Part shown: positions 1 through 64,000 of the stretch, piece after piece
Layout of the letters: the number at the start of each line of letters is the position of its first letter
How positions within the stretch are numbered: the stretch's first letter is position 1
From: Escherichia phage vB_EcoM_CRP22
Length of the DNA: 64,000 nt
Strand: one strand, 5' to 3'
Sequence record: OQ708377.1
Translations under genes and position numbers: made by a program
Notes under the pieces: generated by a model
What the model was told of the DNA's origin: nothing
Databases searched by the model: none
The model's input: the letters and a program-made list of their open reading frames with translations, nothing else

Positions 1-1100
1 GCCCCCTTAACATCTTCTTAACAAATTCTTAACAATACCTACATAGTTATGCTTGTTAGAGACTTGTTAGCCCCTTGTTAAATCTCTGTTAAAACCACGT
101 AAAAGCTTTGTAAGAGTCTTTGACATAGCCTTAAAAGCTCCTGTAAAGCCTTATAAATAGGTGTCTGTATAGTTGGGGTGTAATTACTAGGAAGAGGTTT
201 AAAAGAGCTTACAAGGAGCTATAGAGAGCTTTTAAAAGGGCTATTTAGAGAATCACTAAGAGGGAAAGGGAACGATAAGAAAGAGATAGTGACCATGTTA
301 ATAGCTTGTTAAAAAGATTAAACACTTGTTAGGAACTTGTTAATTATCTTAACAAAATAACTCTTAAAAATTAACTTGTTAGCTCTTGTTAGTCATCCGT
401 TAAGACGCTGTAAAGCCCATGTAGCAACTGTTAAGAACTTGTTACAGCCTTGTTAGTTCTGTTAAGAGTCTGTTAAGACCTCTGAAGAGATGTTAAGAGG
501 ATGTAATAGCTGTTAAGAGATTGTTAAGGATATTTTAAAATTCTGCAAAGGGGATGTTACAGGGATGTTAAGGGCTACCAAGCAGATATACATCTTCTAC
601 AGATATTTTTGAGTTCCTTCAAAGACCCTAAAAAATGACTTGATAGTCCTATTTTATAAAAATTTTAAAATTCTGAATAATTACCTAGACAGTCTTTTAA
701 AAATACAGGCATAAACAGGCTTATAAGATACCTTGTTAGTACCGTGTTAGACCTTGTGAGATAAGGTCTGTAAAGATATTCCTGTTAAGTTTGTTAAAAC
801 AGTCTATATAGAGGCTTAGTAATATCTAGTGAACACCTATAGAGGGTAACATAGCTGACATAATGGGTTACTGTTAAGTAACACAGGTAACCTAGAGATT
901 AAGAGGTGTATAGGAGCTTCTAAGAGGGTATAGAGAGGTGGTTAAGGTGATTGTATAGGTTGTTAAGAAGGCTTGTTAGAAGAGTGTTTAGAAGGTTTAT
1001 ACAGAGGGCTATTAAGACCACTAGATAGATACTAAGATACTATATAGTACTATATAACTATATAGAGAGTAAGATTAAGAAGGTTGTTAAGAAGTGTGGA
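1..1100. repeat. Non-coding array of ~35 degenerate short repeats, consensus YTGTTAR / CTGTTAAG, in both orientations
   Basis: No ORF over 60 aa except a low-complexity one; motifs such as cttgttag, ctgttaag, atgttaag recur every 10-25 nt between 20-600 and again 720-1100. Confidence 0.6.
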
Positions 1101-1223
1101 TATTTTATTCACATATGATGGTGACCCAGAGGTTGGAACAACCGATAAAATTTTATAAAAATTATAAATTTCGTAAATTTTACTCAATAAAAAGCCCCCA
1201 ATTAAGGAGGCTCTTAAGGTATT

Positions 1224-1904
1224 TTAAATCAGTGTTTCCAGAACTGTTTTTAATGATGACTTGGTTGTCTGATAAAAATGAGTGAACCCATTGTTGTTAT
1301 CGAATATCAGCATCATGATATCATCTCCCTTGATTGGGTATACTCGGATATCATAGTGAGAGCCATTAAAGACAGCAGAACCATTACAGAATACACTAAA
1401 ATCATCCACTGAGATATACTCTTCATGGCTTGTGATTTTTATACAGACACCTTTACTCGGTCTCTTAGGGTTGATATCTTCCATCACAGACATACTCTGT
1501 CCACCAAGAGATACCATAGTGACCACTTTACGGTTCTTCTGTCTAAGGTACATTTTAGCTTTCTGTAAAGTATCTTCATAGAACGGATAAGACTTCTCTA
1601 CAAAGATTCCTTCAAGTGGCTCTTTACCATTCTTAACTTCTCTGATATGCCGTACTGTTAAGACAAGCTGCTCTAGTCTGTTAAGGCTTTCTTTGGATAA
1701 TGCTTCTTGAACATCATTCCAGTCAAGTACCAAGTACTTTCTCTCTAATTCAAACTGTTTTTCCATATCTATCAAATCCTGAAAATACTTCTTAGTGATT
1801 TTTGACCACTCAGCAAAATGAATCTTTTTCTTCTTCCGAAGGAGAACCATATCTTTCAAGTTCATCCAATTCATTCTGCGAAGGTGTCCCGTAAGATTCT
1901 TCAT
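1224..1904 (-). CDS. hypothetical protein
   Basis: 226-aa ORF starting at ATG; no motif recognised by eye. Confidence 0.45.
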   Translation of the reverse strand: MKNLTGHLRRMNWMNLKDMVLLRKKKKIHFAEWSKITKKYFQDLIDMEKQFELERKYLVLDWNDVQEALSKESLNRLEQLVLTVRHIREVKNGKEPLEGIFVEKSYPFYEDTLQKAKMYLRQKNRKVVTMVSLGGQSMSVMEDINPKRPSKGVCIKITSHEEYISVDDFSVFCNGSAVFNGSHYDIRVYPIKGDDIMMLIFDNNNGFTHFYQTTKSSLKTVLETLI

Positions 1905-2069
1905 CGTACAATTTCATAGTGTGGTATAGAGTAAGTTTTATTTCCAGATGACATAGCTAAATCTTCTTTAGTAGAGTTATTCAGTATTGCTTTACGAACA
2001 ATTTCTTTAAGTTTCATTTTCACTACCTTGTTTGGTTAAGAGGGGCTATCAAGTAACCCCTTCAAGATT

Positions 2070-2297
2070 TTACTCAGAATCCTCAGATTTCTTTTCAGTC
2101 TTCTTCGTTTTCTTTTCAGCTTTCTTCTCAACTTCTGGTTTTGATTCTACAGTAGCTTCAATAGCAATGTCCAGAAGTTTTGAAAGGTCATCTTTAAGAA
2201 CCGTTACAGGTTGTTCATTGTAGTAGTTCTTGTCAAGGTGCTCTTTCAGTTCGTTCAGAGAGCTAAAGCCGAATGGCTGGATAGGTGTCTTAATCAT
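2070..2297 (-). CDS. hypothetical protein, Lys/Glu-rich C-terminus
   Basis: 75-aa ORF in same orientation as neighbours. Confidence 0.35.
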   Translation of the reverse strand: MIKTPIQPFGFSSLNELKEHLDKNYYNEQPVTVLKDDLSKLLDIAIEATVESKPEVEKKAEKKTKKTEKKSEDSE

Positions 2298-2373
2298 TAC
2301 TTAGTTTCTCCATAAGCATCTTTCAAGATTGCCTTGTTAATCATTTCAGCGATTGCAAAACGAACACATACAG

Positions 2374-2907
2374 CTATAATTGTAGGTTGCATTCTTTACT
2401 TACCTCTTCAAGTTTAACCTCAGAATCCTTAAGTCGTTTCTTATGAACTCTGAATCTTATTAGTGAGATGATAATACCAGCTAAAGGGACAGCATACAAG
2501 TACCAAACATCATATACCTTTGCAGTAATTTGTGTAATGGTTAAGTCTTGAGCTATGGAACTGATTGCTGATACTGCCAGTAATGTTGCTAGGAAAAATG
2601 CCAGTACCATGACAATACTTAGACAACCTCTGGCACGGTGTTCATGCTTAATGCACTTATTCTTTTCGTCAACAACCCTGTTGTAGTCGTTTGTAAAGTC
2701 TCTGTAGAAGGCTTTCAAGTATTCTTGATTGTAGCCTTCAAAGCAACCTGTACCGTACCAATAATCACCACCAAAGTGTGCTATGATACCGGTATCTCCA
2801 TTTGGTTTGGTTACTCTTAAAGAGACGTGATGACCAGTCTTCTGGTAGTCTATTTTATATCTTTCTTCGTAAATCATTTCCCAACCCCTCTCAATCGTTT
2901 GTTCCAC
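2374..2907 (-). CDS. hypothetical membrane protein
   Basis: 177-aa ORF with two hydrophobic segments (LSIVMVLAFFLATLLAVSAISSIA and LYAVPLAGIIISLI). Confidence 0.45.
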   Translation of the reverse strand: MEQTIERGWEMIYEERYKIDYQKTGHHVSLRVTKPNGDTGIIAHFGGDYWYGTGCFEGYNQEYLKAFYRDFTNDYNRVVDEKNKCIKHEHRARGCLSIVMVLAFFLATLLAVSAISSIAQDLTITQITAKVYDVWYLYAVPLAGIIISLIRFRVHKKRLKDSEVKLEEVSKECNLQL

Positions 2908-3107
2908 TCAAGGTCAACAAGTCTTTGCAGGACTTTCCCTCTAGGTGTTACACCTTTTAAGTCTGCATCGTAGCAACGGTAAAAGTCACCTTCAGCGTGT
3001 TTACCATAGCATTTCCTGATATTCTGACTTCTACGATATTGTTCTAATAGAGACAGTCTGTAGTAATCTTCAACTGTAGTTAGTTTTTTCATTCTTTCAC
3101 CACGCAT
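2874..3107 (-). CDS. hypothetical protein
   Basis: 77-aa ORF overlapping downstream gene start. Confidence 0.35.
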   Translation of the reverse strand: MRGERMKKLTTVEDYYRLSLLEQYRRSQNIRKCYGKHAEGDFYRCYDADLKGVTPRGKVLQRLVDLEWNKRLRGVGK

Positions 3108-3175
3108 CTTCTTAAGAAACTAAAAAGGGAACCACCTCTCGATAGCCCCCATCATAGTTAACCTTGTATATTCGG

Positions 3176-3757
3176 TCAAGAGTATTTTTTAGGCAGTAAT
3201 GCACTACGTTTGTTGCTCTCTTCACTCAACAGTGCGATAAAATCGTCACCTTTGCCTTTCCACGGGCTGAATGAAGGGATATGTTCACGAATGGCTTCAA
3301 TCACCGTCTTAAGTGCTGTATTTTTCATCCACCAGTCAGAATCTGCTGATGCTACAACATAGTAGCCACCTTCATCAGTCAGGATTGGCTCTGAGATACA
3401 TGGTGAAATCAGAGTGGTGATGATTGAACCATTATTCATGTAGTATGTGCGCTTCATAACCTTTTCAAGAAGCTTGTGAAGGTCACCAAACAGTGTTACA
3501 AGCTCTTTATGGTCAATGTCTTTTTCAAGATTTGCTCGATACTTCAAAAGTGCAGCATCAACTTCTCTGTCATTAAACTTGAAGTACTGGACTTCTTCAA
3601 CAAGACAAACACTGATGTTGTTGACATTCATAGTCAACTTGCAGACTTTTGCAGGAGAATTGATATTTGGTTGAAAAAGTGCAATACACCCTTCAATGTT
3701 TCCAAAATGTTGTACTAATGTCACTTGTGGAGTGATACTTTGTTGCTCTTCGGACAT
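3176..3757 (-). CDS. hypothetical protein
   Basis: 193-aa ORF. Confidence 0.45.
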   Translation of the reverse strand: MSEEQQSITPQVTLVQHFGNIEGCIALFQPNINSPAKVCKLTMNVNNISVCLVEEVQYFKFNDREVDAALLKYRANLEKDIDHKELVTLFGDLHKLLEKVMKRTYYMNNGSIITTLISPCISEPILTDEGGYYVVASADSDWWMKNTALKTVIEAIREHIPSFSPWKGKGDDFIALLSEESNKRSALLPKKYS

Positions 3758-4101
3758 TACAGTTTCCTCATTAAATACTTTTTAAGTTGTGTGTTAGGTT
3801 TCTCAAAAACTTCTATAGAAGAAATCTTGACAGATTCACCACGCATACCAGTATGTTTGAATATGTAGTACTCTAACATCCCTATATACTTTGCTGGTAA
3901 GTCATGTTTGACATACACCGTTACAGAATCTTCAAATTCAACAACCTTTGTACCATCCTTGTAGTTAAACTCTTTAGGATGGTCGTAGTTGTCGATATCG
4001 TACATTAAAAAGAGTCTTTTCCGTTGCATATCAAGCTTATTTGTTAAAGACTCTTTGATATCTGAGAAGTTTTTGTACACTGTGACATGGAGCTTACTCA
4101 T
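3757..4101 (-). CDS. hypothetical protein
   Basis: 114-aa ORF, start/stop overlap with neighbours (operon-like packing). Confidence 0.45.
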   Translation of the reverse strand: MSKLHVTVYKNFSDIKESLTNKLDMQRKRLFLMYDIDNYDHPKEFNYKDGTKVVEFEDSVTVYVKHDLPAKYIGMLEYYIFKHTGMRGESVKISSIEVFEKPNTQLKKYLMRKL

Positions 4102-4387
4102 CGTTAAACTCTCTGACGAAGAAATAGTTGACTTTGTTATTACCTACCATAAGGTCAAAGCAGGTATTCTCAAAAGGTTTGTTGTAGGCATCATATGAAG
4201 TGTATGTATCAGCTACTTTTTTGGTGTTGAGCTTTTTACTTGATGGATTTAAGAGGCCACCATACAGTTTCTTGATAGCCTCTTCTACAACAGACCAGAT
4301 AATTTCGTCAGTAATTTCTTCGTACAGGTCAAGTTCACGCTCTAGTGAGAAGTCACAAATAGGGAAAATAACCTGTACTTTACTCAT
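4094..4387 (-). CDS. hypothetical protein
   Basis: 97-aa ORF. Confidence 0.45.
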   Translation of the reverse strand: MSKVQVIFPICDFSLERELDLYEEITDEIIWSVVEEAIKKLYGGLLNPSSKKLNTKKVADTYTSYDAYNKPFENTCFDLMVGNNKVNYFFVREFNDE

Positions 4388-4803
4388 TAACGAATAACCT
4401 GTGTGACTTGAATTGCTTCAGTTACGGACAATTCACCTACTTTCTCTTCTTTGATAAAAGTGAAGGTGAGTTCAACAGGTTCTCCCTCTTCTTCTTCTTC
4501 TTCTTCTTCTTGCTCAACTGGAACACCATTAAGCTCATCAAAGATTGATTGGGTTGTCCAGTCTTCACCACCATCTGGGTAGTGAATTGCGTAGAGAGGG
4601 AACTCCCTGTCAAACCAACCAAATACAGGGCAGCCATCTTCATCATCTCGCATTCGATGAAGGGTGCTTCCAGACCCTGTAAAACGAAGGAATAAATCTC
4701 CGTTGCACTTGAATATTACTGCGTCGGCAAAATCAATGTCTTCTCGACCATCATGACCAAATGTGTCCACCTTTACTTGGATATCTCTAACATCTTTATT
4801 CAT
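4387..4803 (-). CDS. hypothetical protein with poly-Glu tract
   Basis: 138-aa ORF; EEEEEEEE encoded by (TTC)n on plus strand ~4487-4511. Confidence 0.45.
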   Translation of the reverse strand: MNKDVRDIQVKVDTFGHDGREDIDFADAVIFKCNGDLFLRFTGSGSTLHRMRDDEDGCPVFGWFDREFPLYAIHYPDGGEDWTTQSIFDELNGVPVEQEEEEEEEEGEPVELTFTFIKEEKVGELSVTEAIQVTQVIR

Positions 4804-5194
4804 AAAAACCTCTCTCTGCTTGTTCGATTTTCGCTTTTAGAACTTCACACCGTTCAATGTGATATCTGGCTTCATGTTCATGCGTCGCCAAAGTTCTTTC
4901 AAGAATGGTTTTATAGTAACCTGCAAGTTGCTCTCTTGTCAATGGGTTCTCTGAAATAATATCAAGACCACTTTCACCTAGAGTATTAAACTGGCCATGT
5001 TCATTTACATGGTAAGTCTCAAATTTGAATAAACAGTTATTAGCAGCCTCAATAGGTGAGAGTTCAACCAACTCAACGGTGAACATTGTATGCACTCTAT
5101 CACCAACTGTAACAATGTTACTTCCAATGATGCGTACAAGCGAACCATTGCGAGTGTACTTAAAAGTCCCAAAGTCACTAGCCCAAAGCTTCAT
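4796..5194 (-). CDS. hypothetical protein
   Basis: Start trimmed from the track ORF (4796..5305) to the internal ATG (MKLWASDF...) preceded by AAGGAG and lying just downstream of the endolysin terminator. Confidence 0.45.
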   Translation of the reverse strand: MKLWASDFGTFKYTRNGSLVRIIGSNIVTVGDRVHTMFTVELVELSPIEAANNCLFKFETYHVNEHGQFNTLGESGLDIISENPLTREQLAGYYKTILERTLATHEHEARYHIERCEVLKAKIEQAERGFYE

Positions 5195-5208
5195 AGTTTT
5201 CTCCTTAG

Positions 5209-5237
5209 AAAATAAAAAAGGCTCCCAAAGGGAGCCT
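5209..5237 (-). terminator. Rho-independent terminator after endolysin gene
   Basis: Hairpin ggctccc-aaa-gggagcc followed on the minus strand by a T-run. Confidence 0.55.
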
Positions 5238-5246
5238 ATGAAGATA

Positions 5247-5711
5247 TTACTTTGGATATATGTTGTCAAGATAAATGGCAGCTTCCATTCTACGTCTGTT
5301 TGCAAGACCTTTGGAGACTACTTTCTTACCTTTGACTGTAACCTTGTTCCACCACTGCATAGCTTCTGCACAACCGACCTTATTACCAGCGTTGTGGTGC
5401 TTGATAAATGTAGAGTCCTGCATAGCCGTGATACCAATGTTGTATGTTTCACTTACAAGTGCATCAAACTCATTCTGAGAAGTTGGAACCTTGATGGCTT
5501 TGTTAACTGCTGCAACGAACTTCTCAACATCTGCGAGAAGATACTGTTCAGCTTGTTCAGCAGTAATTTTCATACCCATCTTAACAGGTTTTCCGTCAAT
5601 ACGGATTGTACCATACCCGATTGTTGGGATTCCGGCAGAGTCTTCGTAAGCCTCTAACTTCAGGCCTTCAAAGAACTTAATGGCTTCTAAGCCTTTTCTT
5701 GAGAGTTGCAT
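5247..5711 (-). CDS. endolysin, phage lysozyme (glycoside hydrolase family 24-like)
   Basis: 154 aa; N-terminal LEAIKFFEGLKLEAYEDSAGIPTIGYG matches the conserved catalytic region of T4/P22-type lysozymes. Confidence 0.85.
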   Translation of the reverse strand: MQLSRKGLEAIKFFEGLKLEAYEDSAGIPTIGYGTIRIDGKPVKMGMKITAEQAEQYLLADVEKFVAAVNKAIKVPTSQNEFDALVSETYNIGITAMQDSTFIKHHNAGNKVGCAEAMQWWNKVTVKGKKVVSKGLANRRRMEAAIYLDNIYPK

Positions 5712-6355
5712 TATACCTCCACTACTGTGATAACTGTAACTGTAACTGTAACTGTTGCCGCATTAGATGTTACAGAGCCACCTGCACCAGTCACTACACA
5801 AGTGTAGATTCCTTCATCAGCAGCAGTTGCACCTTCTTTGGTGTAAGTTGCAGTAGTTGCATCGAGGATGTCTTCCTCACCTTTCTTCCACTGGTAACCT
5901 GTTGCACCTGTTGCCACAACATTCAGCGTTAAGGTATCACCTTCAGTGATTTCTTGATTGGTTGGCTGTTGAGTAATTGATGGTGGCTTGATAGCACCCT
6001 TCAGCTTAGCATTCAGCATTGAGAAGGGCTTAACTCTTGCCAGCCCTTCACAATAAACTGTATCAACATCTTTACCATTGATAATTGCATATTGTAAGTC
6101 CATGAAGAAGTCAGAAGTTCTCATTTGAGCACCGATGCTGTAAAGCAACTCATCACTAAATGGGACTTTGTAGTCTGGTTTGTAGTCAAACTTCTCAACT
6201 TCTGCAATATCAGCTTCAGGCCAATATGAACTATAGGTGAGTGGTAAAATAGCCTCTTGATATGTTCTAAAATCATATCTCTTACCAGCCTTTACATTTG
6301 CGATAAAGCCCTTCACAAACTCTTTGAAGTCTGGGTAAGTCTTTGCTTTAATCAT
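5711..6355 (-). CDS. hypothetical protein with C-terminal Ig-like domain; paralog of upstream gene
   Basis: 214 aa; C-terminal EGDTLTLNVVATGATGYQWKK...GIYTCVVTG is an Ig-like fold signature; N-terminal ~120 aa align with ORF 6352..6723 (FFMDLQYA vs FLMDIQYV); ends in TVTVTVTV from a hexanucleotide repeat. Confidence 0.55.
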   Translation of the reverse strand: MIKAKTYPDFKEFVKGFIANVKAGKRYDFRTYQEAILPLTYSSYWPEADIAEVEKFDYKPDYKVPFSDELLYSIGAQMRTSDFFMDLQYAIINGKDVDTVYCEGLARVKPFSMLNAKLKGAIKPPSITQQPTNQEITEGDTLTLNVVATGATGYQWKKGEEDILDATTATYTKEGATAADEGIYTCVVTGAGGSVTSNAATVTVTVTVITVVEV

Positions 6356-6723
6356 TTCTTTTTAGCCTCTAAATGTGCGTTTAGTCTAAAATAACCTTTG
6401 TGATGCGGAGATACATCACCAACAACAATGCCTTTAACCTTATAACCTTTACCAAGTACATACTGGATATCCATAAGGAATCTTCCAAGACCAACAATAT
6501 GGAACATGGGATATAATAGCTTCTCAGAGTCTGGAATATTGATTTCAGGTTTGTAGGTGCATTGTTCGCTTGTTGGTGTGATATCTTCTTCAGGCCATTT
6601 ACTGAGTCTCCATGTCAAAGGTGTTGGGATAACATCATTAAGGTTGTACCTTTCACCATTTTGCACGGAATTGATATAGGATTGTAGGAAGCAATAAAAG
6701 TCTTTTGCACTCTTAGCTTTCAT
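6352..6723 (-). CDS. hypothetical protein, paralog of N-terminal domain of 5711..6355
   Basis: 123 aa; conserved blocks KWPEEDI, YKPE, LLY, FLMDIQYV shared with downstream gene; ATGA start/stop overlap. Confidence 0.5.
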   Translation of the reverse strand: MKAKSAKDFYCFLQSYINSVQNGERYNLNDVIPTPLTWRLSKWPEEDITPTSEQCTYKPEINIPDSEKLLYPMFHIVGLGRFLMDIQYVLGKGYKVKGIVVGDVSPHHKGYFRLNAHLEAKKK

Positions 6724-6770
6724 TAAATATCCTTATAAATAGTTAAAGGGGCATCAGCCCCTATTCACAC

Positions 6771-7361
6771 TTAAGTCTTGGTCTTAAGTAGGTTCTTAAG
6801 TTTTTTAAGATTCATACTCTCATCAAACTTAAAACCAAATCCATTGACATAATCAATGAACTCGGATTTCTTACTAAGTGACAATGCGTAACTCATATCA
6901 AAGTTCTTACTTGTTTCTGCGTCTGGACTAGAGTTCACATCAAATGAAATTTCTGTAGATTCTTGCTTACTTTTTCTCATATTATCAACCAACAAACATG
7001 TATAGTTTGCTGGATAGAAGTTAACACTACCATCAACGTAGCTATACTTATTATTGTGAATAAGATTGAAAAATACATTAAAGAATGTTTCTGAGTCGTG
7101 GCACACAAGTTTGAATTGGCTGCTCTCTCCAAGCGCAACTAATGAGTACGGACTTTCACTATCAAAGTCATAATTTGGATTAGATGCCGTTACTGTTACA
7201 CGCATCAAGTTATTAGCAATAGTCTTCTGTTTAAAAGAATTTGGGACATAGTGAAGACCTCTATCACACTGATTGACTAGCTCTTTAAGTAGGTCATTTG
7301 CATATGGCGAATTAATTGATACAGAACCATCACTATTGTAATTAAAACTTACTGTTAACAT
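6771..7361 (-). CDS. hypothetical protein
   Basis: 196-aa ORF followed by hairpin aggggcatcagcccct. Confidence 0.45.
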   Translation of the reverse strand: MLTVSFNYNSDGSVSINSPYANDLLKELVNQCDRGLHYVPNSFKQKTIANNLMRVTVTASNPNYDFDSESPYSLVALGESSQFKLVCHDSETFFNVFFNLIHNNKYSYVDGSVNFYPANYTCLLVDNMRKSKQESTEISFDVNSSPDAETSKNFDMSYALSLSKKSEFIDYVNGFGFKFDESMNLKKLKNLLKTKT

Positions 7362-7588
7362 TTTTCAGTTCTCCTGCGATTTATAATTTTGCTGCAATAG
7401 AGAAACGAAGTAAACTCACTGGAAGAAACCATTAAGTGTTGTTCACTAGATTGAGCCATTGCCCTGAAATACATTCCAGTCAAAGCATCGTAGTGACTAT
7501 TCTTTCCAATTGAGGTTATATAGCCATGACTCTTTGCAGTTTTATATAAATCTATAATATCTGCGATTTCTAATTGGGAACTACACAT
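7355..7588 (-). CDS. hypothetical protein
   Basis: 77-aa ORF. Confidence 0.35.
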   Translation of the reverse strand: MCSSQLEIADIIDLYKTAKSHGYITSIGKNSHYDALTGMYFRAMAQSSEQHLMVSSSEFTSFLYCSKIINRRRTEKC

Positions 7589-7980
7589 AGATAATCCTCT
7601 TGTCTTCTGTAATTTTGAAAGAACAGGTACAGACCAATTTCAGAGGATGAATAGTAGAGTAACTCTACCCTTTTTGATTCCTTACAGTGATTGGTATTTT
7701 TACCTTTCTTCGGGTTGTTTGATTTTCTCATTAAGTCTCCTTTGTAGAACAAGGCAGACCTACAGCTTTAAGTAAGATGGTACAGTAATCCATACAACAA
7801 GTCAAGAACTATTGCAAGTTAAAAAAGTTGTTGACAAAGGACTTGACAAGGTGTAGGCTTATAAATACTTAGAAGATAACTTAAAAGGTTCCTCTAAAAA
7901 GGCTATTTAAACAGATATCTTTCTGGATATCTATCTTTTATCTTAAAAGCCTTTTAAGAGGTCTTATAAGAGGCATACCA

Positions 7981-8352
7981 ATGAAAAACAGAACAAACAA
8001 AGGCCAGTTTAAAAAAGGCCAGTCTGGAAACCCATCTGGAAGACCAAAAGGCTCTCGTAACAAAAGCTCACTTGTAAAAGCTCAACTGACCATTGATAAT
8101 TCTGCTGAGTTTGCTGCAAAGTTGTTTGAGGCGATTGTTACAAGGGACGCTGCTAAGCTTGCAGAGTTCGGTTTGACGACTGACGATGTAAACCTGAAGT
8201 CAATGATGGAAGCTGGTAAAACTATCATGACTCACTCAGCAGGTGAGATGAAAGCAATTGCAGCAGACACTAAGAAAACCACTGATAATGGTGGTCAGCC
8301 ACAGACAGATAACAAACCGACGTTCTCTGCTGTAGCGACTCTCAAAAAATAA
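7981..8352 (+). CDS. hypothetical protein with basic Gly/Pro-rich N-terminus
   Basis: 123 aa; ATG preceded by AAGAGG; N-terminal GNPSGRPKGSRNK motif. Confidence 0.45.
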   Translation: MKNRTNKGQFKKGQSGNPSGRPKGSRNKSSLVKAQLTIDNSAEFAAKLFEAIVTRDAAKLAEFGLTTDDVNLKSMMEAGKTIMTHSAGEMKAIAADTKKTTDNGGQPQTDNKPTFSAVATLKK

Positions 8353-8433
8353 TTTTAAAAGGTGTTGACAGACTCTACAAAGTTGCTCTAAAGTCTGTCA
8401 CATCAAACAACAAATGAGAGAAGAGAGTAAAAT

Positions 8434-9849
8434 ATGAGCGAGTTATTTAAACATGCGCACCTTCATGTAGGTCGAACTGAAAATGGTGCTGTAAACCATA
8501 CTTCATCAATGTCTGCTCTGGTAGACTTCTACAAAGCCGCTGGCTCAAGCCGTAGCAATGTAGAAATCTTACCAGACCTGTTCTACAAAGCTTTGCGTGA
8601 GGATGTTGATGTTGCAGTTCGTATTTTACTGCATATGCGAGATGTACGAGAAGGTATGGGTGAGCGTAAAGCTTTCCGAACTGTTTTGCTTCAAACGATT
8701 GAAGATAAGGTTTTAGAACCTACACAGGTTCTTCGCATTATGGATAAGATTGCAGAACTTGGTCGTTTTGATGACTTCAAAATCTTCGTAGGTACTCGTT
8801 TCGAGACAGATGCCTTCAAACATTTAGAAGCAGCATTACTAGACCCTGCAACAGCAGGTTTAGCGGCTAAGTGGTTACCACGAGTAAAACCACGCCACAA
8901 ACAGTTTGTAAAACGTTTCTGTAAGTTTGCAAACTTAAGCGAGAAGGAGTATCGCACACTGTTATCTGCACTGTCTGATACGGTTGAGCAAAAAATCTCT
9001 GCTAATGAGTTTGGTAAGATTGACTACAGCAAGATTCCTTCACTCGCTGCTGCACGTTACCAAAAACTCTTTAACCGTAAAGATGGGGAACGTTACAAAG
9101 CTTACATCGAGTCCCTCTCAAAAGGTGAGGCTAAGATTAACGCTGGTGCTGTTTACCCATATGATGTGATTAAATCTATTAAGTATGGTAATGCAGATGT
9201 TGCTAACGAGCAGTGGAAAGCACTACCAAACTGGATGGCAGAAGGTGAAAACATCTTGTGTATGACTGATGTTTCAAGCTCAATGTCTTGGGTGAATCTT
9301 GGCTCAATTACTGCCCTTGATATTGGTGTATCACTTGCCTTGTATGTAGCAGAACGCAATACAGGTTGCTTTAAAGATGAGTTAATGGTCTATTCAACAA
9401 ACCCTCATTTCATTGAACTGAGTGGTGATTTACGAAACCGTCATCGTCAGGTGATGCGTCATGTTGAATATGGTTCAACTAACTTACAAGCAGCCTTTGA
9501 CCGCATTCTTGAGACAGGTAAGAGAAACAACTTGACTCAGAAAGATATGCCAAGTAAGCTTATCATCTTCTCCGATATGGAGTTCAATCAGGTTGATGGA
9601 GCTAACGGTCGTACAAACTTTGAAGCAATTCAGAGCAAGTACAAAAAAGCTGGATATGAGATGCCACAACTGGTATTCTGGTACTTAGCAAACCGTAATG
9701 GCACTTGCGAAGTGTCTGTTAAGGATAATGGTGTAGCAATGGTATCAGGGTTCTCTCCAGCCACTTTAAAAGCTCTGCTTGGTGGTGAGAAGTTTGACCC
9801 AATCAGCGTAATGCTCAAAGCAGTAATGATTGACCGTTACATCTGGTAA
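8434..9849 (+). CDS. von Willebrand factor A (vWA) domain protein; possible Ro60/TROVE-like protein
   Basis: 471 aa; MIDAS-type DxSxS motif (CMTDVSSSMSW) after a ~270-aa N-terminal region; Ro60 assignment is inference from context only. Confidence 0.6.
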   Translation: MSELFKHAHLHVGRTENGAVNHTSSMSALVDFYKAAGSSRSNVEILPDLFYKALREDVDVAVRILLHMRDVREGMGERKAFRTVLLQTIEDKVLEPTQVLRIMDKIAELGRFDDFKIFVGTRFETDAFKHLEAALLDPATAGLAAKWLPRVKPRHKQFVKRFCKFANLSEKEYRTLLSALSDTVEQKISANEFGKIDYSKIPSLAAARYQKLFNRKDGERYKAYIESLSKGEAKINAGAVYPYDVIKSIKYGNADVANEQWKALPNWMAEGENILCMTDVSSSMSWVNLGSITALDIGVSLALYVAERNTGCFKDELMVYSTNPHFIELSGDLRNRHRQVMRHVEYGSTNLQAAFDRILETGKRNNLTQKDMPSKLIIFSDMEFNQVDGANGRTNFEAIQSKYKKAGYEMPQLVFWYLANRNGTCEVSVKDNGVAMVSGFSPATLKALLGGEKFDPISVMLKAVMIDRYIW

Positions 9850-9867
9850 AAAGTTTTGAAAAGGGTA

Positions 9868-9896
9868 TTGACAATGTGTTTAATACCCTTTAATAT
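9868..9896 (+). promoter_or_regulatory. sigma70-like promoter embedded in an inverted repeat, upstream of tRNA array
   Basis: TTGACA - 17 nt - TAATAT; flanked by aagggtatt ... aataccctt. Confidence 0.5.
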
Positions 9897-10014
9897 GTTC
9901 TACATAGAAACGAAATGAGAGCTTTTCTAAGATACTGAAAAATATTTTAAAAAAGTTCTTGACAACCACTAAAAAATAATGTTAAAGTGGTTACATAGAG
10001 TTTGAAAAGTTTAT

Positions 10015-10091
10015 CTCTGTTTAGCTCAGCTTGGTAGAGCGTTCCGTTTGGGGCGGTAAGGCCGGAGGTTCAAGTCCTCCAACAGAGACCA
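10015..10091 (+). tRNA. tRNA-Pro (anticodon TGG)
   Basis: 7-bp acceptor ctctgtt/aacagag, D-arm GCTCAGCTTGGTAGAGC, T-arm ggagg-ttcaagt-cctcc, CCA encoded. Confidence 0.75.
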
Positions 10092-10098
10092 AATTAAT

Positions 10099-10176
10099 GT
10101 TCCAGTAGACAAAATGGTATAGTCACCACTCTTTCAAAGTGGATATTTGAGGGTTCAAATCCCTTCTGGAACGCCA
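10099..10176 (+). tRNA. tRNA-Glu (anticodon TTC)
   Basis: Acceptor gttccag/ctggaac, anticodon stem ccact/agtgg with loop ctTTCaa, T-loop ttcaaat, CCA. Confidence 0.75.
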
Positions 10177-10267
10177 GTTTTGACAGAAGACCAATTACAG
10201 CAAGTTTAATCTTATTCATCTGACACGAAATCGGACAAAGAAGAGATTTGGTCTGGTCATTAAGAAT

Positions 10268-10344
10268 TGCGGGTATAGAGAAAGGGCGTCTCACATGTCT
10301 CATTAGCATGGTATCGGCAGGTTCGACTCCTGCACCCGCCTCCA
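10268..10344 (+). tRNA. tRNA-Met (anticodon CAT)
   Basis: Acceptor tgcgggt/acccgcc, anticodon loop ctCATta, T-arm gcagg-ttcgact-cctgc, CCA. Confidence 0.65.
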
Positions 10345-10421
10345 ATTTTGCAGAAGACCGTATTCAGCAACAAACTACTTTTTGCGGATAAAAGAAAAAA
10401 CACGGTCTGGCAATGTATTAA

Positions 10422-10497
10422 GGTTAGGAAGCACATAAGGTATGTGCGGTCGCCTGTTAAGCGAATGGCACAGGGTTCGAATCCCTGACTAACCGCA
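10422..10497 (+). tRNA. tRNA-Asn (anticodon GTT)
   Basis: Anticodon loop ctGTTaa, T-arm caggg-ttcgaat-ccctg; acceptor has one mismatch. Confidence 0.6.
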
Positions 10498-10506
10498 AAA
10501 TTAAAT

Positions 10507-10594
10507 GTGTCGTTATCCCGTAGATGGTAGCGGTGGGGACTGTAAATCCCTTGTCATTGAGACTCGGTAGGTTCGACTCCTACACGGCACACCA
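10507..10594 (+). tRNA. tRNA-Tyr (anticodon GTA), long variable arm
   Basis: Acceptor gtgtcgt/acggcac, anticodon stem gggga/tccct with loop ctGTAaa, long extra arm, T-arm gtagg-ttcgact-cctac, CCA. Confidence 0.7.
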
Positions 10595-10616
10595 ACACTT
10601 AGCGAGATACTTAGTT

Positions 10617-11045
10617 ATGAGAGATGAAGTATACAAATCACAACTTGGTATGAGTTTAGGAACTGCACAAAACAGACTAGTAAAAGATTTGCTATTCGAT
10701 TTTATATGTAAAACAAATCAAAATAGATGTTTTCAGTGCGGAAAAGAAATGACTAGGGATGATTTCTCCATCGAGCATAAGGTTCCGTGGAGACATAGTG
10801 AAAACGCAAAAGAGCTTTTCTTTTCACTGGATAATATCTCTTATAGTCATCTTAAATGTAATATGAAAGCAGCAAGACCAGCACAGATAAGTGAAAGAAA
10901 ACATAAAACAGTTGAACACGGAACTGCGTATAGCTATTACAAAGGCTGTAGATGCGAGGAGTGTAGGTTGGCTAAGAATGCTGCTAGCAGGAAGAACTAT
11001 AGCCCAGAAAGGCGTAGGAAGAAGTATTTAAGAAATGGCACATAG
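10617..11045 (+). CDS. HNH endonuclease (free-standing, inside tRNA array)
   Basis: 143 aa from internal ATG; CFQCGKEM...EHKVPW...HLKCN zinc-binding HNH-like motifs; the track ORF start at 10524 overlaps tRNA-Tyr and is rejected. Confidence 0.7.
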   Translation: MRDEVYKSQLGMSLGTAQNRLVKDLLFDFICKTNQNRCFQCGKEMTRDDFSIEHKVPWRHSENAKELFFSLDNISYSHLKCNMKAARPAQISERKHKTVEHGTAYSYYKGCRCEECRLAKNAASRKNYSPERRRKKYLRNGT

Positions 11046-11049
11046 TTTT

Positions 11050-11125
11050 GGGGTATTAGTTTAGACGGTTAAAATACGGGATTGTCTCTCCTGAGCCGCG
11101 AGTTCGATTCTCGCATACCTCGCCA
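11050..11125 (+). tRNA. tRNA-Asp (anticodon GTC)
   Basis: Acceptor ggggtat/atacctc, anticodon stem cggga/tcctg with loop ttGTCtc, T-arm gcgag-ttcgatt-ctcgc, CCA. Confidence 0.7.
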
Positions 11126-11273
11126 ATTTTGAGAGGGCTATTTAGCCCCTCCCTTAAAGAGTTATTACGAGTATTCTTTAAAGGAGCAGAAGACCAAATT
11201 CAGCAAGTTACTTAAAATTTCAAGCCAATTTAATTTTGAAAAATTTAAAACTTGGTCTGGCTTAACAAATTTA

Positions 11274-11404
11274 CAGAAGACCGTTTACAGCAAAACTTAA
11301 ACAATCTATTTCTCGGTAAAGAAAAGGCGAAGGTTCGATTCCTTCACTCGGCAGATGTCGAGTTGGTGTAATGGTAGCACTTAAGATGATAAACAACGGT
11401 CTGG
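11274..11404 (+). ncRNA. Candidate structured ncRNA: circularly permuted tRNA-like module enclosed by an 8-bp stem (possible Y-RNA/YrlA-like element)
   Basis: Linear order is stem strand agaccgtt, T-arm gaagg-ttcgatt-ccttc, acceptor 3' strand actcggc, 4-nt loop, acceptor 5' strand gtcgagt, D-arm gtgt-aatggta-gcac, stem strand aacggtct; the acceptor halves pair over 7 bp. Confidence 0.35.
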
Positions 11405-11405
11405 T

Positions 11406-11551
11406 AATTATCTTTGCAGTAGCTTATGTGGCTAATTATGTCGTCCCATGAGTGCCGATGAATTTCCTTAGCATGATTCTAGATTAGCTTAATAGGGAAT
11501 GACTCTACAGACCCTTTAGCAAGGTCTGCGTAGGTTACTGCAAAGATAATT
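11406..11551 (+). ncRNA. Candidate structured RNA domain closed by a 16-bp stem
   Basis: aattatctttgcagta (11406-11421) is the perfect reverse complement of tactgcaaagataatt (11535-11550), enclosing ~112 nt with an internal cagacc...ggtctg hairpin. Confidence 0.3.
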
Positions 11552-11555
11552 TAAT

Positions 11556-11631
11556 GGAAGTGTAGCAGAATGGTGATGCGGCAGACTTTTAATCTGACAG
11601 GCGATGGGTTCGAATCCATCCACTTCTACCA
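11556..11631 (+). tRNA. tRNA-Lys (anticodon TTT)
   Basis: Acceptor ggaagtg/cacttct, anticodon loop ctTTTaa, T-loop ttcgaat, CCA. Confidence 0.6.
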
Positions 11632-11635
11632 ATAT

Positions 11636-11712
11636 GGTTCAGTCGCAGATAAGGTAATGCAGGGGTCTCATAAGCCCTATGAATGTGGGTTCGATTCCCA
11701 TCTGAACCTCCA
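11636..11712 (+). tRNA. tRNA with anticodon CAT (Met, initiator-like, or Ile2)
   Basis: Acceptor ggttcag/ctgaacc, anticodon loop ctCATaa on a stem with three consecutive G-C pairs, T-loop ttcgatt, CCA. Confidence 0.7.
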
Positions 11713-11714
11713 AT

Positions 11715-11790
11715 GCTGTGAAAGCACATATGGATGTGCATTCGGCTGATAACCGAAAGGAAGAAGGTTCGAATCCTTCTCACAGTACCA
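11715..11790 (+). tRNA. tRNA-Ile (anticodon GAT)
   Basis: Acceptor gctgtga/tcacagt, anticodon stem ttcgg/ccgaa with loop ctGATaa, T-arm gaagg-ttcgaat-ccttc, CCA. Confidence 0.7.
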
Positions 11791-11805
11791 ATTTCAATAA
11801 AGTTG

Positions 11806-11834
11806 TTGACATTGAGATGTGACCACTTTATAGT
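11806..11834 (+). promoter_or_regulatory. sigma70-like promoter inside the tRNA array
   Basis: TTGACA - 17 nt - TATAGT, preceded by A-rich tract aaagttg. Confidence 0.5.
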
Positions 11835-12126
11835 AACTAAAATACTTCATAATATGTATAATTCAAACACCAATACATGAGTATTAGACGTAATGCAATG
11901 TGGGGAAATTTGTTGTACATATTCTGAATAGTTTTCGTTGCGTAGCGTCTATTTTGCAAATTTAAAATAAATGCAAACGACAATGTTTTTCTGGCAGTAG
12001 CTTGATAGGCTAAACACCAGTGAGGTCTTCCAATCCCTCATCAAAGAATTTGGCGTACTCGCCCACGGTATGATTAATAAGGTGGGCATCTTTAAGGGTT
12101 TTTAAGAGAGTCTTTAAAGATAATTA

Positions 12127-12208
12127 CGGGGCGTATCTCAGCTGTCTTCTAAACAGCCGTTAACCGAGTAAGTGGAGTATGCGGGTTCGAGTCCTGCCGC
12201 CTCGACCA
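12127..12208 (+). tRNA. Atypical tRNA-like gene, possibly Arg (anticodon TCT); D-arm not resolvable
   Basis: Acceptor cggggcg/cgcctcg, T-arm gcggg-ttcgagt-cctgc, CCA; clean stem gctgt/acagc with loop ctTCTaa but no canonical D-arm by eye. Confidence 0.4.
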
Positions 12209-12222
12209 ATTTTGGAGAAATC

Positions 12223-12570
12223 ATGAAAACTTGTATTAGGTGCAAACTTAGCAAGGATGAAAATGATTTCTACATGAAAGATGGTAGAAGAACTCATTCA
12301 TACTGTAAAAAGTGTGTTAATGAGCAAACCATAGAAAGACAAAGAGCACTTAAACTCTCAGCTATTGAGTACAAAGGTGGTGTTTGTCAGGATTGTGGTA
12401 AAAGGTATCATCCAGCAGTGTATGACTTCCATCATTTGAATCCTTCAGAGAAAGATTTTAACATTGCTCATAGAAGAAGTCTTAAGTTCTCTCAGGAGCT
12501 TAAGAACGAACTTGACAAATGTGTTTTGCTATGTTCAAATTGCCATAGGGTAAGACATGCAAAGTATTAG
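12223..12570 (+). CDS. HNH endonuclease (free-standing, inside tRNA array)
   Basis: 115 aa from internal ATG (MKTCIRCK...); CxxC pairs and FHHLNP...LLCSNCHRVRH HNH motif; the track start at 12172 overlaps the preceding tRNA-like gene. Confidence 0.7.
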   Translation: MKTCIRCKLSKDENDFYMKDGRRTHSYCKKCVNEQTIERQRALKLSAIEYKGGVCQDCGKRYHPAVYDFHHLNPSEKDFNIAHRRSLKFSQELKNELDKCVLLCSNCHRVRHAKY

Positions 12571-12707
12571 TTAGCAGATTGCTTAGACGACCTTATCGGG
12601 TCTCCGTGTAAGGAGGTGGTCTGTATCTCATGTTTTCCAGAACATGTAAATAATCTGAGAAGGGGCTTTACAGTGTTGAGATAATACGGTAAGCTTCGAA
12701 TTATAAT

Positions 12708-12790
12708 ATGGGACGATGTTAAGACTCTAAGGCATGAGCAACGGCTTCCAACACCGTTTCAAAGGGGTTCAACTCCTCCGTCCCATGCCA
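12708..12790 (+). tRNA. Atypical tRNA-like gene with an apparent 9-nt anticodon loop
   Basis: Perfect acceptor atgggac/gtcccat, T-loop ttcaact, CCA; best anticodon helix aacgg/ccgtt encloses cttccaaca (9 nt); D-region longer than canonical. Confidence 0.4.
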
Positions 12791-12803
12791 AAGTCTTATT
12801 AGG

Positions 12804-12893
12804 GGTAGGTAGCGGCTAATGGTAGCCAAACTGTCTTGAAAACAGTTGCCACTGTAGAGATACGGTGAGGGTTCGACTCCTTTACTTACCGCC
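12804..12893 (+). tRNA. tRNA-Ser (anticodon TGA), long variable arm
   Basis: Acceptor ggtaggt/acttacc, anticodon stem actgt/acagt with loop ctTGAaa, long variable arm, T-loop ttcgact. Confidence 0.7.
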
Positions 12894-13148
12894 TAATAAG
12901 ATTTAAAGCCAAGCTTCATTCGGATGTTGCTTTGGTATCCCTCGTGTATTGTCGTACACACTGATAAAGCACCTGGTAGGTGTCACGGAGAAGAGATAAT
13001 ATCAAGCTCTCCAAAGGTTCTAGTCACCGGATTAAACAAGACTATGCAAAGACCAATTTAGGTCTTTTTAGAGGGCTTCTAAGGTTATTACAGCTTGTTG
13101 TGGAACCTTGTTGCTTAGGTTCTTAGAAGTTCTCTAAAAAGATTTAAT

Positions 13149-13225
13149 GCACCTATAGCCCAATTGGTAGAGGCAGCAGACTTAGAATCTGTTCAGTGTG
13201 AGTTCGAATCTCTCTAGGTGTACCA
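13149..13225 (+). tRNA. tRNA with anticodon TAG (Leu-type), short variable arm
   Basis: Acceptor gcaccta/taggtgt, anticodon stem gcaga/tctgt with loop ctTAGaa, T-loop ttcgaat, A73, CCA. Confidence 0.6.
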
Positions 13226-13232
13226 AATTAAT

Positions 13233-13308
13233 GCAGGTGTAGCAAAATGGTTATGCGGCTGACTCTTAATCAGTAAGACGATGGGTTCAATTCCCTCCAC
13301 CTGTACCA
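13233..13308 (+). tRNA. tRNA-Lys (anticodon CTT)
   Basis: Acceptor gcaggtg/cacctgt, anticodon stem gctga/tcagt with loop ctCTTaa, T-loop ttcaatt (weak T-stem), CCA. Confidence 0.55.
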
Positions 13309-13314
13309 AACATT

Positions 13315-13390
13315 GGGGTCATAGTTTATATGGTTAAAATTCGAGTTTTGCAAACTTGGGAACTGAGTTCAATTCTCAGTGACTCCACCA
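13315..13390 (+). tRNA. tRNA-Ala (anticodon TGC)
   Basis: Acceptor ggggtca/tgactcc, anticodon stem cgagt/acttg with loop ttTGCaa, T-arm ctgag-ttcaatt-ctcag, CCA. Confidence 0.7.
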
Positions 13391-13396
13391 ATTAGT

Positions 13397-13471
13397 GCAT
13401 CCATAGTTTAAACGGGAAAATTACAGTCTTCCAAACTGAGGTTGAGGGTTCGATTCCCTCTGGATGCTCCA
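13397..13471 (+). tRNA. tRNA-Gly (anticodon TCC)
   Basis: Acceptor gcatcca/tggatgc, anticodon loop ctTCCaa, T-arm gaggg-ttcgatt-ccctc, CCA. Confidence 0.7.
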
Positions 13472-13478
13472 AATTAAT

Positions 13479-13555
13479 GCTGCTTTCGTATAATTGGCTA
13501 TTACACATCCCTTGTAAGGATGGAAATGCAGGTTCGAGTCCTGTGAGCAGCACCA
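13479..13555 (+). tRNA. tRNA-Thr (anticodon TGT)
   Basis: Acceptor gctgctt/gagcagc, anticodon stem catcc/ggatg with loop ctTGTaa, T-arm gcagg-ttcgagt-cctgt, CCA. Confidence 0.7.
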
Positions 13556-13651
13556 ATTCAGAGGTCAAGTGAAAGACCGCTTTGAGTCAACTGAAGACCG
13601 TAACAAATCCCACGGAGTTGAGTTAGCGGCACAACTTCAGACCTCTTTCAT

Positions 13652-13726
13652 ACTCGCTTAGTTTATATGGTAAAACATCAACCTTACAAGATGAAGAAAA
13701 AGGTTCAAGTCCTTTAGTGAGTACCA
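13652..13726 (+). tRNA. tRNA-Val (anticodon TAC)
   Basis: Acceptor actcgct/agtgagt, D-stem gttt/aaac, anticodon loop ctTACaa, T-arm aaagg-ttcaagt-ccttt, CCA. Confidence 0.65.
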
Positions 13727-13727
13727 T

Positions 13728-13805
13728 GTTCCAGTATCCCAATTGGCAGAGGATGCAAGCTCAAACCTTGTATTAGTGACGGTTCGAATCCGTCTTGGAA
13801 CACCA
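13728..13805 (+). tRNA. tRNA with anticodon CAA (Leu-type), short variable arm
   Basis: Acceptor gttccag/ttggaac, anticodon stem gcaag/cttgt with loop ctCAAac, T-arm gacgg-ttcgaat-ccgtc, A73, CCA. Confidence 0.6.
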
Positions 13806-13810
13806 ATTTT

Positions 13811-13885
13811 GCAGGATTAGTTCAAATGGATAGAGCAACAGTCTACGAAGCTGTTAATAGGGGTTCGAATCCCTTATCCTGCGCC
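13811..13885 (+). tRNA. tRNA-Arg (anticodon ACG)
   Basis: Perfect acceptor gcaggat/atcctgc, D-arm TAGTTCAAATGGATAGAGC, anticodon loop ctACGaa, T-loop ttcgaat, CCA. Confidence 0.75.
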
Positions 13886-13892
13886 AATTAAA

Positions 13893-13969
13893 TAGGGGAT
13901 TAGTTTACAAGGTTAAAACCTCGGTCTTTGAAATCGAAGAAGTTGGTTCAATTCCAACATCCCCCGCCA
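13893..13969 (+). tRNA. tRNA-Gln (anticodon TTG)
   Basis: Acceptor aggggat/atccccc (1-72 mismatch), D-stem gttt/aaac, anticodon stem tcggt/atcga with loop ctTTGaa, T-arm gttgg-ttcaatt-ccaac, CCA. Confidence 0.65.
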
Positions 13970-13971
13970 AT

Positions 13972-14050
13972 GCTCCATTACTCCAATTGGCAGAGAGGCC
14001 AGACTTAAAATCTGTGTTATGTATCGGTTCGAATCCGATATGGAGTACCA
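13972..14050 (+). tRNA. tRNA with anticodon TAA (Leu-type)
   Basis: Acceptor gctccat/atggagt, anticodon loop ctTAAaa, T-arm atcgg-ttcgaat-ccgat, A73, CCA; D-arm parse ambiguous. Confidence 0.55.
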
Positions 14051-14055
14051 AATTT

Positions 14056-14131
14056 AGCGGTATAGCATAACTGGCAATGCAGCAGTCTCTGAAGCTGTCT
14101 TATTAAGGTTCAAATCCTTATGCCGCTGCCA
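14056..14131 (+). tRNA. tRNA-Gln (anticodon CTG)
   Basis: Acceptor agcggta/tgccgct, D-stem gcat/atgc, anticodon stem gcagt/gctgt with loop ctCTGaa, T-loop ttcaaat, CCA. Confidence 0.65.
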
Positions 14132-14162
14132 CTTCTAAGGGTTCTTACGAGAGTCCTTAAAT

Positions 14163-14238
14163 GTGGCCTTATCATAAAAGGTAATGACCCATGCTGTGAA
14201 CATGGTCTATACGGGTTCAAATCCCGTAGGTCACCCCA
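14163..14238 (+). tRNA. tRNA-His (anticodon GTG)
   Basis: Acceptor gtggcct/aggtcac, anticodon stem ccatg/catgg with loop ctGTGaa, T-arm acggg-ttcaaat-cccgt, CCA. Confidence 0.7.
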
Positions 14239-14243
14239 ATTTA

Positions 14244-14320
14244 TAGTCCAAGTAGCTTATATGGTTAAAGCGCGTGTCTGAAAAACATGAGAAGAGGGTT
14301 CAAATCCCACTGGACTACCA
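14244..14320 (+). tRNA. tRNA-Phe (anticodon GAA)
   Basis: Acceptor tagtcca/tggacta, D-stem gctt/aagc, anticodon stem cgtgt/acatg with loop ctGAAaa, T-loop ttcaaat. Confidence 0.6.
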
Positions 14321-14337
14321 ATTTCAAAGGTGCTTAA

Positions 14338-15071
14338 TGAAAGAGATGACAGAACAAGGTAAGGAGATTTTTAATCTCTTAAAAACCGGTAGAGGGTTTT
14401 CTAATCCCCTTATTACTGGTGCAGCAGTTCTCGGTGGAACCGTAGCTACCTCTACATCACTTGTAAACTCTATTAGCTCTGTAACAGACCCTACAATAAA
14501 GGATAAACTTGTTGCTGCTGGACTTACAACAGTTCTGCTTAACAGCTTTACAACGAGTCTGACAAGCACTACATCAACCACTAAAACACCGACAGATTAC
14601 GGTCAAAAGTCCATTGATGAGTTTTCATCACGTATGCAGGTAGCAAAAGGATACTCTAATGTTATGGGTGCAGCAGGAGAGCAAGTTGGTTGTACACCAT
14701 TTAGTGGTATTATGGGTGTTGCTACAGAGTATGGTCAAAAAGCTATTGACACAATTAACAGTGCACTAGACGGTGTTAATGATGTATTAAGTGACTTACA
14801 AGATGCTATTGATAAAGGTCTTGATACTATTTCTGATTTAGCTAACCAAGCTGTTAGTAAGATTAATGAAGGTATTTCGAAGATTACAGCTTATGCAGAT
14901 GAAGTTGTGCAGATGATTGAAGAAGAAGCTGCCCTTATTGCAGAGTACCTTAAAACGAATATCAATGGGTTCTTAGCAGGTATCTTACCAGACTGGTTTG
15001 ACGATGCTTGTAAAACTGGTGTGATTGATACTATTGCAACACCAGAAATGAAGAACGCATTACAGAAATAA
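14338..15071 (+). CDS. hypothetical Ser/Thr-rich protein encoded inside the tRNA array
   Basis: 244 aa from internal ATG (MKEMTEQGKEIF...); the track start at 14274 overlaps tRNA-Phe; long S/T-rich region followed by a helical C-terminus. Confidence 0.45.
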
Positions 15072-15072
15072 T

Positions 15073-15165
15073 GGAAGATTAACCCTAAAAGGTAAGGGAG
15101 CAGTTTGCTAAACTGCCAGTAGCTGAGAAATCGGTGTACCAGTTCAAGTCTGGTATCTTCCTCCA
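15073..15165 (+). tRNA. tRNA-Ser (anticodon GCT), long variable arm
   Basis: Perfect acceptor ggaagat/atcttcc, anticodon stem gcagt/actgc with loop ttGCTaa, long variable arm, T-arm accag-ttcaagt-ctggt, CCA. Confidence 0.75.
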
Positions 15166-15169
15166 ATTT

Positions 15170-15245
15170 GAATCCGTGACAGAAATGGCTATGTGCCTGT
15201 CTGCAAAACAGGTTTATAAGGGTTCGAGTCCCTTCGGATTCTCCA
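15170..15245 (+). tRNA. tRNA-Cys (anticodon GCA)
   Basis: Perfect acceptor gaatccg/cggattc, anticodon stem cctgt/acagg with loop ctGCAaa, T-arm aaggg-ttcgagt-ccctt, CCA. Confidence 0.75.
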
Positions 15246-15284
15246 AGTTATTTTACTCTCTCTCTCAATTAAAATAATAATAAT

Positions 15285-15345
15285 GCCCTGCTATAAGTAT
15301 TCTTCCTTTCGCTACCGAAGAGTATTTTTAGACAGGGCTTTTTTA
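15285..15345 (+). terminator. Rho-independent terminator with nested hairpin, after tRNA array
   Basis: gccctg ... cagggc followed by TTTTTT. Confidence 0.5.
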
Positions 15346-15409
15346 CAGAGTTATACTTTATAAGAAGACTTATACAGTATGTCTCTGACGTACATTGTGG
15401 TTTCTCCTT

Positions 15410-15433
15410 GACGGTCTCTGTACCGTCTTTTTT
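15410..15433 (+). terminator. Rho-independent terminator
   Basis: gacggt-ctctgt-accgtc followed by TTTTTT. Confidence 0.6.
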
Positions 15434-15469
15434 AAGGAGAAACATAATTAATTATTTGGAGAAAACATA

Positions 15470-15670
15470 ATGAGTGAGACCGTTTATAAAGAACTTTATG
15501 AAGCTAACAAAAAGCTGGAATTTATGCAGAACACTATCATGGCAATTGCAGACAGATTATCTGTAGCAACAGGTATTGATATTAAAGAGGCATCTATGGA
15601 TGCGCTTCTTGATGCTGTTGATGCTAAATTCGAAGTTAAGAAAGAAGAGACTGCTACAGACTCTGAATAA
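15470..15670 (+). CDS. hypothetical small protein upstream of large terminase
   Basis: 66 aa; ATG preceded by GGAGAAA; position is compatible with a small terminase subunit but the size is atypical. Confidence 0.4.
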   Translation: MSETVYKELYEANKKLEFMQNTIMAIADRLSVATGIDIKEASMDALLDAVDAKFEVKKEETATDSE

Positions 15671-15691
15671 TTCTATTTGCGGAGGTGCTTA

Positions 15692-17293
15692 ATGGATTTA
15701 AATGCTGTTAAGCAGAAGCGAGTGGAAGATGTTAGGAAAGTCCTAGCTGGAGAGTTGGGGCTTTCTGATGAAGTAAAAGAAATTATCAAATCATTCGGTA
15801 AAGACCCCTCTAAATTCCTTCCAACTCAAATTCTGACTTTATTAAGATACACACCAGACCAAGTTAGACTTATCTTCAAATTGATGACTGATAAGAACTA
15901 TGTAGCCCCTCAACCGGGTTCTCAAGAGGTGTTTTTAAATACTAATGCTGACTTGGTTTTATATGGTGGTGCTGCTGGTGCTGGTAAAACTGCTGCATTG
16001 TTAATGGACTCTTTAAGGTTTATTGAAGACCCTAACTATAATGCTGTATATTTCCGTCGAAATACAACACAGTTACAAGGTGGTTTATGGCCTGCTGCAA
16101 AGAAACTATTTGGTAAGTTTGGTGGGGTTCCTCACGAGCAGAAGATGACTATCACATTCCCTTCTGGGGCAACTATCAAGTTTACCTACCTAGAACTTGA
16201 AAAGCACGCTGAAGGTCATCAGGGTATTGAATACTCAGCTATTTACTTTGACGAAGGTACGCACTTCTCTGCTTCACAGATTTCATACCTACAGACTCGT
16301 CTACGTTCTGGGGCTGAAGGTGATTCATACATGAAGATTTCTATGAACCCAGACAGAGACCACTTCATTTATGATTGGGTAGAGCCATTCTTAGATGAAG
16401 AAGGTTACCCAGACCCTGAGAAATGTGGTCGTATTCGTTGGTATGTTATGAATGATGGTGTGATGGTTTCTGATTGGGAGAGAGACAAGATTCTTGAAAT
16501 GTTCCCTCTTGAGATTCCTCAGACATACACCTTCATCTCTGGTACGATTGATGATAACCCAATTCTTGACTTCTTAGAACCTAAATATCGTGGTAAGTTG
16601 GAAAACAACACACCTGTAAACGTTGCAAGACTTCGTTTCGGTAACTGGAAGGCTCGTGCAGAAGGTTCAAACTATTGGCAAAGACAGTGGTGTGAAATTG
16701 TTGATTCACTCCCAGAAGATGTGTTTGATGTCAGAGCATGGGACTTAGCAGCGACTTTACCATCTGAAATTAACCCTAACCCAGACTGGACAGCGGGTGT
16801 TAAGATGGGTAAATCTAAAAAAGACGGTTGCTATTATATCATTGATGTAGTAAGATTTAGAGATAGACCCTCTGGAGTCGAAACACAAATTAATTTGACT
16901 GCTGAAAGTGACGGTAAGCGAACTGGTATTTTTATCCCTCAAGACCCAGGCGCTGCTGGTAAATCCTATGCAACATCCCTCATCAGGAAACTTGCCGAGA
17001 AAGGTTATCGCGCAAGAGCTAAACCAACAAATAAAGATAAAGTTACCCGCTTTGCGGGATTTTCTGCTGCTTCTGAAGCTGGACTTGTAAAAGTCTTGAG
17101 AGGTAGTTGGAACGAAGCTTACTTTCAAGAACTTGAAGGTTTTTGTGGTGATGGTAAAACTAAAGATGACCAAGTGGATGCTACCAGTGATGCTTTCAAC
17201 AGTCTTAACGAAGTTAAATTATTCAAGCCACCATCAATGGGTGCTCACACAGACTTAGTGAGAGGAAACCCATATGAGGGGCTTAGACGTTGA
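15692..17293 (+). CDS. terminase large subunit
   Basis: 533 aa from ATG after GGAGGTG; Walker A LYGGAAGAGKT; C-terminal nuclease-like region; the track ORF begins at an upstream TTG. Confidence 0.85.
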   Translation: MDLNAVKQKRVEDVRKVLAGELGLSDEVKEIIKSFGKDPSKFLPTQILTLLRYTPDQVRLIFKLMTDKNYVAPQPGSQEVFLNTNADLVLYGGAAGAGKTAALLMDSLRFIEDPNYNAVYFRRNTTQLQGGLWPAAKKLFGKFGGVPHEQKMTITFPSGATIKFTYLELEKHAEGHQGIEYSAIYFDEGTHFSASQISYLQTRLRSGAEGDSYMKISMNPDRDHFIYDWVEPFLDEEGYPDPEKCGRIRWYVMNDGVMVSDWERDKILEMFPLEIPQTYTFISGTIDDNPILDFLEPKYRGKLENNTPVNVARLRFGNWKARAEGSNYWQRQWCEIVDSLPEDVFDVRAWDLAATLPSEINPNPDWTAGVKMGKSKKDGCYYIIDVVRFRDRPSGVETQINLTAESDGKRTGIFIPQDPGAAGKSYATSLIRKLAEKGYRARAKPTNKDKVTRFAGFSAASEAGLVKVLRGSWNEAYFQELEGFCGDGKTKDDQVDATSDAFNSLNEVKLFKPPSMGAHTDLVRGNPYEGLRR

Positions 17294-17309
17294 TAGCTAG
17301 GTGAGAAGA

Positions 17310-18776
17310 ATGGCAGAAATTACAGAAACACAAGAAAGCTTACCACCATTTAGAATGGGTGAAGTAGGTTCTTTGGGTCTGAAGGTTAAGAATGGTAGAA
17401 TCTATGAAGAACCTCGTCAGGCACTAAGGTTCCCTGAAAGTATTAAAACTTTCCAATTAATGATGCGTGACCCTGCTGTAGCAGCATCTGTAAATATTAT
17501 TAAGATGTTTGTCAGAAAAGTCAACTGGAGATTCGTACCTCCAAAGGGAAAAGAGCAAGACCCTAAAATGCTTGAAAGAGCAGACTTCTTTAATTCTTTA
17601 ATGGATGACATGGAGCATGATTGGGCAGATTTTATTAACTCTGTAATGTCATTCTGCACTTATGGGTTCTGTGTTAACGAAAAGGTTTATAAGAAACGTC
17701 AGGGTAAAAAAGGAAAGTACCAGTCAAAATTTGATGATGGTCTAATTGGGTGGGCTAAATTACCAATCAGAAACCAATCAACACTTGATAAGTGGTATTT
17801 TGACGAAGACTTTAGAAAAGTTACTGGTGTCAGACAAAATCTAAGAAATGTTTCACATATTGCTGGAGCAATTAATCTTGGAGAAAGACCACTAACAAGA
17901 AAACTCCCACGAGCTAAATTCATGCTGTTTAAGTATGATGACGAGTATGGTAACCCAGAAGGCCGTTCACCATTACTTAACGCTTATGTACCGTGGAAGT
18001 ATAAAGTACAGATTGAAGAGTATGAAGCTGTTGGTGTTTCAAGAGACTTGGTAGGTATGCCAAAGATTGGTCTACCACCAGATTATCTGGATGAAAATGC
18101 AGAACCTGAAAAGAAAGCTTTCGTACAATACTGCAAAACTGTTGTTAATGATATGATTGCTAACGATAGAGCAGGTTTAATCTGGCCTAGATATATCGAC
18201 CCAGATACTAAAGAGGATATTTTTGAGTTCTCATTAGTTTCTAGACAGGGTGCTAAAGCATATGACACAGGCTCTATTATTGACAGGTATTCTAAGCAGA
18301 TTATGATGGCATTTATGTCAGATGTTCTTGCTATGGGCCAGTCAAAATACGGTTCATTCTCTCTTGCAGATTCTAAGACAAGCTTATTAGCAATGTCAGT
18401 AGATATTCTGCTGAAGCAAATTAAGAACGTAATTAACCGTGACTTAGTTGCACAGACTTATGCTCTTAATATGTGGGATGATGAAGAACATGTGCAAATC
18501 ACATATGATGATATCGAAACTCCAGACCTTGAAGCAATTGGTTCTTATATTCAGAAGACTGTTGCAGTAGGTGCTTTGGAAGTTGACAAAGAGCTATCTA
18601 ACAAACTTAGAGAGCATATTGGTCTTCCTCCTGCTGATGAGTCTCAGCCAGTATCTGAAAAGCTTTCTCCGAATAGCCAAAGCCGTTCAGGAGATGGTTA
18701 TAAGACCGCTGGAGAAGGTACTGCAAAGACACCTTCAGCGAAAGACCCAAGCACAGCAAATAAGGCAAATAAATAA
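17310..18776 (+). CDS. portal protein
   Basis: 488 aa; immediately follows large terminase and precedes prohead protease; acidic/basic C-terminal tail; the track start is GTG at 17301. Confidence 0.65.
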   Translation: MAEITETQESLPPFRMGEVGSLGLKVKNGRIYEEPRQALRFPESIKTFQLMMRDPAVAASVNIIKMFVRKVNWRFVPPKGKEQDPKMLERADFFNSLMDDMEHDWADFINSVMSFCTYGFCVNEKVYKKRQGKKGKYQSKFDDGLIGWAKLPIRNQSTLDKWYFDEDFRKVTGVRQNLRNVSHIAGAINLGERPLTRKLPRAKFMLFKYDDEYGNPEGRSPLLNAYVPWKYKVQIEEYEAVGVSRDLVGMPKIGLPPDYLDENAEPEKKAFVQYCKTVVNDMIANDRAGLIWPRYIDPDTKEDIFEFSLVSRQGAKAYDTGSIIDRYSKQIMMAFMSDVLAMGQSKYGSFSLADSKTSLLAMSVDILLKQIKNVINRDLVAQTYALNMWDDEEHVQITYDDIETPDLEAIGSYIQKTVAVGALEVDKELSNKLREHIGLPPADESQPVSEKLSPNSQSRSGDGYKTAGEGTAKTPSAKDPSTANKANK

Positions 18777-19276
18777 TGGCTGAAGTTATCTCTATTTCAA
18801 ATGCTACACGAGTGCATTCGTATAGGGGTGTCCTTATCATTACTGATAAGCTATCTGTAGAGGCTGGCTCAAGGGTCAGCCTTTCAGGTTATGTTAGTGA
18901 TGGTGGAATCTCTGACGTTTTCACTATTTGCAGGTTACTTGATGCACCAATGAGTGGAAAACCGTTTATTTCAAGAAATTGTAGTGAAATTGTTAAAATT
19001 CCATTTGACAGTTCATGCCTTTTGGGTGTAAAGTTATATAACTGCGAGAATAAACGTATCAATGTTAAAAGCATTGAAGCCGCTTTCATTACCCTCAACA
19101 CTGCATTTCAATCTCCAATGACAGTTAATAAAGAAACAAACAGACTTGAATACATTTTCTCACAAAATGATTACAAAGTACTTGTCAAAGGTAAAGTATA
19201 TGATATGATTGTAAATGTGGTAGATGAATCTGGTAACCATTCAACAGTCCTTAAACAAAAAGTAAGGTTTAATTAA
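18776..19276 (+). CDS. hypothetical protein (head module)
   Basis: 166-aa ORF overlapping portal stop (ATAATG). Confidence 0.45.
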   Translation: MAEVISISNATRVHSYRGVLIITDKLSVEAGSRVSLSGYVSDGGISDVFTICRLLDAPMSGKPFISRNCSEIVKIPFDSSCLLGVKLYNCENKRINVKSIEAAFITLNTAFQSPMTVNKETNRLEYIFSQNDYKVLVKGKVYDMIVNVVDESGNHSTVLKQKVRFN

Positions 19277-19608
19277 TGGGAACATTAACTATTGATGGTA
19301 AGAACAAAATCCTCGCCACGCTAACCCCAACGACTATTATTTTACACAATGTAGACCCAACGGCAGACCCTACAGCAAATAAGGTTACTCAGCCAGTGGC
19401 TATTTATTTTTCTGAACCGGATAATGGCTTAATTGCCTCAGAAGACACAGTTAACATTACTGTCCCAGCTTCTGCAACGGTCTCACACTATAGCTTGTGG
19501 GATGCTAACGATAAATGCGTGGCAACTGGTGCTCTTAGTAAACCTCAATTCTTTGCTGAAGAAGGTATCTATGTTATCTCTTCAGTCTCTGTAGATTTAA
19601 ACAAATAG
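19276..19608 (+). CDS. hypothetical protein (head module)
   Basis: 110-aa ORF. Confidence 0.45.
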   Translation: MGTLTIDGKNKILATLTPTTIILHNVDPTADPTANKVTQPVAIYFSEPDNGLIASEDTVNITVPASATVSHYSLWDANDKCVATGALSKPQFFAEEGIYVISSVSVDLNK

Positions 19609-19619
19609 GGTGAGTAAAA

Positions 19620-20966
19620 ATGAGTTCGAATATCTTCAGACTTGCTGATAGATTATTCAACCAACCTTTACTAGCCACTGAATCATTAGCTCACTCAGCA
19701 GCAACTTATGTGAATAACAGATTGCTGGGTGATGTCCAAGCAGCAGTAAACTTTGATAAGCCCAAAGGTGACGCAAGAAGTCTTTTAAAAGTAAGAGATG
19801 ATATTGCTATTATCCCTATTATGGGTGGTTTAACTCATCGTATGACATTCATTGATGCAATGTGTACAGGTGGTTTAAGCTCTTATGAAGGTTTACGCAG
19901 AGGCTTTGACGAAGCTTTAGCAGATGAGTCAATTAAGACTATTGTTCTGCATATTGATTCTGGTGGTGGTGAAGCTTCAGGTTGCTTTGAATTAGCACGT
20001 CACATCATGGCTTCAAGAGGCCAAAAGAAAATTATTGCTTATGTAGATGAGTTCGCTTGTTCCGCTGCATATGCTCTTGCATCTTCTGCTGAAGAAATTA
20101 TTGCATCACCAGATGCAGATGTTGGTTCTATTGGTGTAATCATGGTTCATCAGGAATTAACTAAGGCATTTGAAAAGAATGGCGTAACAATTAACGTCAT
20201 CAAAGCTGGTGAGTTTAAAGGTATGGGTTCACCATTCCAAGCACTTTCAGAAGAAAGCAAAGAAAGACTTCAAAAGAGAATTAATGATACCTACGCAACC
20301 TTTACAGGTTTTGTAGCCGAATCTCGTAATCTCTCTGAAGAAGCTGTAAAGAATACTGAGGCGAATGTTTATTCTGCTCAGGAAGCTCTTGAACTTGGTT
20401 TAATTAACTCAATCATGTCTCAAGATGATTTCTTAAATTACTTACAAGGTTCTGAAGAGGCTCCTGTAAGTTTAAACGTTAACAATTCAGGTGAAGAAAT
20501 GACTGAACAAGAAAAGCAAGAACTAGAAGCTTTGCGTCTTCAGGTTGCTCAAATGAAAGCTAAAGAACAGGAAGCTGCTTTGTCAGATTTGACTAATAAG
20601 ATTTCTGCTTCTGCTGAAGCTTTTGGATTTGATGCAAAAGAAGCTGCAACGACTATTTTAGGTGCTGGTCTTGATAACCCTCTGAGTGTTCTGTTTATGA
20701 ATGCTATGGAAGGTGCTAACCAGAAACTTAATGAAACTATCGCATCCCATGCTTCTGCAATGGAAGAAAAAGAATCAGAAATTACCAAGCTAAAAGAAAC
20801 TGCTGGTGCTGTTCTTGAACATTCCAACGCTATGGAAGAAATGGGTAATGACGGCGAAGCTGATTTGGTTGAAGAAGAAAAAGAACCAGCTAAGAATGCT
20901 TCCGAAGACACCGCTGAACAACGCAAACTGGCTCTCCAGAATGCTCTAAAATCTCTTATCAAATAA
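19620..20966 (+). CDS. prohead protease (S49/ClpP-like serine peptidase) fused to scaffold-like C-terminal domain
   Basis: 448 aa; IVLHIDSGGGEASG and DEFACSAAYALA are S49 signatures as in lambda gpC; C-terminal ~170 aa are Ala/Glu/Lys-rich. Confidence 0.75.
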   Translation: MSSNIFRLADRLFNQPLLATESLAHSAATYVNNRLLGDVQAAVNFDKPKGDARSLLKVRDDIAIIPIMGGLTHRMTFIDAMCTGGLSSYEGLRRGFDEALADESIKTIVLHIDSGGGEASGCFELARHIMASRGQKKIIAYVDEFACSAAYALASSAEEIIASPDADVGSIGVIMVHQELTKAFEKNGVTINVIKAGEFKGMGSPFQALSEESKERLQKRINDTYATFTGFVAESRNLSEEAVKNTEANVYSAQEALELGLINSIMSQDDFLNYLQGSEEAPVSLNVNNSGEEMTEQEKQELEALRLQVAQMKAKEQEAALSDLTNKISASAEAFGFDAKEAATTILGAGLDNPLSVLFMNAMEGANQKLNETIASHASAMEEKESEITKLKETAGAVLEHSNAMEEMGNDGEADLVEEEKEPAKNASEDTAEQRKLALQNALKSLIK

Positions 20967-20977
20967 GGAACACAATA

Positions 20978-21355
20978 ATGGCATATCAAGGTTTTACTAA
21001 GTTAGGTAAAAGAGAACCTCTGAATGATATCATTCTTTGGGAACAGGTTACCCCAACAGGCCACTCTCGTAAAGAGTACACTCCAGTTGCTTCAACAGAA
21101 TACCGTGTAGGTGAAGTTCTGAAAGCAGATGGTACTAAGGTACAAGCTGGGGAAGAAACTCAGGCTGATTCTGTATGTATCGTTAACTTTTATGCAGACC
21201 TGCAACTGTCTTACCACGGTCAGTTGAAAGTTGTTGGTATTTACCGTGATGCAGAATTAAAAGACATGCTTACTCTTGAATCAAGCGTTGATGCTGCCGC
21301 AGTCAAGAAAGCTCTGGCTGCTAAAGGTATTGATTTCGTACCAACTGGCCTGTAA
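20978..21355 (+). CDS. head decoration protein (lambda gpD-like position)
   Basis: 125 aa between protease and major capsid gene; assignment by gene order and size. Confidence 0.45.
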   Translation: MAYQGFTKLGKREPLNDIILWEQVTPTGHSRKEYTPVASTEYRVGEVLKADGTKVQAGEETQADSVCIVNFYADLQLSYHGQLKVVGIYRDAELKDMLTLESSVDAAAVKKALAAKGIDFVPTGL

Positions 21356-21388
21356 TAACAATAATAAGACATTCTGGAGAATTTTACA

Positions 21389-22495
21389 ATGTTGACTAAT
21401 TCTGAAAAAAGCAGATTTTTCCTTGCTGACCTGACTGGTGAAGTCCAGTCTATCCCAAATACTTATGGGTATATTTCCAACTTAGGTCTGTTCCGTTCAG
21501 CACCAATCACCCAAACTACTTTCCTTATGGACTTGACTGATTGGGATGTTAGCTTGCTTGATGCGGTAGACCGTGATAGCCGTAAAGCAGAGACTAGCGC
21601 ACCTGAGCGTGTTCGTCAAATCAGCTTCCCAATGATGTACTTCAAAGAAGTTGAAAGCATCACTCCTGATGAAATTCAGGGTGTACGTCAGCCAGGCACT
21701 GCAAACGAACTGACTACTGAAGCTGTAGTACGTGCTAAGAAGCTGATGAAGATTCGTACCAAGTTCGATATTACTCGTGAGTTCCTGTTTATGCAAGCTC
21801 TGAAGGGTAAAGTTGTTGATGCTCGTGGTACGCTGTATGCTGACCTGTACAAGCAGTTCGATGTTGAGAAGAAGACTATTTACTTCGACCTTGATAACCC
21901 TAATGCGGATATCGACGCTTCTATCGAAGAACTGCGTATGCACATGGAAGATGAAGCTAAGACTGGCACTGTAATCAACGGTGAAGAAATTCACGTAGTT
22001 GTTGACCGTGTGTTCTTCAGCAAGCTGACTAAACACCCTAAGATTCGTGACGCTTATCTTGCACAGCAGACTCCACTGGCTTGGCAACAGATTACTGGTT
22101 CTCTGAGAACTGGTGGTACTGACGGCGTTCAGGCTCATATGAACACTTTCTACTACGGTGGTGTTAAGTTTGTCCAGTACAACGGTAAGTTCAAAGACAA
22201 GCGTGGTAAGGTTCACACTCTGGTGAGCATTGATAGCGTAGCAGACACTGTTGGTGTTGGTCATGCTTTCCCTAACGTTTCTATGCTGGGTGAAGCAAAC
22301 AACATCTTCGAAGTTGCATATGGTCCATGTCCTAAGATGGGTTATGCAAATACACTTGGTCAGGAACTGTACGTATTCGAATACGAAAAAGACCGTGACG
22401 AAGGTATTGACTTCGAAGCTCACTCTTACATGCTGCCATACTGTACTCGTCCTCAGTTGCTGGTCGATGTTCGCGCTGACGCTCAAGGTGGCTGA
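21389..22495 (+). CDS. major capsid protein (lambda gpE-like)
   Basis: 368 aa; position after protease/decoration genes; ATG after GGAGA. Confidence 0.75.
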   Translation: MLTNSEKSRFFLADLTGEVQSIPNTYGYISNLGLFRSAPITQTTFLMDLTDWDVSLLDAVDRDSRKAETSAPERVRQISFPMMYFKEVESITPDEIQGVRQPGTANELTTEAVVRAKKLMKIRTKFDITREFLFMQALKGKVVDARGTLYADLYKQFDVEKKTIYFDLDNPNADIDASIEELRMHMEDEAKTGTVINGEEIHVVVDRVFFSKLTKHPKIRDAYLAQQTPLAWQQITGSLRTGGTDGVQAHMNTFYYGGVKFVQYNGKFKDKRGKVHTLVSIDSVADTVGVGHAFPNVSMLGEANNIFEVAYGPCPKMGYANTLGQELYVFEYEKDRDEGIDFEAHSYMLPYCTRPQLLVDVRADAQGG

Positions 22496-22515
22496 TAAAC
22501 TTAGGAGGGTTATGA

Positions 22516-22965
22516 ATGTGTTATACAGGCGACCCAGCCAATAACCCTCTTGATAGAGTAAGAATCCTCTGCACAGACACCAATAATGATGAAATTCTTA
22601 TTGAGCAGTCTGTGCTAGAGTGGTTCTATCTAGAATCTGGAAAGGATGAAAAGAAAGCAGCCATCAAAGCTCTTAAATATTTACTCTTTCAAGTAGCCAA
22701 GATGGGAGATGAGAAGGTTGGTGGTGTTTATTTACGTAACTCTTCCAGATTCAAATCTCTGAAAGCTGTTTATGACGACCTTGTTAAAAGCTCTGTTTCA
22801 GGACTACCCTATGCAGGTGGTATTAATCAGTGTGACATTGATATGCGTCGTCAGAATCCTTGCTCTGTCAAGAAATACACAGAATATGGTGATGCTGCCA
22901 GATACGAAGGCAGAGATTACTGCAACCGTGTTAATGGCGTATTTATTATCGAGCGAGATGAATAA
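22516..22965 (+). CDS. hypothetical protein (head-tail joining region)
   Basis: 149 aa; ATG 8 nt after AGGAGG. Confidence 0.45.
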   Translation: MCYTGDPANNPLDRVRILCTDTNNDEILIEQSVLEWFYLESGKDEKKAAIKALKYLLFQVAKMGDEKVGGVYLRNSSRFKSLKAVYDDLVKSSVSGLPYAGGINQCDIDMRRQNPCSVKKYTEYGDAARYEGRDYCNRVNGVFIIERDE

Positions 22966-23447
22966 TGGTTAAAAGGGTTATTCACCCCGCTAGAGCAAAA
23001 TTAGTCGGGGCTATGAAGAACTTGCAAACGGCTAATGCTCAAGTTGGGTATTTTCAAGAACAAGGTCAACATAGCTCTGGTTTTTCTTATCCTGCTTTAA
23101 TGTATTTACAAGAAGTTATTGGGGTTCCTTCAGCTTCTGGTAAAGTATATCGTAGGTTGTTTGAAATCACTATGATGCTAAACAGACAGACCTTGTTAGA
23201 GCAGACTAAGAAGAATCTATATAAGCAACTTAGCAGTCTCAACACAGACCCTTCAAATACCTTAGAAGCATTTGCAAAGAATGCTCAGAAGGCAATTAAA
23301 AGAGGTTTTGGTAATTCTGCTATCCTCCCTCCTAACGCACCTTCCACAGTCAAGAAAAAAGGCTTTAACGCACCTCTTGTTGAGACAGGTGACTTAAGAG
23401 ATAACCTTGCTTATAAAATTTCTACTAAGAAGGGTATTAAAAAATGA
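22965..23447 (+). CDS. hypothetical protein (head-tail joining region)
   Basis: 160 aa, ATGA overlap with upstream gene. Confidence 0.45.
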   Translation: MVKRVIHPARAKLVGAMKNLQTANAQVGYFQEQGQHSSGFSYPALMYLQEVIGVPSASGKVYRRLFEITMMLNRQTLLEQTKKNLYKQLSSLNTDPSNTLEAFAKNAQKAIKRGFGNSAILPPNAPSTVKKKGFNAPLVETGDLRDNLAYKISTKKGIKK

Positions 23448-23845
23448 GACTCTTAAACAGACACAGCTTTGTAGTAAAGCGTAAAGTCTCTGAAGACGGT
23501 TATTATAACGATGATGGTGATTGGGTAGCTTCACAAGATATTGTAGAGGTTAACTGTAAAGGTAATATCCAGCCATATATCAAAGGTTCTGTAAAGAATG
23601 GTACACAGATTGCTTTACCGGAAGGTATTAGGCTTACCGATACAAGAATCCTGTATACCACATATAAACTTAGAACTTCAGATGATGTAGAGTGGAATGA
23701 GTCTGATATTGTTATGATTGATGGTCATGAGTATGAAGTATTTATGACTATGGATTGGTCACAGCAATTAGCCCATACGTCCCATTATGAATATATCATT
23801 ATTAGAAGGGATAAAATGAATGCAGTTAGAAACAGCAGAACTTGA
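23444..23845 (+). CDS. hypothetical protein (head-tail joining region)
   Basis: 133 aa. Confidence 0.45.
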   Translation: MRLLNRHSFVVKRKVSEDGYYNDDGDWVASQDIVEVNCKGNIQPYIKGSVKNGTQIALPEGIRLTDTRILYTTYKLRTSDDVEWNESDIVMIDGHEYEVFMTMDWSQQLAHTSHYEYIIIRRDKMNAVRNSRT

Positions 23846-24419
23846 AAAAGGTCTAGTTAGAACCTTAGTGGATGTTATTGGTCACAGACTAGCTCGTGAT
23901 AAGAATAATAGACCAAACGTAATTAGAGCTTACCCTTCTGATAACTCAAATGACAAAGGTTTAAAACCTGACCAGCCATTTATTACCGTATATTGTCAAG
24001 ATGCTGCAACACCTTATGGTTGGGTTCTTGATAAGTTTGTTGAGGATGATGTAGTTTGCTACAGAATTGCTTTTCAGATTCCAGTATTGATTACGGTGAA
24101 TGGTAAAGGTGCTCACAGTATTATGCTTGAGCTTAAACAACGATTAGAGATGAGTTCAGTCAGAGATTTAATCCTTGAAGAAACAGGAGCTACAGTACTA
24201 GATACTGGAGCAATCCCTAATGACTACACTTATCTCAATACAGATTTCGAAAATTCTGCACCTCTTGTTGTAACTCTTGTAAAAAACTCAGTCCTGAAAG
24301 ATGAACGTGGAAGTATCATTGAGCGTGTCATTGTCGATGGTGAGTTGGTTTATGAGGAAGGACAAGAGCCACCAGAATATACTATCCATCTAGATGTAGA
24401 CTCCAAAGGGGTAAAATAA
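23820..24419 (+). CDS. hypothetical protein (neck / tail completion region)
   Basis: 199 aa. Confidence 0.45.
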   Translation: MQLETAELEKGLVRTLVDVIGHRLARDKNNRPNVIRAYPSDNSNDKGLKPDQPFITVYCQDAATPYGWVLDKFVEDDVVCYRIAFQIPVLITVNGKGAHSIMLELKQRLEMSSVRDLILEETGATVLDTGAIPNDYTYLNTDFENSAPLVVTLVKNSVLKDERGSIIERVIVDGELVYEEGQEPPEYTIHLDVDSKGVK

Positions 24420-25772
24420 ATGTGGAATCCAATTGTTAATGTAGATATTACATTGAACACCGCAGGAACTACAAGAGAAGGTTTTGGTTTGCCACTATTC
24501 TTAGCTTCAACAGATAACTTTGAAGAAAGAGTACGTGGTTACACTTCCTTAACTGAAGTTGCTGAAGATTTCGATGAGAATACTGCTGCATATAAGGCTG
24601 CTAAACAACTTTGGAGTCAGACTCCTAAAGTAACTCAGCTTTATATTGGTAGACGTGCTATGCAGTACACTGTATCAATTCCTGATGCCGTTACCAAAAG
24701 TACAGACTACTCGATTACTGTAGCTGCTGGCGGTGGAATTTCTCAACCATACCAGTATACAGCACAAGGCTCAGACACTGCTGAAGTAGTGTTGCAACAG
24801 TTTAAAACACAGATTGAAGCTGACCCAACAATCAAAGATAAGGTTTCTGTGAACGTAACTGGTAGCAATGGTTCTGCCACAATGATTATTACCAAAGCTG
24901 GTGATAATGACTTTGTGAAAGTAACAACTACAGCACAGACTGTATCTATTGCAAGCACAACTGCCGATACAGCATCAACTGCTCTGGCAGCCATTGAAGC
25001 TTATTCTACTGACTGGTATTTCATTGCAGCAGAAGATAGAACTCAACAGTTTGTCCTAGCAATGGCTTCTGAGATTCAGGCTCGTAAGAAAATCTTCTTC
25101 ACTGCTAACTCTGATGTATCAGCACTACAAGGTACAGAATTAAACAGTGCAAACGATGTTCCAGCACAGCTTGCTAAGAGTATGTATACTCGCACAGTTT
25201 GCTTGTGGCATCACACAGCAGCAGAAGACTATCCAGAGATGGCATACATTGCTTATGGTGCTCCATACGATGCAGGGTCAATTGCTTGGGGTAATGCTCA
25301 GTTGACTGGTGTAGCTGCTTCTCTACAGCCAGCTAATAAGAGACCTCTGACAAGTATTCAGAAGTCAGCTTTAGATGCACGTCACTGTAACTTTATTGAC
25401 CTTGATGGTGGTGTTCCAGTGGTTCGTAGAGGGATTACTTCTGGTGGGGAATGGATTGATATCATCCGTGGCGTTGACTGGTTGGAATCAGACCTGAAAA
25501 CTTCTCTGAGAGACTTGCTAATTAACCAGAAGGGTGGTAAGATTACTTATGATGATACTGGTATTACCCGTATTCGTCAAGTCATTGAAACCTCTCTACA
25601 AAGAGCAGTCAACAGAAACTTCCTGTCATCTTACACAGTTAATGTTCCTAAAGCCTCTCAAGTTGCTTTGGCAGACAAGAAAGCTCGTATCCTGAAAGAT
25701 GTTACCTTCTCAGGTATCTTAGCAGGGGCTATCTTGGATGTTGACTTGAAAGGTACAGTGGCTTACGAATAA
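24420..25772 (+). CDS. tail sheath protein
   Basis: 450 aa immediately upstream of a ~150-aa tube-sized gene; assignment by size and order. Confidence 0.65.
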   Translation: MWNPIVNVDITLNTAGTTREGFGLPLFLASTDNFEERVRGYTSLTEVAEDFDENTAAYKAAKQLWSQTPKVTQLYIGRRAMQYTVSIPDAVTKSTDYSITVAAGGGISQPYQYTAQGSDTAEVVLQQFKTQIEADPTIKDKVSVNVTGSNGSATMIITKAGDNDFVKVTTTAQTVSIASTTADTASTALAAIEAYSTDWYFIAAEDRTQQFVLAMASEIQARKKIFFTANSDVSALQGTELNSANDVPAQLAKSMYTRTVCLWHHTAAEDYPEMAYIAYGAPYDAGSIAWGNAQLTGVAASLQPANKRPLTSIQKSALDARHCNFIDLDGGVPVVRRGITSGGEWIDIIRGVDWLESDLKTSLRDLLINQKGGKITYDDTGITRIRQVIETSLQRAVNRNFLSSYTVNVPKASQVALADKKARILKDVTFSGILAGAILDVDLKGTVAYE

Positions 25773-25787
25773 TAGAGGTAAATTGGA

Positions 25788-26234
25788 ATGGCTATGTATC
25801 AGCAATATTCCCCTAAAGACGTTGTATGTAGCTGGAATGGTATTGCCATTGAAGGCTTTGCTCCAGACTCATTCTTACGTCTACAGAGAACATCACCACT
25901 TATTACACCAGTTGTAGGTGCAGGTGGTCAAGTTGCTCTGACAAGAAATGCAGATAAGACAGGTACTATTGAGATTGAGCTAATGCAGACTTCTCTCTCT
26001 AATCAGATGCTTTCTGCAATTCAAGCTAAACAAGACAATATGGAACTTGAAGAAGATATCTCTTCTAACTTCGTAATCTACGACCCATCAGGCTCTGTTC
26101 TGGCAACTGGTATTAATGCTTGGTTGCAGGAACTACCACAGATTGAACTTGGTCGTGACCAGAACTCTAAAACTTGGATTTTTGGTTGTGAGAAGCTAGA
26201 CTACACTTCTACAATTCCAGCGTCAAGTGTTTAA
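25788..26234 (+). CDS. tail tube protein
   Basis: 148 aa following sheath gene; followed by a strong terminator. Confidence 0.6.
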   Translation: MAMYQQYSPKDVVCSWNGIAIEGFAPDSFLRLQRTSPLITPVVGAGGQVALTRNADKTGTIEIELMQTSLSNQMLSAIQAKQDNMELEEDISSNFVIYDPSGSVLATGINAWLQELPQIELGRDQNSKTWIFGCEKLDYTSTIPASSV

Positions 26235-26246
26235 TAAATCCTATAA

Positions 26247-26279
26247 GGGGGAGACTTTAAAAGGTCTTCCCCTTTTTTG
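26247..26279 (+). terminator. Rho-independent terminator after tail tube gene
   Basis: ggggagac-ttttaaaag-gtcttcccc followed by TTTTTT. Confidence 0.7.
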
Positions 26280-26307
26280 TTTCTTTTAAAAGTATTAAGG
26301 AATCACA

Positions 26308-26706
26308 ATGAAAACAGAATCTAGAGTAATTAATGGTAAGAAAGTAAATATCGTTCTGCTTGGGGCAAGAGATGGTATTAAGATGTCTATGAAGTTGGGT
26401 AAAATTGTTGTTCCAACTTTTGCACAGATGCTATCAAGTCTGACTGATAAAGATAAGAAAGAAGCACCGATGGTTCCATTTAAAGAACTTGTTGAAGCTT
26501 GTTTTGACAGAATTGAAGAAATTAACCTTGAAGAAATGGCTACCCTATTATTTCAAGGGGCAACTGTTGATGACTTCCCACTTAATATTGATACATACTT
26601 CCAAGCAAACTATGGTGAATTTATTGATTACTTAGCATTTGCGCTGGAGGCAAATTTCGGAAGTTTTTTCGAAGCAAGCATTTTCAAAAGCCTAACTTCT
26701 CAGTAA
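26308..26706 (+). CDS. tail assembly chaperone (putative)
   Basis: 132 aa between tube and tape measure genes. Confidence 0.45.
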   Translation: MKTESRVINGKKVNIVLLGARDGIKMSMKLGKIVVPTFAQMLSSLTDKDKKEAPMVPFKELVEACFDRIEEINLEEMATLLFQGATVDDFPLNIDTYFQANYGEFIDYLAFALEANFGSFFEASIFKSLTSQ

Positions 26707-26708
26707 AC

Positions 26709-26947
26709 ATGGGTAACACTCTACAGACACCACTGACTGATGCTGCTGTAGAGGCAACCTATGAAGAAGCAGACGAGATGAAATTTGTGCTTGCTATTTA
26801 TGGTATGGAAGGGTGTAAAGAAACACTTGACCAACTCTTTGCTATGACATTCTCTGATTTATTATCATTGAGACAATTTCTTGAAATTCAGAGGTCGTAT
26901 AAAGAGGAAATTGCTTACAACGAACTTAGAAGAGCAGGAAAAATGTA

Positions 26948-26948
<1 letters not shown>
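26709..26948 (+). CDS. tail assembly chaperone (putative, second)
   Basis: 79-aa ORF directly upstream of tape measure gene. Confidence 0.4.
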
Positions 26949-34964
<8,016 letters not shown>

Positions 34965-34966
34965 TA

Positions 34967-36154
34967 ATGGCAGTAGGTGAAATTCAAATTAGTGCCTTGC
35001 CTCAAGCAGCCTTACCAATTGACCTTAGTGATATCTTCCATCTTAAGCAGGGTATTGAGGATAAGAGGTGTACTCTTGAGCAATTACTTGCTCCACACTC
35101 AAGTCTAAAAAATAACCCTCATGGTGTTACTAAAACACAAATTGGTTTAGATAATGTTATTAATGCTCTTCAATTAGTTGCTGCAAATAACTTATCAGAT
35201 ATTGTTAATGTAGCTGAGGCAAGAGCAAATCTACAGATTATGTCTTCAGAAGAGGTTAATAACCTTGTCCAGCAACATACCAAGGACAAGAGTAACCCAC
35301 ACAATACAACTAAGGCACAGGTTGGTTTAAGTAATGTCCAGAACTGGACAACATCTAATCTGTATAACGAAGATGCAGATAAGTATGCTACAGCAAGAGC
35401 AGTAAATAACTTGTACAAGGCTGTTCAGGCTTCTTATCCAGTAGGTACTATCCATCTTTCTATGAACTCTGCAAACCCTTCTACATACTTAATTTGTGGA
35501 GGTACTTGGGAGTTAGTTTCAAAAGGTAGGGCATTGGTTGGTTATGACTCTGAGACAAGGCCAGCAGGTTCTGTATTTGGTGCTTCAACTGTCACTTTGT
35601 CAGTTAATAACATGCCTCAACACTCACACTCTGTATCTCTTAGTGGTGGTGGTCACACTCATAATGCAACTGTTTCAATTTCAGCTTTTGACTATGGGAC
35701 TAAGACTACCAACTCTTTTGACTATGGGACTAAGACTACTAACACAACTGGTAACCACAACCATGTTGGTAGTGGGTCAACAAGTGCTGCTGGTGCTCAC
35801 AACCACAGATTAACCTATGAAGCGGGTGGTGGTCTATCGGAAAGACCTGCAATGGTCTGGTCTTCAAGGAATGACCAATCGTGGTACTCAGCAGATGTTG
35901 TCTGTGAAGTCGCTGGTGCGCACACCCACTCTTTCAGTGTTACCACCAACACAACTGGTGACCACAACCATACGGTGGGTATTGGTGCTCACAGTCACAC
36001 AGTTGGTATTGGTTCGCATACGCACAATGGTACTGTGACAGTTTCTTCTTCTGAGCATACGCATAGTGGAAACACGAACAGTGTTGGTGGAGGTCAGGCT
36101 GTGAATATTGAGCAGCCATCCTTTGTACTTTATGTATGGCAGAGAACAGCTTAA
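34967..36154 (+). CDS. tail fibre protein with His-rich C-terminal repeats
   Basis: 395 aa; C-terminal HxH motifs ([38 protein letters not shown]) typical of tail fibre tips; contains a 30-bp tandem duplication. Confidence 0.65.
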   Translation: MAVGEIQISALPQAALPIDLSDIFHLKQGIEDKRCTLEQLLAPHSSLKNNPHGVTKTQIGLDNVINALQLVAANNLSDIVNVAEARANLQIMSSEEVNNLVQQHTKDKSNPHNTTKAQVGLSNVQNWTTSNLYNEDADKYATARAVNNLYKAVQASYPVGTIHLSMNSANPSTYLICGGTWELVSKGRALVGYDSETRPAGSVFGASTVTLSVNNMPQHSHSVSLSGGGHTHNATVSISAFDYGTKTTNSFDYGTKTTNTTGNHNHVGSGSTSAAGAHNHRLTYEAGGGLSERPAMVWSSRNDQSWYSADVVCEVAGAHTHSFSVTTNTTGDHNHTVGIGAHSHTVGIGSHTHNGTVTVSSSEHTHSGNTNSVGGGQAVNIEQPSFVLYVWQRTA

Positions 36155-36164
36155 TTTCTTTACA

Positions 36165-36186
36165 GGGGCTTGAAAGCCCCTTTTTA
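36165..36186 (+). terminator. Rho-independent terminator
   Basis: ggggcttgaaagcccc followed by TTTTT. Confidence 0.7.
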
Positions 36187-36200
36187 GAGGAAAATTTATA

Positions 36201-38582
36201 ATGGCAGATTACAAGTTGAGTGAATTAAACTCAATCGACACAATCCGTTCAGATGACCTTCTTCATGTCAGGGTTAAAAAGAGACCTGAAATGCTGGGTG
36301 ATGAAGACCGTCGAATGACCTATCAAGACTTCTTAGCATCTTTTAAACTTGAAAGATTTGTTCAGATTGCTGGTAGCACCATGACGGGCGACTTAGGGAT
36401 TGTTAAGTTACTTTATGGTGGTAAGGCAGTATTTGACCCAACAGGCTCTTCTGAGATTACTATTGGGGATGTTTTAAAGACTTTTAAAATCAACGCAAAT
36501 GGTCTTAAACTAACTATTGCAGACGCTTCAAGGTCGGCAACTGTTTATCATACTCTGAATAAGCCAAGTCCTAATGAGCTTGGGATGAGAACTAATGAAG
36601 AGAATGACGCAAGATACTCAAGATTAACGGCAAATAACATCTTCACCTTCCAGCAAATTATCCAAGCAAATGGTGAAGCTCTTAGGGTAAAAAACTCTTC
36701 TGAGAACTCACCGTTGTATATCAGAGGTCAGGATAGTGCTGGGAATAATAGGTGGTATGTAGGTAATGGCTCAGGGAGTGATGATGTTACTATCTCCAAC
36801 TACAAGACTGGTTCCTATGTTAATCTTGCTAACGATATTGCTATCAATAAAACACTAAAAATCACTGGTCAAGTTCAACCTTCTGATTTCTCTAACTTAG
36901 ATGCTAGATATTTTACTCAGACAGTAGCTAATCAGAGATTTGCACAGTTAGCTGGCAATAATACATTTAGTGGCGTTAATACATTTAACCAAATCTTATC
37001 GATTCAGACGAATAATGCAGCTTTAAGACTGAAAAGCACTGTAGCAAGTGGTGCGCTATACATTAAAGCTGAAACCAATGATGGTGCTGGCAGATGGTAT
37101 GTAGGTAATGGCGATAATACACCTTCTGTATTAATCCACAACTATACGTATGGCTCTAATCTTAGACTTGATAATGGTTATGTTGAAGTTAACAAGCAGC
37201 TTAGGGTTGTTGGTCAAATTCAACCTTCTGATTGGACTAACATTGACTCTAGATATATTCCGGCGGGAACTTTGAGTAATCTTGCTAAGTTAAGTGATGT
37301 AAACACTTTTAGGATGGCACAGATTATTAATCAGAATGGCTCATTGTTACAGCTAAAGAACACTACACAAGACAGAGAGCTATACTTTGCTGGTCATAAT
37401 GCTGATGGTGTTAGAAGGTGGTACATCGGTAATGGGGAACCATCCAATCCAACAAGACTTACTATCCGCAACGACAGAACTGCAACTACGCTTTATATGC
37501 AAGATGATTTCTTGTTGGATAAAAATGTAAGAATCACTGGTCAAGTTCAACCTTCTGATTTCTCTAACTTAGATGCTAGATATTTCGTAAAAACAAAACT
37601 GTTAAGCCAATCTTTAATGACAAGGACAGCTAACAGGCTTGAGAGCGCGTCATCATTTAACAAAGATTATTCGGGATTTGTAAGAAACAACGGTATTGAG
37701 CAGGGTCTGAAAGATTTAGCCATCCATGTAGCACATTCTGCTGGTATTGCTCATGCCAGAGGTATTGCTTTTACATATGGGTCTAAAGGTCTTGATGTCT
37801 TCACATATGCTTATGGGTCAGGTGGAACATATGTTGGAGAGGCACAGTTGTATTCAACGGCATTTAAACCAACCCCTTCAGATATTGGTGCATACACTAA
37901 AACAGAAACTGACCAGAAAATTGCAACAGCAATTAGTGACTCTACAGACCTTAATAAAATCTATCCAGTAGGTATTGTAACGTGGTTTAACAGTAATGTT
38001 AACCCTAATACAGCACTTCCTGGTCTAACTTGGACATACCTAAACAATGGTGTTGGTAGAACTATCAGAATCGCAGCAGCAAACGGTTCAGATGTTGCTA
38101 CAACTGGTGGTTCAGACTCTGTAACGTTAGCTGTTGGTAACTTACCATCACACACTCACAGTTTCTCTGCTACCACTTCATCTTTTGATTATGGTACAAA
38201 GGGAACTAACAGTACTGGTGGACATACTCACTCTGTAAGTGGTACAACAAGTGCTGCTGGTAACCATGCTCACCACTTAGGTCTGCTATTGGTTAATGGT
38301 GGTGATGCTTTGTACGGATATACAACAGTTGGTAACAGTCTCCCTAGAACGCTTGACTGGCTTGAGAGAAGAGATAACAAGTTCCCTAACACTAACACAA
38401 CTGGTAACCATACACACACATGGTCTGGTACTACAAGCGGTGCTGGTGACCATTCCCACTCTGTAGGCATTGGTGCTCACAGCCACACAGTTAGTGGTAA
38501 CACTGGTAGTACAGGTTCTGGTTCAGCATTTAGTGTTACTAACCAGTTCTATAAATTAATGGCTTGGGTGAGAACTGCTTAA
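36201..38582 (+). CDS. long tail fibre protein with internal repeats and His-rich C-terminal module
   Basis: 793 aa; three ~115-aa internal repeats ([18 protein letters not shown]); C-terminal HTHS/HSHS motifs ending ...WVRTA, matching the end of 34967..36154 (...WQRTA). Confidence 0.7.
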
Positions 38583-38589
38583 TCCCTTA

Positions 38590-38618
38590 TTGACTGATTG
38601 TTAAGATGGTGTTAATAT
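38590..38618 (+). promoter_or_regulatory. sigma70-like promoter
   Basis: TTGACT - 17 nt - TAATAT, followed by inverted repeat aagatggtg ... caccatctt. Confidence 0.5.
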
Positions 38619-38661
38619 TCTTTATGGGTATTCTCACCATCTTGGCTGATGAGGTGATTAA

Positions 38662-38859
38662 ATGCCTACAATCCTAGCAATTCTTCTAAAAAATCTAGGT
38701 AGCTTCTTCTGGAAACTCATTTTATCCCTTCTAAGTGAATACATGATTGAGAAAGTGTTCTTTAGGCTTGCAAGGTATCTTGCAAGTAAAACAGACACAC
38801 CTATTGATGATGAGTTCGTAGATAACTTAGAAAAAGCTTTTAAGGGGGAGAATAAATGA
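38662..38859 (+). CDS. small membrane protein (holin-like candidate)
   Basis: 65 aa with N-terminal hydrophobic segment ILAILLKNLGSFFWKLILSLL and charged C-terminus. Confidence 0.35.
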   Translation: MPTILAILLKNLGSFFWKLILSLLSEYMIEKVFFRLARYLASKTDTPIDDEFVDNLEKAFKGENK

Positions 38860-39227
38860 AGTGGCTAGAGGAAGCTTTTAAAAATAATATTGGTGCAATT
38901 GTAGTTGGTATTTTTAGTGTTATTGGGATGTATACCACCATGCAAGTCTCGGATGGTAAGCAAGAAGTGTCTATCACAACAAAGTTACAGCAGTTAGATA
39001 ATTATTCCAAAAGTAATTATTCAGCTATTCGTGATTTACAGTCTGATGTGAGGCTGCTTCAGCTAGGGATGGAGAACCAGAAAGTCCAGTTAGAGAATGT
39101 TAAGGGTGAGAACGCAAAACTTACTAAGACTCTTGATAAATTCTCTGATAGTGTGAACAATCTGGCTCAATCAGTATCAGCCCTCCAAGCTATTACTGAA
39201 AAGAACACAAAGAATACTGAAAAGTAA
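38856..39227 (+). CDS. membrane-anchored coiled-coil protein (spanin-like or lysis-associated candidate)
   Basis: 123 aa; N-terminal TM IGAIVVGIFSVIGMY followed by heptad-like Q/L-rich region. Confidence 0.35.
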   Translation: MKWLEEAFKNNIGAIVVGIFSVIGMYTTMQVSDGKQEVSITTKLQQLDNYSKSNYSAIRDLQSDVRLLQLGMENQKVQLENVKGENAKLTKTLDKFSDSVNNLAQSVSALQAITEKNTKNTEK

Positions 39228-39234
39228 AGTTTAA

Positions 39235-39262
39235 GGCTCCTTTTTACGGGAGCCTTTTTTGT
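39235..39262 (+). terminator. Rho-independent terminator at convergent gene junction
   Basis: ggctcc-ttttta-cgggagcc followed by TTTTTT; lies between the converging genes ending at 39227 and 39264. Confidence 0.65.
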
Positions 39263-39263
39263 T

Positions 39264-40163
39264 TTATTTACCTACTGACAAAGGTGCTTCAATCTTTCCT
39301 GCATGTTGGTAGTTGTTAATTCCACCAATAAAGTCACTTGCAGTGAGATGTTTTAGGTCACTTAAGGTGTTAAGTGGGATACCAATCTCAAAAGTTGGTG
39401 CGTGGAACTCTTCATTGTTCATCAGTTCATAAACCTGCTTCATATGATTCTGATAAATCTGAGTATCTCCAAAGACACCTATCAAGTACCGTGGAGTGTA
39501 TCCAGTCATCTTACAAAGAACTTCCAGAATAAAACCATAAGATGCAATATTAAACGGAAGTCCTAAAAAGGTGTCTACAGAACGCTGATACCATTGTAAG
39601 TCAACTTCACCCTCGTTAGTAATATAAATCTGAAACAGAACATGACAAGGTGCTAGAGCCATTGAGTTTGCTGCAATATCTGCTGCATTCCAAGCATTAA
39701 CAAGCATATAACGGTCTGTGATATCACCCTTCATCTTCGTTACTAAGGTCTCTAACTGGTCTACAACACAACCATTATGACCTTCAAAGTTTCTCCACTG
39801 AACCCCGTAGATTCTTCCACCTGCATCTTCTAACCAATCTTGTTCAGAAGAGTAATTAGAGCTTAACCAGCGTTTAAAATCATCTGACCAGATAGTCCAG
39901 CGTTCTCCGTCATTTTCACCCCAAGTACGGTAACGGAGTTCACCAAGCTTATTCTCGCCATTTAGGAACCATAAAGCTTCCCCAATAACTTGCCGTGTAA
40001 ACACCTGTTTAGATGTTAAGAGCGGGAAACCAGTTCGCATATCAAAACGAAACTGAGGTGGAGCAAAAGCAGAGATAACATCTCCAGTTCGTGTAGTACG
40101 CAGTTCACCAACGGATAAAACATGGTTCAGGATATTTTTGTAACTTGAATCTGCTTGTGACAT
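39264..40163 (-). CDS. thyA: thymidylate synthase (ThyA-type)
   Basis: 299 aa; RTGTGD, active-site MALAPCH, DLQWYQRSVDTFLGLPFNIASY match E. coli ThyA conserved blocks. Confidence 0.9.
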   Translation of the reverse strand: MSQADSSYKNILNHVLSVGELRTTRTGDVISAFAPPQFRFDMRTGFPLLTSKQVFTRQVIGEALWFLNGENKLGELRYRTWGENDGERWTIWSDDFKRWLSSNYSSEQDWLEDAGGRIYGVQWRNFEGHNGCVVDQLETLVTKMKGDITDRYMLVNAWNAADIAANSMALAPCHVLFQIYITNEGEVDLQWYQRSVDTFLGLPFNIASYGFILEVLCKMTGYTPRYLIGVFGDTQIYQNHMKQVYELMNNEEFHAPTFEIGIPLNTLSDLKHLTASDFIGGINNYQHAGKIEAPLSVGK

Positions 40164-40164
40164 A

Positions 40165-40710
40165 TCAAAAGTGTCCTTTTACTTGTGGAACATAAATTTC
40201 AAAAGTTGCTTTACCATCCTCTGATGGTTTTGACTGTACCTTTGTAAATACACGGTTATCATACAGCTTCTCAAAGAAGTTTTCAAAAGGTAAATGCACA
40301 GTGGCCTCTTCAGTAACTTTATGGAAAACAGTATGGAACACCACACTAGCATATGGTAAAGCATTGACAAGGACACCTGCACCACCAATTACAAAGACAT
40401 CTTCATCAATAGAGCTATCAAGATACTTCAAAAATGCTCCAAATGAATCTTTACTGGCTTTAGCATACATTACATCATCTTTACCAAAGTCTATGCCTAA
40501 ATATGGTACAGAATTTGTTAAGATGAGGTTTGCACGTTCTGGTAAAGGTTTACTACCCAGAGTCTTAAAAGTCTCATTACCCATCACTACTAAGTTATTT
40601 TTAGTGAGTCTCTTAAACTCTTGCATGTCCTGTTTATGTCGAGGCCACGGCATACCAGTTGGAGTACCAAACTCACCATTTTCACCACTTGCAAAGATTA
40701 ATTTAATCAT
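40165..40710 (-). CDS. folA: dihydrofolate reductase
   Basis: 181 aa; N-terminal IKLIFA...GMPW and VVMGNETFKTLG resemble DHFR signature regions; adjacent to thyA. Confidence 0.8.
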   Translation of the reverse strand: MIKLIFASGENGEFGTPTGMPWPRHKQDMQEFKRLTKNNLVVMGNETFKTLGSKPLPERANLILTNSVPYLGIDFGKDDVMYAKASKDSFGAFLKYLDSSIDEDVFVIGGAGVLVNALPYASVVFHTVFHKVTEEATVHLPFENFFEKLYDNRVFTKVQSKPSEDGKATFEIYVPQVKGHF

Positions 40711-40967
40711 TTTGTAAACCCTTTCTTAATGAACCAGTTGATAACATTCTTCACAGCTTTATTGCTATGGTAGATTAAGTGCGGTGTAGGTTGGTATGAA
40801 CCATAAGCCCAGAAAGCAATAATTTCACTACACCCTGTACATCTTGTACTCTCTTCAGCAATATGACCGTTGACTATTTCACTCACCTCACCTTGTAAGT
40901 CTGTACACCCACAATGTGGACAACGAATAGGTGTTCCATCAGACTCATAGCAGTGTTCAATTTTCAT
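40707..40967 (-). CDS. hypothetical zinc-ribbon protein
   Basis: 86 aa with CPHCGC ... CTGC cysteine pairs. Confidence 0.45.
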   Translation of the reverse strand: MKIEHCYESDGTPIRCPHCGCTDLQGEVSEIVNGHIAEESTRCTGCSEIIAFWAYGSYQPTPHLIYHSNKAVKNVINWFIKKGFTK

Positions 40968-41483
40968 TTATTTAACCTCAAAAACTGGCTCAAGAGCCAA
41001 TATAAAGTCTACACAGTCATCTTCTTCATCCAGAATACCATCAAAGTTCTTAGGAACGAAGTCGAAGAGGTTCATAACAAAGCAGTCAGAAGTAACCCTT
41101 ATAGTCCCTCCCATATTCTCTACAGTCAACACTGTACGGCTTTCTTTTACCTCTCTCAGAAGATTGCTCACAAAGTCATCTAGGAAGTACTTCATTAGTG
41201 ACTTAAAACCTTTAGGGTAATCTGTACCAGAGTATGTTTCAATCTGAGGTACAAGCTTAACATTTATACTAGTCTTTGCTAAGAACGTGCTAGAGAACAT
41301 ACTATCAGGTAACTTGCAAACAGTCTTTCCAGTGCCTTCATGTTCAATCTCAACAAAACCAGCTTCATCGCCACACGTAACTATTTTAAAAGATGCTTCA
41401 TTCTCATACTGTGAAGCCATAAACTTTTTAAGCATGACTTTAAGGAAGTCTGCATGAGCATCTTGTAAGTAGATATCAATCAT
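40968..41483 (-). CDS. hypothetical protein
   Basis: 171-aa ORF. Confidence 0.45.
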   Translation of the reverse strand: MIDIYLQDAHADFLKVMLKKFMASQYENEASFKIVTCGDEAGFVEIEHEGTGKTVCKLPDSMFSSTFLAKTSINVKLVPQIETYSGTDYPKGFKSLMKYFLDDFVSNLLREVKESRTVLTVENMGGTIRVTSDCFVMNLFDFVPKNFDGILDEEDDCVDFILALEPVFEVK

Positions 41484-41496
41484 AGTTAATCACCTA

Positions 41497-41856
41497 TTAT
41501 GGGAACAGACACTTAATGTCATCGTTTTTGAAAACGAAACTTGTGTAGTTGTGACCATCAACATCCAGCCAAACAGCCTGAACATCTACACCATCAAGAT
41601 TCTGGTAAAGCTCTTTGATGAAGTGGTCTTTTACAATCTGACTGCTAGTTGTTTCCAGCTTAATGTTAGAGATTGCTGAACCTACAGCCATATAACCCAT
41701 GACACGTTTCTTCTCAGTATGCTTAATCTTACCATCTTTGTAAGCCATAATGAGATTGGAAAGAATCTTCACACCATAATACTTTTCAAGGTGAGTCGGT
41801 ACACCATAAAAACCTAATGCGAAGTTTTCAGAGTGGATAATGTTTTCACGTTTCAT
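41497..41856 (-). CDS. hypothetical protein
   Basis: 119-aa ORF. Confidence 0.45.
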   Translation of the reverse strand: MKRENIIHSENFALGFYGVPTHLEKYYGVKILSNLIMAYKDGKIKHTEKKRVMGYMAVGSAISNIKLETTSSQIVKDHFIKELYQNLDGVDVQAVWLDVDGHNYTSFVFKNDDIKCLFP

Positions 41857-41857
41857 A

Positions 41858-42157
41858 TTAATCTGCCAGCCTTAAATTAAAATTAACACCAAATTTTTCA
41901 CATACTTCCAACATAAACTCAAGAGAGACATTACCAGTGAGATTAATTATGTTGGATACACGAGCCTGAGAGATACCACAAATTTTAGCAACTTGCTCTT
42001 GAGAAAGACCTCTGGATTTAATCTCTCTCTTAAAACGATGTGCAACGAAATCTCTCATTTCGTCTACATCCATTGGACAAATATAACTCTCCATTTCAGC
42101 CTCTCTGTCAGCCTCCCAATCATCTTGTGGAGCATAAGGGTCAAAAACCTCATTCAT
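41858..42157 (-). CDS. helix-turn-helix (XRE-like) DNA-binding protein
   Basis: C-terminal LSQEQVAKICGISQARVSNIIN is an HTH signature; start set to the internal ATG (MNEVFD) which has a GGAAG RBS. Confidence 0.55.
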   Translation of the reverse strand: MNEVFDPYAPQDDWEADREAEMESYICPMDVDEMRDFVAHRFKREIKSRGLSQEQVAKICGISQARVSNIINLTGNVSLEFMLEVCEKFGVNFNLRLAD

Positions 42158-42362
42158 CTTTCTTCTTCCGTTTACGTGAAGTGTCAATCAATGAATCTAT
42201 GTTTGTAGCCCTAACCTTTTCACGTTCATCGTTAAGATAATCGTCAAGAGCCTTTTCAATCTGTGAATCATCTTGGCAGATAACTGTAAAGACTGTAAAG
42301 CCATCTGTATCGTCAATTATCTTACCATAACCGCTTCTGGGATGTAACTTTTTAAGAGCCAT
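42150..42362 (-). CDS. hypothetical protein
   Basis: 70-aa ORF. Confidence 0.3.
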   Translation of the reverse strand: MALKKLHPRSGYGKIIDDTDGFTVFTVICQDDSQIEKALDDYLNDEREKVRATNIDSLIDTSRKRKKKDE

Positions 42363-42363
42363 A

Positions 42364-42747
42364 TCAAATACCTGTGCAGCTTCTGTTTTCTAAGAAATAC
42401 TCAACACCATACATAGCTTTTTGCATCAAGTCTTCTTTAAACTGAATACGATGATTGAGCATAGCCTGTACATCAATATCTTCATGGTGCTTCTCTTTAA
42501 TGTTTGCAGATTGCAGGAAATACTCTGCAAGAACACGATACTGATAGTCAGTTACCTTATCAGTCATCTCTGTCAAAGACTCTTCAGAGATTGGTTTAAG
42601 TAACTCACCATTAGCTAGAGCAACACCTTTAACAATCTGGCAAGTGTCTTCTGGAACACCTGATAAGTCCACATTGGGAAGTTCTGTTGCATTGACTGGT
42701 AAATTCATTGCCATAACCATTGCAGCAGCTAATAAAATCTTTTTCAT
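42364..42747 (-). CDS. secreted/periplasmic hypothetical protein
   Basis: 127 aa; N-terminal signal peptide MKKILLAAAMVMAMNLPVNA. Confidence 0.5.
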   Translation of the reverse strand: MKKILLAAAMVMAMNLPVNATELPNVDLSGVPEDTCQIVKGVALANGELLKPISEESLTEMTDKVTDYQYRVLAEYFLQSANIKEKHHEDIDVQAMLNHRIQFKEDLMQKAMYGVEYFLENRSCTGI

Positions 42748-42860
42748 AATGACCTCAAAGTTATATTAAATTTTGTATTACGATGAGTATAAAAATAAGC
42801 TATAACACCTGACTTGTCAACAGATTTTATAGCTTATTTGGCAGATTTTTTATAAGGCTA

Positions 42861-43140
42861 CTGCCATCCTTCCATACTTTACCGAACATCACCCTACTGA
42901 ACCCGACCCTACCTCACCCGACCCAACCGAACCGTACCGAGCACAGCCTTATTAAAAGACCCTGTTTAAAGACCTTTTAAAAAGGTAAGTCTCATTTTAA
43001 TGTAGCTGAGACTAACTACCCATACTTCACATCACCGCACCATACTACACCTGACACCACCTTACACCACCGCACCATACCTGACCAAGCTACACATCAC
43101 TTAAAAACCCTCTTAGAAGACTCTTAAGTGATGCTGGTGA
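42861..43140. repeat. Strand-asymmetric C/A-rich intergenic tract with short direct repeats
   Basis: Plus strand nearly G-free: acccgaccctacctcacccgacccaaccgaaccgtaccg and caccgcaccatac repeated; minus strand carries GGG-N2-GGG-N7-GGG-N2-GGG. Confidence 0.5.
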
Positions 43141-43197
43141 GTACCCGTTGGTTTATGCTGCTCAGTATACTCACCAAATTTTCTATGTCAACAACTT

Positions 43198-44301
43198 TTA
43201 TTCATAATCTCGTATAACTAGACCAACAGGGAACTGTAAAGACCCCTTACGAGTCATCTTCTGGAACTGTACCGTTAAAGGTTTTCCGATAAACTCTTCA
43301 GGATGCTCAGCAAGATACTGTTTCTTCTCATGAGTGGTTTTCCATGAGACATCCACAAAGACGTTAGGAAGAGTCTCTACAACGAACTTGCCATGACCAC
43401 GCTTATCAGTCTTTACACCAGTCACTTTAAACTCTTCAGTGTGCATCTTCTTGTGCTTAATCAAGAAGTATGAACGGTGACAACACTCATAGAAGGAGTT
43501 TTCAGAGATTGAACGGTACATTGCACCTTCAAACTTAGCTTCAACCCACTTATCATGAGCTTCATCGAACTCTTCCCAAGAATTTACACGACGAGACTTA
43601 ACAGGGACAACTTTACAGCCATCTCTAAAGTCATTCAATGGTGAAGTCTCAATGATATCTCTACGCTCAGGCCACGTCTTAGTACTGTCACAGATATCAT
43701 ACCAGTAAAACTTGAGTAGGTGTCTGTCAGGATTGTCTTCATTTTTAATCATGGAGACGATATCTTCTAAGTCCCACCCATGAGCATAAATCTCTCCATC
43801 AAATTCATCAACATCTTTGTGGAGCCTTAACATTGCCATAATGTCATGTATTAGTTCAGTAGGGATTTTGTAAACAGTATTTTCACGAGAGTATGCTGTG
43901 AATACACTGCCAATACTTAAGTGCCTTGAAATCCTACAACGAACACCATCAAGTTTTGGTTGAGCATCAGCAGGGAATATCAAATACTTTGCATGACTAA
44001 CTTTTGCAGCATCATGAGCAAGCTGTACACCTACCTTTTCAGTGTTCTGTGCAGACTCTTTTGTGTAAGCATAACCTTTACGGTCAACTTGCTTTTTATA
44101 CTTAGCAGCAACTTCAAAGAGAGCTTGCTGTTCAGCATTACGCTCATTCTTTTTACCGATGTTTTTCGGTTCTGCTGTGTACTCTTCAAACATCATCTTG
44201 CCATTTTCTTTACCGTAGGTTGTAATAACTTTGTCACCTACAGCAACGCATGACCAGACGTTAAAAGAGCCATCTTTATTTTGTTTGTATAGAATTGTCA
44301 T
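43198..44301 (-). CDS. ATP-dependent DNA ligase
   Basis: 367 aa; adenylation motif KLDGVR (KxDG) and downstream nucleotidyltransferase-like blocks. Confidence 0.85.
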   Translation of the reverse strand: MTILYKQNKDGSFNVWSCVAVGDKVITTYGKENGKMMFEEYTAEPKNIGKKNERNAEQQALFEVAAKYKKQVDRKGYAYTKESAQNTEKVGVQLAHDAAKVSHAKYLIFPADAQPKLDGVRCRISRHLSIGSVFTAYSRENTVYKIPTELIHDIMAMLRLHKDVDEFDGEIYAHGWDLEDIVSMIKNEDNPDRHLLKFYWYDICDSTKTWPERRDIIETSPLNDFRDGCKVVPVKSRRVNSWEEFDEAHDKWVEAKFEGAMYRSISENSFYECCHRSYFLIKHKKMHTEEFKVTGVKTDKRGHGKFVVETLPNVFVDVSWKTTHEKKQYLAEHPEEFIGKPLTVQFQKMTRKGSLQFPVGLVIRDYE

Positions 44302-44603
44302 TTTCTCTTACCACCAATCTCTACGTCGATAACCTGAACATCACCAGCAACATCGAACTTATGGATGATGCTTTCCACAGTGTAAGTCCAACCATCAATG
44401 CGAACCAACTCACCTTCCCGTGGGACTATTGGATTACGTTGAGCTACGGTTGTAGTGGAGTGAACAACATCATAACAGTAGATATAGTTTACTAGGACTT
44501 CCATCTTGAAAACCTCACTCAATAACAGTAGTGTGTGATTGACCATTTTTGCCATAGCTATAAGATGTTGTTGTTTGAGAGTTTGGACATCTGACCACAA
44601 CAA
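44298..44603 (-). CDS. hypothetical protein
   Basis: 101-aa ORF overlapping ligase start. Confidence 0.4.
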   Translation of the reverse strand: MLWSDVQTLKQQHLIAMAKMVNHTLLLLSEVFKMEVLVNYIYCYDVVHSTTTVAQRNPIVPREGELVRIDGWTYTVESIIHKFDVAGDVQVIDVEIGGKRK

Positions 44604-44751
44604 TATCCCTACTTATAGCATCGCCATGTAACTTGTATACTCTGCAATCTTGCATCTCTGGTGGGAGGCTGTAAGAAGCATTTTTATCTTCATAAGAAGG
44701 GTTGCAGCCAGATAGAAAAATAACACCAAGTGCAATTACTGCTTTCCACAT
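44515..44751 (-). CDS. putative lipoprotein
   Basis: Signal peptide with lipobox (MWKAVIALGVIFLSGC); start trimmed to internal ATG. Confidence 0.4.
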   Translation of the reverse strand: MWKAVIALGVIFLSGCNPSYEDKNASYSLPPEMQDCRVYKLHGDAISRDIVVVRCPNSQTTTSYSYGKNGQSHTTVIE

Positions 44752-44937
44752 AATACCTCTCCTATTACTGTTCACGATGTTCTACTTCTCTGTACGTTCG
44801 TCGATAGTATATAATAAGCTGTGCTAACTCGTTGCTTTTAACATCTGAACGTAGTAGTTGCCAATCAAAACCTTTACCGACTCTTCCATACAAACTAAAT
44901 AATTTTACTTTGCGTTTCATTTTGGTACTCCAAATAC

Positions 44938-45150
44938 TCAGAGGCCAATGCTAATACGTTCACCCTTAAGGACTCCTGTACGGTCTCTTGCAATCTTACC
45001 GTCAACAATAAGGATATGCGCAGACTTTAAAGATTCACTATTAAAACCTTTTACGAACTTACTAGGCATCACCACAATAAGCATCTCTTGAATCAACTCT
45101 GGAGTATAGCAGTTGTCGTGAAGTTGCTTAATAACGTCTGCAAGTGTCAT
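44938..45150 (-). CDS. hypothetical protein
   Basis: 70-aa ORF. Confidence 0.35.
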   Translation of the reverse strand: MTLADVIKQLHDNCYTPELIQEMLIVVMPSKFVKGFNSESLKSAHILIVDGKIARDRTGVLKGERISIGL

Positions 45151-45201
45151 ATAACCTCCTATATAAGATATTGTATAAGGTACTCTTCCATGAGCACCTT
45201 G

Positions 45202-45735
45202 TCAAGATAGTTTTGCAAACTCTCCGTGGAGTTTCACAGCAGCTTCACAGTAAGCTTTATGGGCTTCTTCTGGTGTGTCATGGTAACCTAAAAACATCTT
45301 CTTACCTTTATAACTTATCTGTGCGACCCACTTACCAGACTTCTTCTTAAGACTTACACCCTTGTACCCAGATTTATTGGTGACTAGTTTACCTTTATTC
45401 CAAGCACTTTGAAAGTCATCTGCCTCCCTTAAGTTTACAATCCTGTTGTCAAGTGAATCTCCGTTGATATGGTCAATGATACCTTTTGGCATCTTGCCAT
45501 ACACGTAAAGCCATGCGAGTCTGTGTGCTTTATGTGCTTTCTTGTCAAAATAGATACTAATCTGTTTATGACCACTTGAATCAGTCTGGATATTACCTGC
45601 CACCTTTCCTGCATAATTACTATTAAAAACACTAACAGCTCTTGATTTACCTTCTCTACGAAGCCAAGTAAAGACCCCTGTTTCGGGGTCATAGTGCAGC
45701 AGCTCCTTTAAACGTTTTTGTAAAATTAAATCCAT
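45202..45735 (-). CDS. HNH homing endonuclease with AP2-like DNA-binding domain
   Basis: 177 aa; HNH motif IDHINGDSLDNRIVNLR and AP2-like GYKGVS...GKWVAQISYKGKKMFLGYHDTPEEAHKAY. Confidence 0.75.
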   Translation of the reverse strand: MDLILQKRLKELLHYDPETGVFTWLRREGKSRAVSVFNSNYAGKVAGNIQTDSSGHKQISIYFDKKAHKAHRLAWLYVYGKMPKGIIDHINGDSLDNRIVNLREADDFQSAWNKGKLVTNKSGYKGVSLKKKSGKWVAQISYKGKKMFLGYHDTPEEAHKAYCEAAVKLHGEFAKLS

Positions 45736-45738
45736 TAA

Positions 45739-48438
45739 TCAATGTACCTCATACCAGCTCTTACCAACCTTTGCTGTACCAGTTACAAGTGTTTCTTTCC
45801 TCAAACCTAAGTTTTTTGAAGCTTGTCCATACATCCAGTCAGCAATTGCTTTCATATCATGTGTCATACCCTCTGGACATTCCCAACTATTTTCATCGTG
45901 ATATGCCAGAAGTAACCTTGCTCCGATAGCTGGTTTTCGAGCATTCAGTTTTGTCAGGCCATCTTCACAGGCTTTTCTTGCTGCTAGGTTGATGGCCTCA
46001 TTCTGAATCTGTGCTTCCGAACTCATCAGGAGGTAGTTCAGTAGTTTATGTGGAGATTTGCACCATATCCATGCTCCAGCGACCCTGATATAACCACCTT
46101 TAGCAATTGAAGAGTTCTTCCCAAAAACCTCTTCCAGAGCCTTTTTAGACGCCTTAAAATCAGCTTCTAAGCTATCAAGTAACTTCTTAATCTTTGGCAA
46201 ACGCATATAGTAAGTTTGTTTAGTCAATGCACCTTCTTCCGTAGATGATGCCTTGATAGTTTTTGCAAACTTCTCGTCTCCGGCTCCAAATAACAGGGCG
46301 TAGATGCCATTTTTGCTCTTCTTACGACCTTTTGTAATCTCGTGAAGAAGTTCCTCATCCTGTGTCTCCCTGCAACGAACAATATCTTCTTCCTTGTTCA
46401 GACCAAAGTAAATACTATTCAGTGTATGTGCATCAGTACCTGTGTAGACTTCGTAGAGGTCATTCTCAGCATCATAACGAAGATACTTATCAGTTTCTGG
46501 ATTGAGGTACTTATCGAGATGCTTGCAATAGTATCTCCCATCCTCTTGCTTGGTAAATTCTACTGACTCTTTACCTTCAGTTACCGCTTTGGTGAAGTCT
46601 TTATCACCCATAAAGTTACACAGTAAAACAAGCTGTGCAGAGTTCTGGTCAACTGAAACGATATTAGTCCCTTCCTCGCAAATCCAAACCTCCCTCATAG
46701 GCGCTCCATAGACAGCAGCACCAGACGGTACGTTTACAATACCATATTGTGTCATACGTCCAGTTGAAGTACCAAACACCATTGCACCAGCACTAAGGCG
46801 ACCATCAGGACGAATCTGGTTCAACCAACCTTTTTCATCATCCTTTGAGTTCTCAATAGTCCTACGTCGGTGCATCAAAGTATAGTATTTAGCAATCTTC
46901 TGTCCAAGCTCACCTTCAATCGTATCATAAGATGATTCAGTAAGTTTTGGTGAAGTACGGATTAAGCAAGGCTCAAGCAAATCTGTGTACTTCTTCACAG
47001 ACCAGTTATGTTCAATGTACTGGACACCTTCGTGTTCAACATAACTCAAACCACACCGTTCCACCATCTCATCCCACTTAGGATGTTTTGTAATCATCTT
47101 TTTGTTGTCTTTGAAGCGACAAACCTTAACAGGACGACCATCAGAGTCTTTCTTATAGTTCCAGTCATCTGGAATCCAACCAACTGATTTCAAGTAGTCT
47201 TTGACAACTGCTACCTGAGTCATACGAGAAACTTCGAACTCAATTGGTGTATATGGTGCATCAATCAAACCTGTGTAGCGACTTGACTCAAGCTCAAAGT
47301 GGTTAACAACATGGCTGTTATAGTACTTCACAGTTTTAACTGTTTTTACTGGCTTCCAGTCTTTGCACTTCTTACCAATCTTTGCATTCAACTCATTGCA
47401 AATTGCACGAGCATCCTTCATTGCTACAAAGCCTTCCTTGTACTCTTCACCAGTTACAGAGTTGGTTGGTGTATAGCAATTCCGCTTTTCAATGTTAAAA
47501 ATCTTGGTAGTTGGTTTACCAAATGGCTTGATTTCATATGTCTGCATCTCACCGTTGCGTACCTGTTGACGATACTTTGTCTTAGGGTACTTGGTAATCC
47601 TCTTCAGTCCATCTGCATGGCCAAATGCTTCAACATACTCATTCCAAGCTTTTGCAAATTCTTCTCCAGTGACTTTACCTTTAGTCTTAATAGTTGGAGG
47701 AAGATGTGGTTCAACTTCTGAAGCAAGCTCATTAGTCAACTTGTCAAGTTCCTTTACATGAAACTCCATAAGCTCTTTATCAGCTTTCCAACCATTGATA
47801 GCCTGTTGACTCATCCAGAAAGATGTTTCTTTAGCTCGCATGTAGGTTTCATAGGTGTCTACGCCACACTTCTTTAGCTTCAGATATTCATTATCCAATG
47901 CACGTTTAGTTTTGGCGTTGATACGGATATCTTCTACAACACGAGTGAAGATTTCTGCATTCCACACACCCCAATGTTCAATCTCTGGTTTACGGACACC
48001 AACACGAGCACCCCATGCTGCCAAGCCATGAGCACCTTTATAGCCTTTTGGAGTTGGCCTATCCATCCACTGAACACGAGACTGGATAAGAGAATCCTGA
48101 AAGAAATTACTCCACGGCTTACACTTTGGATTATCAAAGTTCCACAAATCAGGTGCAATGTGATTGAAAACCCACCAGTCATACCCTAAACCATTATGGA
48201 TGCAAAGTCGTTTTGCCTTTAACGCAAACTCAACACCTTCACGCAAGCCACCCTTAATGTACTTGGTATACTTGTGACCGAGGATAGGCTCATCTGTAAA
48301 GACCCATACAGGTGGCTCTTCATCGTCAGATTTATAGTCTGCGAAAGCCATTACGTGTACTTTAGTGAACTCAAGGAGTAAACCATCAGTTTCTGTATCA
48401 CCAACTAAATGTAAGTTTTTAAAATCTACGTTTTCCAT
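45739..48438 (-). CDS. DNA polymerase, family A (Pol I-like) with 3'-5' exonuclease domain
   Basis: Exo I motif LVGDTETDG near N-terminus; polymerase motifs KSKNGIYALLFGAG and LLAYHDE; start set to second ATG (MENVDF) preceded by GAGGGAG (track ORF extends to 48471). Confidence 0.9.
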   Translation of the reverse strand: MENVDFKNLHLVGDTETDGLLLEFTKVHVMAFADYKSDDEEPPVWVFTDEPILGHKYTKYIKGGLREGVEFALKAKRLCIHNGLGYDWWVFNHIAPDLWNFDNPKCKPWSNFFQDSLIQSRVQWMDRPTPKGYKGAHGLAAWGARVGVRKPEIEHWGVWNAEIFTRVVEDIRINAKTKRALDNEYLKLKKCGVDTYETYMRAKETSFWMSQQAINGWKADKELMEFHVKELDKLTNELASEVEPHLPPTIKTKGKVTGEEFAKAWNEYVEAFGHADGLKRITKYPKTKYRQQVRNGEMQTYEIKPFGKPTTKIFNIEKRNCYTPTNSVTGEEYKEGFVAMKDARAICNELNAKIGKKCKDWKPVKTVKTVKYYNSHVVNHFELESSRYTGLIDAPYTPIEFEVSRMTQVAVVKDYLKSVGWIPDDWNYKKDSDGRPVKVCRFKDNKKMITKHPKWDEMVERCGLSYVEHEGVQYIEHNWSVKKYTDLLEPCLIRTSPKLTESSYDTIEGELGQKIAKYYTLMHRRRTIENSKDDEKGWLNQIRPDGRLSAGAMVFGTSTGRMTQYGIVNVPSGAAVYGAPMREVWICEEGTNIVSVDQNSAQLVLLCNFMGDKDFTKAVTEGKESVEFTKQEDGRYYCKHLDKYLNPETDKYLRYDAENDLYEVYTGTDAHTLNSIYFGLNKEEDIVRCRETQDEELLHEITKGRKKSKNGIYALLFGAGDEKFAKTIKASSTEEGALTKQTYYMRLPKIKKLLDSLEADFKASKKALEEVFGKNSSIAKGGYIRVAGAWIWCKSPHKLLNYLLMSSEAQIQNEAINLAARKACEDGLTKLNARKPAIGARLLLAYHDENSWECPEGMTHDMKAIADWMYGQASKNLGLRKETLVTGTAKVGKSWYEVH

Positions 48439-48497
48439 TTGCACTCCCTCTAATTCATTAACCTCATACATTACTGCAAAAAATTATAAAAAGCAAG

Positions 48498-48527
48498 TTG
48501 ACAATGTGCTTGACAAGGTGTTAATCT
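48498..48527 (+). promoter_or_regulatory. sigma70-like promoter in divergent intergenic region
   Basis: TTGACA - 17 nt - TTAATC, after an A-rich tract. Confidence 0.4.
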
Positions 48528-48694
48528 TTGCGAAGTGGGTTTTTACTTAAAAGGTTACTTAACAGTTTAACTATACAGCTACTTTAAAACTCTTAAAAGA
48601 TTATTTAATAGCTTTTAAAAAGCTTTAAAGTATAACGTATAGAATACGTTAAGATAAAAGATTAAAACTTAACAGTTACTTAAAAGAGGCTTAC

Positions 48695-49117
48695 ATGCAG
48701 AAAATGTTTGTTCACCCAGACATAGCTGACTTTGTTAGAGCTTTGCAGAAGTTGGAAGAACTTGACATTGCTGCTCAACGGGAATATGCTCACCATCACA
48801 GGAGAATGGTTGATATACAACATGAAATAGAGTTGTCTGAAAACTATGAGGATGACTTAAAATGCTCTGTATTTGAGCATATGAAAGATGTTGCTACAGC
48901 GAGGCGTAAAGCTAAAGACACAGTTGCTTTACTAGATTCTCTTAAAAAGAGGTTGCAAAGTGGTACAGACCTGTGTAATCTAGCGTCACTGATTAACGAT
49001 GTTGAAACTTCTTGGGATAGACATTACTATCCACGTTCTGAAAAGACACTTGACTTTTCTTCATCAGAAAACTTAAAATGTTCTAGAAAGAAACTTAACC
49101 AACTGAGAGAGAAATAA
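48695..49117 (+). CDS. hypothetical protein
   Basis: 140-aa ORF. Confidence 0.45.
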   Translation: MQKMFVHPDIADFVRALQKLEELDIAAQREYAHHHRRMVDIQHEIELSENYEDDLKCSVFEHMKDVATARRKAKDTVALLDSLKKRLQSGTDLCNLASLINDVETSWDRHYYPRSEKTLDFSSSENLKCSRKKLNQLREK

Positions 49118-49118
49118 T

Positions 49119-49919
49119 ATGAATAACGATGTAGAAAAGATGCTTGAAGAGAAAGGTGTTGATGAAGCATTCTTAATAAATGCCGTAGAAAGCATGGCTA
49201 TGATTCTTCGTGGAAACAACTACACAGAACAGTTTATGCCTGCAAGCTATAACTTGCCTAAAGACAAGTCTGATAACGGTGCTTTTGCAGAGCAGGTTAA
49301 TATGATGTTGACAGACACTACACTTGCTCTGGCATCTATTGCGGTTGGTGTTGATGCACTTGCTGAGTTCATTTTTTATGAAATGCAAAAGAATGACTAT
49401 ATCAGGATGTCAGACGAAGATAAGGAACTGTTGCTGACTAAGGACACTGATTTCATTATTGATACGCTTATCTCATCAACGAGTGCTGTTATGGCTGTTC
49501 TTGAGAAGCGTATGGAAGAGAAACTTTCACGATATGAAAAACTTGATTGGGGCGTAGAAGAATTAAACCCACGAATCAAAGAGATTATCCAGCAAACTAA
49601 AGAGTCTTTGGAAGAAGCTGTTGAAAATGACTCTGTAGCTGACATTGAACCACTTCAGGTGAAAGTTGCACTGATGATTCAAGCTATATCTACGATGATG
49701 TATATCGTTGCACTAATCCAACTGTCACAGATGATGGGTGTGAGTATTGAGTTCATTGAGGAGATGACTGGTGGTGCTAGTATGCAAGCAATCAATGATG
49801 TTTTGGTGAATATTGGTGCTTCAATCATTGAAGAGAAGCTACGCATTAACTTCGGTGATGATTTTGTGAAGCAAATCTCAACTATGGCTGAAAAAGAGTA
49901 TGCTGACCAACTGCACTAA
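49119..49919 (+). CDS. hypothetical protein
   Basis: 266 aa with hydrophobic central segment. Confidence 0.45.
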   Translation: MNNDVEKMLEEKGVDEAFLINAVESMAMILRGNNYTEQFMPASYNLPKDKSDNGAFAEQVNMMLTDTTLALASIAVGVDALAEFIFYEMQKNDYIRMSDEDKELLLTKDTDFIIDTLISSTSAVMAVLEKRMEEKLSRYEKLDWGVEELNPRIKEIIQQTKESLEEAVENDSVADIEPLQVKVALMIQAISTMMYIVALIQLSQMMGVSIEFIEEMTGGASMQAINDVLVNIGASIIEEKLRINFGDDFVKQISTMAEKEYADQLH

Positions 49920-49937
49920 GTCTTTATAAATCTTACA

Positions 49938-49961
49938 AGCCTCCTTAGTTGGGGGCTTTTT
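49938..49961 (+). terminator. Rho-independent terminator
   Basis: agcctcc-ttagtt-gggggct followed by TTTTT. Confidence 0.6.
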
Positions 49962-49980
49962 AGTAATTAAGGGAGACAAA

Positions 49981-50724
49981 ATGAGTAATATTATCGCATT
50001 TACTGGAAAGGCACGTTCTGGAAAAGATACCTCATGCTCTATTGTTAAGAATATCCTAGAAGATGAGTATGGCTACAATGTTGCAGTAATGGCCTATGCA
50101 GACAATCTTAAGCTATCTGCATCAAAGATATTTGACTTGACGTGGAATGACCTGTACGGTGAAACTAAAGAGACTCCACAGGTTTTTGATTTATCATACT
50201 CTGAACTTATGTTTAAAGTTACAGAAGCTATGGAGTTTACCTTCAGGGGCGAGCGTTATCATACGGACTTCAAACTTATGTCAGAGTTAACCGGACGATT
50301 AATTATGGAGCTTAAGAAGGTTGCTAAACCAACTCTATTGACACGTCTGGGATTTAGTAAAAAGTATAAATTCTCGTCAAGGCAAATTCAACAGATTTGG
50401 GGTACTGAAGTTATCCGTAAAGTTATGGGTGACAAATTCTGGGCTAAAGACCTCGAAAAACGAATGGCAAATTTCTTTGACGTTTGCTCACTTAGGAATC
50501 AAGAAGGTGTTGTTTTAATCAGTGACTTAAGGTTTGACTCTGAAGCTGAGTGGTTGAGCAGATTTGCACACCAAATTGTTGAAGTAAAAAGAAACAATGT
50601 GGATAAGGTTTCGTCACATGTTTCAGAAAATGGAATTTCTACCAAATATGCGCGTGACATTATCCATAATAATGGTACTCTTGCAGACCTTGAAAGCAAG
50701 CTAAGAGCTATCCTGAAAATTTAA
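49981..50724 (+). CDS. deoxynucleoside monophosphate kinase-like P-loop protein
   Basis: 247 aa; N-terminal IIAFTGKARSGKDT resembles T4 gp1 dNMP kinase N-terminus as I recall it. Confidence 0.6.
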   Translation: MSNIIAFTGKARSGKDTSCSIVKNILEDEYGYNVAVMAYADNLKLSASKIFDLTWNDLYGETKETPQVFDLSYSELMFKVTEAMEFTFRGERYHTDFKLMSELTGRLIMELKKVAKPTLLTRLGFSKKYKFSSRQIQQIWGTEVIRKVMGDKFWAKDLEKRMANFFDVCSLRNQEGVVLISDLRFDSEAEWLSRFAHQIVEVKRNNVDKVSSHVSENGISTKYARDIIHNNGTLADLESKLRAILKI

Positions 50725-50732
50725 AAGAGAGG

Positions 50733-50933
50733 ATGAAGATGAGAGTAAAAGATAATTTTAAAGTTATTGACCATCGTTTAGTGGAACTCTCATCTCTTTC
50801 CGATGAGGTAATGATTGAACGTCTTAAGAGAGTTGAATCACGAAGGAAAGAGATTGCAGATGAAATTCATGAACTGGACAAGATTGAAAATGGATTGAAG
50901 GCAGAACTACAACGAAGAGGTGCTAATGTCTAA
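50733..50933 (+). CDS. hypothetical small coiled-coil protein
   Basis: 66-aa ORF. Confidence 0.4.
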   Translation: MKMRVKDNFKVIDHRLVELSSLSDEVMIERLKRVESRRKEIADEIHELDKIENGLKAELQRRGANV

Positions 50934-52911
50934 AGGTCGTAAATTGAAAGAGGCTGGTCAGTTTGTTGGTCATTGTGCATGTCCACGTTGTGGTTCATCA
51001 GATGCTGGTTCAATCTATCATCATGACGATGATTCTTATTCAATGACTTGCTTTAGTTGTAACAAAGGTTTCCCAGAGTGGGATTTTGATAAAGGACAAA
51101 TCGTGAGCACTTATTCTACTGGTTCAGACAATAAAAACCGTACTTTCCGTGGAATGGATTTAGACGATGTGAAAGAAAACCTTGAAGCAATGGACTTGAA
51201 AGACAGGAAAATCCCTGCAAAAGTCCTTGAACGTTTAGGTATCAAGGTTGACATTGACAGTGATGGTGAAATTGACGCACATTTCTACCCAACTTACAAA
51301 CGTAATGAAGATGGCAAGCTAGAGCATGTTGGCTACCGTGTTCGTCACCGTTACCCAGAAGACCATCCAAAAGAACACCTACGTGGTAAGCTAAAAGACT
51401 TTTCAGGTGGTGTTGGAGACATTAAAGGTGAACTGGCAATGTTCGGTTCATGGATTGCTCCAGAAGGTGGCAACCGTCTATTCATCTGGGAAGGTGAGAT
51501 GGAATGTGCGACAGCAATCTACATGACTTCTTTGGCGATTAAAGATAAATCTCGTCGTAAGAATTACTGTCACGTATCTGTTCCATCAGGTGCAAACATT
51601 AAGTCTATCAAAGACAACTATCAGTACATCACATCATTTGATGAAATTTACTTGTGCTTTGATAACGATGAAGCAGGTGCTAAAGCCACTAAAGAGGCTG
51701 CTGGTATCCTACCTATTGAGAAGGTCCGTTTATTCCAGTATCCAGAAGGTGTAAAAGACCTTAACGAGTGGTGGACAAAGTTCTATAAAGAGAAAGATAC
51801 AGTTCTGGAAGGATTTAAGCAGCGTATCTACAACGCACCTCGTTACTGCCCTGCTGGTATCAAGAACTTTGCAGATGGTTTTGAGGCAATGAAGAATCGT
51901 GGTCAGATTCCATTGATTCCTTTCCCAGAATCTTTCGGGGATTTGAACAGGCTGACTTATGGTGGTTACGGTTTAGGTGAGATTACAACTCTGGCAGCAC
52001 CATCTTCAGTAGGTAAATCGGCATATACCCGTGAAATGATTTACACTGCTTGGAAGGAAACCGATTACAATATTGGTGTAATTCCTGTAGAAGATACCTA
52101 TGAAGAGTTGATGGAGATGCTCTGTGCAATTCACCTGAGCAAGCAGATTTCTGAGATTCCTTATGATGAACGGGATTGGGATGAATTAAAAGGAGCACAC
52201 GCAGAACTATCTAAAGGTCGTCGTATCCATATCGTTGACCATCAAGGGGCAATTGACCAAGATAACCTGCTGGAATTTGTTGACTACCTTGTTAACAGTT
52301 TAGACTGTAAGATTATTATTCTTGACCCTATTACGTTGGCTCTGTCACGTTCTGATACGGATGAAGAAGAAGTCTTGTCTGAGTTATTGCGTCGTTGCAA
52401 ACGCTACCAGTATGCACAGGTAAACGTATGTCACGTTCGTAAGAGTGCAGGTGGTCAGAAAGCTAACTCTGAAGGCGGGGATATCTCTGAAGAGGATATT
52501 AAGGGTTCTGGTGCGTATTTCCAGATTTCCATGAACAACATCCTGTTAATGCGTAACAAGGTTGACCCAGACCCTGTTAAGAAAAACTTGACAAAAATCA
52601 AGTTAACTAAGTGTCGTCGTCATGGTAAGTCAACAGGTATTGCTGGTCATACTTGGTACAATCCAGATACAGGACGTCTTATCAAAGCTTCTGGATGTGG
52701 TGTTGATATTGATGGTGCAGCAGAAAATATTCGTCAACAGTTTGGTATTGGTGAAGCTGAAGACCATTACGATGACTCTTTACCTCATTATGAGGATGAA
52801 GTGTTTGACCGTGAGACTGGTGAAGTCTATACTGAAGAACAGCGTCAAAGCTCAACGATTCCACCTGTATTAAGTGAGGATGCAGATGACTGCCCGTTTG
52901 AAACTGAGTGA
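50926..52911 (+). CDS. bifunctional DNA primase / DnaB-like helicase
   Basis: N-terminal zinc ribbon CACPRCG...CFSCNKGF, TOPRIM-like FDNDEAGAKA, C-terminal helicase Walker A APSSVGKSAY; ATG after GAGGTG (track start is GTG at 50920). Confidence 0.85.
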   Translation: MSKGRKLKEAGQFVGHCACPRCGSSDAGSIYHHDDDSYSMTCFSCNKGFPEWDFDKGQIVSTYSTGSDNKNRTFRGMDLDDVKENLEAMDLKDRKIPAKVLERLGIKVDIDSDGEIDAHFYPTYKRNEDGKLEHVGYRVRHRYPEDHPKEHLRGKLKDFSGGVGDIKGELAMFGSWIAPEGGNRLFIWEGEMECATAIYMTSLAIKDKSRRKNYCHVSVPSGANIKSIKDNYQYITSFDEIYLCFDNDEAGAKATKEAAGILPIEKVRLFQYPEGVKDLNEWWTKFYKEKDTVLEGFKQRIYNAPRYCPAGIKNFADGFEAMKNRGQIPLIPFPESFGDLNRLTYGGYGLGEITTLAAPSSVGKSAYTREMIYTAWKETDYNIGVIPVEDTYEELMEMLCAIHLSKQISEIPYDERDWDELKGAHAELSKGRRIHIVDHQGAIDQDNLLEFVDYLVNSLDCKIIILDPITLALSRSDTDEEEVLSELLRRCKRYQYAQVNVCHVRKSAGGQKANSEGGDISEEDIKGSGAYFQISMNNILLMRNKVDPDPVKKNLTKIKLTKCRRHGKSTGIAGHTWYNPDTGRLIKASGCGVDIDGAAENIRQQFGIGEAEDHYDDSLPHYEDEVFDRETGEVYTEEQRQSSTIPPVLSEDADDCPFETE

Positions 52912-53320
52912 TAGTTATAAAAGAGAGGGGTTCACTCCCTTCTTTGAAGAAAAAAGTTTAAATGAATTTCAGGAAGAGTGTTTGACAAAGGTTGATAGGT
53001 TCTATAGAATGCTTCTCATGAAATGCGATGGAGAGGTTGCTATAAAAGAAGATTCCTACCAAAGCACGATTACAGTCATCATTACACTGCCTCAGCATAA
53101 TATTAGTTGGCTGTTTATAATTAAAGAAAATGTGTTTGAATATCAAGTATATCGGAGAATATCATGAAACACTCTAAAGCATTTGAAAAAGTTTTTGGTG
53201 ATTCCTTAAAAGCCACTGCTGGAAAACCAGCAAAATACTATGAAGAAAAACGTGTAAGAACTGGAAAAACTGCACGTAAAGCAGCTTCTAAAGATAAGCA
53301 CAACTTCCAGTAATTAGTAT

Positions 53321-53349
53321 TTGACAATAGAGTATCAACAAACTAGAAT
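53321..53349 (+). promoter_or_regulatory. sigma70-like promoter overlapping a palindrome
   Basis: TTGACA - 17 nt - TAGAAT; gagtatcaa ... ttgatactc inverted repeat spans the spacer and -10. Confidence 0.5.
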
Positions 53350-53385
53350 TGATACTCTTCATAAATTGAGATAGAGGTTTAAATA

Positions 53386-54243
53386 ATGTCTAAAGTTGTT
53401 AAAATGAAAGCTCCGGTAGAGAAGTACAATGGTACTGAACGTCAAACTCTGCGTTACCTGCTGAAAGATGTCTGGTTTTATTACCTGAACACTTCACCAC
53501 GTCCGGGAAAAGGTAAATCCATTGATAAGAAATTCCCAGGAAAAGACTGTAACTACAGCGTATCAATCCTGGCAGAAGACGGTAACAAGCTCTTTAAAGA
53601 GTTTACTAAGTCTAAGAAGAATCCAGAAGGTTGGGATAAAGTTACTACTGAAGCAGTTGATGCAGACGACTTTGAAGAGAAGTTTGGTTGCAAACCACCA
53701 TTTGAAGCAGATACTTACTACATCTTGAAAGTAAGTCGTGCAGCAGCTTATAAAGATGGTGCTGTGTGGACAGCTAAACAGTCATTCCCTGTAATGCTGA
53801 TTGAAGAAGTAAATGGTAAGCGTGTAGCTGTTAAACAGCCGATGAAGAAAATCAAAGCTCAAGCATCTGATGAACATGAAGATGACAAGAACTATGATGT
53901 AATTCATCCAGATATTGCAGTCGGTAATGGTTCTTTTGGTAGTGTGATTCTTTCTACTCACTTCTACACTTTTGAGAACAATGTTCTGACAAAACCTATT
54001 CAGGAACAGTTTATCATTGATACTCTTGTACCTTACACTGGTGGTAACGGTGCTAACGGCGAACCTGAACTGGATGAAGATGAACTGGCTATGCTTGGTC
54101 TTGATGGTGTTGAAGATAACGGTGAAATCACTGAAGAAGATGCAACAGACCACAAACCTTCGAATGCTTCTGATGATGGTGATGATGAAGACTTGCCAGA
54201 CCCAGATGATGAAGAAGATGAAGACTTCGATACAGAAGACTAA
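53386..54243 (+). CDS. putative single-stranded DNA-binding protein with acidic C-terminal tail
   Basis: 285 aa; extremely acidic C-terminus (DDGDDEDLPDPDDEEDEDFDTED); sits between replication genes; assignment is inference. Confidence 0.4.
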   Translation: MSKVVKMKAPVEKYNGTERQTLRYLLKDVWFYYLNTSPRPGKGKSIDKKFPGKDCNYSVSILAEDGNKLFKEFTKSKKNPEGWDKVTTEAVDADDFEEKFGCKPPFEADTYYILKVSRAAAYKDGAVWTAKQSFPVMLIEEVNGKRVAVKQPMKKIKAQASDEHEDDKNYDVIHPDIAVGNGSFGSVILSTHFYTFENNVLTKPIQEQFIIDTLVPYTGGNGANGEPELDEDELAMLGLDGVEDNGEITEEDATDHKPSNASDDGDDEDLPDPDDEEDEDFDTED

Positions 54244-54262
54244 TCTCTAAAAGTTACTTTAA

Positions 54263-54290
54263 AGCCCTGTACTTAGTATGGGGCTTTTTC
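54263..54290 (+). terminator. Rho-independent terminator
   Basis: agcccc ... ggggct followed by TTTTT. Confidence 0.6.
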
Positions 54291-54305
54291 ATATGGAGAG
54301 CCATA

Positions 54306-55352
54306 ATGGAGAAGTACACATTAACAAAACTTCCCGATTCAGTTACACATGTTTTTATTGACTCTGACAGTATTGCCTATAAAGGTGCTTGTGTAGTTGA
54401 GAAAGCAAAATATAAATATGTCAATAAACTCACAGCAGAAGAGTCTGAGCCATTTGATAATGCGAAAGATGCTGCAAGATGGTTATCAGACCAGAGAATC
54501 CTTGTGGAAGAGCTTGGCCTGACATTTGATGAAGATGAATGGGAAAGACAGACTTGGAAAGAAGCTAAGAGTGAAAAAGAAGCTATCATGGCTACTCAAC
54601 AGGTGCTTCAGGAATGGCTTAAGATTGTTGGTAAAGAAAGAACTTGGGTAGGTTATTTAACAGAGAAAGGTGTGCATAAGCATAAAGACATTAAAGGTCT
54701 TGAGCACCAATATCAAGGTAACCGTAAAGATGCTGTCACACCAACACACTTAGTTGCTTGTCGTGAGTATCTTCTGTCAAGACCAGAGTTTAAATTGATT
54801 CTTGATGGATTTGAAGCTGACTCTATCGTTATTGCTAAAGCTGAAAAGATGGGTAAAAAGGCTGCCTTAATGAGTATTGATAAAGACCTTCGCCAAGCTG
54901 AAGGGACTTACTGCATTGATATGACCTATGAGAAGTCACCTTTGATTTTCATTGCTGATAACAACGTTGGTGAAATTTGGGATTGTCCAATAAAATCGAC
55001 ACCAAAAGCTAAGAAGACAGTTGGGGTAGGTTTTAAATTTCTTTGTTACCAAGCTGTGGCTGGTGATAATGCAGATAACTATTTTGGTTTAAAGGGCGTT
55101 GGTAAGGTTGCTGTAATGAAAGCCCTTGAAGGTAAAACTACTTACAAAGAGTGTCTTGATGCAATTTATGAGCTTTATGCTAAGAAAGAGTCATACACTT
55201 ATGTCTCGTGGGATGGTCAAACAATTACCAGAACACCCTTAGAGTTAATGCAGCAACACTTTTTCTTAGCTTATCAGGAAAGAAATAAGAAAGACGATTT
55301 TACTTTTGATAAGTATGGGTGGACACCAAATGTTAACTCAACAAACTCTTAA
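54306..55352 (+). CDS. putative 5'-3' exonuclease / RNase H (FEN-like)
   Basis: 348 aa; N-terminal VFIDSDSIAYKG resembles the flap-endonuclease/T4 RNase H N-terminal motif. Confidence 0.45.
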   Translation: MEKYTLTKLPDSVTHVFIDSDSIAYKGACVVEKAKYKYVNKLTAEESEPFDNAKDAARWLSDQRILVEELGLTFDEDEWERQTWKEAKSEKEAIMATQQVLQEWLKIVGKERTWVGYLTEKGVHKHKDIKGLEHQYQGNRKDAVTPTHLVACREYLLSRPEFKLILDGFEADSIVIAKAEKMGKKAALMSIDKDLRQAEGTYCIDMTYEKSPLIFIADNNVGEIWDCPIKSTPKAKKTVGVGFKFLCYQAVAGDNADNYFGLKGVGKVAVMKALEGKTTYKECLDAIYELYAKKESYTYVSWDGQTITRTPLELMQQHFFLAYQERNKKDDFTFDKYGWTPNVNSTNS

Positions 55353-55366
55353 AGAATACCTACACT

Positions 55367-55822
55367 ATGACCCCGAAACAGGGGGTCTTTACTTGGATTA
55401 AGAAGTCTGCTAAGCACACAAAAATTGGTTCTGTTGCAGGTACAAACTTAAGGGGATACATCAGAATCTATTTGTTTGGTAAGGGTTATTATGCACATAC
55501 ACTGGCTGTTCTGTATATGGATGGTTACCTCCCTGAGTGTGTTGACCATAAAAATCATGTAACCCTAGATAATCGCTGGATAAATCTTAGGGCATGTACG
55601 TTATCAGAGAACCAATGTAATAGGTTACTCAATAAGAATAATAAATCAGGTGTTAAAGGTGTGTACTACAAAAAACAGTATGGTAAGTGGTCTACACAGA
55701 TAACTTTTAAGAAGAGAGTTTACTTCTTCGGCAACTATGACACGATTGCTGAAGCAGCAGAGGTTGTAAATAGGGAACGTCAACGGTTACACAGAGAGTT
55801 TGCTAATAAAGGTGATGAATGA
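55367..55822 (+). CDS. HNH homing endonuclease with AP2-like domain
   Basis: 151 aa; VDHKNHVTLDNRWINLR HNH motif and SGVKGVYYKKQYGKWSTQITFKKRVYFFGNYDTIAEAA AP2-like region; paralog of 45202..45735. Confidence 0.75.
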   Translation: MTPKQGVFTWIKKSAKHTKIGSVAGTNLRGYIRIYLFGKGYYAHTLAVLYMDGYLPECVDHKNHVTLDNRWINLRACTLSENQCNRLLNKNNKSGVKGVYYKKQYGKWSTQITFKKRVYFFGNYDTIAEAAEVVNRERQRLHREFANKGDE

Positions 55823-56319
55823 GAAAAATAAAAGGTTTTGGCAATTGCCCTGAATATGGACATTGGACTTCACTATGTGGTGAGGTTGACCCAGCAAAGC
55901 ACTTTGGTTTTGTCTACCTAGTGTACTGCAAAAAGACTGGACAGTACTATTTGGGTAAAAAACAGCTTAATAGCGTGACCAAAAGAAAAGTTGCTGGTAA
56001 GACTCGGAAGAAGGTAGTCACTAAGGAGAGTGATTGGATGACTTATGAGACTTCTTCTGAGTATATTAAAAAAGATATTGAGAGCTTTGGAAAAGAATTT
56101 TTTGACTTTTACATTATTCAGACCTACTACACAAAAGGTGGCCTAGTCTATGGTGAAGCAAACCTTCAACATAAATTCGATGTAATGACAAAAAGGATTG
56201 ACTCGAAGCTCAGACTCTTCTACAATGCCAATATTGCAGCAATTAAGTTTATCACTAAAGAAACTTATGAAGATGCTGAAAAAAGAATCCATAAGGTAAT
56301 GAAAGCAAATCGTGCTTGA
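55819..56319 (+). CDS. hypothetical protein, possible GIY-YIG-like nuclease
   Basis: 166 aa; FVYLVYCKKTGQYYLGKK loosely resembles a GIY-(10-11)-YIG spacing; weak. Confidence 0.3.
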   Translation: MRKIKGFGNCPEYGHWTSLCGEVDPAKHFGFVYLVYCKKTGQYYLGKKQLNSVTKRKVAGKTRKKVVTKESDWMTYETSSEYIKKDIESFGKEFFDFYIIQTYYTKGGLVYGEANLQHKFDVMTKRIDSKLRLFYNANIAAIKFITKETYEDAEKRIHKVMKANRA

Positions 56320-56325
56320 TAACTA

Positions 56326-56589
56326 TTGAGAGAGAATAAAATGTTTAACAAAAGTAAAGCTGTGAGTCATGTAGCAAAAGTTGACAGCAAGATTGAAGAA
56401 CTTGAGCGCATCCTTGCAAATGCTAGAGAGTCAATAATTAAAGAAGTTGAAGCTGTTGAATCTCAAATGCAGCACCTAATGCTTAAACGCCAAGAGCTAC
56501 GTGAGCATCTTGAATATATTGAAACACGAGAGCTAAAGGTTAACAAATATTTTAAGGAGTACGAATGTTTAACTCAAGAGAATCAGTAA
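56326..56589 (+). CDS. hypothetical coiled-coil protein
   Basis: 87-aa ORF. Confidence 0.4.
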   Translation: MRENKMFNKSKAVSHVAKVDSKIEELERILANARESIIKEVEAVESQMQHLMLKRQELREHLEYIETRELKVNKYFKEYECLTQENQ

Positions 56590-57320
56590 AAAACTGGAAC
56601 CTTCGTTGTGGAAACACTCAAAAGCAACCTTACAGTGATGAGTATTGGGAATCTTTAAAATCTCAATCTCTGTGTATGCTTGAAGAGGCAAAAGAGCTTG
56701 TAAAAGCAATTGAAGAGAAAGACCCCATTGAGACACTGGATGCTCAGGCAGATTTACAATATGTTCTTGACGGTTTGATTTACCTGTCACAACATGACCA
56801 TAACGGTGCTATGGAAGCTGTTTGCCATAATAATGACCTGAAGTACACAGATGACTATGAAGAAGCTTTAAAACGTCTTGCAGATATTGAGAAGCGCACT
56901 GGTCAAGATTGTATTGTCAGAATGTCAGTGGTTGATGGCAAAGAATGGTATGCAATTGTTCGTGCAGCCGATGGGAAGATTATGAAGCAATCAAATCTTC
57001 CTAAAGTGCAGCTTGGTGAATACATTGTAGAACTTGAAAGCCAAGAACTTTTTGTGGTAGTATCTGAGACATGCGTTATCTGCAAAGGTCTTGTAGGTAG
57101 CTTAAAGGATTTGGGTGTAGATGGTTTTGTAGAAGTTAATCCAATTACCTCTAAGGCAGATAAAGACTTCTGTAAAGAGAATGGACTATGGATTGCAGAT
57201 ATTGTCTACTATGATGGTGAGCAGTTCCATGTAACCTCATACCCGAAACTGAATTATGATGCTAATAACCTGAAGTGCTGGTTAAAAGGGGTTGGTTATA
57301 ATGGATTCACAGAACATTAA
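56565..57320 (+). CDS. hypothetical protein, possible MazG-like pyrophosphohydrolase domain
   Basis: 251 aa; LEEAKELVKAIEEK...DAQADLQYVLDGL has the ExxE...ExxD spacing seen in MazG/HisE-type enzymes; weak. Confidence 0.3.
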   Translation: MFNSRESVKNWNLRCGNTQKQPYSDEYWESLKSQSLCMLEEAKELVKAIEEKDPIETLDAQADLQYVLDGLIYLSQHDHNGAMEAVCHNNDLKYTDDYEEALKRLADIEKRTGQDCIVRMSVVDGKEWYAIVRAADGKIMKQSNLPKVQLGEYIVELESQELFVVVSETCVICKGLVGSLKDLGVDGFVEVNPITSKADKDFCKENGLWIADIVYYDGEQFHVTSYPKLNYDANNLKCWLKGVGYNGFTEH

Positions 57321-57624
57321 TAAAGAAGGTGTGGCTCAGAAGAGCCACTTCTCAAACTACAATATTTCTATGACGGTGTTTATGAATGACCCGTTACTTG
57401 AGAAGTATGGTGAGACTCCAGATACACTTCTGGATAATGAACAAGTTTTAAAAGCAGTTCTGTACAAATACGGGATTGATATTGAGAAAGAGTATTCTTT
57501 TGAAATCTGTCAACACAGGAATACTTTTGGTAAAGTTGTAATGGCTCCACTCTTCATGGGTGTAGAAAGAACTGACTATGGTTGGTTATATCTAAAAAGA
57601 AACTTGGAGAAATACCGTGTCTAA
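57292..57624 (+). CDS. hypothetical protein
   Basis: 110-aa ORF. Confidence 0.4.
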   Translation: MVIMDSQNINKEGVAQKSHFSNYNISMTVFMNDPLLEKYGETPDTLLDNEQVLKAVLYKYGIDIEKEYSFEICQHRNTFGKVVMAPLFMGVERTDYGWLYLKRNLEKYRV

Positions 57625-57955
57625 AGCAAAAAAGTTATCTTATGATGACATTATCTCAGGTGCTAAGTTAGGTGTTGATAGTATCGGACAAGACGTTAAG
57701 CACGGAGACACAGTTATGTACTGTGATGACCGAAGAGGGAGAAGTGCAATCTTGTTTGGAAGAATTGTTTGCAATATGCGAGGCAATTACGTTGTTGCAG
57801 ACATGGATGTGAACGTTACACAAAAACTTGAAACACTTATGGATGATAATCCATCATCATGGTTCTCCCTGAACTGTATGCACACTTCATCAGTCACAAA
57901 AGTAAGTGATAAGTTTTACGATATGTGGCAGAATGAGCAAATTTTCAAGATTTAA
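57617..57955 (+). CDS. hypothetical protein
   Basis: 112-aa ORF followed by terminator. Confidence 0.4.
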   Translation: MSKAKKLSYDDIISGAKLGVDSIGQDVKHGDTVMYCDDRRGRSAILFGRIVCNMRGNYVVADMDVNVTQKLETLMDDNPSSWFSLNCMHTSSVTKVSDKFYDMWQNEQIFKI

Positions 57956-57958
57956 ACT

Positions 57959-57984
57959 AGGGAGCCTCTTCGGGGGCTCTTTTC
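57959..57984 (+). terminator. Rho-independent terminator
   Basis: gggagcc-tcttc-gggggctc followed by TTTT. Confidence 0.65.
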
Positions 57985-58000
57985 ATCTGTAGGATTCAAA

Positions 58001-60235
58001 ATGATTAAGACAATTAAAAAATCAAACGGTACAGTAGTAAGCTTTGACCCAGAAAGACTGAATAAGTGGGCATCATGGGCAGATAAACGTGGAATTATCT
58101 GGTCAGAAGTCACTATGGAAGCTATGAAACGTGTCTATGAAGGTTGCACTACAAAAGAGATGCACCAAGCCATGATTGATGTTTGTGTTGATAAGCAAAC
58201 TCAAGAGTACTCAGATATGGCTGGACGGCTACTTCTGGGAATTATCTACAAAGAATCCTTTGGAGGCTTTACTAAGGTTCCTACGCTGGTTACCTTCGTT
58301 AAAAATATGGAGAGAGCAGGACTTTGGGAGAAGATGGACTATTCACAGGAAGAGCTTGAATACCTGCAAGGGTACATTGTGCACTCAAAAGATATCTCTT
58401 ACGGTTATGCAGTACTGAAACAGTTTAGAGACAAGTATGGTATCCGTGATATTAAAACGGGAAGACTTTTTGAGTCACCACAGTTTATGTTTATGGGTAT
58501 GGCTATGAAAGCCTTCGAGAAGCAACCAAAGCACCGTAGACTGCAAGATGTTATCAAGCTGTACACTTACCTATCTGACCTGAAGATTAATGCTCCTACG
58601 CCTTATCTGAATGGTTTAAGAGCTACTAAATCAGGTTATGCGTCATGCTGTTTGATTAAGGCAAATGATACTGCTGAATCTCTAGGTATTGCTGCAAAGG
58701 TTGCTTATGATATGACTACAAAGCAAGCTGGTATTGGGATGCTGATGGAGACTCGCACTATTGGTGATGGTATCCGTCAAAATACTATTGAGCATATGGG
58801 TAAACTACCTTATTACAAGCTTGTACGTTCATCTGTAGAGGCAAACAAACAAAAGAGCCGTGGTGGTTCAGCTAACAACTTCTACACCGCTCTAGACCCG
58901 CAGATTGAAGATTTACTGCGTTTGAAGCACCCTACAACGGTTCCTTCGAAACGTATTAACGAGATGGACTACTCATTTGGTACAAATGATTATTTCTGGC
59001 AGTGTGTTCAATATGATACAGACTGGTTGCTATTCTCTTACAAGGATGCACCAAAGCTCTATGACATGTTCTACACAGCATCTGCTGATGAGTTTGCTAT
59101 GGCAGTTGGTCACGCAGTGCATTCAGGTGTTAAGCACAGACGAGTAAAGGCTCGTGAAATTGCTAAACTGTTTATCCAGCAGCGTTATGCAACAGGCCGT
59201 GTGTACCCATTCTTCACAAATAATGCAAACACACATACACCATTTAAAGAGCCTTTGAAGATGTCAAATCTTTGTATGGAAATTGTGTTGCCAGTGTACG
59301 GTTTTGAGAAAGAGACAGACCTTTACAGAGATGATGCTGTGAAAGAGGATGGTGAGGTAGCTCTTTGCTTCCTAGCTAGTTTGGTTGCAGGGAGAATTTC
59401 AGAAGATGAATACGCTGACGTTGCTTATTATGCTCTTGCAATGGTTGACTCCGTTATTGACCTTATGGATTATCCGTATCCGTCGATGTGTAACCATGTT
59501 CAGAAGCGTCGTTCTGTTGGGATTGGCCTTACAAATGTGGCTCATTACCTTGCAAAAAACTACGTGAACTACTCTTCAAGAGCAGGTAAGACGAAGCTTC
59601 ATGAGCTTGCTGAAATGCACTCTTACTACTTACACGAAGCTTCTTTAAGACTTGCTAAAGAACGTGGTGTACCTGAGTATATGCAGTTCACTAAGTATCC
59701 TGAAGGTTGGGTTCCTCCGAAGACAGCTAACAGGAAGATTGATGAGAAGCATGATGCAAAACTTCGTTATGATTGGGATGACTTAGCACAACGTATTAAA
59801 GAAAATGGTGGAATCCGCAACTCTGTATTAGAAGCTTACATGCCTAATGAGAGTTCTTCACTGGCAACTAATACGACAAACGGCTTGTACCCAATTCGTG
59901 ACTTTATTTTAACTAAAAAGTCTGCAACTGGTAACGTACTGTTTATTGTTCCAGATTACGAAGAGTTGAAGTATGTCTATGAAATTGCTTGGGATATTGA
60001 CACCTTTGACCTAATTGATTGCTATGCAATTGTTCAAAAGTTCACTGGTCAAGCTATCTCTTCAGATTTCTATGTTGACTACGCAAAAGCTAAGAAGGTA
60101 TCATTGGCTCAAGCTTTGAAGTACATGATTTATGCCAACTCAGTAGGTATGAAAACCATGTACTACCTTAACAGTCGCATCGGTGTAGGTAAATCTGCAC
60201 TGCAAGATGCTTATTGCGAGGGTTGTGGTGTTTAG
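58001..60235 (+). CDS. nrdA: ribonucleoside-diphosphate reductase large subunit (class I, NrdA)
   Basis: 744 aa; N-terminal ATP-cone-like region, C-terminal tail ending CEGCGV with Cys pair; followed by nrdB. Confidence 0.9.
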   Translation: MIKTIKKSNGTVVSFDPERLNKWASWADKRGIIWSEVTMEAMKRVYEGCTTKEMHQAMIDVCVDKQTQEYSDMAGRLLLGIIYKESFGGFTKVPTLVTFVKNMERAGLWEKMDYSQEELEYLQGYIVHSKDISYGYAVLKQFRDKYGIRDIKTGRLFESPQFMFMGMAMKAFEKQPKHRRLQDVIKLYTYLSDLKINAPTPYLNGLRATKSGYASCCLIKANDTAESLGIAAKVAYDMTTKQAGIGMLMETRTIGDGIRQNTIEHMGKLPYYKLVRSSVEANKQKSRGGSANNFYTALDPQIEDLLRLKHPTTVPSKRINEMDYSFGTNDYFWQCVQYDTDWLLFSYKDAPKLYDMFYTASADEFAMAVGHAVHSGVKHRRVKAREIAKLFIQQRYATGRVYPFFTNNANTHTPFKEPLKMSNLCMEIVLPVYGFEKETDLYRDDAVKEDGEVALCFLASLVAGRISEDEYADVAYYALAMVDSVIDLMDYPYPSMCNHVQKRRSVGIGLTNVAHYLAKNYVNYSSRAGKTKLHELAEMHSYYLHEASLRLAKERGVPEYMQFTKYPEGWVPPKTANRKIDEKHDAKLRYDWDDLAQRIKENGGIRNSVLEAYMPNESSSLATNTTNGLYPIRDFILTKKSATGNVLFIVPDYEELKYVYEIAWDIDTFDLIDCYAIVQKFTGQAISSDFYVDYAKAKKVSLAQALKYMIYANSVGMKTMYYLNSRIGVGKSALQDAYCEGCGV

Positions 60236-60290
60236 TTTTAATAACTATGAGGGTCGTAAAAGACCCTCTAAAATTAACTTTGGAGAGACC

Positions 60291-60548
60291 ATGAAAGATT
60301 TAATAGAAAAACATGAGCGACCTATATACTTGCTCCACAAGCCTCGGAAAACGATGTACTATGTGAGTAGCACAGATATGATGATAAAACAAAAGGATGA
60401 CTCATGGGTTGCTGGTATCTCTTACATCTCTACAGCAGATGGTAAAATCTACGCAAGACCTTATGAGATGTTCAACAAAGAAAATTGGGAAGTTTTAGAC
60501 AGAAAACAAGCCTTAGAAATGATAAAGAAAGGAGAAATCACGCTATGA
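60291..60548 (+). CDS. hypothetical small protein between nrdA and nrdB
   Basis: 85 aa from internal ATG after GGAGAG; overlaps nrdB start by ATGA. Confidence 0.35.
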   Translation: MKDLIEKHERPIYLLHKPRKTMYYVSSTDMMIKQKDDSWVAGISYISTADGKIYARPYEMFNKENWEVLDRKQALEMIKKGEITL

Positions 60549-61618
60549 TTAACCAGCACCCAATCTTTTTAGGTGGTGAGAGAAAAACTTTTGACTCACT
60601 TAATAAACACTACCCAAAAATCTTTGAGCTTTATAAACAACAAAAAGCACAAGATTGGTCAGAAGATGAGTTCCCTTTTGAACAATCACGTCTTGATTTT
60701 GAGAGTGTTCCAGCATCAATGTCAGGTGTAATGCTTGAGATTCTTAAGTGGCAGTGGGAAGCAGATACTCAAGTTGCTAAGAGCTTGGCATTTGCCTTTG
60801 CACCCTTTATCTCTGATGATATCTATGCAACTGCAATTATGAAGCAGTCTGAGATTGAAAACCTACATGCTCTTACTTACTCAGAGATTGTAAGGCAATG
60901 TATTAAAAACCCTGAAACAATCTTAGATGAGATTAACCAGAATGTTGCTGTACAAGACCGATTAAAAACTGTGAATCGTGTTCTTGAAGAATTGCTGGAT
61001 GAAGGTATAAACTACCGACTGAGTTATGTCCGTGACTCACTTCTGGACAAAGACCCTTTACACTTCCATAAAGTGATTCTAAAAGGTCTATTTGCAGTGA
61101 CTGCACTTGAAGGTATTTCTTTTATGGCATCCTTTGCATGTACTTTTGCACTTGATGCTCAAGATAAATTTCAAGGTATTGCTCAAGCTGTCCAGAAAAT
61201 TATGCTTGACGAAATCCTTCACACTAAAATTGATATTGAAGTTTTAAAAGAAACTTTAAGAGATGATGAGTGGCAAAAAGCTTTCCAACAAATTCTTCCA
61301 GAGATTAAAGTAATCTTAGATGAAGTAGTTGAAAGTGAAGAGAAATGGTCGTATTATATCTTCTCCGAAGGACGTGCTGTAGTTGGGTTAAATACAAAGC
61401 TTCTTCATGAGTGGGTTTACTATAATGCTGCCCCACTGTATGATATGTTTGGCATTCCCAGAGATTTTGTAGCTCCTAAAGAACCACCTTTGAAGTACAT
61501 GATTAAGAAGATGGAAATTGATAAAGAGCAGAATGCTAATCAGGAGCAACAGAACGGTGCGTACCTGTTGAATACTGTTGTAGATGATTTGAATAGTGGA
61601 TTTTTAGAGGTTCCTTAA
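60545..61618 (+). CDS. nrdB: ribonucleoside-diphosphate reductase small subunit (NrdB)
   Basis: 357 aa from ATG (MINQHP); ferritin-like di-iron fold residues (EILHT, LEGISFMASFA). Confidence 0.85.
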   Translation: MINQHPIFLGGERKTFDSLNKHYPKIFELYKQQKAQDWSEDEFPFEQSRLDFESVPASMSGVMLEILKWQWEADTQVAKSLAFAFAPFISDDIYATAIMKQSEIENLHALTYSEIVRQCIKNPETILDEINQNVAVQDRLKTVNRVLEELLDEGINYRLSYVRDSLLDKDPLHFHKVILKGLFAVTALEGISFMASFACTFALDAQDKFQGIAQAVQKIMLDEILHTKIDIEVLKETLRDDEWQKAFQQILPEIKVILDEVVESEEKWSYYIFSEGRAVVGLNTKLLHEWVYYNAAPLYDMFGIPRDFVAPKEPPLKYMIKKMEIDKEQNANQEQQNGAYLLNTVVDDLNSGFLEVP

Positions 61619-61860
61619 TGACTTATGTAATTTACTCCAAAACTGGATGCCCTCAATGTGAGACTGCAAAGAATTTTGCAAAAGCTCGTGGTATTGACCA
61701 TGTTGTGAGAATGTTGGGGCAGGATTATGAACTGTCAGACCTGATTGATATTGCACAGATGCCAGTTCGTCAGATGCCATTCATCATGAAAACTGATGGT
61801 CAAAATCTAAAACCTGTTGGAATGCTACAGAATTTCATGGCAGAGGTGAATAATGCTTAA
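61618..61860 (+). CDS. glutaredoxin-like redoxin
   Basis: 80 aa; active site CPQC near N-terminus (KTGCPQCETAK), thioredoxin-fold size. Confidence 0.8.
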   Translation: MTYVIYSKTGCPQCETAKNFAKARGIDHVVRMLGQDYELSDLIDIAQMPVRQMPFIMKTDGQNLKPVGMLQNFMAEVNNA

Positions 61861-62059
61861 ACGCCTTTGGGAAGGCTTGGTTGTTGATGCACCAGCTATT
61901 GTGATTGGTATGCTTATTGTTAACCTATTTACTGACTTTGAACAAGGTTCATTGTTTGGAGCCATGTTACTATGGGTTATCTTCGAAATATTAGAGATAC
62001 AGCTAGGTATCACTGAAAAACTAAGAGAACTCTTTGCGAAGTTTTCTAAAAAGATTTAA
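61853..62059 (+). CDS. hypothetical small membrane protein
   Basis: 68 aa with hydrophobic segments. Confidence 0.3.
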   Translation: MLKRLWEGLVVDAPAIVIGMLIVNLFTDFEQGSLFGAMLLWVIFEILEIQLGITEKLRELFAKFSKKI

Positions 62060-62066
62060 AATGAAA

Positions 62067-62088
62067 GGGTCTCTTCGGAGACCTTTTT
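62067..62088 (+). terminator. Rho-independent terminator
   Basis: gggtctc-ttcg-gagacc followed by TTTTT. Confidence 0.65.
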
Positions 62089-62107
62089 AGCATGTAAAGG
62101 GGCAATA

Positions 62108-63304
62108 ATGAACAAAGTACAGATTATTAAAAAGAATGGCTCACTCGAAGAACCTGATATCAAAAAAGTTTTAGCAGCAGTCACAAAGTCAGCTAACAGG
62201 GTTGGATATAAAGAACTCCCACCAGATGTTACCCAAGCTCTTGAGTCAGCATTTATGAGGATTCTGGTAAAATCTACTAAACAGAATAATTTGCTAATTT
62301 CTGTAAATGATATTCACAGTATTGTTGAGGGTGCTTTGGCAGAAGTCAATCACGAGATTTATGAGTCTTACTCAACATATAGAAATTACCGTAAAGAAGT
62401 TGCTCAAAATTGGGATGAGCTTTACCAGAAGACCAAAGACACACTCTTCTTAGGTGACAGAGAGAATGCTAACTTTGATAGCAGTTTAATTTCTACAAAA
62501 GGTTCAATTATTCGTGGTTATCTGACTAAAGAAATCTTTAAACAGTACCACTTAACACCAGAGGAACTTGAAGCCATTGAAAAAGGGTTTATCTACATCC
62601 ATGACTTAAGAGACCTAATTTTTGGTGGTATCAACTGTTGCCTGTTCGACATTGGTAAAGTCCTGAAAGGTGGCTTTGAAATGTCCGGCATCGAATATTG
62701 TGAACCAAAGTCTGTGCTGTCGGCATTACAGGTTATTGGTGACGTAGTTCTTTCAGCAACTGCACAGCAATTTGGTGGATTTACTTTAGCAGAGATTGAT
62801 AAGGTACTTGTACCGTATGCTAAGAAGTCTCTACGCTATCATGCTGAGAAAGCAGCATCTTATGGTATTCCTAAAGAGCATTACCACAATTATGTCATGG
62901 AGCAGCTACAGATTGAGCTAACTCAAGGTTTCCAGTCACTTGAAATGAAACTAAATACTGTACCTTGTAGTCGTGGGGATTTTGCATTCACAACTTTGAC
63001 ATTCGGGTTACTTGACTCAGATATGTCCAATGAAGATAACCGACTGCAATATATAATTGCAAGTACTCTCCTAGATGTTCGTATGAATGGACAAGGTAAG
63101 AGCAAAAAGCCTGTTGTATTCCCTAAACTGGTTTATATTTATGACCAGAAGAGACATAATGAGAATATCTGTCAAGGACACCTGTACAGTAAAGCCATTG
63201 AGTGTTGCTCTAAAGCAATGTATCCAGATTTCTTAAGTGTATCTGGTCATGGTGCTGTAGCAGAGGCTTTTGAGCGTTCTGGCAAGGTAATTTCACCGAT
63301 GGGT
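62108..63304 (+). CDS. nrdD: anaerobic ribonucleoside-triphosphate reductase (NrdD), exon 1 only
   Basis: ATP-cone N-terminus; IHDLRDLIFGGINCCLFDIGKVLKGGFE and ...SPMG align with T4 NrdD as I recall it, where the protein continues CRSFLS; here the frame stops right after PMG at an intron-like sequence. Confidence 0.8.
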
Positions 63305-64000
63305 TAACAAGCTCTATAGCTCATCTAAAACGTGCCTAAACAGGGAAACTCTACAGGTGTAGACAATCCTGTGCTAAATGATGTACGATGTAAGAAACTA
63401 TATAAATAGGAGTATTACATGCCAAATTATCATGTTACTGAGGACGGAAGAGTCTTTAGGAAAAATGGTGTAGAACTTACGCAGTGGAAATCCAACACTG
63501 GTTATATGAAAGTAAGGTTTTATGGAAGGAAGAATCGTGACATGTATGTCCATAGGTTAGTTGCTGAAAAGTATGTACCTAACCCTAACAATCTTCCAAT
63601 TGTAAAACACAAAGATGATAACAAACTGAACAACCATGCTTCTAACTTAGAATGGGGAACTCATTCTGAGAATGTTAAAGAGGGTTATGAAAACGGTTGC
63701 TACAAGTTTTGTAAGCGTTCATATGCTGTGAAGGCTACACACAAAGTGACAAAAGAAGTTATTGTTGCTAAGTCAATACGAGAGTTATCCAACATACTCG
63801 GATATAATCGCAAGACTATCTCTTCAATATTGAAGGGTGTAAAAGAGCATAATAACTTTGAACATGAATTTGAGTACATTTAAATGCCGAACGACTAACC
63901 GTGATGAATGTAGCGGTGTAGGGTCAAGCGACTCGAAATGGTACGCTACTTAGAAATAAGTAGAAGATATAGTCTGGACTTACTGGTGACAGTAAGCAGC
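63305..64000 (+). mobile_element. Group I self-splicing intron in nrdD carrying an HNH endonuclease ORF; extends beyond window end
   Basis: 5' part ctaaacagggaaactctacaggtgtagacaatcctgtgctaaat closely resembles the T4 td intron core as recalled (CUAAACGGGGAACCUCU...UAGACAAUCCCGUGCUAAAU); 3' part has gggtcaagcgactcgaaa and atagtctgg; no downstream exon within window. Confidence 0.7.
63419..63883 (+). CDS. intron-encoded HNH homing endonuclease
   Basis: 154 aa; YVHRLVAEKYVPNP...VKHKDDNKLNNHASNLEWGTHSEN HNH motif; ATG after AGGAG; lies inside the intron. Confidence 0.75.
   Translation: MPNYHVTEDGRVFRKNGVELTQWKSNTGYMKVRFYGRKNRDMYVHRLVAEKYVPNPNNLPIVKHKDDNKLNNHASNLEWGTHSENVKEGYENGCYKFCKRSYAVKATHKVTKEVIVAKSIRELSNILGYNRKTISSILKGVKEHNNFEHEFEYI

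Follow-up and report, generated by a model that had tools for sequence, protein, structure and literature searches.

The closest described systems are the tail fibres of Escherichia phage JohannRWettstein (Bas63) and of phage Sf14, both of which have been described by cryo-EM (PMC12609058, PMC11821841). The architecture reported below, a short and a long fibre that both end in a T4 gp37-type tip, has already been published for both phages and is in itself a known finding. The protein names used below, i.e., wedge 2, wedge 1, LTF platform, short tail fibre (STF) and long tail fibre (LTF), are taken from the cryo-EM paper on Bas63 (PMC12609058). According to this work, the Bas63 LTF contains beta-domain repeats parted by helix-turn motifs, the number of repeats is constant in the genus, and a reversing trimeric needle is supported by the cryo-EM density together with AlphaFold models. 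The same paper cites Bartual et al. 2010 for the structure of the T4 gp37 tip (2XGF) and describes the iron at its HxH motifs. Neither fibre recombination nor reassortment nor inter-fibre exchange is mentioned in the text of the Bas63 and Sf14 papers (PMC12609058, PMC11821841). For the distal fibre and adhesin genes of T-even phages, Tetart et al. (1996, 1998; summarised in PMC3157838, Trojet et al. 2011) described variable specificity segments flanked by short conserved motifs, with exchange in or near these motifs, and the plasticity of the genes is accounted for by fibrous modules being swapped (PMC3157838). No description of cassette shuffling in Felixounavirus fibres was found in the literature searched; PMC8614997, considered as a prior description, concerns Tequatrovirus instead.

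The locus studied here lies in a 64-kb stretch of DNA, referred to as the window, whose source phage is a Felixounavirus (Felix O1-like myophage), and the region codes for both baseplate fibres. With regards to the whole locus, we regard as likely a reading in which a Felixounavirus fibre pair carries gp37-type tips and exchanges cassettes at conserved segments. Across the 24 kb around the fibre genes, the window shares approximately 94-96% identity with Shigella phage Z31 and with Bas63, and a megablast search matched 239 Felixounavirus records. As originally predicted, there are two tail fibre genes, both on the plus strand, as are all features described below. The STF gene (34967-36154, 395 aa) is the counterpart of Bas63 gp26 and Sf14 gp52, and the LTF gene (36201-38582, 793 aa) is the counterpart of Bas63 gp27 and Sf14 gp53; the proteins end in LYVWQRTA and LMAWVRTA, respectively. 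Along its full length, STF matches phrog_2097 (tail fibre, E 1e-134), and LTF likewise matches phrog_4277. At the protein level, STF shares 98% identity with its Z31 counterpart and 74% with that of Bas63, and LTF is 65% identical to Bas63, with homologues in the protein database at 72-92% (best match 92%). The genes for wedge 2 (489 aa), wedge 1 (285 aa), the LTF platform (100 aa), STF and LTF follow one another as in Bas63 gp23-gp27, and downstream of LTF two small ORFs precede a convergent thymidylate synthase gene; ORF order and lengths match Bas63, Z31, DE7 and Felix O1. Gene order and full-length homology alike place the pair with the STF/LTF pair of the Bas63 gp26/gp27 type, in a phage of the same genus. 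Between the two genes, a GC-rich hairpin followed by a T run was found at 36164-36184 (RNA fold -17.7 kcal/mol, z -3.1). A consensus promoter/terminator scan did not report this hairpin, and within the fibre genes it yielded nothing exceeding the shuffled expectation.

The two proteins share a His-rich C-terminal part, as had been predicted: STF 157-395 and LTF 588-793 are 36% identical (E 2e-26), and the GIGAHSHTV and GxHxH motifs are present in both. The T4 gp37 tip (2XGF) is matched by STF with an E of 1.9e-26 and by LTF with an E of 8e-19, and in these alignments single residues correspond throughout the collar, the FDYGTK segment and the series of GxHxH motifs. Collar homology and an aligned HxH series, two features of a T4 gp37-type tip, were found in STF as well as in LTF. 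The number of HxH motifs is 9 in STF and 6 in LTF, compared with 7 in T4 gp37 and 7 in the Bas63 STF, and among relatives it is 7 or 9 in STF and 4 or 6 in LTF. In a PDB search, STF also matched the C-terminal domain of T4 gp10 (E 7e-5), and the Pfam domain Gp10_C was detected in STF (E 2.8e-18, 67.6 bits at a cut-off of 27), while LTF scored 26.1 bits, slightly under the same cut-off.

Within STF, the T4 gp10/gp37-like collar domain (aa 141-215, 35387-35611) aligns to 2XGF, starting at residue 18, as well as to the C-terminal domain of T4 gp10, and its nucleotide conservation among relatives is 76-100%. It is followed in the needle by a tandem 30-nt duplication (35685-35743), which encodes SFDYGTKTTN twice with 25 nt exact; this motif has two matches in most relatives and 0-1 in the others. 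The variable head cassette (aa 261-330, 35747-35956) is flanked by conserved His motifs, and the ascending needle strand together with the C-terminus VWQRTA (35957-36154) contains a 23-residue stretch and aligns to the His motifs of 2XGF, with HxH at aa 333, 342, 351 and 364. The STF C-terminus is kept in all relatives. In LTF, the collar domain (aa 586-650, 37956-38150) aligns to the STF collar and to gp37 of Tequatrovirus sutha, and is 90-97% conserved in all relatives but one (L013, 63%). Together with the His motifs on either side, the LTF head cassette spans aa 658-764 (38172-38491), which is the 320-nt segment whose similarity to Tequatrovirus gp37 is discussed below.

The AF2 model of full-length LTF, a single chain of an obligate trimer, reached a mean pLDDT of 44.5, with residues 436-793 below 50, the tip included. 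Since this monomer has no confident tip, support for the needle fold comes from sequence homology and the published cryo-EM. By this homology, each fibre tip would consist of a collar and a needle, in which the chain extends to a small head and folds back, and the W[Q/V]RTA C-terminus would return to the collar. By homology to 2XGF, the HxH motifs in the needle strands of the three chains probably coordinate iron ions, and we infer that the heads bind the receptor.

The tip is mounted differently in the two systems. In T4 it sits on a long fibre of four proteins, whereas each fibre of the window phage consists of one protein and is joined directly to a baseplate of simple design. Moreover, no gene for an assembly chaperone of the gp38/gp57A type was found beside the fibre genes, where the two downstream ORFs have 65 and 123 aa and the former carries Pfam PF26925 in relatives. 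Tequatrovirus sutha, unlike the window, has a tail fibre assembly protein gene after gp37. An adjacent assembly chaperone is a property of the T4 system and not of the fold.

The LTF shaft contains three repeats, for which a length of approximately 115 aa had been predicted, and in agreement with this the starts of successive repeats lie 345 and 327 nt apart (115 and 109 aa). The repeats are mutually 33-40% identical in pairwise protein alignments, and Pfam PF20744 (gp37_trimer) covers LTF in three stretches (E 6e-62). A BLASTP search of LTF against itself returned the identity match only, and the repeats are shown by the repeat search, Pfam and pairwise alignment. In the AF2 monomer, all three were modelled as beta domains with a pLDDT of 70-90. 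A profile search with the repeat bodies found the T7 gp17 pyramid domain (7BOZ/4A0U, E 3e-7) and Mu gp49 (E 0.012), and Foldseek with the LTF model ranked T7 gp17 (4A0U) first (E 3e-4), followed by a weak match of the low-confidence model to T4 gp34 (4UXG, E 0.03); the remaining Foldseek matches of this model, e.g., OspA, were weak and dismissed as noise. Each repeat body thus matches the PF20744/T7 gp17 pyramid type in both sequence and fold, and the shaft of LTF contains a tandem array of three such beta domains, of the T7 gp17 'pyramid'/T4 gp34 shaft type. Each of them resembles the beta domain of T7 gp17 (4A0T/4A0U), T4 gp34 (4UXG) and PF20744, but LTF differs from these proteins in carrying three tandem copies with 11-15 interchangeable alleles each.

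Along the LTF gene, conserved and variable segments alternate. The N-terminal region of aa 1-135 (36201-36605), which comprises the proximal shaft and a baseplate-binding part assigned from the Bas63 cryo-EM paper (PMC12609058), is 92-98% identical at the nucleotide level in nearly all relatives and forms one allele class. Repeat body R1 (aa 145-216, 36633-36848, allele R1.1) is 96% identical to SeBD211, 83% to LTH02 and approximately 45-55% to others. It is followed by junction J1 (aa 217-258, 36849-36974), which has a 16-residue motif and falls into one allele class. Repeat body R2 (aa 259-333, 36975-37199, allele R2.0) shows 84-86% identity to L001, L002 and Z31, 76% to LTH02 and EF202P1, and approximately 43-55% to most others. 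Junction J2 (aa 337-366, 37209-37298) is defined by an 18-residue motif and is conserved in relatives; within the window, its nucleotide identity to J1 and J3 is 74%. Repeat body R3 (aa 373-440, 37317-37520, allele R3.1) is 96-97% identical to LF82P2 and L001, 88% to Bas63 and approximately 40-50% to Z31 and LTH02, and junction J3 (aa 441-462, 37521-37586) was located by the repeat search. The variable 'mid' module (aa 465-585, 37593-37955) then leads to the collar; it falls into 14 allele classes, its nucleotide identity to relatives is 16-94%, and LTFs of 840-855 aa are explained by an alternative, longer allele of this module.

Junctions J1 and J3 hold copies A and B of an exact repeat. The original prediction placed 55 identical bp at 36860-36916 and 37532-37586; the repeat is real, but its length is 54 bp, with 36860-36913 equal to 37532-37585. 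It is the sole exact repeat of at least 30 bp in the whole window, and it results from linkers 1 and 3 being of one type. The question arises whether constraint could account for the whole pattern, that is, whether repeats and His motifs are kept only for trimer folding and metal coordination, while point mutation, under relaxed constraint or diversifying selection, made the variable segments diverge where they are, without recombination. Divergence in place is essentially the first option offered by the Bas63 authors for the variable beta-helix domains (PMC12609058). In its favor, the conserved segments are indeed the structural ones (linkers, collar and HxH strands), and the identical 17-residue peptide encoded by the repeat alone predicts a nucleotide identity of approximately 78%, with J1 and J3 in most relatives at 72-93%. 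However, identical codons are used throughout this peptide, which has a probability of approximately 7.5e-7 under the codon usage of the region, and protein constraint alone is therefore insufficient for the 54-bp repeat.

For a broader comparison, a set of 141 unique LTFs was assembled. As its 120 database proteins are the best matches to the window, clustered at 90% identity, the allele frequencies and linkage tests that follow are biased. The set contained 13, 15 and 11 allele classes of R1, R2 and R3, respectively, and 43 combinations of them, with the major two alleles giving all 8 possible combinations; linkage among the R1, R2 and R3 alleles was not significant (Fisher p 0.83, 0.12 and 0.05). 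Pairwise identities were bimodal. In different phages, and independently for R1, R2 and R3, the per-segment identity to the window was either approximately 85-100% or approximately 45-55%, and sliding profiles shift sharply at the junctions. The window LTF is a patchwork, with R1 nearest to SeBD211, R2 to L001, L002 and Z31, R3 to LF82P2 and L001, and the head to Z31 and LTH02; with Bas63 it has a cassette type in common at R3 alone. In L034, the R1 cassette type of the window is located at position 3 (84% over 281 nt), and L033 carries it at positions 1 and 3, which creates a 280-nt repeat with 88% identity. Movement of cassettes thus involves positions 1 and 3 and leaves out position 2, to which the R2 alleles are confined, and the 5' flanks of positions 1 and 3 have only a short N-x-F motif in common. 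Within genomes, J1 and J3 are 0.824 identical, compared with 0.804 between genomes, and J1-J2 and J2-J3 show a similar small excess. This excess may reflect genome-wide relatedness, and the evidence for concerted evolution or ongoing gene conversion between J1 and J3 is weak.

Divergence in place is at odds with most of these data: the cassette identities are bimodal and not graded, every allele combination occurs, unlinked across approximately 340 bp, identity changes sharply at junctions, and one cassette type is found at different positions. Taken together, the comparison appears already to contradict constraint as the sole explanation, which we consider improbable. Exchange of cassettes is the better account, and the expectation that internal repeats serve as recombination substrates for swapping gains comparative support from the reassorting cassettes and the movement between positions 1 and 3. 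The conserved segments (N-terminus, three linkers, collar and FDYGTK/HxH strands) would be kept for structural reasons and could double as homology patches for recombination between co-infecting phages, with the three beta-domain bodies, the 'mid' module and the head as the exchanged cassettes. Homologous recombination is the probable mechanism of this exchange. Variable segments bounded by short conserved motifs with breakpoints inside them were found here as in the T-even model, and the head and shaft cassettes of the window show the same conserved-motif pattern. In contrast to the T-even phages, the window belongs to an Ounavirinae phage with two paralogous fibre genes, and the exchange, known here by comparison, also connects one fibre gene with the other and repeat position 1 with position 3.

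The heads extend this picture to both fibre genes. In each gene, the variable head sits between the conserved FDYGTK/HxH segment and a conserved 16-residue segment. The nucleotide identity of the STF head to relatives is 10-40%, compared with 80-100% on either side, and the variable core of the LTF head within Felixounavirus spans aa 681-750. Sliding identity profiles locate the head breakpoints in the His motifs. In two relatives, moreover, STF and LTF have a head in common, with 91% identity over 200 nt for UAB_Phi87 and 81% over 270 nt for Felix O1. The shared modules of the original prediction are supported comparatively as recombination substrates. The window LTF head is also 90% identical over 320 nt to gp37 of Tequatrovirus sutha and BYEP01, whereas outside this segment the similarity is at family level only; the boundaries of this cross-family cassette are at SSFDYGTK and GIGAHxHTV. 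Such a segment in a phage of another family, with flanks that are distantly related, is a further argument against divergence in place. Head cassettes thus appear to pass between both fibre genes and between phage families.

As a comparative association across database records, head type can be set beside host. The head type of Felix O1 and UAB_Phi87 was found in 78 records, 70 of which are Salmonella phages. The STF head allele of the window occurs in 31 phage records, mostly of E. coli phages, and its LTF head allele in 35, almost all of them E. coli/Shigella phages or unannotated Felixounavirus. Salmonella phages including Felix O1 carry the same head type on both fibres, and the window phage, of the E. 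coli/Shigella type, carries two different heads.

Tail fibre tips are classic targets of programmed diversification, either by a diversity-generating retroelement or by an invertible segment as in Mu and P1, and the Sf14 paper likens these fibres to those of Mu. Either system, in place of general recombination, could in principle generate the variation. However, the fibre genes have the same orientation and their two products occur together in the virion, the longest inverted repeat near the tips has 24 nt at 75%, and the J1/J3 pair is without a second exact repeat of its length class in the window. Furthermore, whole cassettes differ at approximately 50-80% of residues, and not by scattered substitutions in a single allele. 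Judged by these repeats and alleles, programmed diversification is extremely improbable, and general recombination between cassettes is retained.

A further consequence envisaged for the repeats was a resizing of the fibre by unequal crossing-over between junction repeats that adds or deletes units. One LTF fits this idea: P0113 (680 aa) has two repeats, and its contig is 97-99% identical to L001 with a crossover within a 31-nt exact J1/J2 match. The needle length differs among relatives as well, as seen from the HxH numbers given above. Nevertheless, P0113 is a single 2.3-kb short-read contig (SRR8427688) with its crossover in a short exact repeat, and an assembly artefact is possible. The other 140 of the 141 unique LTFs keep three repeats at the same positions, in line with the constant number in the Bas63 paper (PMC12609058), and the length range of 764-855 aa maps to the mid module and to start-site calls. 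Resizing as the main outcome is accordingly quite unlikely, and this part of the original prediction was not borne out. Nor was the suggestion supported that internal repeats act on receptor-binding regions, as the repeats lie in the shaft, outside the known receptor-binding tip.

The present analysis recovers two fibres that belong to a well-studied genus and whose architecture appeared in print in 2025, and the pattern of variation agrees with a principle of recombination that T-even phages have illustrated since the 1990s, with evidence for recombination that is comparative throughout. It would be useful for altering the host range of Felix O1-like phages in therapy and diagnostics, as it points to natural in-frame breakpoints, namely the three linkers, the FDYGTK segment and the GIGAHxHTV segment, at which shaft and head cassettes appear to have been exchanged repeatedly. 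One head seems to have passed between Felixounavirus and Tequatrovirus. More tentatively, the shaft beta domains might, instead of being inert spacers, form a freely reassorting, combinatorial second layer of specificity, with selection favouring either lateral attachment to surface glycans that vary or the evasion of a fibre-sensing defence; we consider this a possible but rather doubtful reading. If true, it would answer the question of the Bas63 authors why beta-helix domains 2-5 vary, and this shaft layer would coexist with a pool of head cassettes common to Felixounavirus and T4-like phages.

The two fibre genes lie on the same strand, the short tail fibre (STF, 395 aa) at 34967-36154 and the long tail fibre (LTF, 793 aa) at 36201-38582. 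The pair is preceded by three ORFs, of 489 aa (Pfam Baseplate_J), 285 aa (sub-threshold DUF2612 match) and 100 aa. Downstream of the LTF come two small ORFs of 65 and 123 aa (38662-39227) and then, on the opposite strand, the genes for thymidylate synthase and dihydrofolate reductase. The relatives' version of the 65-aa ORF bears Pfam PF26925 (Phage_PM2_Gpl). By megablast, the fibre region matches 239 phage records, nearly all Felixounavirus. With the query widened to 24 kb, identity is 96.5% to Shigella phage Z31 and 94.5% to Escherichia phage JohannRWettstein (Bas63). Gene order and protein lengths correspond to Bas63 gp23-gp27, named wedge 2, wedge 1, LTF platform, STF and LTF in the cryo-EM paper (PMC12609058); in the Bas63 record, 'long tail fiber protein' is the name of the 382-aa fibre and 'tail fiber protein' that of the 784-aa one, the opposite of that paper. 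Furthermore, 'Staphylococcus phage SA1' (GU169904, 147 kb) and some 'Campylobacter' records hold Felixounavirus fibre genes (~88% identity), and a JGI entry names an LTF homologue protein tyrosine phosphatase (DUF442). Within the 46 nt that separate the STF stop from the LTF start lies a GC-rich hairpin, GGGGCTTGAAAGCCCC, followed by TTTTT (36164-36184; RNA fold -17.7 kcal/mol, z -3.1), which is absent from the consensus terminator scan output and could act between the two genes as a partial terminator or as a stabilising element.

The original prediction of a common His-rich C-terminal module in the two fibres was confirmed (STF 157-395 against LTF 588-793, 36% identity, E 2e-26), as were the HxH-rich ends (nine HxH motifs in the STF and six in the LTF, with GIGAHSHTV in both) and the C-termini VWQRTA (STF) and AWVRTA (LTF). 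Both modules match the receptor-binding tip of T4 gp37 (crystal structure 2XGF; E 1.9e-26 for the STF and 8e-19 for the LTF) in alignments that pair up FDYGTK and the series of GxHxH motifs, and the STF collar additionally matches the T4 gp10 C-terminal domain. The HxH count differs among alleles (7 or 9 in the STF, 4 or 6 in the LTF), and needle length differs accordingly. The STF needle holds a 30-nt tandem duplication (35685-35743, 25 nt exact) coding twice for SFDYGTKTTN. Most relatives likewise show two matches to this motif and the others one or none; Bas63-type STFs are among the others and have 7 HxH motifs, whereas the window's STF has 9. Near the N-terminus, both fibres carry the motif E-D-[KR]-R-[CM]-T (STF aa 31-36, 35057-35074; LTF aa 35-40, 36303-36320), discussed for baseplate attachment in the Sf14 paper (PMC11821841), with Cys in the short and Met in the long fibre. 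The STF shaft shows NPHxxTKxQ[IV]GLxNV twice (35111-35161 and 35291-35341; aa 49-65 and 109-125), probably the helix-turn motifs given for the STF in the Bas63 paper (PMC12609058). Since the published descriptions agree with it, the predicted fibre architecture was already known: both fibres of Bas63 and Sf14 have a T4 gp37-like tip of collar, needle and head with HxH motifs (PMC12609058, PMC11821841), and a structure atlas places Ounavirinae fibres in a class of their own, in which a gp10-like domain connects the rod to a T4-like needle tip.

The LTF shaft contains the three predicted repeats, which start 345 and 327 nt apart, match Pfam PF20744 on three stretches (E 6e-62) and share 33-40% protein identity with one another. 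When 24 representative repeat units were combined into a profile, it matched the T7 fibre gp17 pyramid domain (E 3e-7) and Mu fibre protein S (E 0.012). The AF2 model of the LTF monomer was poor overall (pLDDT 44.5), with three confident beta domains at ~150-220, 280-335 and 395-435 (pLDDT 70-90) joined by low-confidence linkers; a Foldseek search with it returned T7 gp17 on top (E 3e-4) and also T4 gp34 (E 0.03). An exact internal repeat is indeed present, although it is slightly shorter than first described, at 54 bp (36860-36913 = 37532-37585), and it is the only exact repeat of at least 30 bp in the 64-kb window. It codes for one peptide ending both repeat 1 and repeat 3, for which the region's codon usage would give an expected nucleotide identity of 78%; by the same usage, identity at 17 of 17 full codons has a chance of ~7.5e-7. 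The junctions after repeats 1 and 3 (J1 and J3) are of the same type (NLDARYF), while J2 is distinct (NIDSRYIPA). In relatives, the longest exact J1/J3 runs span 4-49 nt, and the 54 bp of the window mark the extreme of the range. As J1-J3 identity is only slightly higher within genomes than between them (0.824 versus 0.804), active gene conversion between the junctions is not claimed.

The proposal that recombination through the repeats resizes the fibre was not supported. Among 29 relatives with DNA and 120 homologous proteins, all LTFs but one keep three junction motifs (near residues 224, 338 and 447), and the published descriptions likewise give a constant repeat number in the genus (PMC12609058, PMC11821841). 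LTF lengths of 764-855 aa result from start-codon calls and an alternative mid module (residues 465-585, 37593-37955), located between repeat 3 and the collar, for which five relatives (L014, L016, L018, L019, L023) and the homologous protein P0116 carry an unrelated allele ~60 aa longer and therefore have LTFs of 840-855 aa. Only P0113 (680 aa) departs from this, with one repeat unit missing and two retained; it is encoded at 44-2086 of a 2362-nt Logan contig (L035, SRR8427688). This short-read contig resembles L001 (97-99% identity), and its crossover lies inside a 31-nt exact match between J1 and J2; it represents either an assembly collapse or a real deletion by unequal crossover. The LTF of two IMG/VR genomes consists of two separate ORFs (L015, 3755-6125; L021, 3750-6093), owing to a frameshift or stop codon or else to a sequencing error.

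The second proposal, that recombination swaps fibre regions, was supported by the comparison of relatives. Codon-aligned identity of each repeat body (R1, R2, R3) to the window is bimodal, at ~85-100% or ~45-55%, and each position varies independently of the other two, against a conserved background of N-terminus, collar and all three junctions; in sliding windows, identity shifts sharply at the junctions. The 141 unique LTFs fall into 13, 15 and 11 allele classes at positions 1 to 3 and 43 combinations, with the two major alleles occurring in all eight possible arrangements. Fisher tests between positions gave no significant association (p 0.83, 0.12 and 0.05) in this sample, which is biased towards the window's relatives. 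The window's own LTF is a patchwork, with R1 nearest SeBD211 (96%), R2 nearest L002/Z31 (~85%), R3 nearest LF82P2/L001 (96-97%) and the head nearest Z31/LTH02 (98-99%), and its R1/R2/R3 combination was found in only five database proteins. Judged by sequence similarity, positions 1 and 3 appear to exchange cassettes as well: representative cassettes from these positions form close pairs at 87%, 87% and 67% aa identity, against a maximum of 48% for pairs from positions 1-2 and 2-3. In nucleotide sequence, the position-3 cassette of one relative (L034) shares 84% identity with the window's R1 type over 281 nt, and in another (L033) that type occupies both positions 1 and 3 as a 280-nt direct repeat of 88% identity.

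In both genes the head is a variable segment between conserved ones (STF residues about 261-330, 5' flank FDYGTKTTN; LTF residues about 681-750, 5' flank GGHTHSVSG), and the flanking segments are DNA common to the STF and LTF genes of the window. The prototype Salmonella phages carry one head type on both fibres, with 91% nt identity over 200 nt in UAB_Phi87 (L022, 2533-6098) and 81% over 270 nt in Felix O1 (L036, NC_005282, 901-4466), whereas the E. coli/Shigella-type phage of the window has two heads with no relationship outside the flanking motifs. The Felix O1/UAB_Phi87 head type occurs in 78 phage records, mostly in two places per record, and 70 of these are Salmonella phages; the window's head alleles occur in 35 (LTF) and 31 (STF) records, almost all from E. 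coli/Shigella phages or unannotated Felixounavirus. In addition, window 38172-38491 (LTF residues 658-764) has a 320-nt counterpart of 90% identity in gp37 of the T4-like, ~168-kb Tequatrovirus phages sutha (L037, PV245934) and BYEP01 (L038, OR757453), at 3432-3751 in both. These two come from the best 8 of 35 matching records, and other T4-like phages may carry the cassette. Protein identity is near-complete within this stretch, while collar and C-terminus show only family-level similarity, and the LTF head cassette has apparently been exchanged between phage families, the two breakpoints lying in conserved motifs. The T4-like phages with this cassette possess gp38, whereas no fibre assembly chaperone gene was found among the ORFs next to the LTF in the window.

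Structural conservation combined with homology-based cassette exchange is the most likely account of the fibre variation. The conserved segments (trimer linkers, collar and metal-coordinating needle strands) would be kept for structural reasons and, as a by-product, would supply homology for general recombination between co-infecting phages, by which the variable cassettes would be exchanged. We infer iron binding, receptor recognition by the heads and the recombination mechanism; the receptor of the genus is LPS, and Bas63 needs the LPS core (PMC8594841). The same principle applies to T-even distal fibres and adhesins, for which, as summarised in PMC3157838, Tetart et al. (1996, 1998) described exchanges in or near conserved motifs and swapped fibrous modules. 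In the searchable literature, we found no description of discrete, freely reassorting shaft cassettes, of cassette transfer between positions 1 and 3, of one head shared by the two fibres in Felix O1-type phages or of the Felixounavirus-Tequatrovirus head cassette. These results are an incremental extension of a known principle rather than a new kind of system. The Bas63 authors considered the variability of beta-helix domains 2-5 unexpected and suggested that it might reflect tolerance of mutations, host recognition or escape from defence (PMC12609058). The cassette pattern speaks against simple mutational drift, while host recognition and defence escape both remain as explanations.

Follow-up and report, generated by a model that had tools for sequence, protein, structure and literature searches.

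The intergenic tract between the DNA ligase gene and the gene for a protein with a signal-peptide-like start of Escherichia phage CRP22 very probably comprises two vrRNA genes of a type II, SUSP1-clade VIPR locus from which vipr, vap and the inner vrRNAs have been lost, and both guides are therefore orphans. On this reading phage CRP22 belongs to VIPR, a class of RNA-guided DNA recognition that was described only recently. The kind of element is thus already known, having been described in 2026, and the guide-only state is not discussed in the text of the describing preprints as far as it was searched. The window referred to below is the whole stretch of DNA that was analysed, 64 kb in length.

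VIPR (Viral Interference Programmable Repeat) is known from two 2026 bioRxiv preprints that are not peer reviewed (10.64898/2026.04.26.720920, 10.64898/2026.04.26.720927). A vrRNA consists, according to these preprints, of 9-16 YNNGG repeats followed by a conserved pseudoknot tail, and Vipr is a RAMP-fold protein of ~200 aa, one protomer of which sits on each repeat with the GGY bases hidden (10.64898/2026.04.26.720920, 10.64898/2026.04.26.720927). The published structures show the guanines of GGY flipped out, with Vipr holding them (10.64898/2026.04.26.720927). The NN dinucleotides are reported to read double-stranded DNA with every third target base skipped, and binding silences transcription; guides of the SUSP1 clade are mostly aimed at a satellite phage in E. 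coli genomes, and four vrRNAs were detected in SUSP1 itself by small-RNA sequencing (10.64898/2026.04.26.720920, 10.64898/2026.04.26.720927).

The tract occupies the 450-bp gap between the two minus-strand genes that flank it (Table 1), and both the ORF list and the annotation of matching records agree with the original prediction on this location. The ORF list contains no ORF of at least 40 aa within 42770-43197. The window has a G+C content of ~39%, and the tract had been singled out as conspicuous in composition and almost G-free on the plus strand. This description holds for two sub-tracts of ~90 bases (10 of 90 and 6 of 91 bases are G), which are the only G-poor parts. It does not hold for the whole span 42861-43140, where G accounts for 33 of 280 bases (11.8%); the 59 bases separating the sub-tracts are ordinary, and equally low G or C counts occur in other 80-base windows of the 64-kb sequence. 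The repeats quoted at the time are all in place, with 'acccgacc' at 42901 and 42916, 'ccgaacc' at 42927, 'caccgcaccatac' at both 43033 and 43068, and a minus strand at 42902-42924 that reads GGGTCGGGTGAGGTAGGGTCGGG.

The tract is real, then, but its composition is matched elsewhere in the window and its 5-base period had been overlooked. On the minus strand GT recurs in phase 13 consecutive times at 43024-43085 and again 13 times at 42876-42937. These two are the only in-phase GT runs of at least five in the 64 kb, and the longest run in 100 Markov-1 simulations of 64 kb was 3-5. Tandem Repeats Finder returned periods of 10, 15 and 20 for the tract. When the minus strand is written in fives, both sub-tracts resolve into NN-G-G-Y pentamers with the register unbroken. 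Rfam covariance models gave only chance-level matches across 40000-46000 (E of at least 3, 12-21 bits), and ARAGORN reported no feature at the tract.

Table 1 Features of the guide-only locus and its flanks. Promoter, terminator and RNA assignments are predictions.
Feature	Coordinates	Strand	Description
DNA ligase gene, upstream flank	43198..44301	minus	From the ORF list; annotated as DNA ligase in matching records
P1, sigma-70-type promoter-like site	43164..43191	minus	TTGACA-16-TATACT; 11/12 consensus positions; directly past the ligase stop codon
Leader B, 19-bp hairpin	43094..43134	minus	GCATCACTTAAGAGTCTTC-TAA-GAGGGTTTTTAAGTGATGT; in MFE and centroid folds
vrRNA-A tract, 15 pentamers	43024..43098	minus	GATGT GTAGC TTGGT CAGGT ATGGT GCGGT GGTGT AAGGT GGTGT CAGGT GTAGT ATGGT GCGGT GATGT GAAGT; NN code GA GT TT CA AT GC GG AA GG CA GT AT GC GA GA
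vrRNA-A 3' tail, H-type pseudoknot	42989..43023	minus	S1 GTAG:CTAC, S2 GTCTCA:TGAGAC; identical tail in two downstream vrRNAs of SUSP1
Leader A, spacer separating the two vrRNAs	42946..42988	minus	TTACCTTTTTAAAAGGTCTTTAAACAGGGTCTTTTAATAAGGC; repeated module; the vipr-vap deletion junction lies here
vrRNA-B tract, 14 pentamers	42876..42945	minus	TGTGC TCGGT ACGGT TCGGT TGGGT CGGGT GAGGT AGGGT CGGGT TCAGT AGGGT GATGT TCGGT AAAGT; NN code TG TC AC TC TG CG GA AG CG TC AG GA TC AA
vrRNA-B 3' tail, H-type pseudoknot	42840..42875	minus	S1 AAGG:CCTT, S2 GGCAG:CTGCC; identical tail in the last vrRNA of SUSP1
Terminator-like hairpin	42790..42839	minus	AATAAGCTATAA ... TTATAGCTTATT, then TTTTA; 13-bp stem in MFE and centroid folds
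P2, candidate promoter for the downstream ORF	42792-42820	minus	TTGACA-17-TATTTT; 10/12 positions; -35 hexamer inside the terminator-hairpin loop
127-codon ORF, downstream flank	42364..42747	minus	From the ORF list; signal-peptide-like N-terminus, starts MKKILLAAAMVMAMNL

Matches to the region exist in 257 phage records, most of them 90-95% identical, and nearly all come from Felix O1-like myoviruses (Ounavirinae, Felixounavirus) with Escherichia, Salmonella, Shigella and Citrobacter as hosts. Repeats are listed in the genome paper of Felix O1, but these arrays are not among them (PMC3185647). For comparison, 23 IMG/VR loci were fetched through the downstream ORF together with several GenBank records, and the resulting set comprised 26 phage sequences, all of Felixounavirus type (the window, 22 metagenome loci and three GenBank records). 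Every relative carries one to five NNGGY arrays at the site. Flanks, hairpins and tails are conserved among them, and bases 1 and 2 of the pentamer vary freely between phages. Across 775 units from 67 unique arrays in the 26 sequences, the two N positions carry 0.06 and 0.10 bits of information, the two G positions 0.99 and 1.85 bits, and the final pyrimidine 1.50 bits; position 5 is T in a fraction of 0.89 and C in 0.11 of the units, and purines never occur there. The tails are conserved in structure as well. Over four paralogous tail types, 92.4% of cells pair in the pseudoknot as against 29-38% in slid controls, the former value being biased upward by deriving the structure from the tested sequences, and compensatory changes, which this bias does not affect, are seen in 9 of 11 pairs.

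The link to Vipr came from the proteins encoded beside such arrays. A scan of viral contigs for (GGTNN)6GGT yielded at least 120 stretches; besides plain microsatellites, the matches listed include 46 loci with degenerate arrays of the tract's type, some of which hold 8-17 tandem arrays. Unbiased clustering of all ORFs near these arrays gave one dominant family of ~200 aa. At 33 of the 46 array-bearing viral loci listed, a member of it lies directly beside the arrays, nearly always in the same orientation. Its members share the C-terminal motif G-[IV]-G-D-[WF]-R-P...G-R-F and have no domain in Pfam, and the family corresponds to phrog_4652, annotated as of unknown function. The Felixounavirus version matches PDB 36pp, 'SUSP1 Vipr protein', with E = 8.5e-129.

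A vrRNA gene is expected to show 9-16 tandem pentamers in strict register, conserved GGY next to hypervariable NN, an invariant pseudoknot at the 3' end, and an NN target match of at least 80% at a one-nucleotide skip with no self-targeting. The tract contains 15 and 14 such units, its NN dinucleotides differ between phages whose flanks are 90-95% identical, both of its tails are identical to SUSP1 tails, and its guides match targets outside the phage at 90% (guide A) and 96% (guide B). A vrRNA should also appear as a small RNA of ~100 nt that co-purifies with Vipr; in this respect the tract shows a promoter-like site identical to that of SUSP1 and a terminator-like hairpin. A complete VIPR locus would in addition have vipr and vap1 adjacent to the arrays, and the window has neither. 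The tract is also no CRISPR array, which would have unique spacers between identical direct repeats of 24-40 nt, as its unit is 5 nt and the longer repeats are leaders and tails only. Of the functions initially proposed, that of a regulatory RNA stands in a broad sense, as putative small guide RNAs for transcriptional silencing.

The individual modules of the locus recur in SUSP1 and in relatives that have kept vipr. The P1 28-mer also precedes the upstream vrRNA in SUSP1 and in the vipr-positive relative L011, and P1 is presumed, on its sequence, to start the vrRNA transcript. Leader B, whose 3' arm overlaps the first unit of the vrRNA-A tract that it precedes, is present in SUSP1 and in all relatives, and leader A precedes the downstream vrRNAs in SUSP1 and L011. 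Guide A lies behind P1 in vipr-positive L002 and L011 (2 base differences), is identical in SWJM-02, and has close or slippage variants in L006, L007 and L013. About half of its units are non-canonical, with TGT, AGT or AGC instead of GGY, and the same deviations are found in the vipr-positive phages with guide A. The guide B array is unchanged in three vipr-positive phages and one vipr-negative phage, and its tail was found in 25 of the 26 phage sequences, with a single-base variant in the remaining one. SUSP1 and all relatives keep the terminator/P2 element; its hairpin at 42790-42839 escaped the terminator scan because the loop is longer than 8 nt.

Neither vipr nor vap was detected in the 64-kb window. 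For vipr, tblastn with the Felixounavirus Vipr reached a best E of 0.93, and an HMM of 30-odd diverse family members a best E of 3.4; for the accessory gene vap (vap1, 146 aa, located downstream of vipr in complete loci), the best tblastn hit had E = 2.8. Likewise, no Vipr and no Vap were found in the complete genome of SWJM-02, which has the window's layout. The absence of vipr thus holds directly for 64 kb of a genome of ~85-90 kb and by extrapolation from SWJM-02 for the remainder. By comparison, vipr is present at the site in 15 of the 22 metagenomic relatives and in LMP34, SME50 and SUSP1, and in the vipr-positive relatives and SUSP1 both vipr and vap are placed between the upstream and downstream vrRNAs, within the gap between ligase gene and ORF. 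In total, ~118 Felixounavirus-type records with Vipr stand against 257 with the region.

How such a locus can arise is illustrated by two assemblies of phage LF82P5. OZ035800.1 and OZ035761.1 have flanks that are 99.8-99.9% identical and differ by a clean 1,398-bp segment, present only in OZ035800.1 and bounded by leader-A copies. This segment consists of one vrRNA, vipr, vap and another vrRNA, and OZ035761.1, which does not have it, shows the window's layout with an identical guide B. From this pair we infer that the window locus is a deletion derivative, likely produced by recombination between repeated leader-A modules. Deletion is favoured over insertion because of the direct-repeat signature, on which the direction of the event depends.

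The guides themselves point to E. coli satellites. Of 5,426 complete E. coli genomes, 474 contain a 'phage baseplate protein' gene with ~94% identity to the baseplate-hub gene of the window (nt 29197-29755). The corresponding satellite islands in E. coli chromosomes measure ~10-14 kb and carry the hub gene, a tape-measure gene and a serine recombinase gene, which fits the preprint description of the SUSP1 satellite. Four such satellite loci were scanned with the NN codes. With a skip of one nucleotide, guide A matches the tape-measure gene at 27/30, 26/30 and 26/30 NN positions in three of the four satellites. The match falls on codon positions 1-2 (QMAGKGQVMAEE), and the site in the satellite tape-measure gene includes ...CAGATGGCTGGTAAGGGTCAGGTTATGGCTGAAGA...; the match is perfect over the 12 units closest to the 3' end, and of the bases in the first three NN units only half agree in each satellite scanned. 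Guide B, at the same skip, matches 27 of 28 NN positions in the serine recombinase gene of the satellite in strain Q5, NZ_CP127255.1 (L151 14002-14042; site TGGTCTACGTCCTGACGTGAGAGACGGTCAAGAGATTCTAT). In the controls, skips of 0, 2 and 3 gave 16-22 matches and shuffled guides at most 22; for guide B, other skip lengths gave 17-22 and shuffled versions at most 20. The best self-match in the window reaches 21/30 (70%), below the 80% threshold, and the corresponding position of the tape-measure gene that the phage itself carries is among the sites at this level.

Under the published rule, guide A would be programmed against the satellite tape-measure gene and guide B against the serine recombinase gene of the same satellite. 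As a control, the guides of the relatives were scanned as well. At least 80% of NN positions matched in the four satellites, at skip 1 only, for 31 of 49 unique guides from vipr-positive phages and 10 of 18 from vipr-negative ones. With 41 of 67 unique guides matching four satellite loci, the published one-nucleotide-skip code has been reproduced independently from sequence.

Taken together, the arrangement suggests a transcription unit in which P1 is followed by the leader-B hairpin, vrRNA-A (15 NNGGY units and tail), leader A, vrRNA-B (14 NNGGY units and tail) and the terminator hairpin. A transcript from P1 would run through both vrRNAs to the hairpin at 42790-42839 and would then be processed, and both guides are probably still transcribed in this way. 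In a complete VIPR, following the preprints, a Vipr protomer on each repeat would sequester GGY, and the exposed NN would pair with double-stranded DNA at every two of three bases, resulting in silencing. The vrRNAs of the window would be inert without Vipr; with Vipr supplied in trans, the tape-measure and integrase genes of the satellite would be silenced.

The headline of the original prediction was that the G-rich minus strand forms a G-quadruplex marking a replication origin, a pause site or another structural regulatory element. The canonical G3+ motif at 42902-42924 does exist, the overlapping matches of the corresponding regular expression at 42892-42924, all within the vrRNA-B array, are the sole ones in the 64 kb, and GG every 5 nt would in principle permit two-tetrad quadruplexes. 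The motif is nevertheless found in just one of the 67 unique homologous arrays and one of the 26 phage sequences, namely the window itself, and arises because four NN dinucleotides of vrRNA-B happen to end in G; the positions that make its G-triplets are those that carry 0.06-0.10 bits. What is conserved is the pyrimidine past GG and the strict 5-nt phase, neither of which a quadruplex needs, and C is frequent in NN, where it would compete with G-tetrads. Only the guide model predicts that the NN code should match satellite genes. As for an origin, GC skew shows no inflection at the tract: the cumulative curve turns at ~38-39 kb and ~48 kb, both points at which genes change orientation, with no turn at 42.9 kb. 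No evidence was found for a pause element, and the quadruplex proposal as a whole, which the comparative data contradict, appears extremely improbable. It is still harder to view the tract as a degenerate pentanucleotide microsatellite, or as a binding array for some other ring- or filament-forming RNA-binding protein of the TRAP type, with no guide function. Slippage is evident among the arrays (CAGGT three to four times, an extra AAGGT GGTGT pair), pure microsatellites of the same unit occur in other viral contigs, and the spacing, a triplet and then 2 nt, is similar to that of TRAP sites. A neutral microsatellite, however, would not hold GGY while randomising NN, the order of NN encodes near-perfect gapped matches to satellite genes, and the protein associated with the arrays is Vipr and not TRAP, so that this explanation retains next to no probability. 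A TRAP-like array was rejected along with several other ideas: primase sites on GT-containing templates as in T7 or T4, a rut site for Rho in the C-rich antisense RNA, GT-rich recombination sites of the RecA or Chi type, a pause consensus for RNA polymerase, SSB wrapping over 65 nt, and a short ORF rich in Gly and Val. None of them accounts for conserved GGY next to information-free NN, and the order of NN proved to encode satellite genes.

Two further explanations accept the vrRNA identity and concern the state of the locus. As the window covers only part of the genome, CRP22 could have a complete working VIPR with vipr in the roughly 22-26 kb outside. This is very unlikely, for vipr-vap lies between the ligase gene and the 127-codon ORF in every vipr-positive relative examined and in SUSP1, the complete SWJM-02 genome has the same layout and no such genes, and the layout of the window is that of the LF82P5 deletion product. 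Alternatively, the orphan guides could be kept as useful, either loaded on the Vipr of a co-infecting vipr-positive Felixounavirus or acting as decoys that soak up the Vipr of a rival. P1, the two tails and the terminator have stayed intact and do not differ from the functional modules of SUSP1, the two guides retain matches of 90-96% to satellite genes, at least one array is kept in all 11 vipr-negative phages examined (window included), and vipr is missing from about half of the records. The preprints also mention satellites with vrRNAs, and vrRNAs aimed at other VIPR systems (10.64898/2026.04.26.720920, 10.64898/2026.04.26.720927). On the other hand, the LF82P5 pair demonstrates that the vipr-negative state can come from one recent recombination event, and intact guides therefore need not mean selection. 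The single arrays of the vipr-negative phages L003, L004 and L019 reach best matches of 72-77% in the four satellites and have low GGY (5/10 to 8/11 units), and P1 of SWJM-02 has a changed -10 (TATGCT). GGY integrity is 0.68 in arrays of vipr-negative phages and 0.76 in those of vipr-positive ones, a small difference as a sign of decay and one confounded by guides and leader units that the groups share. SUSP1-like vipr-vap DNA was not found in the 5,426 complete E. coli genomes, nor were Vipr or vrRNA arrays in the four satellites, and no resident source of Vipr is therefore evident. Useful retention of the CRP22 guides is on balance unlikely, and we are similarly doubtful that guide-only VIPR loci at large represent a maintained strategy and not debris.

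With the tract read as orphan vrRNA genes, one point not found in the text of the preprints as searched is that the vipr-vap core is flanked by directly repeated leaders and is readily lost. Its loss leaves effector-less guides in roughly half of the genus, which bears on the cost-benefit balance of VIPR carriage. The keeping of guides by vipr-negative phages in about half of the genus could also mean continued use; if a maintained strategy were true, these vrRNAs would be to VIPR what orphan CRISPR arrays or RNA anti-CRISPRs are to CRISPR-Cas. For annotation, intergenic tracts of this type are to be regarded as genes. For phage-therapy candidates of the Felix O1 group, the presence of VIPR may decide how they cope with satellites in clinical E. 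coli.

The closest known system is the type II VIPR of SUSP1 (PDB 36pp). The SUSP1 locus and the window locus both lie between a DNA ligase gene and a signal-peptide ORF and share the P1 promoter, the leader A and leader B modules, the pseudoknots of the two tails and the terminator/P2 element. The 14-15 NNGGY units fall within the published 9-16, and the targets obey the one-nucleotide skip, fall on codon positions 1-2 and lie in an E. coli satellite of the same type, an element with tape-measure and hub genes. Unlike SUSP1, the window has no vipr and no vap, and it holds two vrRNAs, whereas SUSP1 has four and vipr-positive Felixounaviruses have four or five. SUSP1 is moreover a Suspvirus and the window phage a Felixounavirus, and their guide sequences differ.

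A more distant likeness, drawn in the preprints, is that to crRNA and Cas7 of class 1 CRISPR-Cas, where a RAMP protein also polymerises on the guide, bases are flipped out at a fixed period while the remainder pair, and a variable guide is capped by a conserved handle. The VIPR period is 5 nt with three bases hidden and two read, in contrast to 6 nt with one hidden in class 1 CRISPR-Cas; VIPR further differs by its one-nucleotide target skip, by having no CRISPR repeats, adaptation genes or PAM, and by being phage-encoded. The guide-only state has its own analogue in orphan CRISPR arrays and phage-borne mini-arrays, which are guides without an effector gene in the same genome and whose function, if any, depends on an effector acting in trans. 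Here, unlike in those arrays, no resident effector donor was found in E. coli, and the guide-only state is a single recombination step away from a complete locus, as in LF82P5. TRAP (trp RNA-binding attenuation protein) sites, finally, consist of 11 (G/U)AG triplets with 2-3-nt spacers, bound by one subunit per repeat, and, like the arrays, repeat a conserved triplet about twelve times, once every ~5 nt, with the spacers left free. No TRAP-like gene is involved here, and the arrays differ from TRAP sites in that the triplet is GGY, the spacers are informative as a guide, and the protein forms a helical RAMP filament instead of an 11-mer ring.

Guide A, the NN code of vrRNA-A that is predicted to read the tape-measure gene of the E. 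coli satellite island at 27 of 30 NN positions, also finds a partial counterpart in the phage itself. Within the phage's own tape-measure gene (27992-28035) the match falls to 21/30, which is below threshold, and this position is the homologue of the satellite target site. Such a sub-threshold self-match at the homologous site indicates that only a few NN positions allow guide A to distinguish the satellite from self. In two phage relatives (L007 and L013) the first vrRNA is a slippage form of guide A: one added AAGGT GGTGT pair shifts it out of register, so that 21/34 NN positions match the satellite target. Judging from these sequences, repeat slippage can inactivate a guide.

Phage and satellite also have a baseplate-hub gene in common. 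Nucleotides 29197-29755 of the phage gene (29176-29973) are ~94% identical in DNA sequence to the hub gene of the satellite island, a similarity that, at the sequence level, implies that helper phage and satellite have recently exchanged genes. Islands with a hub homologue were found in 474 of 5,426 complete E. coli genomes, and the satellite islands occupy several chromosomal insertion sites (mdtG, a DUF72 gene and near tonB).

Very long vrRNA arrays, with 7 to 17 units of (NNGGY)9-18, occur in unrelated viral contigs from IMG/VR (L045, L123, L034, L035 and L051), and the punctuation is particular to each array type. Most arrays of L034 have a promoter-like TTGCAA-N16/17-TATAAT site of their own in front of them. 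In L035, AAGGCTAATGG is the sole separator between arrays. Some relatives of the phage have a small ORF between the ligase gene and the putative vrRNA promoter P1, with a sequence like that of a membrane protein (MFSTVILFILVVFVLSYVASKLL...); it is absent from the window.

At the left end of the window, positions 1-1223 form a long region without convincing ORFs that is rich in CTGTTAAGAG-type decamer repeats, with further scattered copies reaching about position 1100. A regulatory function, an origin or an end of the phage genome are possible explanations for this region.

Coordinates of additional features (window positions unless a locus is named)
Feature	Position	Strand	Details
CTGTTAAGAG-type decamer repeats	459-528		6.8 copies (Tandem Repeats Finder)
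C-poor tract	885-1018		inside ORF-poor region 1-1223
tRNA gene cluster	10015-15245	plus	25 tRNA genes, all on one strand
C-poor 80-base windows	23677-23761; 38827-38935	plus	very few C
G-poor 80-base windows	41837-41924; 48396-48496	plus	very few G
Short in-gene tandem duplication, tail-fibre region (one of two)	35685-35743		30 nt x2, 96% identity
Short in-gene tandem duplication, tail-fibre region (one of two)	35956-36013		27 nt x2.1
Small ORF (~48 codons)	L001 2390-2500; L011 about 535-680		also in L152/L153

The in-register GT every 5 nt that marks the two vrRNA arrays was found in none of the G-poor or C-poor 80-base windows. The two tandem duplications of the tail-fibre region resemble the intragenic repeats reported for genes 76 and 77 of Felix O1.

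Follow-up and report, generated by a model that had tools for sequence, protein, structure and literature searches.

Why does the nrdD reading frame of Escherichia phage vB_EcoM_CRP22 (sequence record OQ708377.1) stop partway through its protein, and what separates that stop from the rest of the gene? Our analysis covered a window of 64,000 nucleotides of this record, together with the related phage loci that carry the sequence beyond its end. Very probably, a self-splicing and mobile group I intron, 742 nt long and of the IA2 type known from phage T4, splits nrdD in this Felix O1-like phage. The genome paper of Felix O1 gives introns as absent from that phage (PMC3185647). A paper on phage UAB_Phi87 describes a "split nrdD interrupted by a homing endonuclease" and credits the observation to Moreno Switt et al. 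2013 (PMC4837284), whose own text states only that insertions of homing endonucleases are frequent within conserved genes or between them, and leaves nrdD unnamed (PMC3728262). In the searchable literature we found no paper that identifies a group I intron here or that reports splicing or cleavage data for the element. The GenBank record of phage Meda already joins the two exons.

The window is 96-99% identical to many phages in GenBank. Its region from base 62000 to base 64000 matches 314 phage records, nearly all of them from Felixounavirus, the genus of Felix O1-like myoviruses, at 95-97% identity; the hosts of these Felixounavirus records are Salmonella, Escherichia, and Shigella. Ahead of nrdD lie nrdA (58001-60235), a small ORF, nrdB, a glutaredoxin gene, a gene for a small membrane protein, and a terminator hairpin, an order that constitutes the usual nucleotide-metabolism block. 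The putative terminator (62068-62083, plus strand) is a GC-rich hairpin followed by TTTTT that likely ends the nrdA-nrdB-grx unit and that the records of Meda and wV8 likewise label as a terminator; our scan called it on the minus strand, and the TTTTT follows on the plus strand. A sigma-70 promoter scan of 61800-64000 returned 6 sites against 6.7 in shuffled sequence, and we therefore claim no promoter for either nrdD or the endonuclease gene.

Exon 1 of nrdD occupies 62108-63304 on the plus strand, and its 399 codons encode the ATP-cone and the N-terminal half of the class III ribonucleotide reductase barrel. A first-pass annotation, made from the sequence, had noticed that the frame halts directly after VISPMG, and the open reading frame at 62108-63307 indeed encodes 399 amino acids that end in GKVISPMG, followed by TAA. 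Because its product matches the Pfam ATP-cone and only positions 1-250 of the 562-position NRDD profile, this frame represents solely the N-terminal part of NrdD. The halt had also been placed at a point where T4 NrdD continues, and the T4 protein reads SPMG-C290-RSFL across it; the NrdD of phage wV8, whose gene is intron-less, likewise runs on as SPMG/CRAFL (the slash marks the junction here and below). Exon 2, as found in relatives, contributes NRDD positions 264-560 and a Gly_radical domain. With this second exon in place, the protein has an ATP-cone, an NRDD domain, the radical cysteine, and a C-terminal Gly_radical domain, as a class III NrdD should, and its matches to NrdD structures span the junction (PDB 9D3X, E=4.7e-78; T4 NrdD 1H78, E=3.7e-75). 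The junction falls between Gly399 and Cys400, and Cys400 aligns with Cys290 of T4 NrdD (SPMGCRSFL). We take Cys290 to be the thiyl-radical cysteine described in structural work on T4 NrdD.

The insert begins immediately after the GGT codon of Gly399, and its first three bases are the TAA that stops the exon 1 frame. Bases 1-696 of the 742, from P1 through P9 of the IA2-like structure described below, are present in the window (63305-64000, plus strand). By comparison with phage NJ12, whose intron is 99.4% identical, the window stops 45 nt short of the 3' splice site, so that P9.1, P9.2, and the terminal G are absent from it; the same comparison bears out the earlier statement that exon 2 lies outside the window. 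For the 3' splice site, P9.1, P9.2, and exon 2 we accordingly rely on phages that are 96-99% identical; the boundaries were taken from the whole locus in Shigella phage Tf (L001; 96.7% identical). The Tf insert measures 742 nt, is preceded by U, and has G as its last base, and the Tf exon 2 opens with TGT AGA GCA TTT TTA (CRAFLSPYHNEYGEE) and extends to the nrdD stop. Exactly these 742 nt are missing from wV8, fjerdesal, and PHB11, which read ...CCGATGGGT/TGYAGAGC..., and in Tf, Meda, NJ12, and Tribble the intron ends in CAACAAG/UGU. In these relatives, which supply the sequence beyond the window, the insert thus has a terminal G and its exact excision restores the frame. Locating exon 2 and confirming in-frame ligation had been proposed as a check on the intron, and the near-identical phages allow it in silico: the joined exons of Tf give a NrdD of 714 aa that is identical to the uninterrupted wV8 protein at 697 of 714 positions. 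The first in-frame ATG of exon 2 lies 31 codons past the junction, and a C-terminal piece translated separately would therefore lack Cys400.

The first-pass annotation had reported group I core elements in the sequence after the nrdD stop and had recommended a scan with the Rfam Intron_gpI model, and both the elements and a covariance-model match are there. Scanning in E-value mode places Intron_gpI at 63816-63996 with 38.1 bits (E=4.6e-8) and, over the P3-P6 part, at 63340-63413 with 16.5 bits; the nrdD locus is the sole Intron_gpI signal in the 64 kb. At the Rfam gathering threshold, the whole window yields tRNAs only. The window score of 38.1 bits falls below the RF00028 gathering score of 50 because the model does not bridge the 465-nt ORF in P6 and because P9.1 and P9.2 are cut off. 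Since the intron is visible in E-value mode only, we took a natural ORF-less allele for the threshold test. This 316-nt intron of phage SPJ41 is ~97% identical to the window intron outside the ORF and reaches 54.3 bits, which exceeds the 50-bit gathering score. The T4 nrdD intron scores 105 bits against the same model, and the nrdD intron of Mosigvirus G2285 has no Rfam match at E<=0.001, yet it aligns clearly.

We drew the secondary structure by hand with P1, P3, P4, P5, P6, P6a, the P7 pseudoknot, P7.1, P7.2, P8, P9, P9.1, P9.2, and P10, all on the plus strand. P1 (63298-63325), read from the sequence, pairs the exon GAUGGGU at 63298-63304 with the guide GCUCAUC at 63319-63325, and the last U of the Gly399 codon (U63304) forms the splice-site U.G pair with G63319. 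Just ahead of this guide, CUAUA (63314-63318) can pair with UGUAG of exon 2 to form P10; P2 is absent. The first half of the core, within 63331-63374, consists of the 5' strand of P3 (63331-63336), P4 (63340-63345 with 63367-63372), P5 (63350-63354 with 63359-63363), and the 5' strand of P6, GC (63373-63374). The 5' strand of P6a, GAUGUA (63380-63385), and the P6b hairpin AUGUAA/UUACAU (63388-63393 with 63415-63420) follow. The second half, within 63886-63996, holds the 3' strand of P6 (63886-63887), P7 (63893-63897 with 63970-63974), P7.1 (63898-63902 with 63913-63917), P7.2 (63921-63925 with 63930-63934), the 3' strand of P3 (63940-63945), P8 (63946-63952 with 63957-63963), and P9 with its GUGA loop (63979-63985 with 63990-63996). 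The extra helices P7.1 and P7.2, which lie between P7 and the 3' strand of P3, place the intron with the IA2 introns of the T4 type.

For covariation, we aligned eight related introns with their ORFs excised: those of SPJ41, Tf, phi92, Vequintavirus YP-6, and Vibrio phage F89, the nrdD introns of T4 and Mosigvirus G2285, and the terL intron of Aeromonas phage 2L372D. Across these eight, 90.7% of cells are paired, a share that drops to 36-42% in controls with the 3' strands shifted by 1-3 columns, and 37 of the 76 pairs show compensatory changes on both sides. None of 500 shuffles reached the observed value on four of five measures; on the remaining one, which counts further pair types, 8 of 500 did. 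P3 and P4 are paired throughout (100%), P5, P6a, P7.1, and P9 in 96-98%, all of them with covariation; P7.1, at 97.5%, has three covarying pairs. P1 is 91% paired, P7 is invariant, and P10 and P9.1 are weaker (65-69%). The P3/P7-pseudoknot core (P3-P4-P5-P6 and P7-P3'-P8-P7') is therefore present with covariation, and the unconstrained minimum free energy fold of the ORF-less allele in RNAfold recovers P3 through P9.2. Among four intron-bearing alleles, 7 of the 277 positions outside the ORF vary, and the five that can be placed (53, 99, 102, 111, and 684) all lie outside the predicted helices.

Inside the intron, an ORF at 63419-63883 (plus strand) encodes a 154-aa, I-HmuI-like HNH homing endonuclease. 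The first-pass annotation had placed an HNH ORF here and had specified HNH rather than GIY-YIG. Both points hold: the ORF is a Pfam HNH_3 match (E=2.6e-10; 40.2 bits against a Pfam cut-off of 24.8) with the catalytic His and Asn positions present, whereas I-TevII, from the nrdD intron of T4, is a GIY-YIG enzyme (PMC2988022). The protein is built of three modules, an N-terminal DNA-binding sheet, the HNH core, and a C-terminal NUMOD1-like helix-turn-helix, the last of which Pfam finds as a weak NUMOD1 tail. Residues 3-145 align with I-HmuI (PDB 1U3E, E=4.5e-10), and the catalytic positions HKD..NN..N..N are kept relative to that structure (HKDDNKLNN...NLEW...EN). A tblastn search finds thousands of phage homologues; past the near-identical Felixounavirus copies, the best among the matches listed is the ORF of phage A135, which lies at the same nrdD site and is 47% identical.

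The endonuclease gene is intact and under purifying selection. Five Felix-type alleles differ at 58 of 465 sites, 47 of which are third codon positions, and all 10 differences between the window and Tf are silent. The ORF is looped out of P6, and its final codons double as the 3' strand of P6a (63875-63880). Its ribosome-binding site, AGGAG (63408-63412), sits in the P6b loop, and the A and U of its start codon are paired in the stem. This hairpin may restrict translation of the endonuclease, a suggestion only, given that P6b is weak (-8.1 kcal/mol, z=-1.5).

We infer splicing, endonuclease activity, the cleavage site, and homing from the sequence, and the proposed course of events is as follows. 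As the pre-mRNA folds, the end of exon 1 (GAUGGGU) would pair with the guide GCUCAUC in P1, and an exogenous guanosine bound at P7 would attack after U63304. CUAUA would then align UGUAG of exon 2 through P10, and the freed exon 1 would attack after the terminal G. Ligation at GGU/UGU, with the predicted junction ...AUGGGU/UGUAGAGC..., would restore the 714-aa NrdD. The 154-aa HNH protein of the I-HmuI type would be made from its own AGGAG ribosome-binding site and, in a mixed infection, would cut or nick intron-less nrdD near the point of insertion and probably to its exon 2 side. An intron-bearing genome would then serve as the repair template, and the intron would be copied along with a short stretch of exon 2.

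Three allele states, empty, intron with the HNH gene, and ORF-less intron, coexist within one genus. The intron and its HNH gene occur together in about 59 records; as estimated from an even sample of the match list, roughly 30 have the ORF-less intron and >100 an intron-less nrdD. The endonuclease gene has been deleted in two ways: SPJ41, EC6, and D1-2 share an in-frame loss of 426 nt that keeps ATG CCA AAT and the last 10 codons, and RPN213 has an intron shorter by a further 24 nt (292 nt, against 742 nt with the ORF), from which the ribosome-binding site and start codon are removed. Phage ST11 has lost the element imprecisely, retaining the intron's TAA and lacking the first 9 nt of exon 2 (Cys-Arg-Ala), so the codon for the catalytic cysteine is gone. 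This coexistence of empty, full, ORF-deleted, and imprecisely deleted alleles is the usual life cycle of a homing endonuclease. Exon 2 reads TGTAGAGCRTTTTTATCA...GAA in every intron-bearing allele and TGYAGAGCYTTCTTATCY...GAG in intron-less ones, with silent differences at +9, +12, +18, and +33 that track the presence of the intron, whereas the 45 nt upstream of the insertion are essentially alike in all alleles. Such a one-sided pattern would be expected from co-conversion, from recognition of a site to the exon 2 side, or from the two together, and it could alternatively reflect shared ancestry of the intron-bearing lineage.

Three rival explanations are disfavoured by these sequences. The one that survives best, though we judge it very unlikely, is that the element has decayed, with splicing that is poor or dependent on factors from host or phage, an nrdD that is effectively a pseudogene, and an HNH gene that persists as a selfish passenger. 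Such a reading would accommodate the window score below the Rfam gathering score and the apparent dispensability of nrdD, to which the imprecise deletion in ST11 points. It is difficult to reconcile, however, with a ribozyme that is more conserved than the ORF it carries (7/277 against 58/465 variable sites) and whose five placeable variable sites avoid the helices, or with exons 1 and 2 that are both open and ~97% identical to intron-less NrdD. Moreover, P7, J8/7, and J6/7 are invariant across eight distant introns that include the T4 nrdD intron, for which self-splicing has been demonstrated experimentally.

Even less probable, in our estimation, is a gene in pieces, in which a free-standing HNH gene has split nrdD and the two polypeptides reassemble without RNA splicing. 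Most GenBank records do show two nrdD CDSs flanking an HNH gene, the wording "split gene interrupted by a homing endonuclease" (PMC4837284) describes the locus in these terms, and there is a precedent in mobE within nrdA of Aeromonas phage Aeh1 (Friedrich et al. 2007, cited in PMC3653736). Against this stand the complete, covarying group I core of the insert, with U at -1 and G as its last base, and the survival of the insert at 316 nt after the HNH gene has been deleted. Exon 2 has neither a start codon nor a ribosome-binding site at the junction, and its independent translation would forfeit Cys400. An intein or programmed translational bypass with no RNA intron, conceivable because ribonucleotide reductase genes often host inteins (PMC3653736), is refuted by the TAA immediately after Gly399, by the lack of intein blocks in an insert that is a group I ribozyme, and by an HNH ORF that is fused to neither exon frame, with a start codon and a ribosome-binding site of its own.

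The self-splicing intron thus remains the explanation we favor, and it has consequences for annotation: where there is one spliced gene, dozens of Felixounavirus records show a pair of "nrdD" fragments with a stray HNH gene. The absence of introns does not hold as a statement on the genus Felixounavirus. The element is widespread and already partly annotated, and it is a typical mobile intron of the T4 type, although the T4 nrdD intron itself occupies another site. It adds one more group I intron positioned exactly at a codon of the catalytic site in a ribonucleotide reductase. The genus also offers a compact natural series for the life cycle of a homing endonuclease, comprising the empty site, the intron with its endonuclease gene, two independent deletions of that gene, and one imprecise loss that kills nrdD.

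Among known systems, the introns most directly comparable in position are the nrdD introns of phi92 (Justusliebigvirus), YP-6 (Vequintavirus), A135, and Vibrio phage F89, which have the identical MG/CR insertion site, the same P1 guide, and the same architecture. A135, named as a Campylobacter phage, is rV5-like, as is YP-6. A homologous HNH ORF occupies the same position in P6 of the YP-6 and F89 introns, and the phi92 intron carries no ORF; the GenBank record of phi92 annotates a "spliced variant". Despite the common site, the introns of phi92, the rV5-like phages, and F89 share only 73-79% core identity with the Felix-type intron, and the phage genera that host them are unrelated. A related intron also occurs in terL of Aeromonas phage 2L372D, immediately before the Walker B motif. 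When these related introns and the T4 td intron are compared, all pairs fall at 70-86% core identity with no clear grouping, and core identity is therefore uninformative as to the nearest relative.

The encoded endonuclease has its closest characterized counterpart in I-HmuI, from the DNA polymerase intron of phage SPO1, to which it matches over nearly its full length and with the same three-module layout, although identity is low, I-HmuI is longer (174 aa against 154 aa), and the target genes differ. I-HmuI and I-TwoI of the Twort nrdE intron are both HNH nicking enzymes. Like the Felix-type ORF, each is encoded by a group I intron in a phage gene of nucleotide metabolism or replication. The T4 td intron, which encodes I-TevI, resembles the Felix-type intron in core sequence (75% identity) and in having its ORF looped from P6; it differs in possessing a P2, in its guide, in its GIY-YIG endonuclease, and in the gene it interrupts.

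The T4 nrdD (sunY) intron shares the host gene, an IA2 core with P7.1 and P7.2, 77% core identity, and a P1 guide of GCUCAU followed by UAAAA, and work by Shub and Michel reportedly describes the sunY intron without a P2. It interrupts codon Y180 (AYE-Y-EVNT) after an exon that ends in UAUGAGU, ~120 codons upstream of MG/CR in Felix numbering, and it is longer (1033 nt against 742 nt), with the I-TevII ORF located 3' of P9 rather than in P6 like the Felix-type HNH ORF. Among the introns compared, the GCUCAU guide, the UAAAA that follows it, and the missing P2 are common to the nrdD introns of the two sites alone, and the target hexamers, AUGAGU and AUGGGU, are one transition apart. These features raise the tentative and, in our view, rather doubtful possibility that the nrdD introns at both sites form one lineage, which would have relocated inside nrdD to another sequence that matches its guide. 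Transposition would in that case have been mediated by reverse splicing, and each copy would then have received a different endonuclease gene, a GIY-YIG gene 3' of P9 in one and an HNH gene in P6 in the other. If true, the two sites would preserve a naturally occurring case of ectopic intron transposition directed by the guide, with independent endonuclease invasion afterwards, and the guide held in common with the T4 sunY intron at another site of the same gene provides a small lead on how such introns spread to new sites.

The HNH gene carried by the group I intron in nrdD has been deleted within the intron on two independent occasions, one seen in phage SPJ41 and the other in RPN213. The SPJ41-type intron (2501-2816 of locus L003), which is also found in EC6 and D1-2, has lost 426 nt of the HNH gene in-frame, so that only its start and final 10 codons remain. 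The RPN213 intron (607-898 of locus L014) is 292 nt long, 24 nt below the SPJ41 type, and both the ribosome-binding site and the start codon are gone. The ribozyme is intact in both HNH-deleted types.

In Salmonella phage ST11 (L016, MF370225), the nrdD intron has been lost imprecisely. Near position 606, its nrdD reads ...ATGGGT TAA|TTTTTATCA..., so that the first three bases of the intron, a stop codon, are retained, and exon 2 lacks its initial 9 nt, among them the codon for the catalytic Cys. Barring an assembly error, the ST11 nrdD is a pseudogene.

Directly upstream of the HNH ribosome-binding site, window positions 63401-63408 read TATAAATA, which is the T4 late-promoter consensus. Because the same place reads TATACAAC in the HNH-containing intron of Shigella phage Tf and TATATAGA in SPJ41, the match is probably due to chance.

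Elsewhere in the window, 23 tRNA genes that reach the Rfam gathering score are densely clustered on the + strand (10015-15242); the lowest-scoring of them has 33.2 bits (12804-12891). The E-value mode of Rfam adds a further tRNA match of 31.2 bits (12127-12205) and a weak and partial tmRNA-like match (11937-12125). Such a tRNA cluster is typical for Felix O1-like phages. A small ORF between nrdA and nrdB (60207-60548), annotated as hypothetical in relatives, encodes 113 aa from its first ATG, or 85 aa if the start is at 60291, which follows a GGAG.

Interrupted genes are found in other phages as well. Aeromonas phage 2L372D (L010, NC_048769) carries, at about 2392-2708, a group I intron that has no ORF and belongs to the family of the Felix-type intron; here it splits the large terminase gene (...NHQG / LQYSFVGFDELTHF) directly before the Walker B motif, and the record annotates "terminase large subunit" as two CDSs. 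Vibrio phage F89 g2 (L007, OZ195773) has a second, upstream nrdD interruption with a 309-aa HNH gene (224-1384), at which the first exon piece terminates in ...LQFGKL*; no Intron_gpI match at E<=0.001 was found for this insert, which may be either an intron or a free-standing endonuclease gene. The Mosigvirus vB_EcoM_G2285 (L006, MK327933) has an nrdD intron at the T4 site (1990-3040). Its short core pieces share 87% identity with the Felix-type intron, yet it gave no Rfam match at E<=0.001, and its P7.2 and P8 elements are not the same as in T4.
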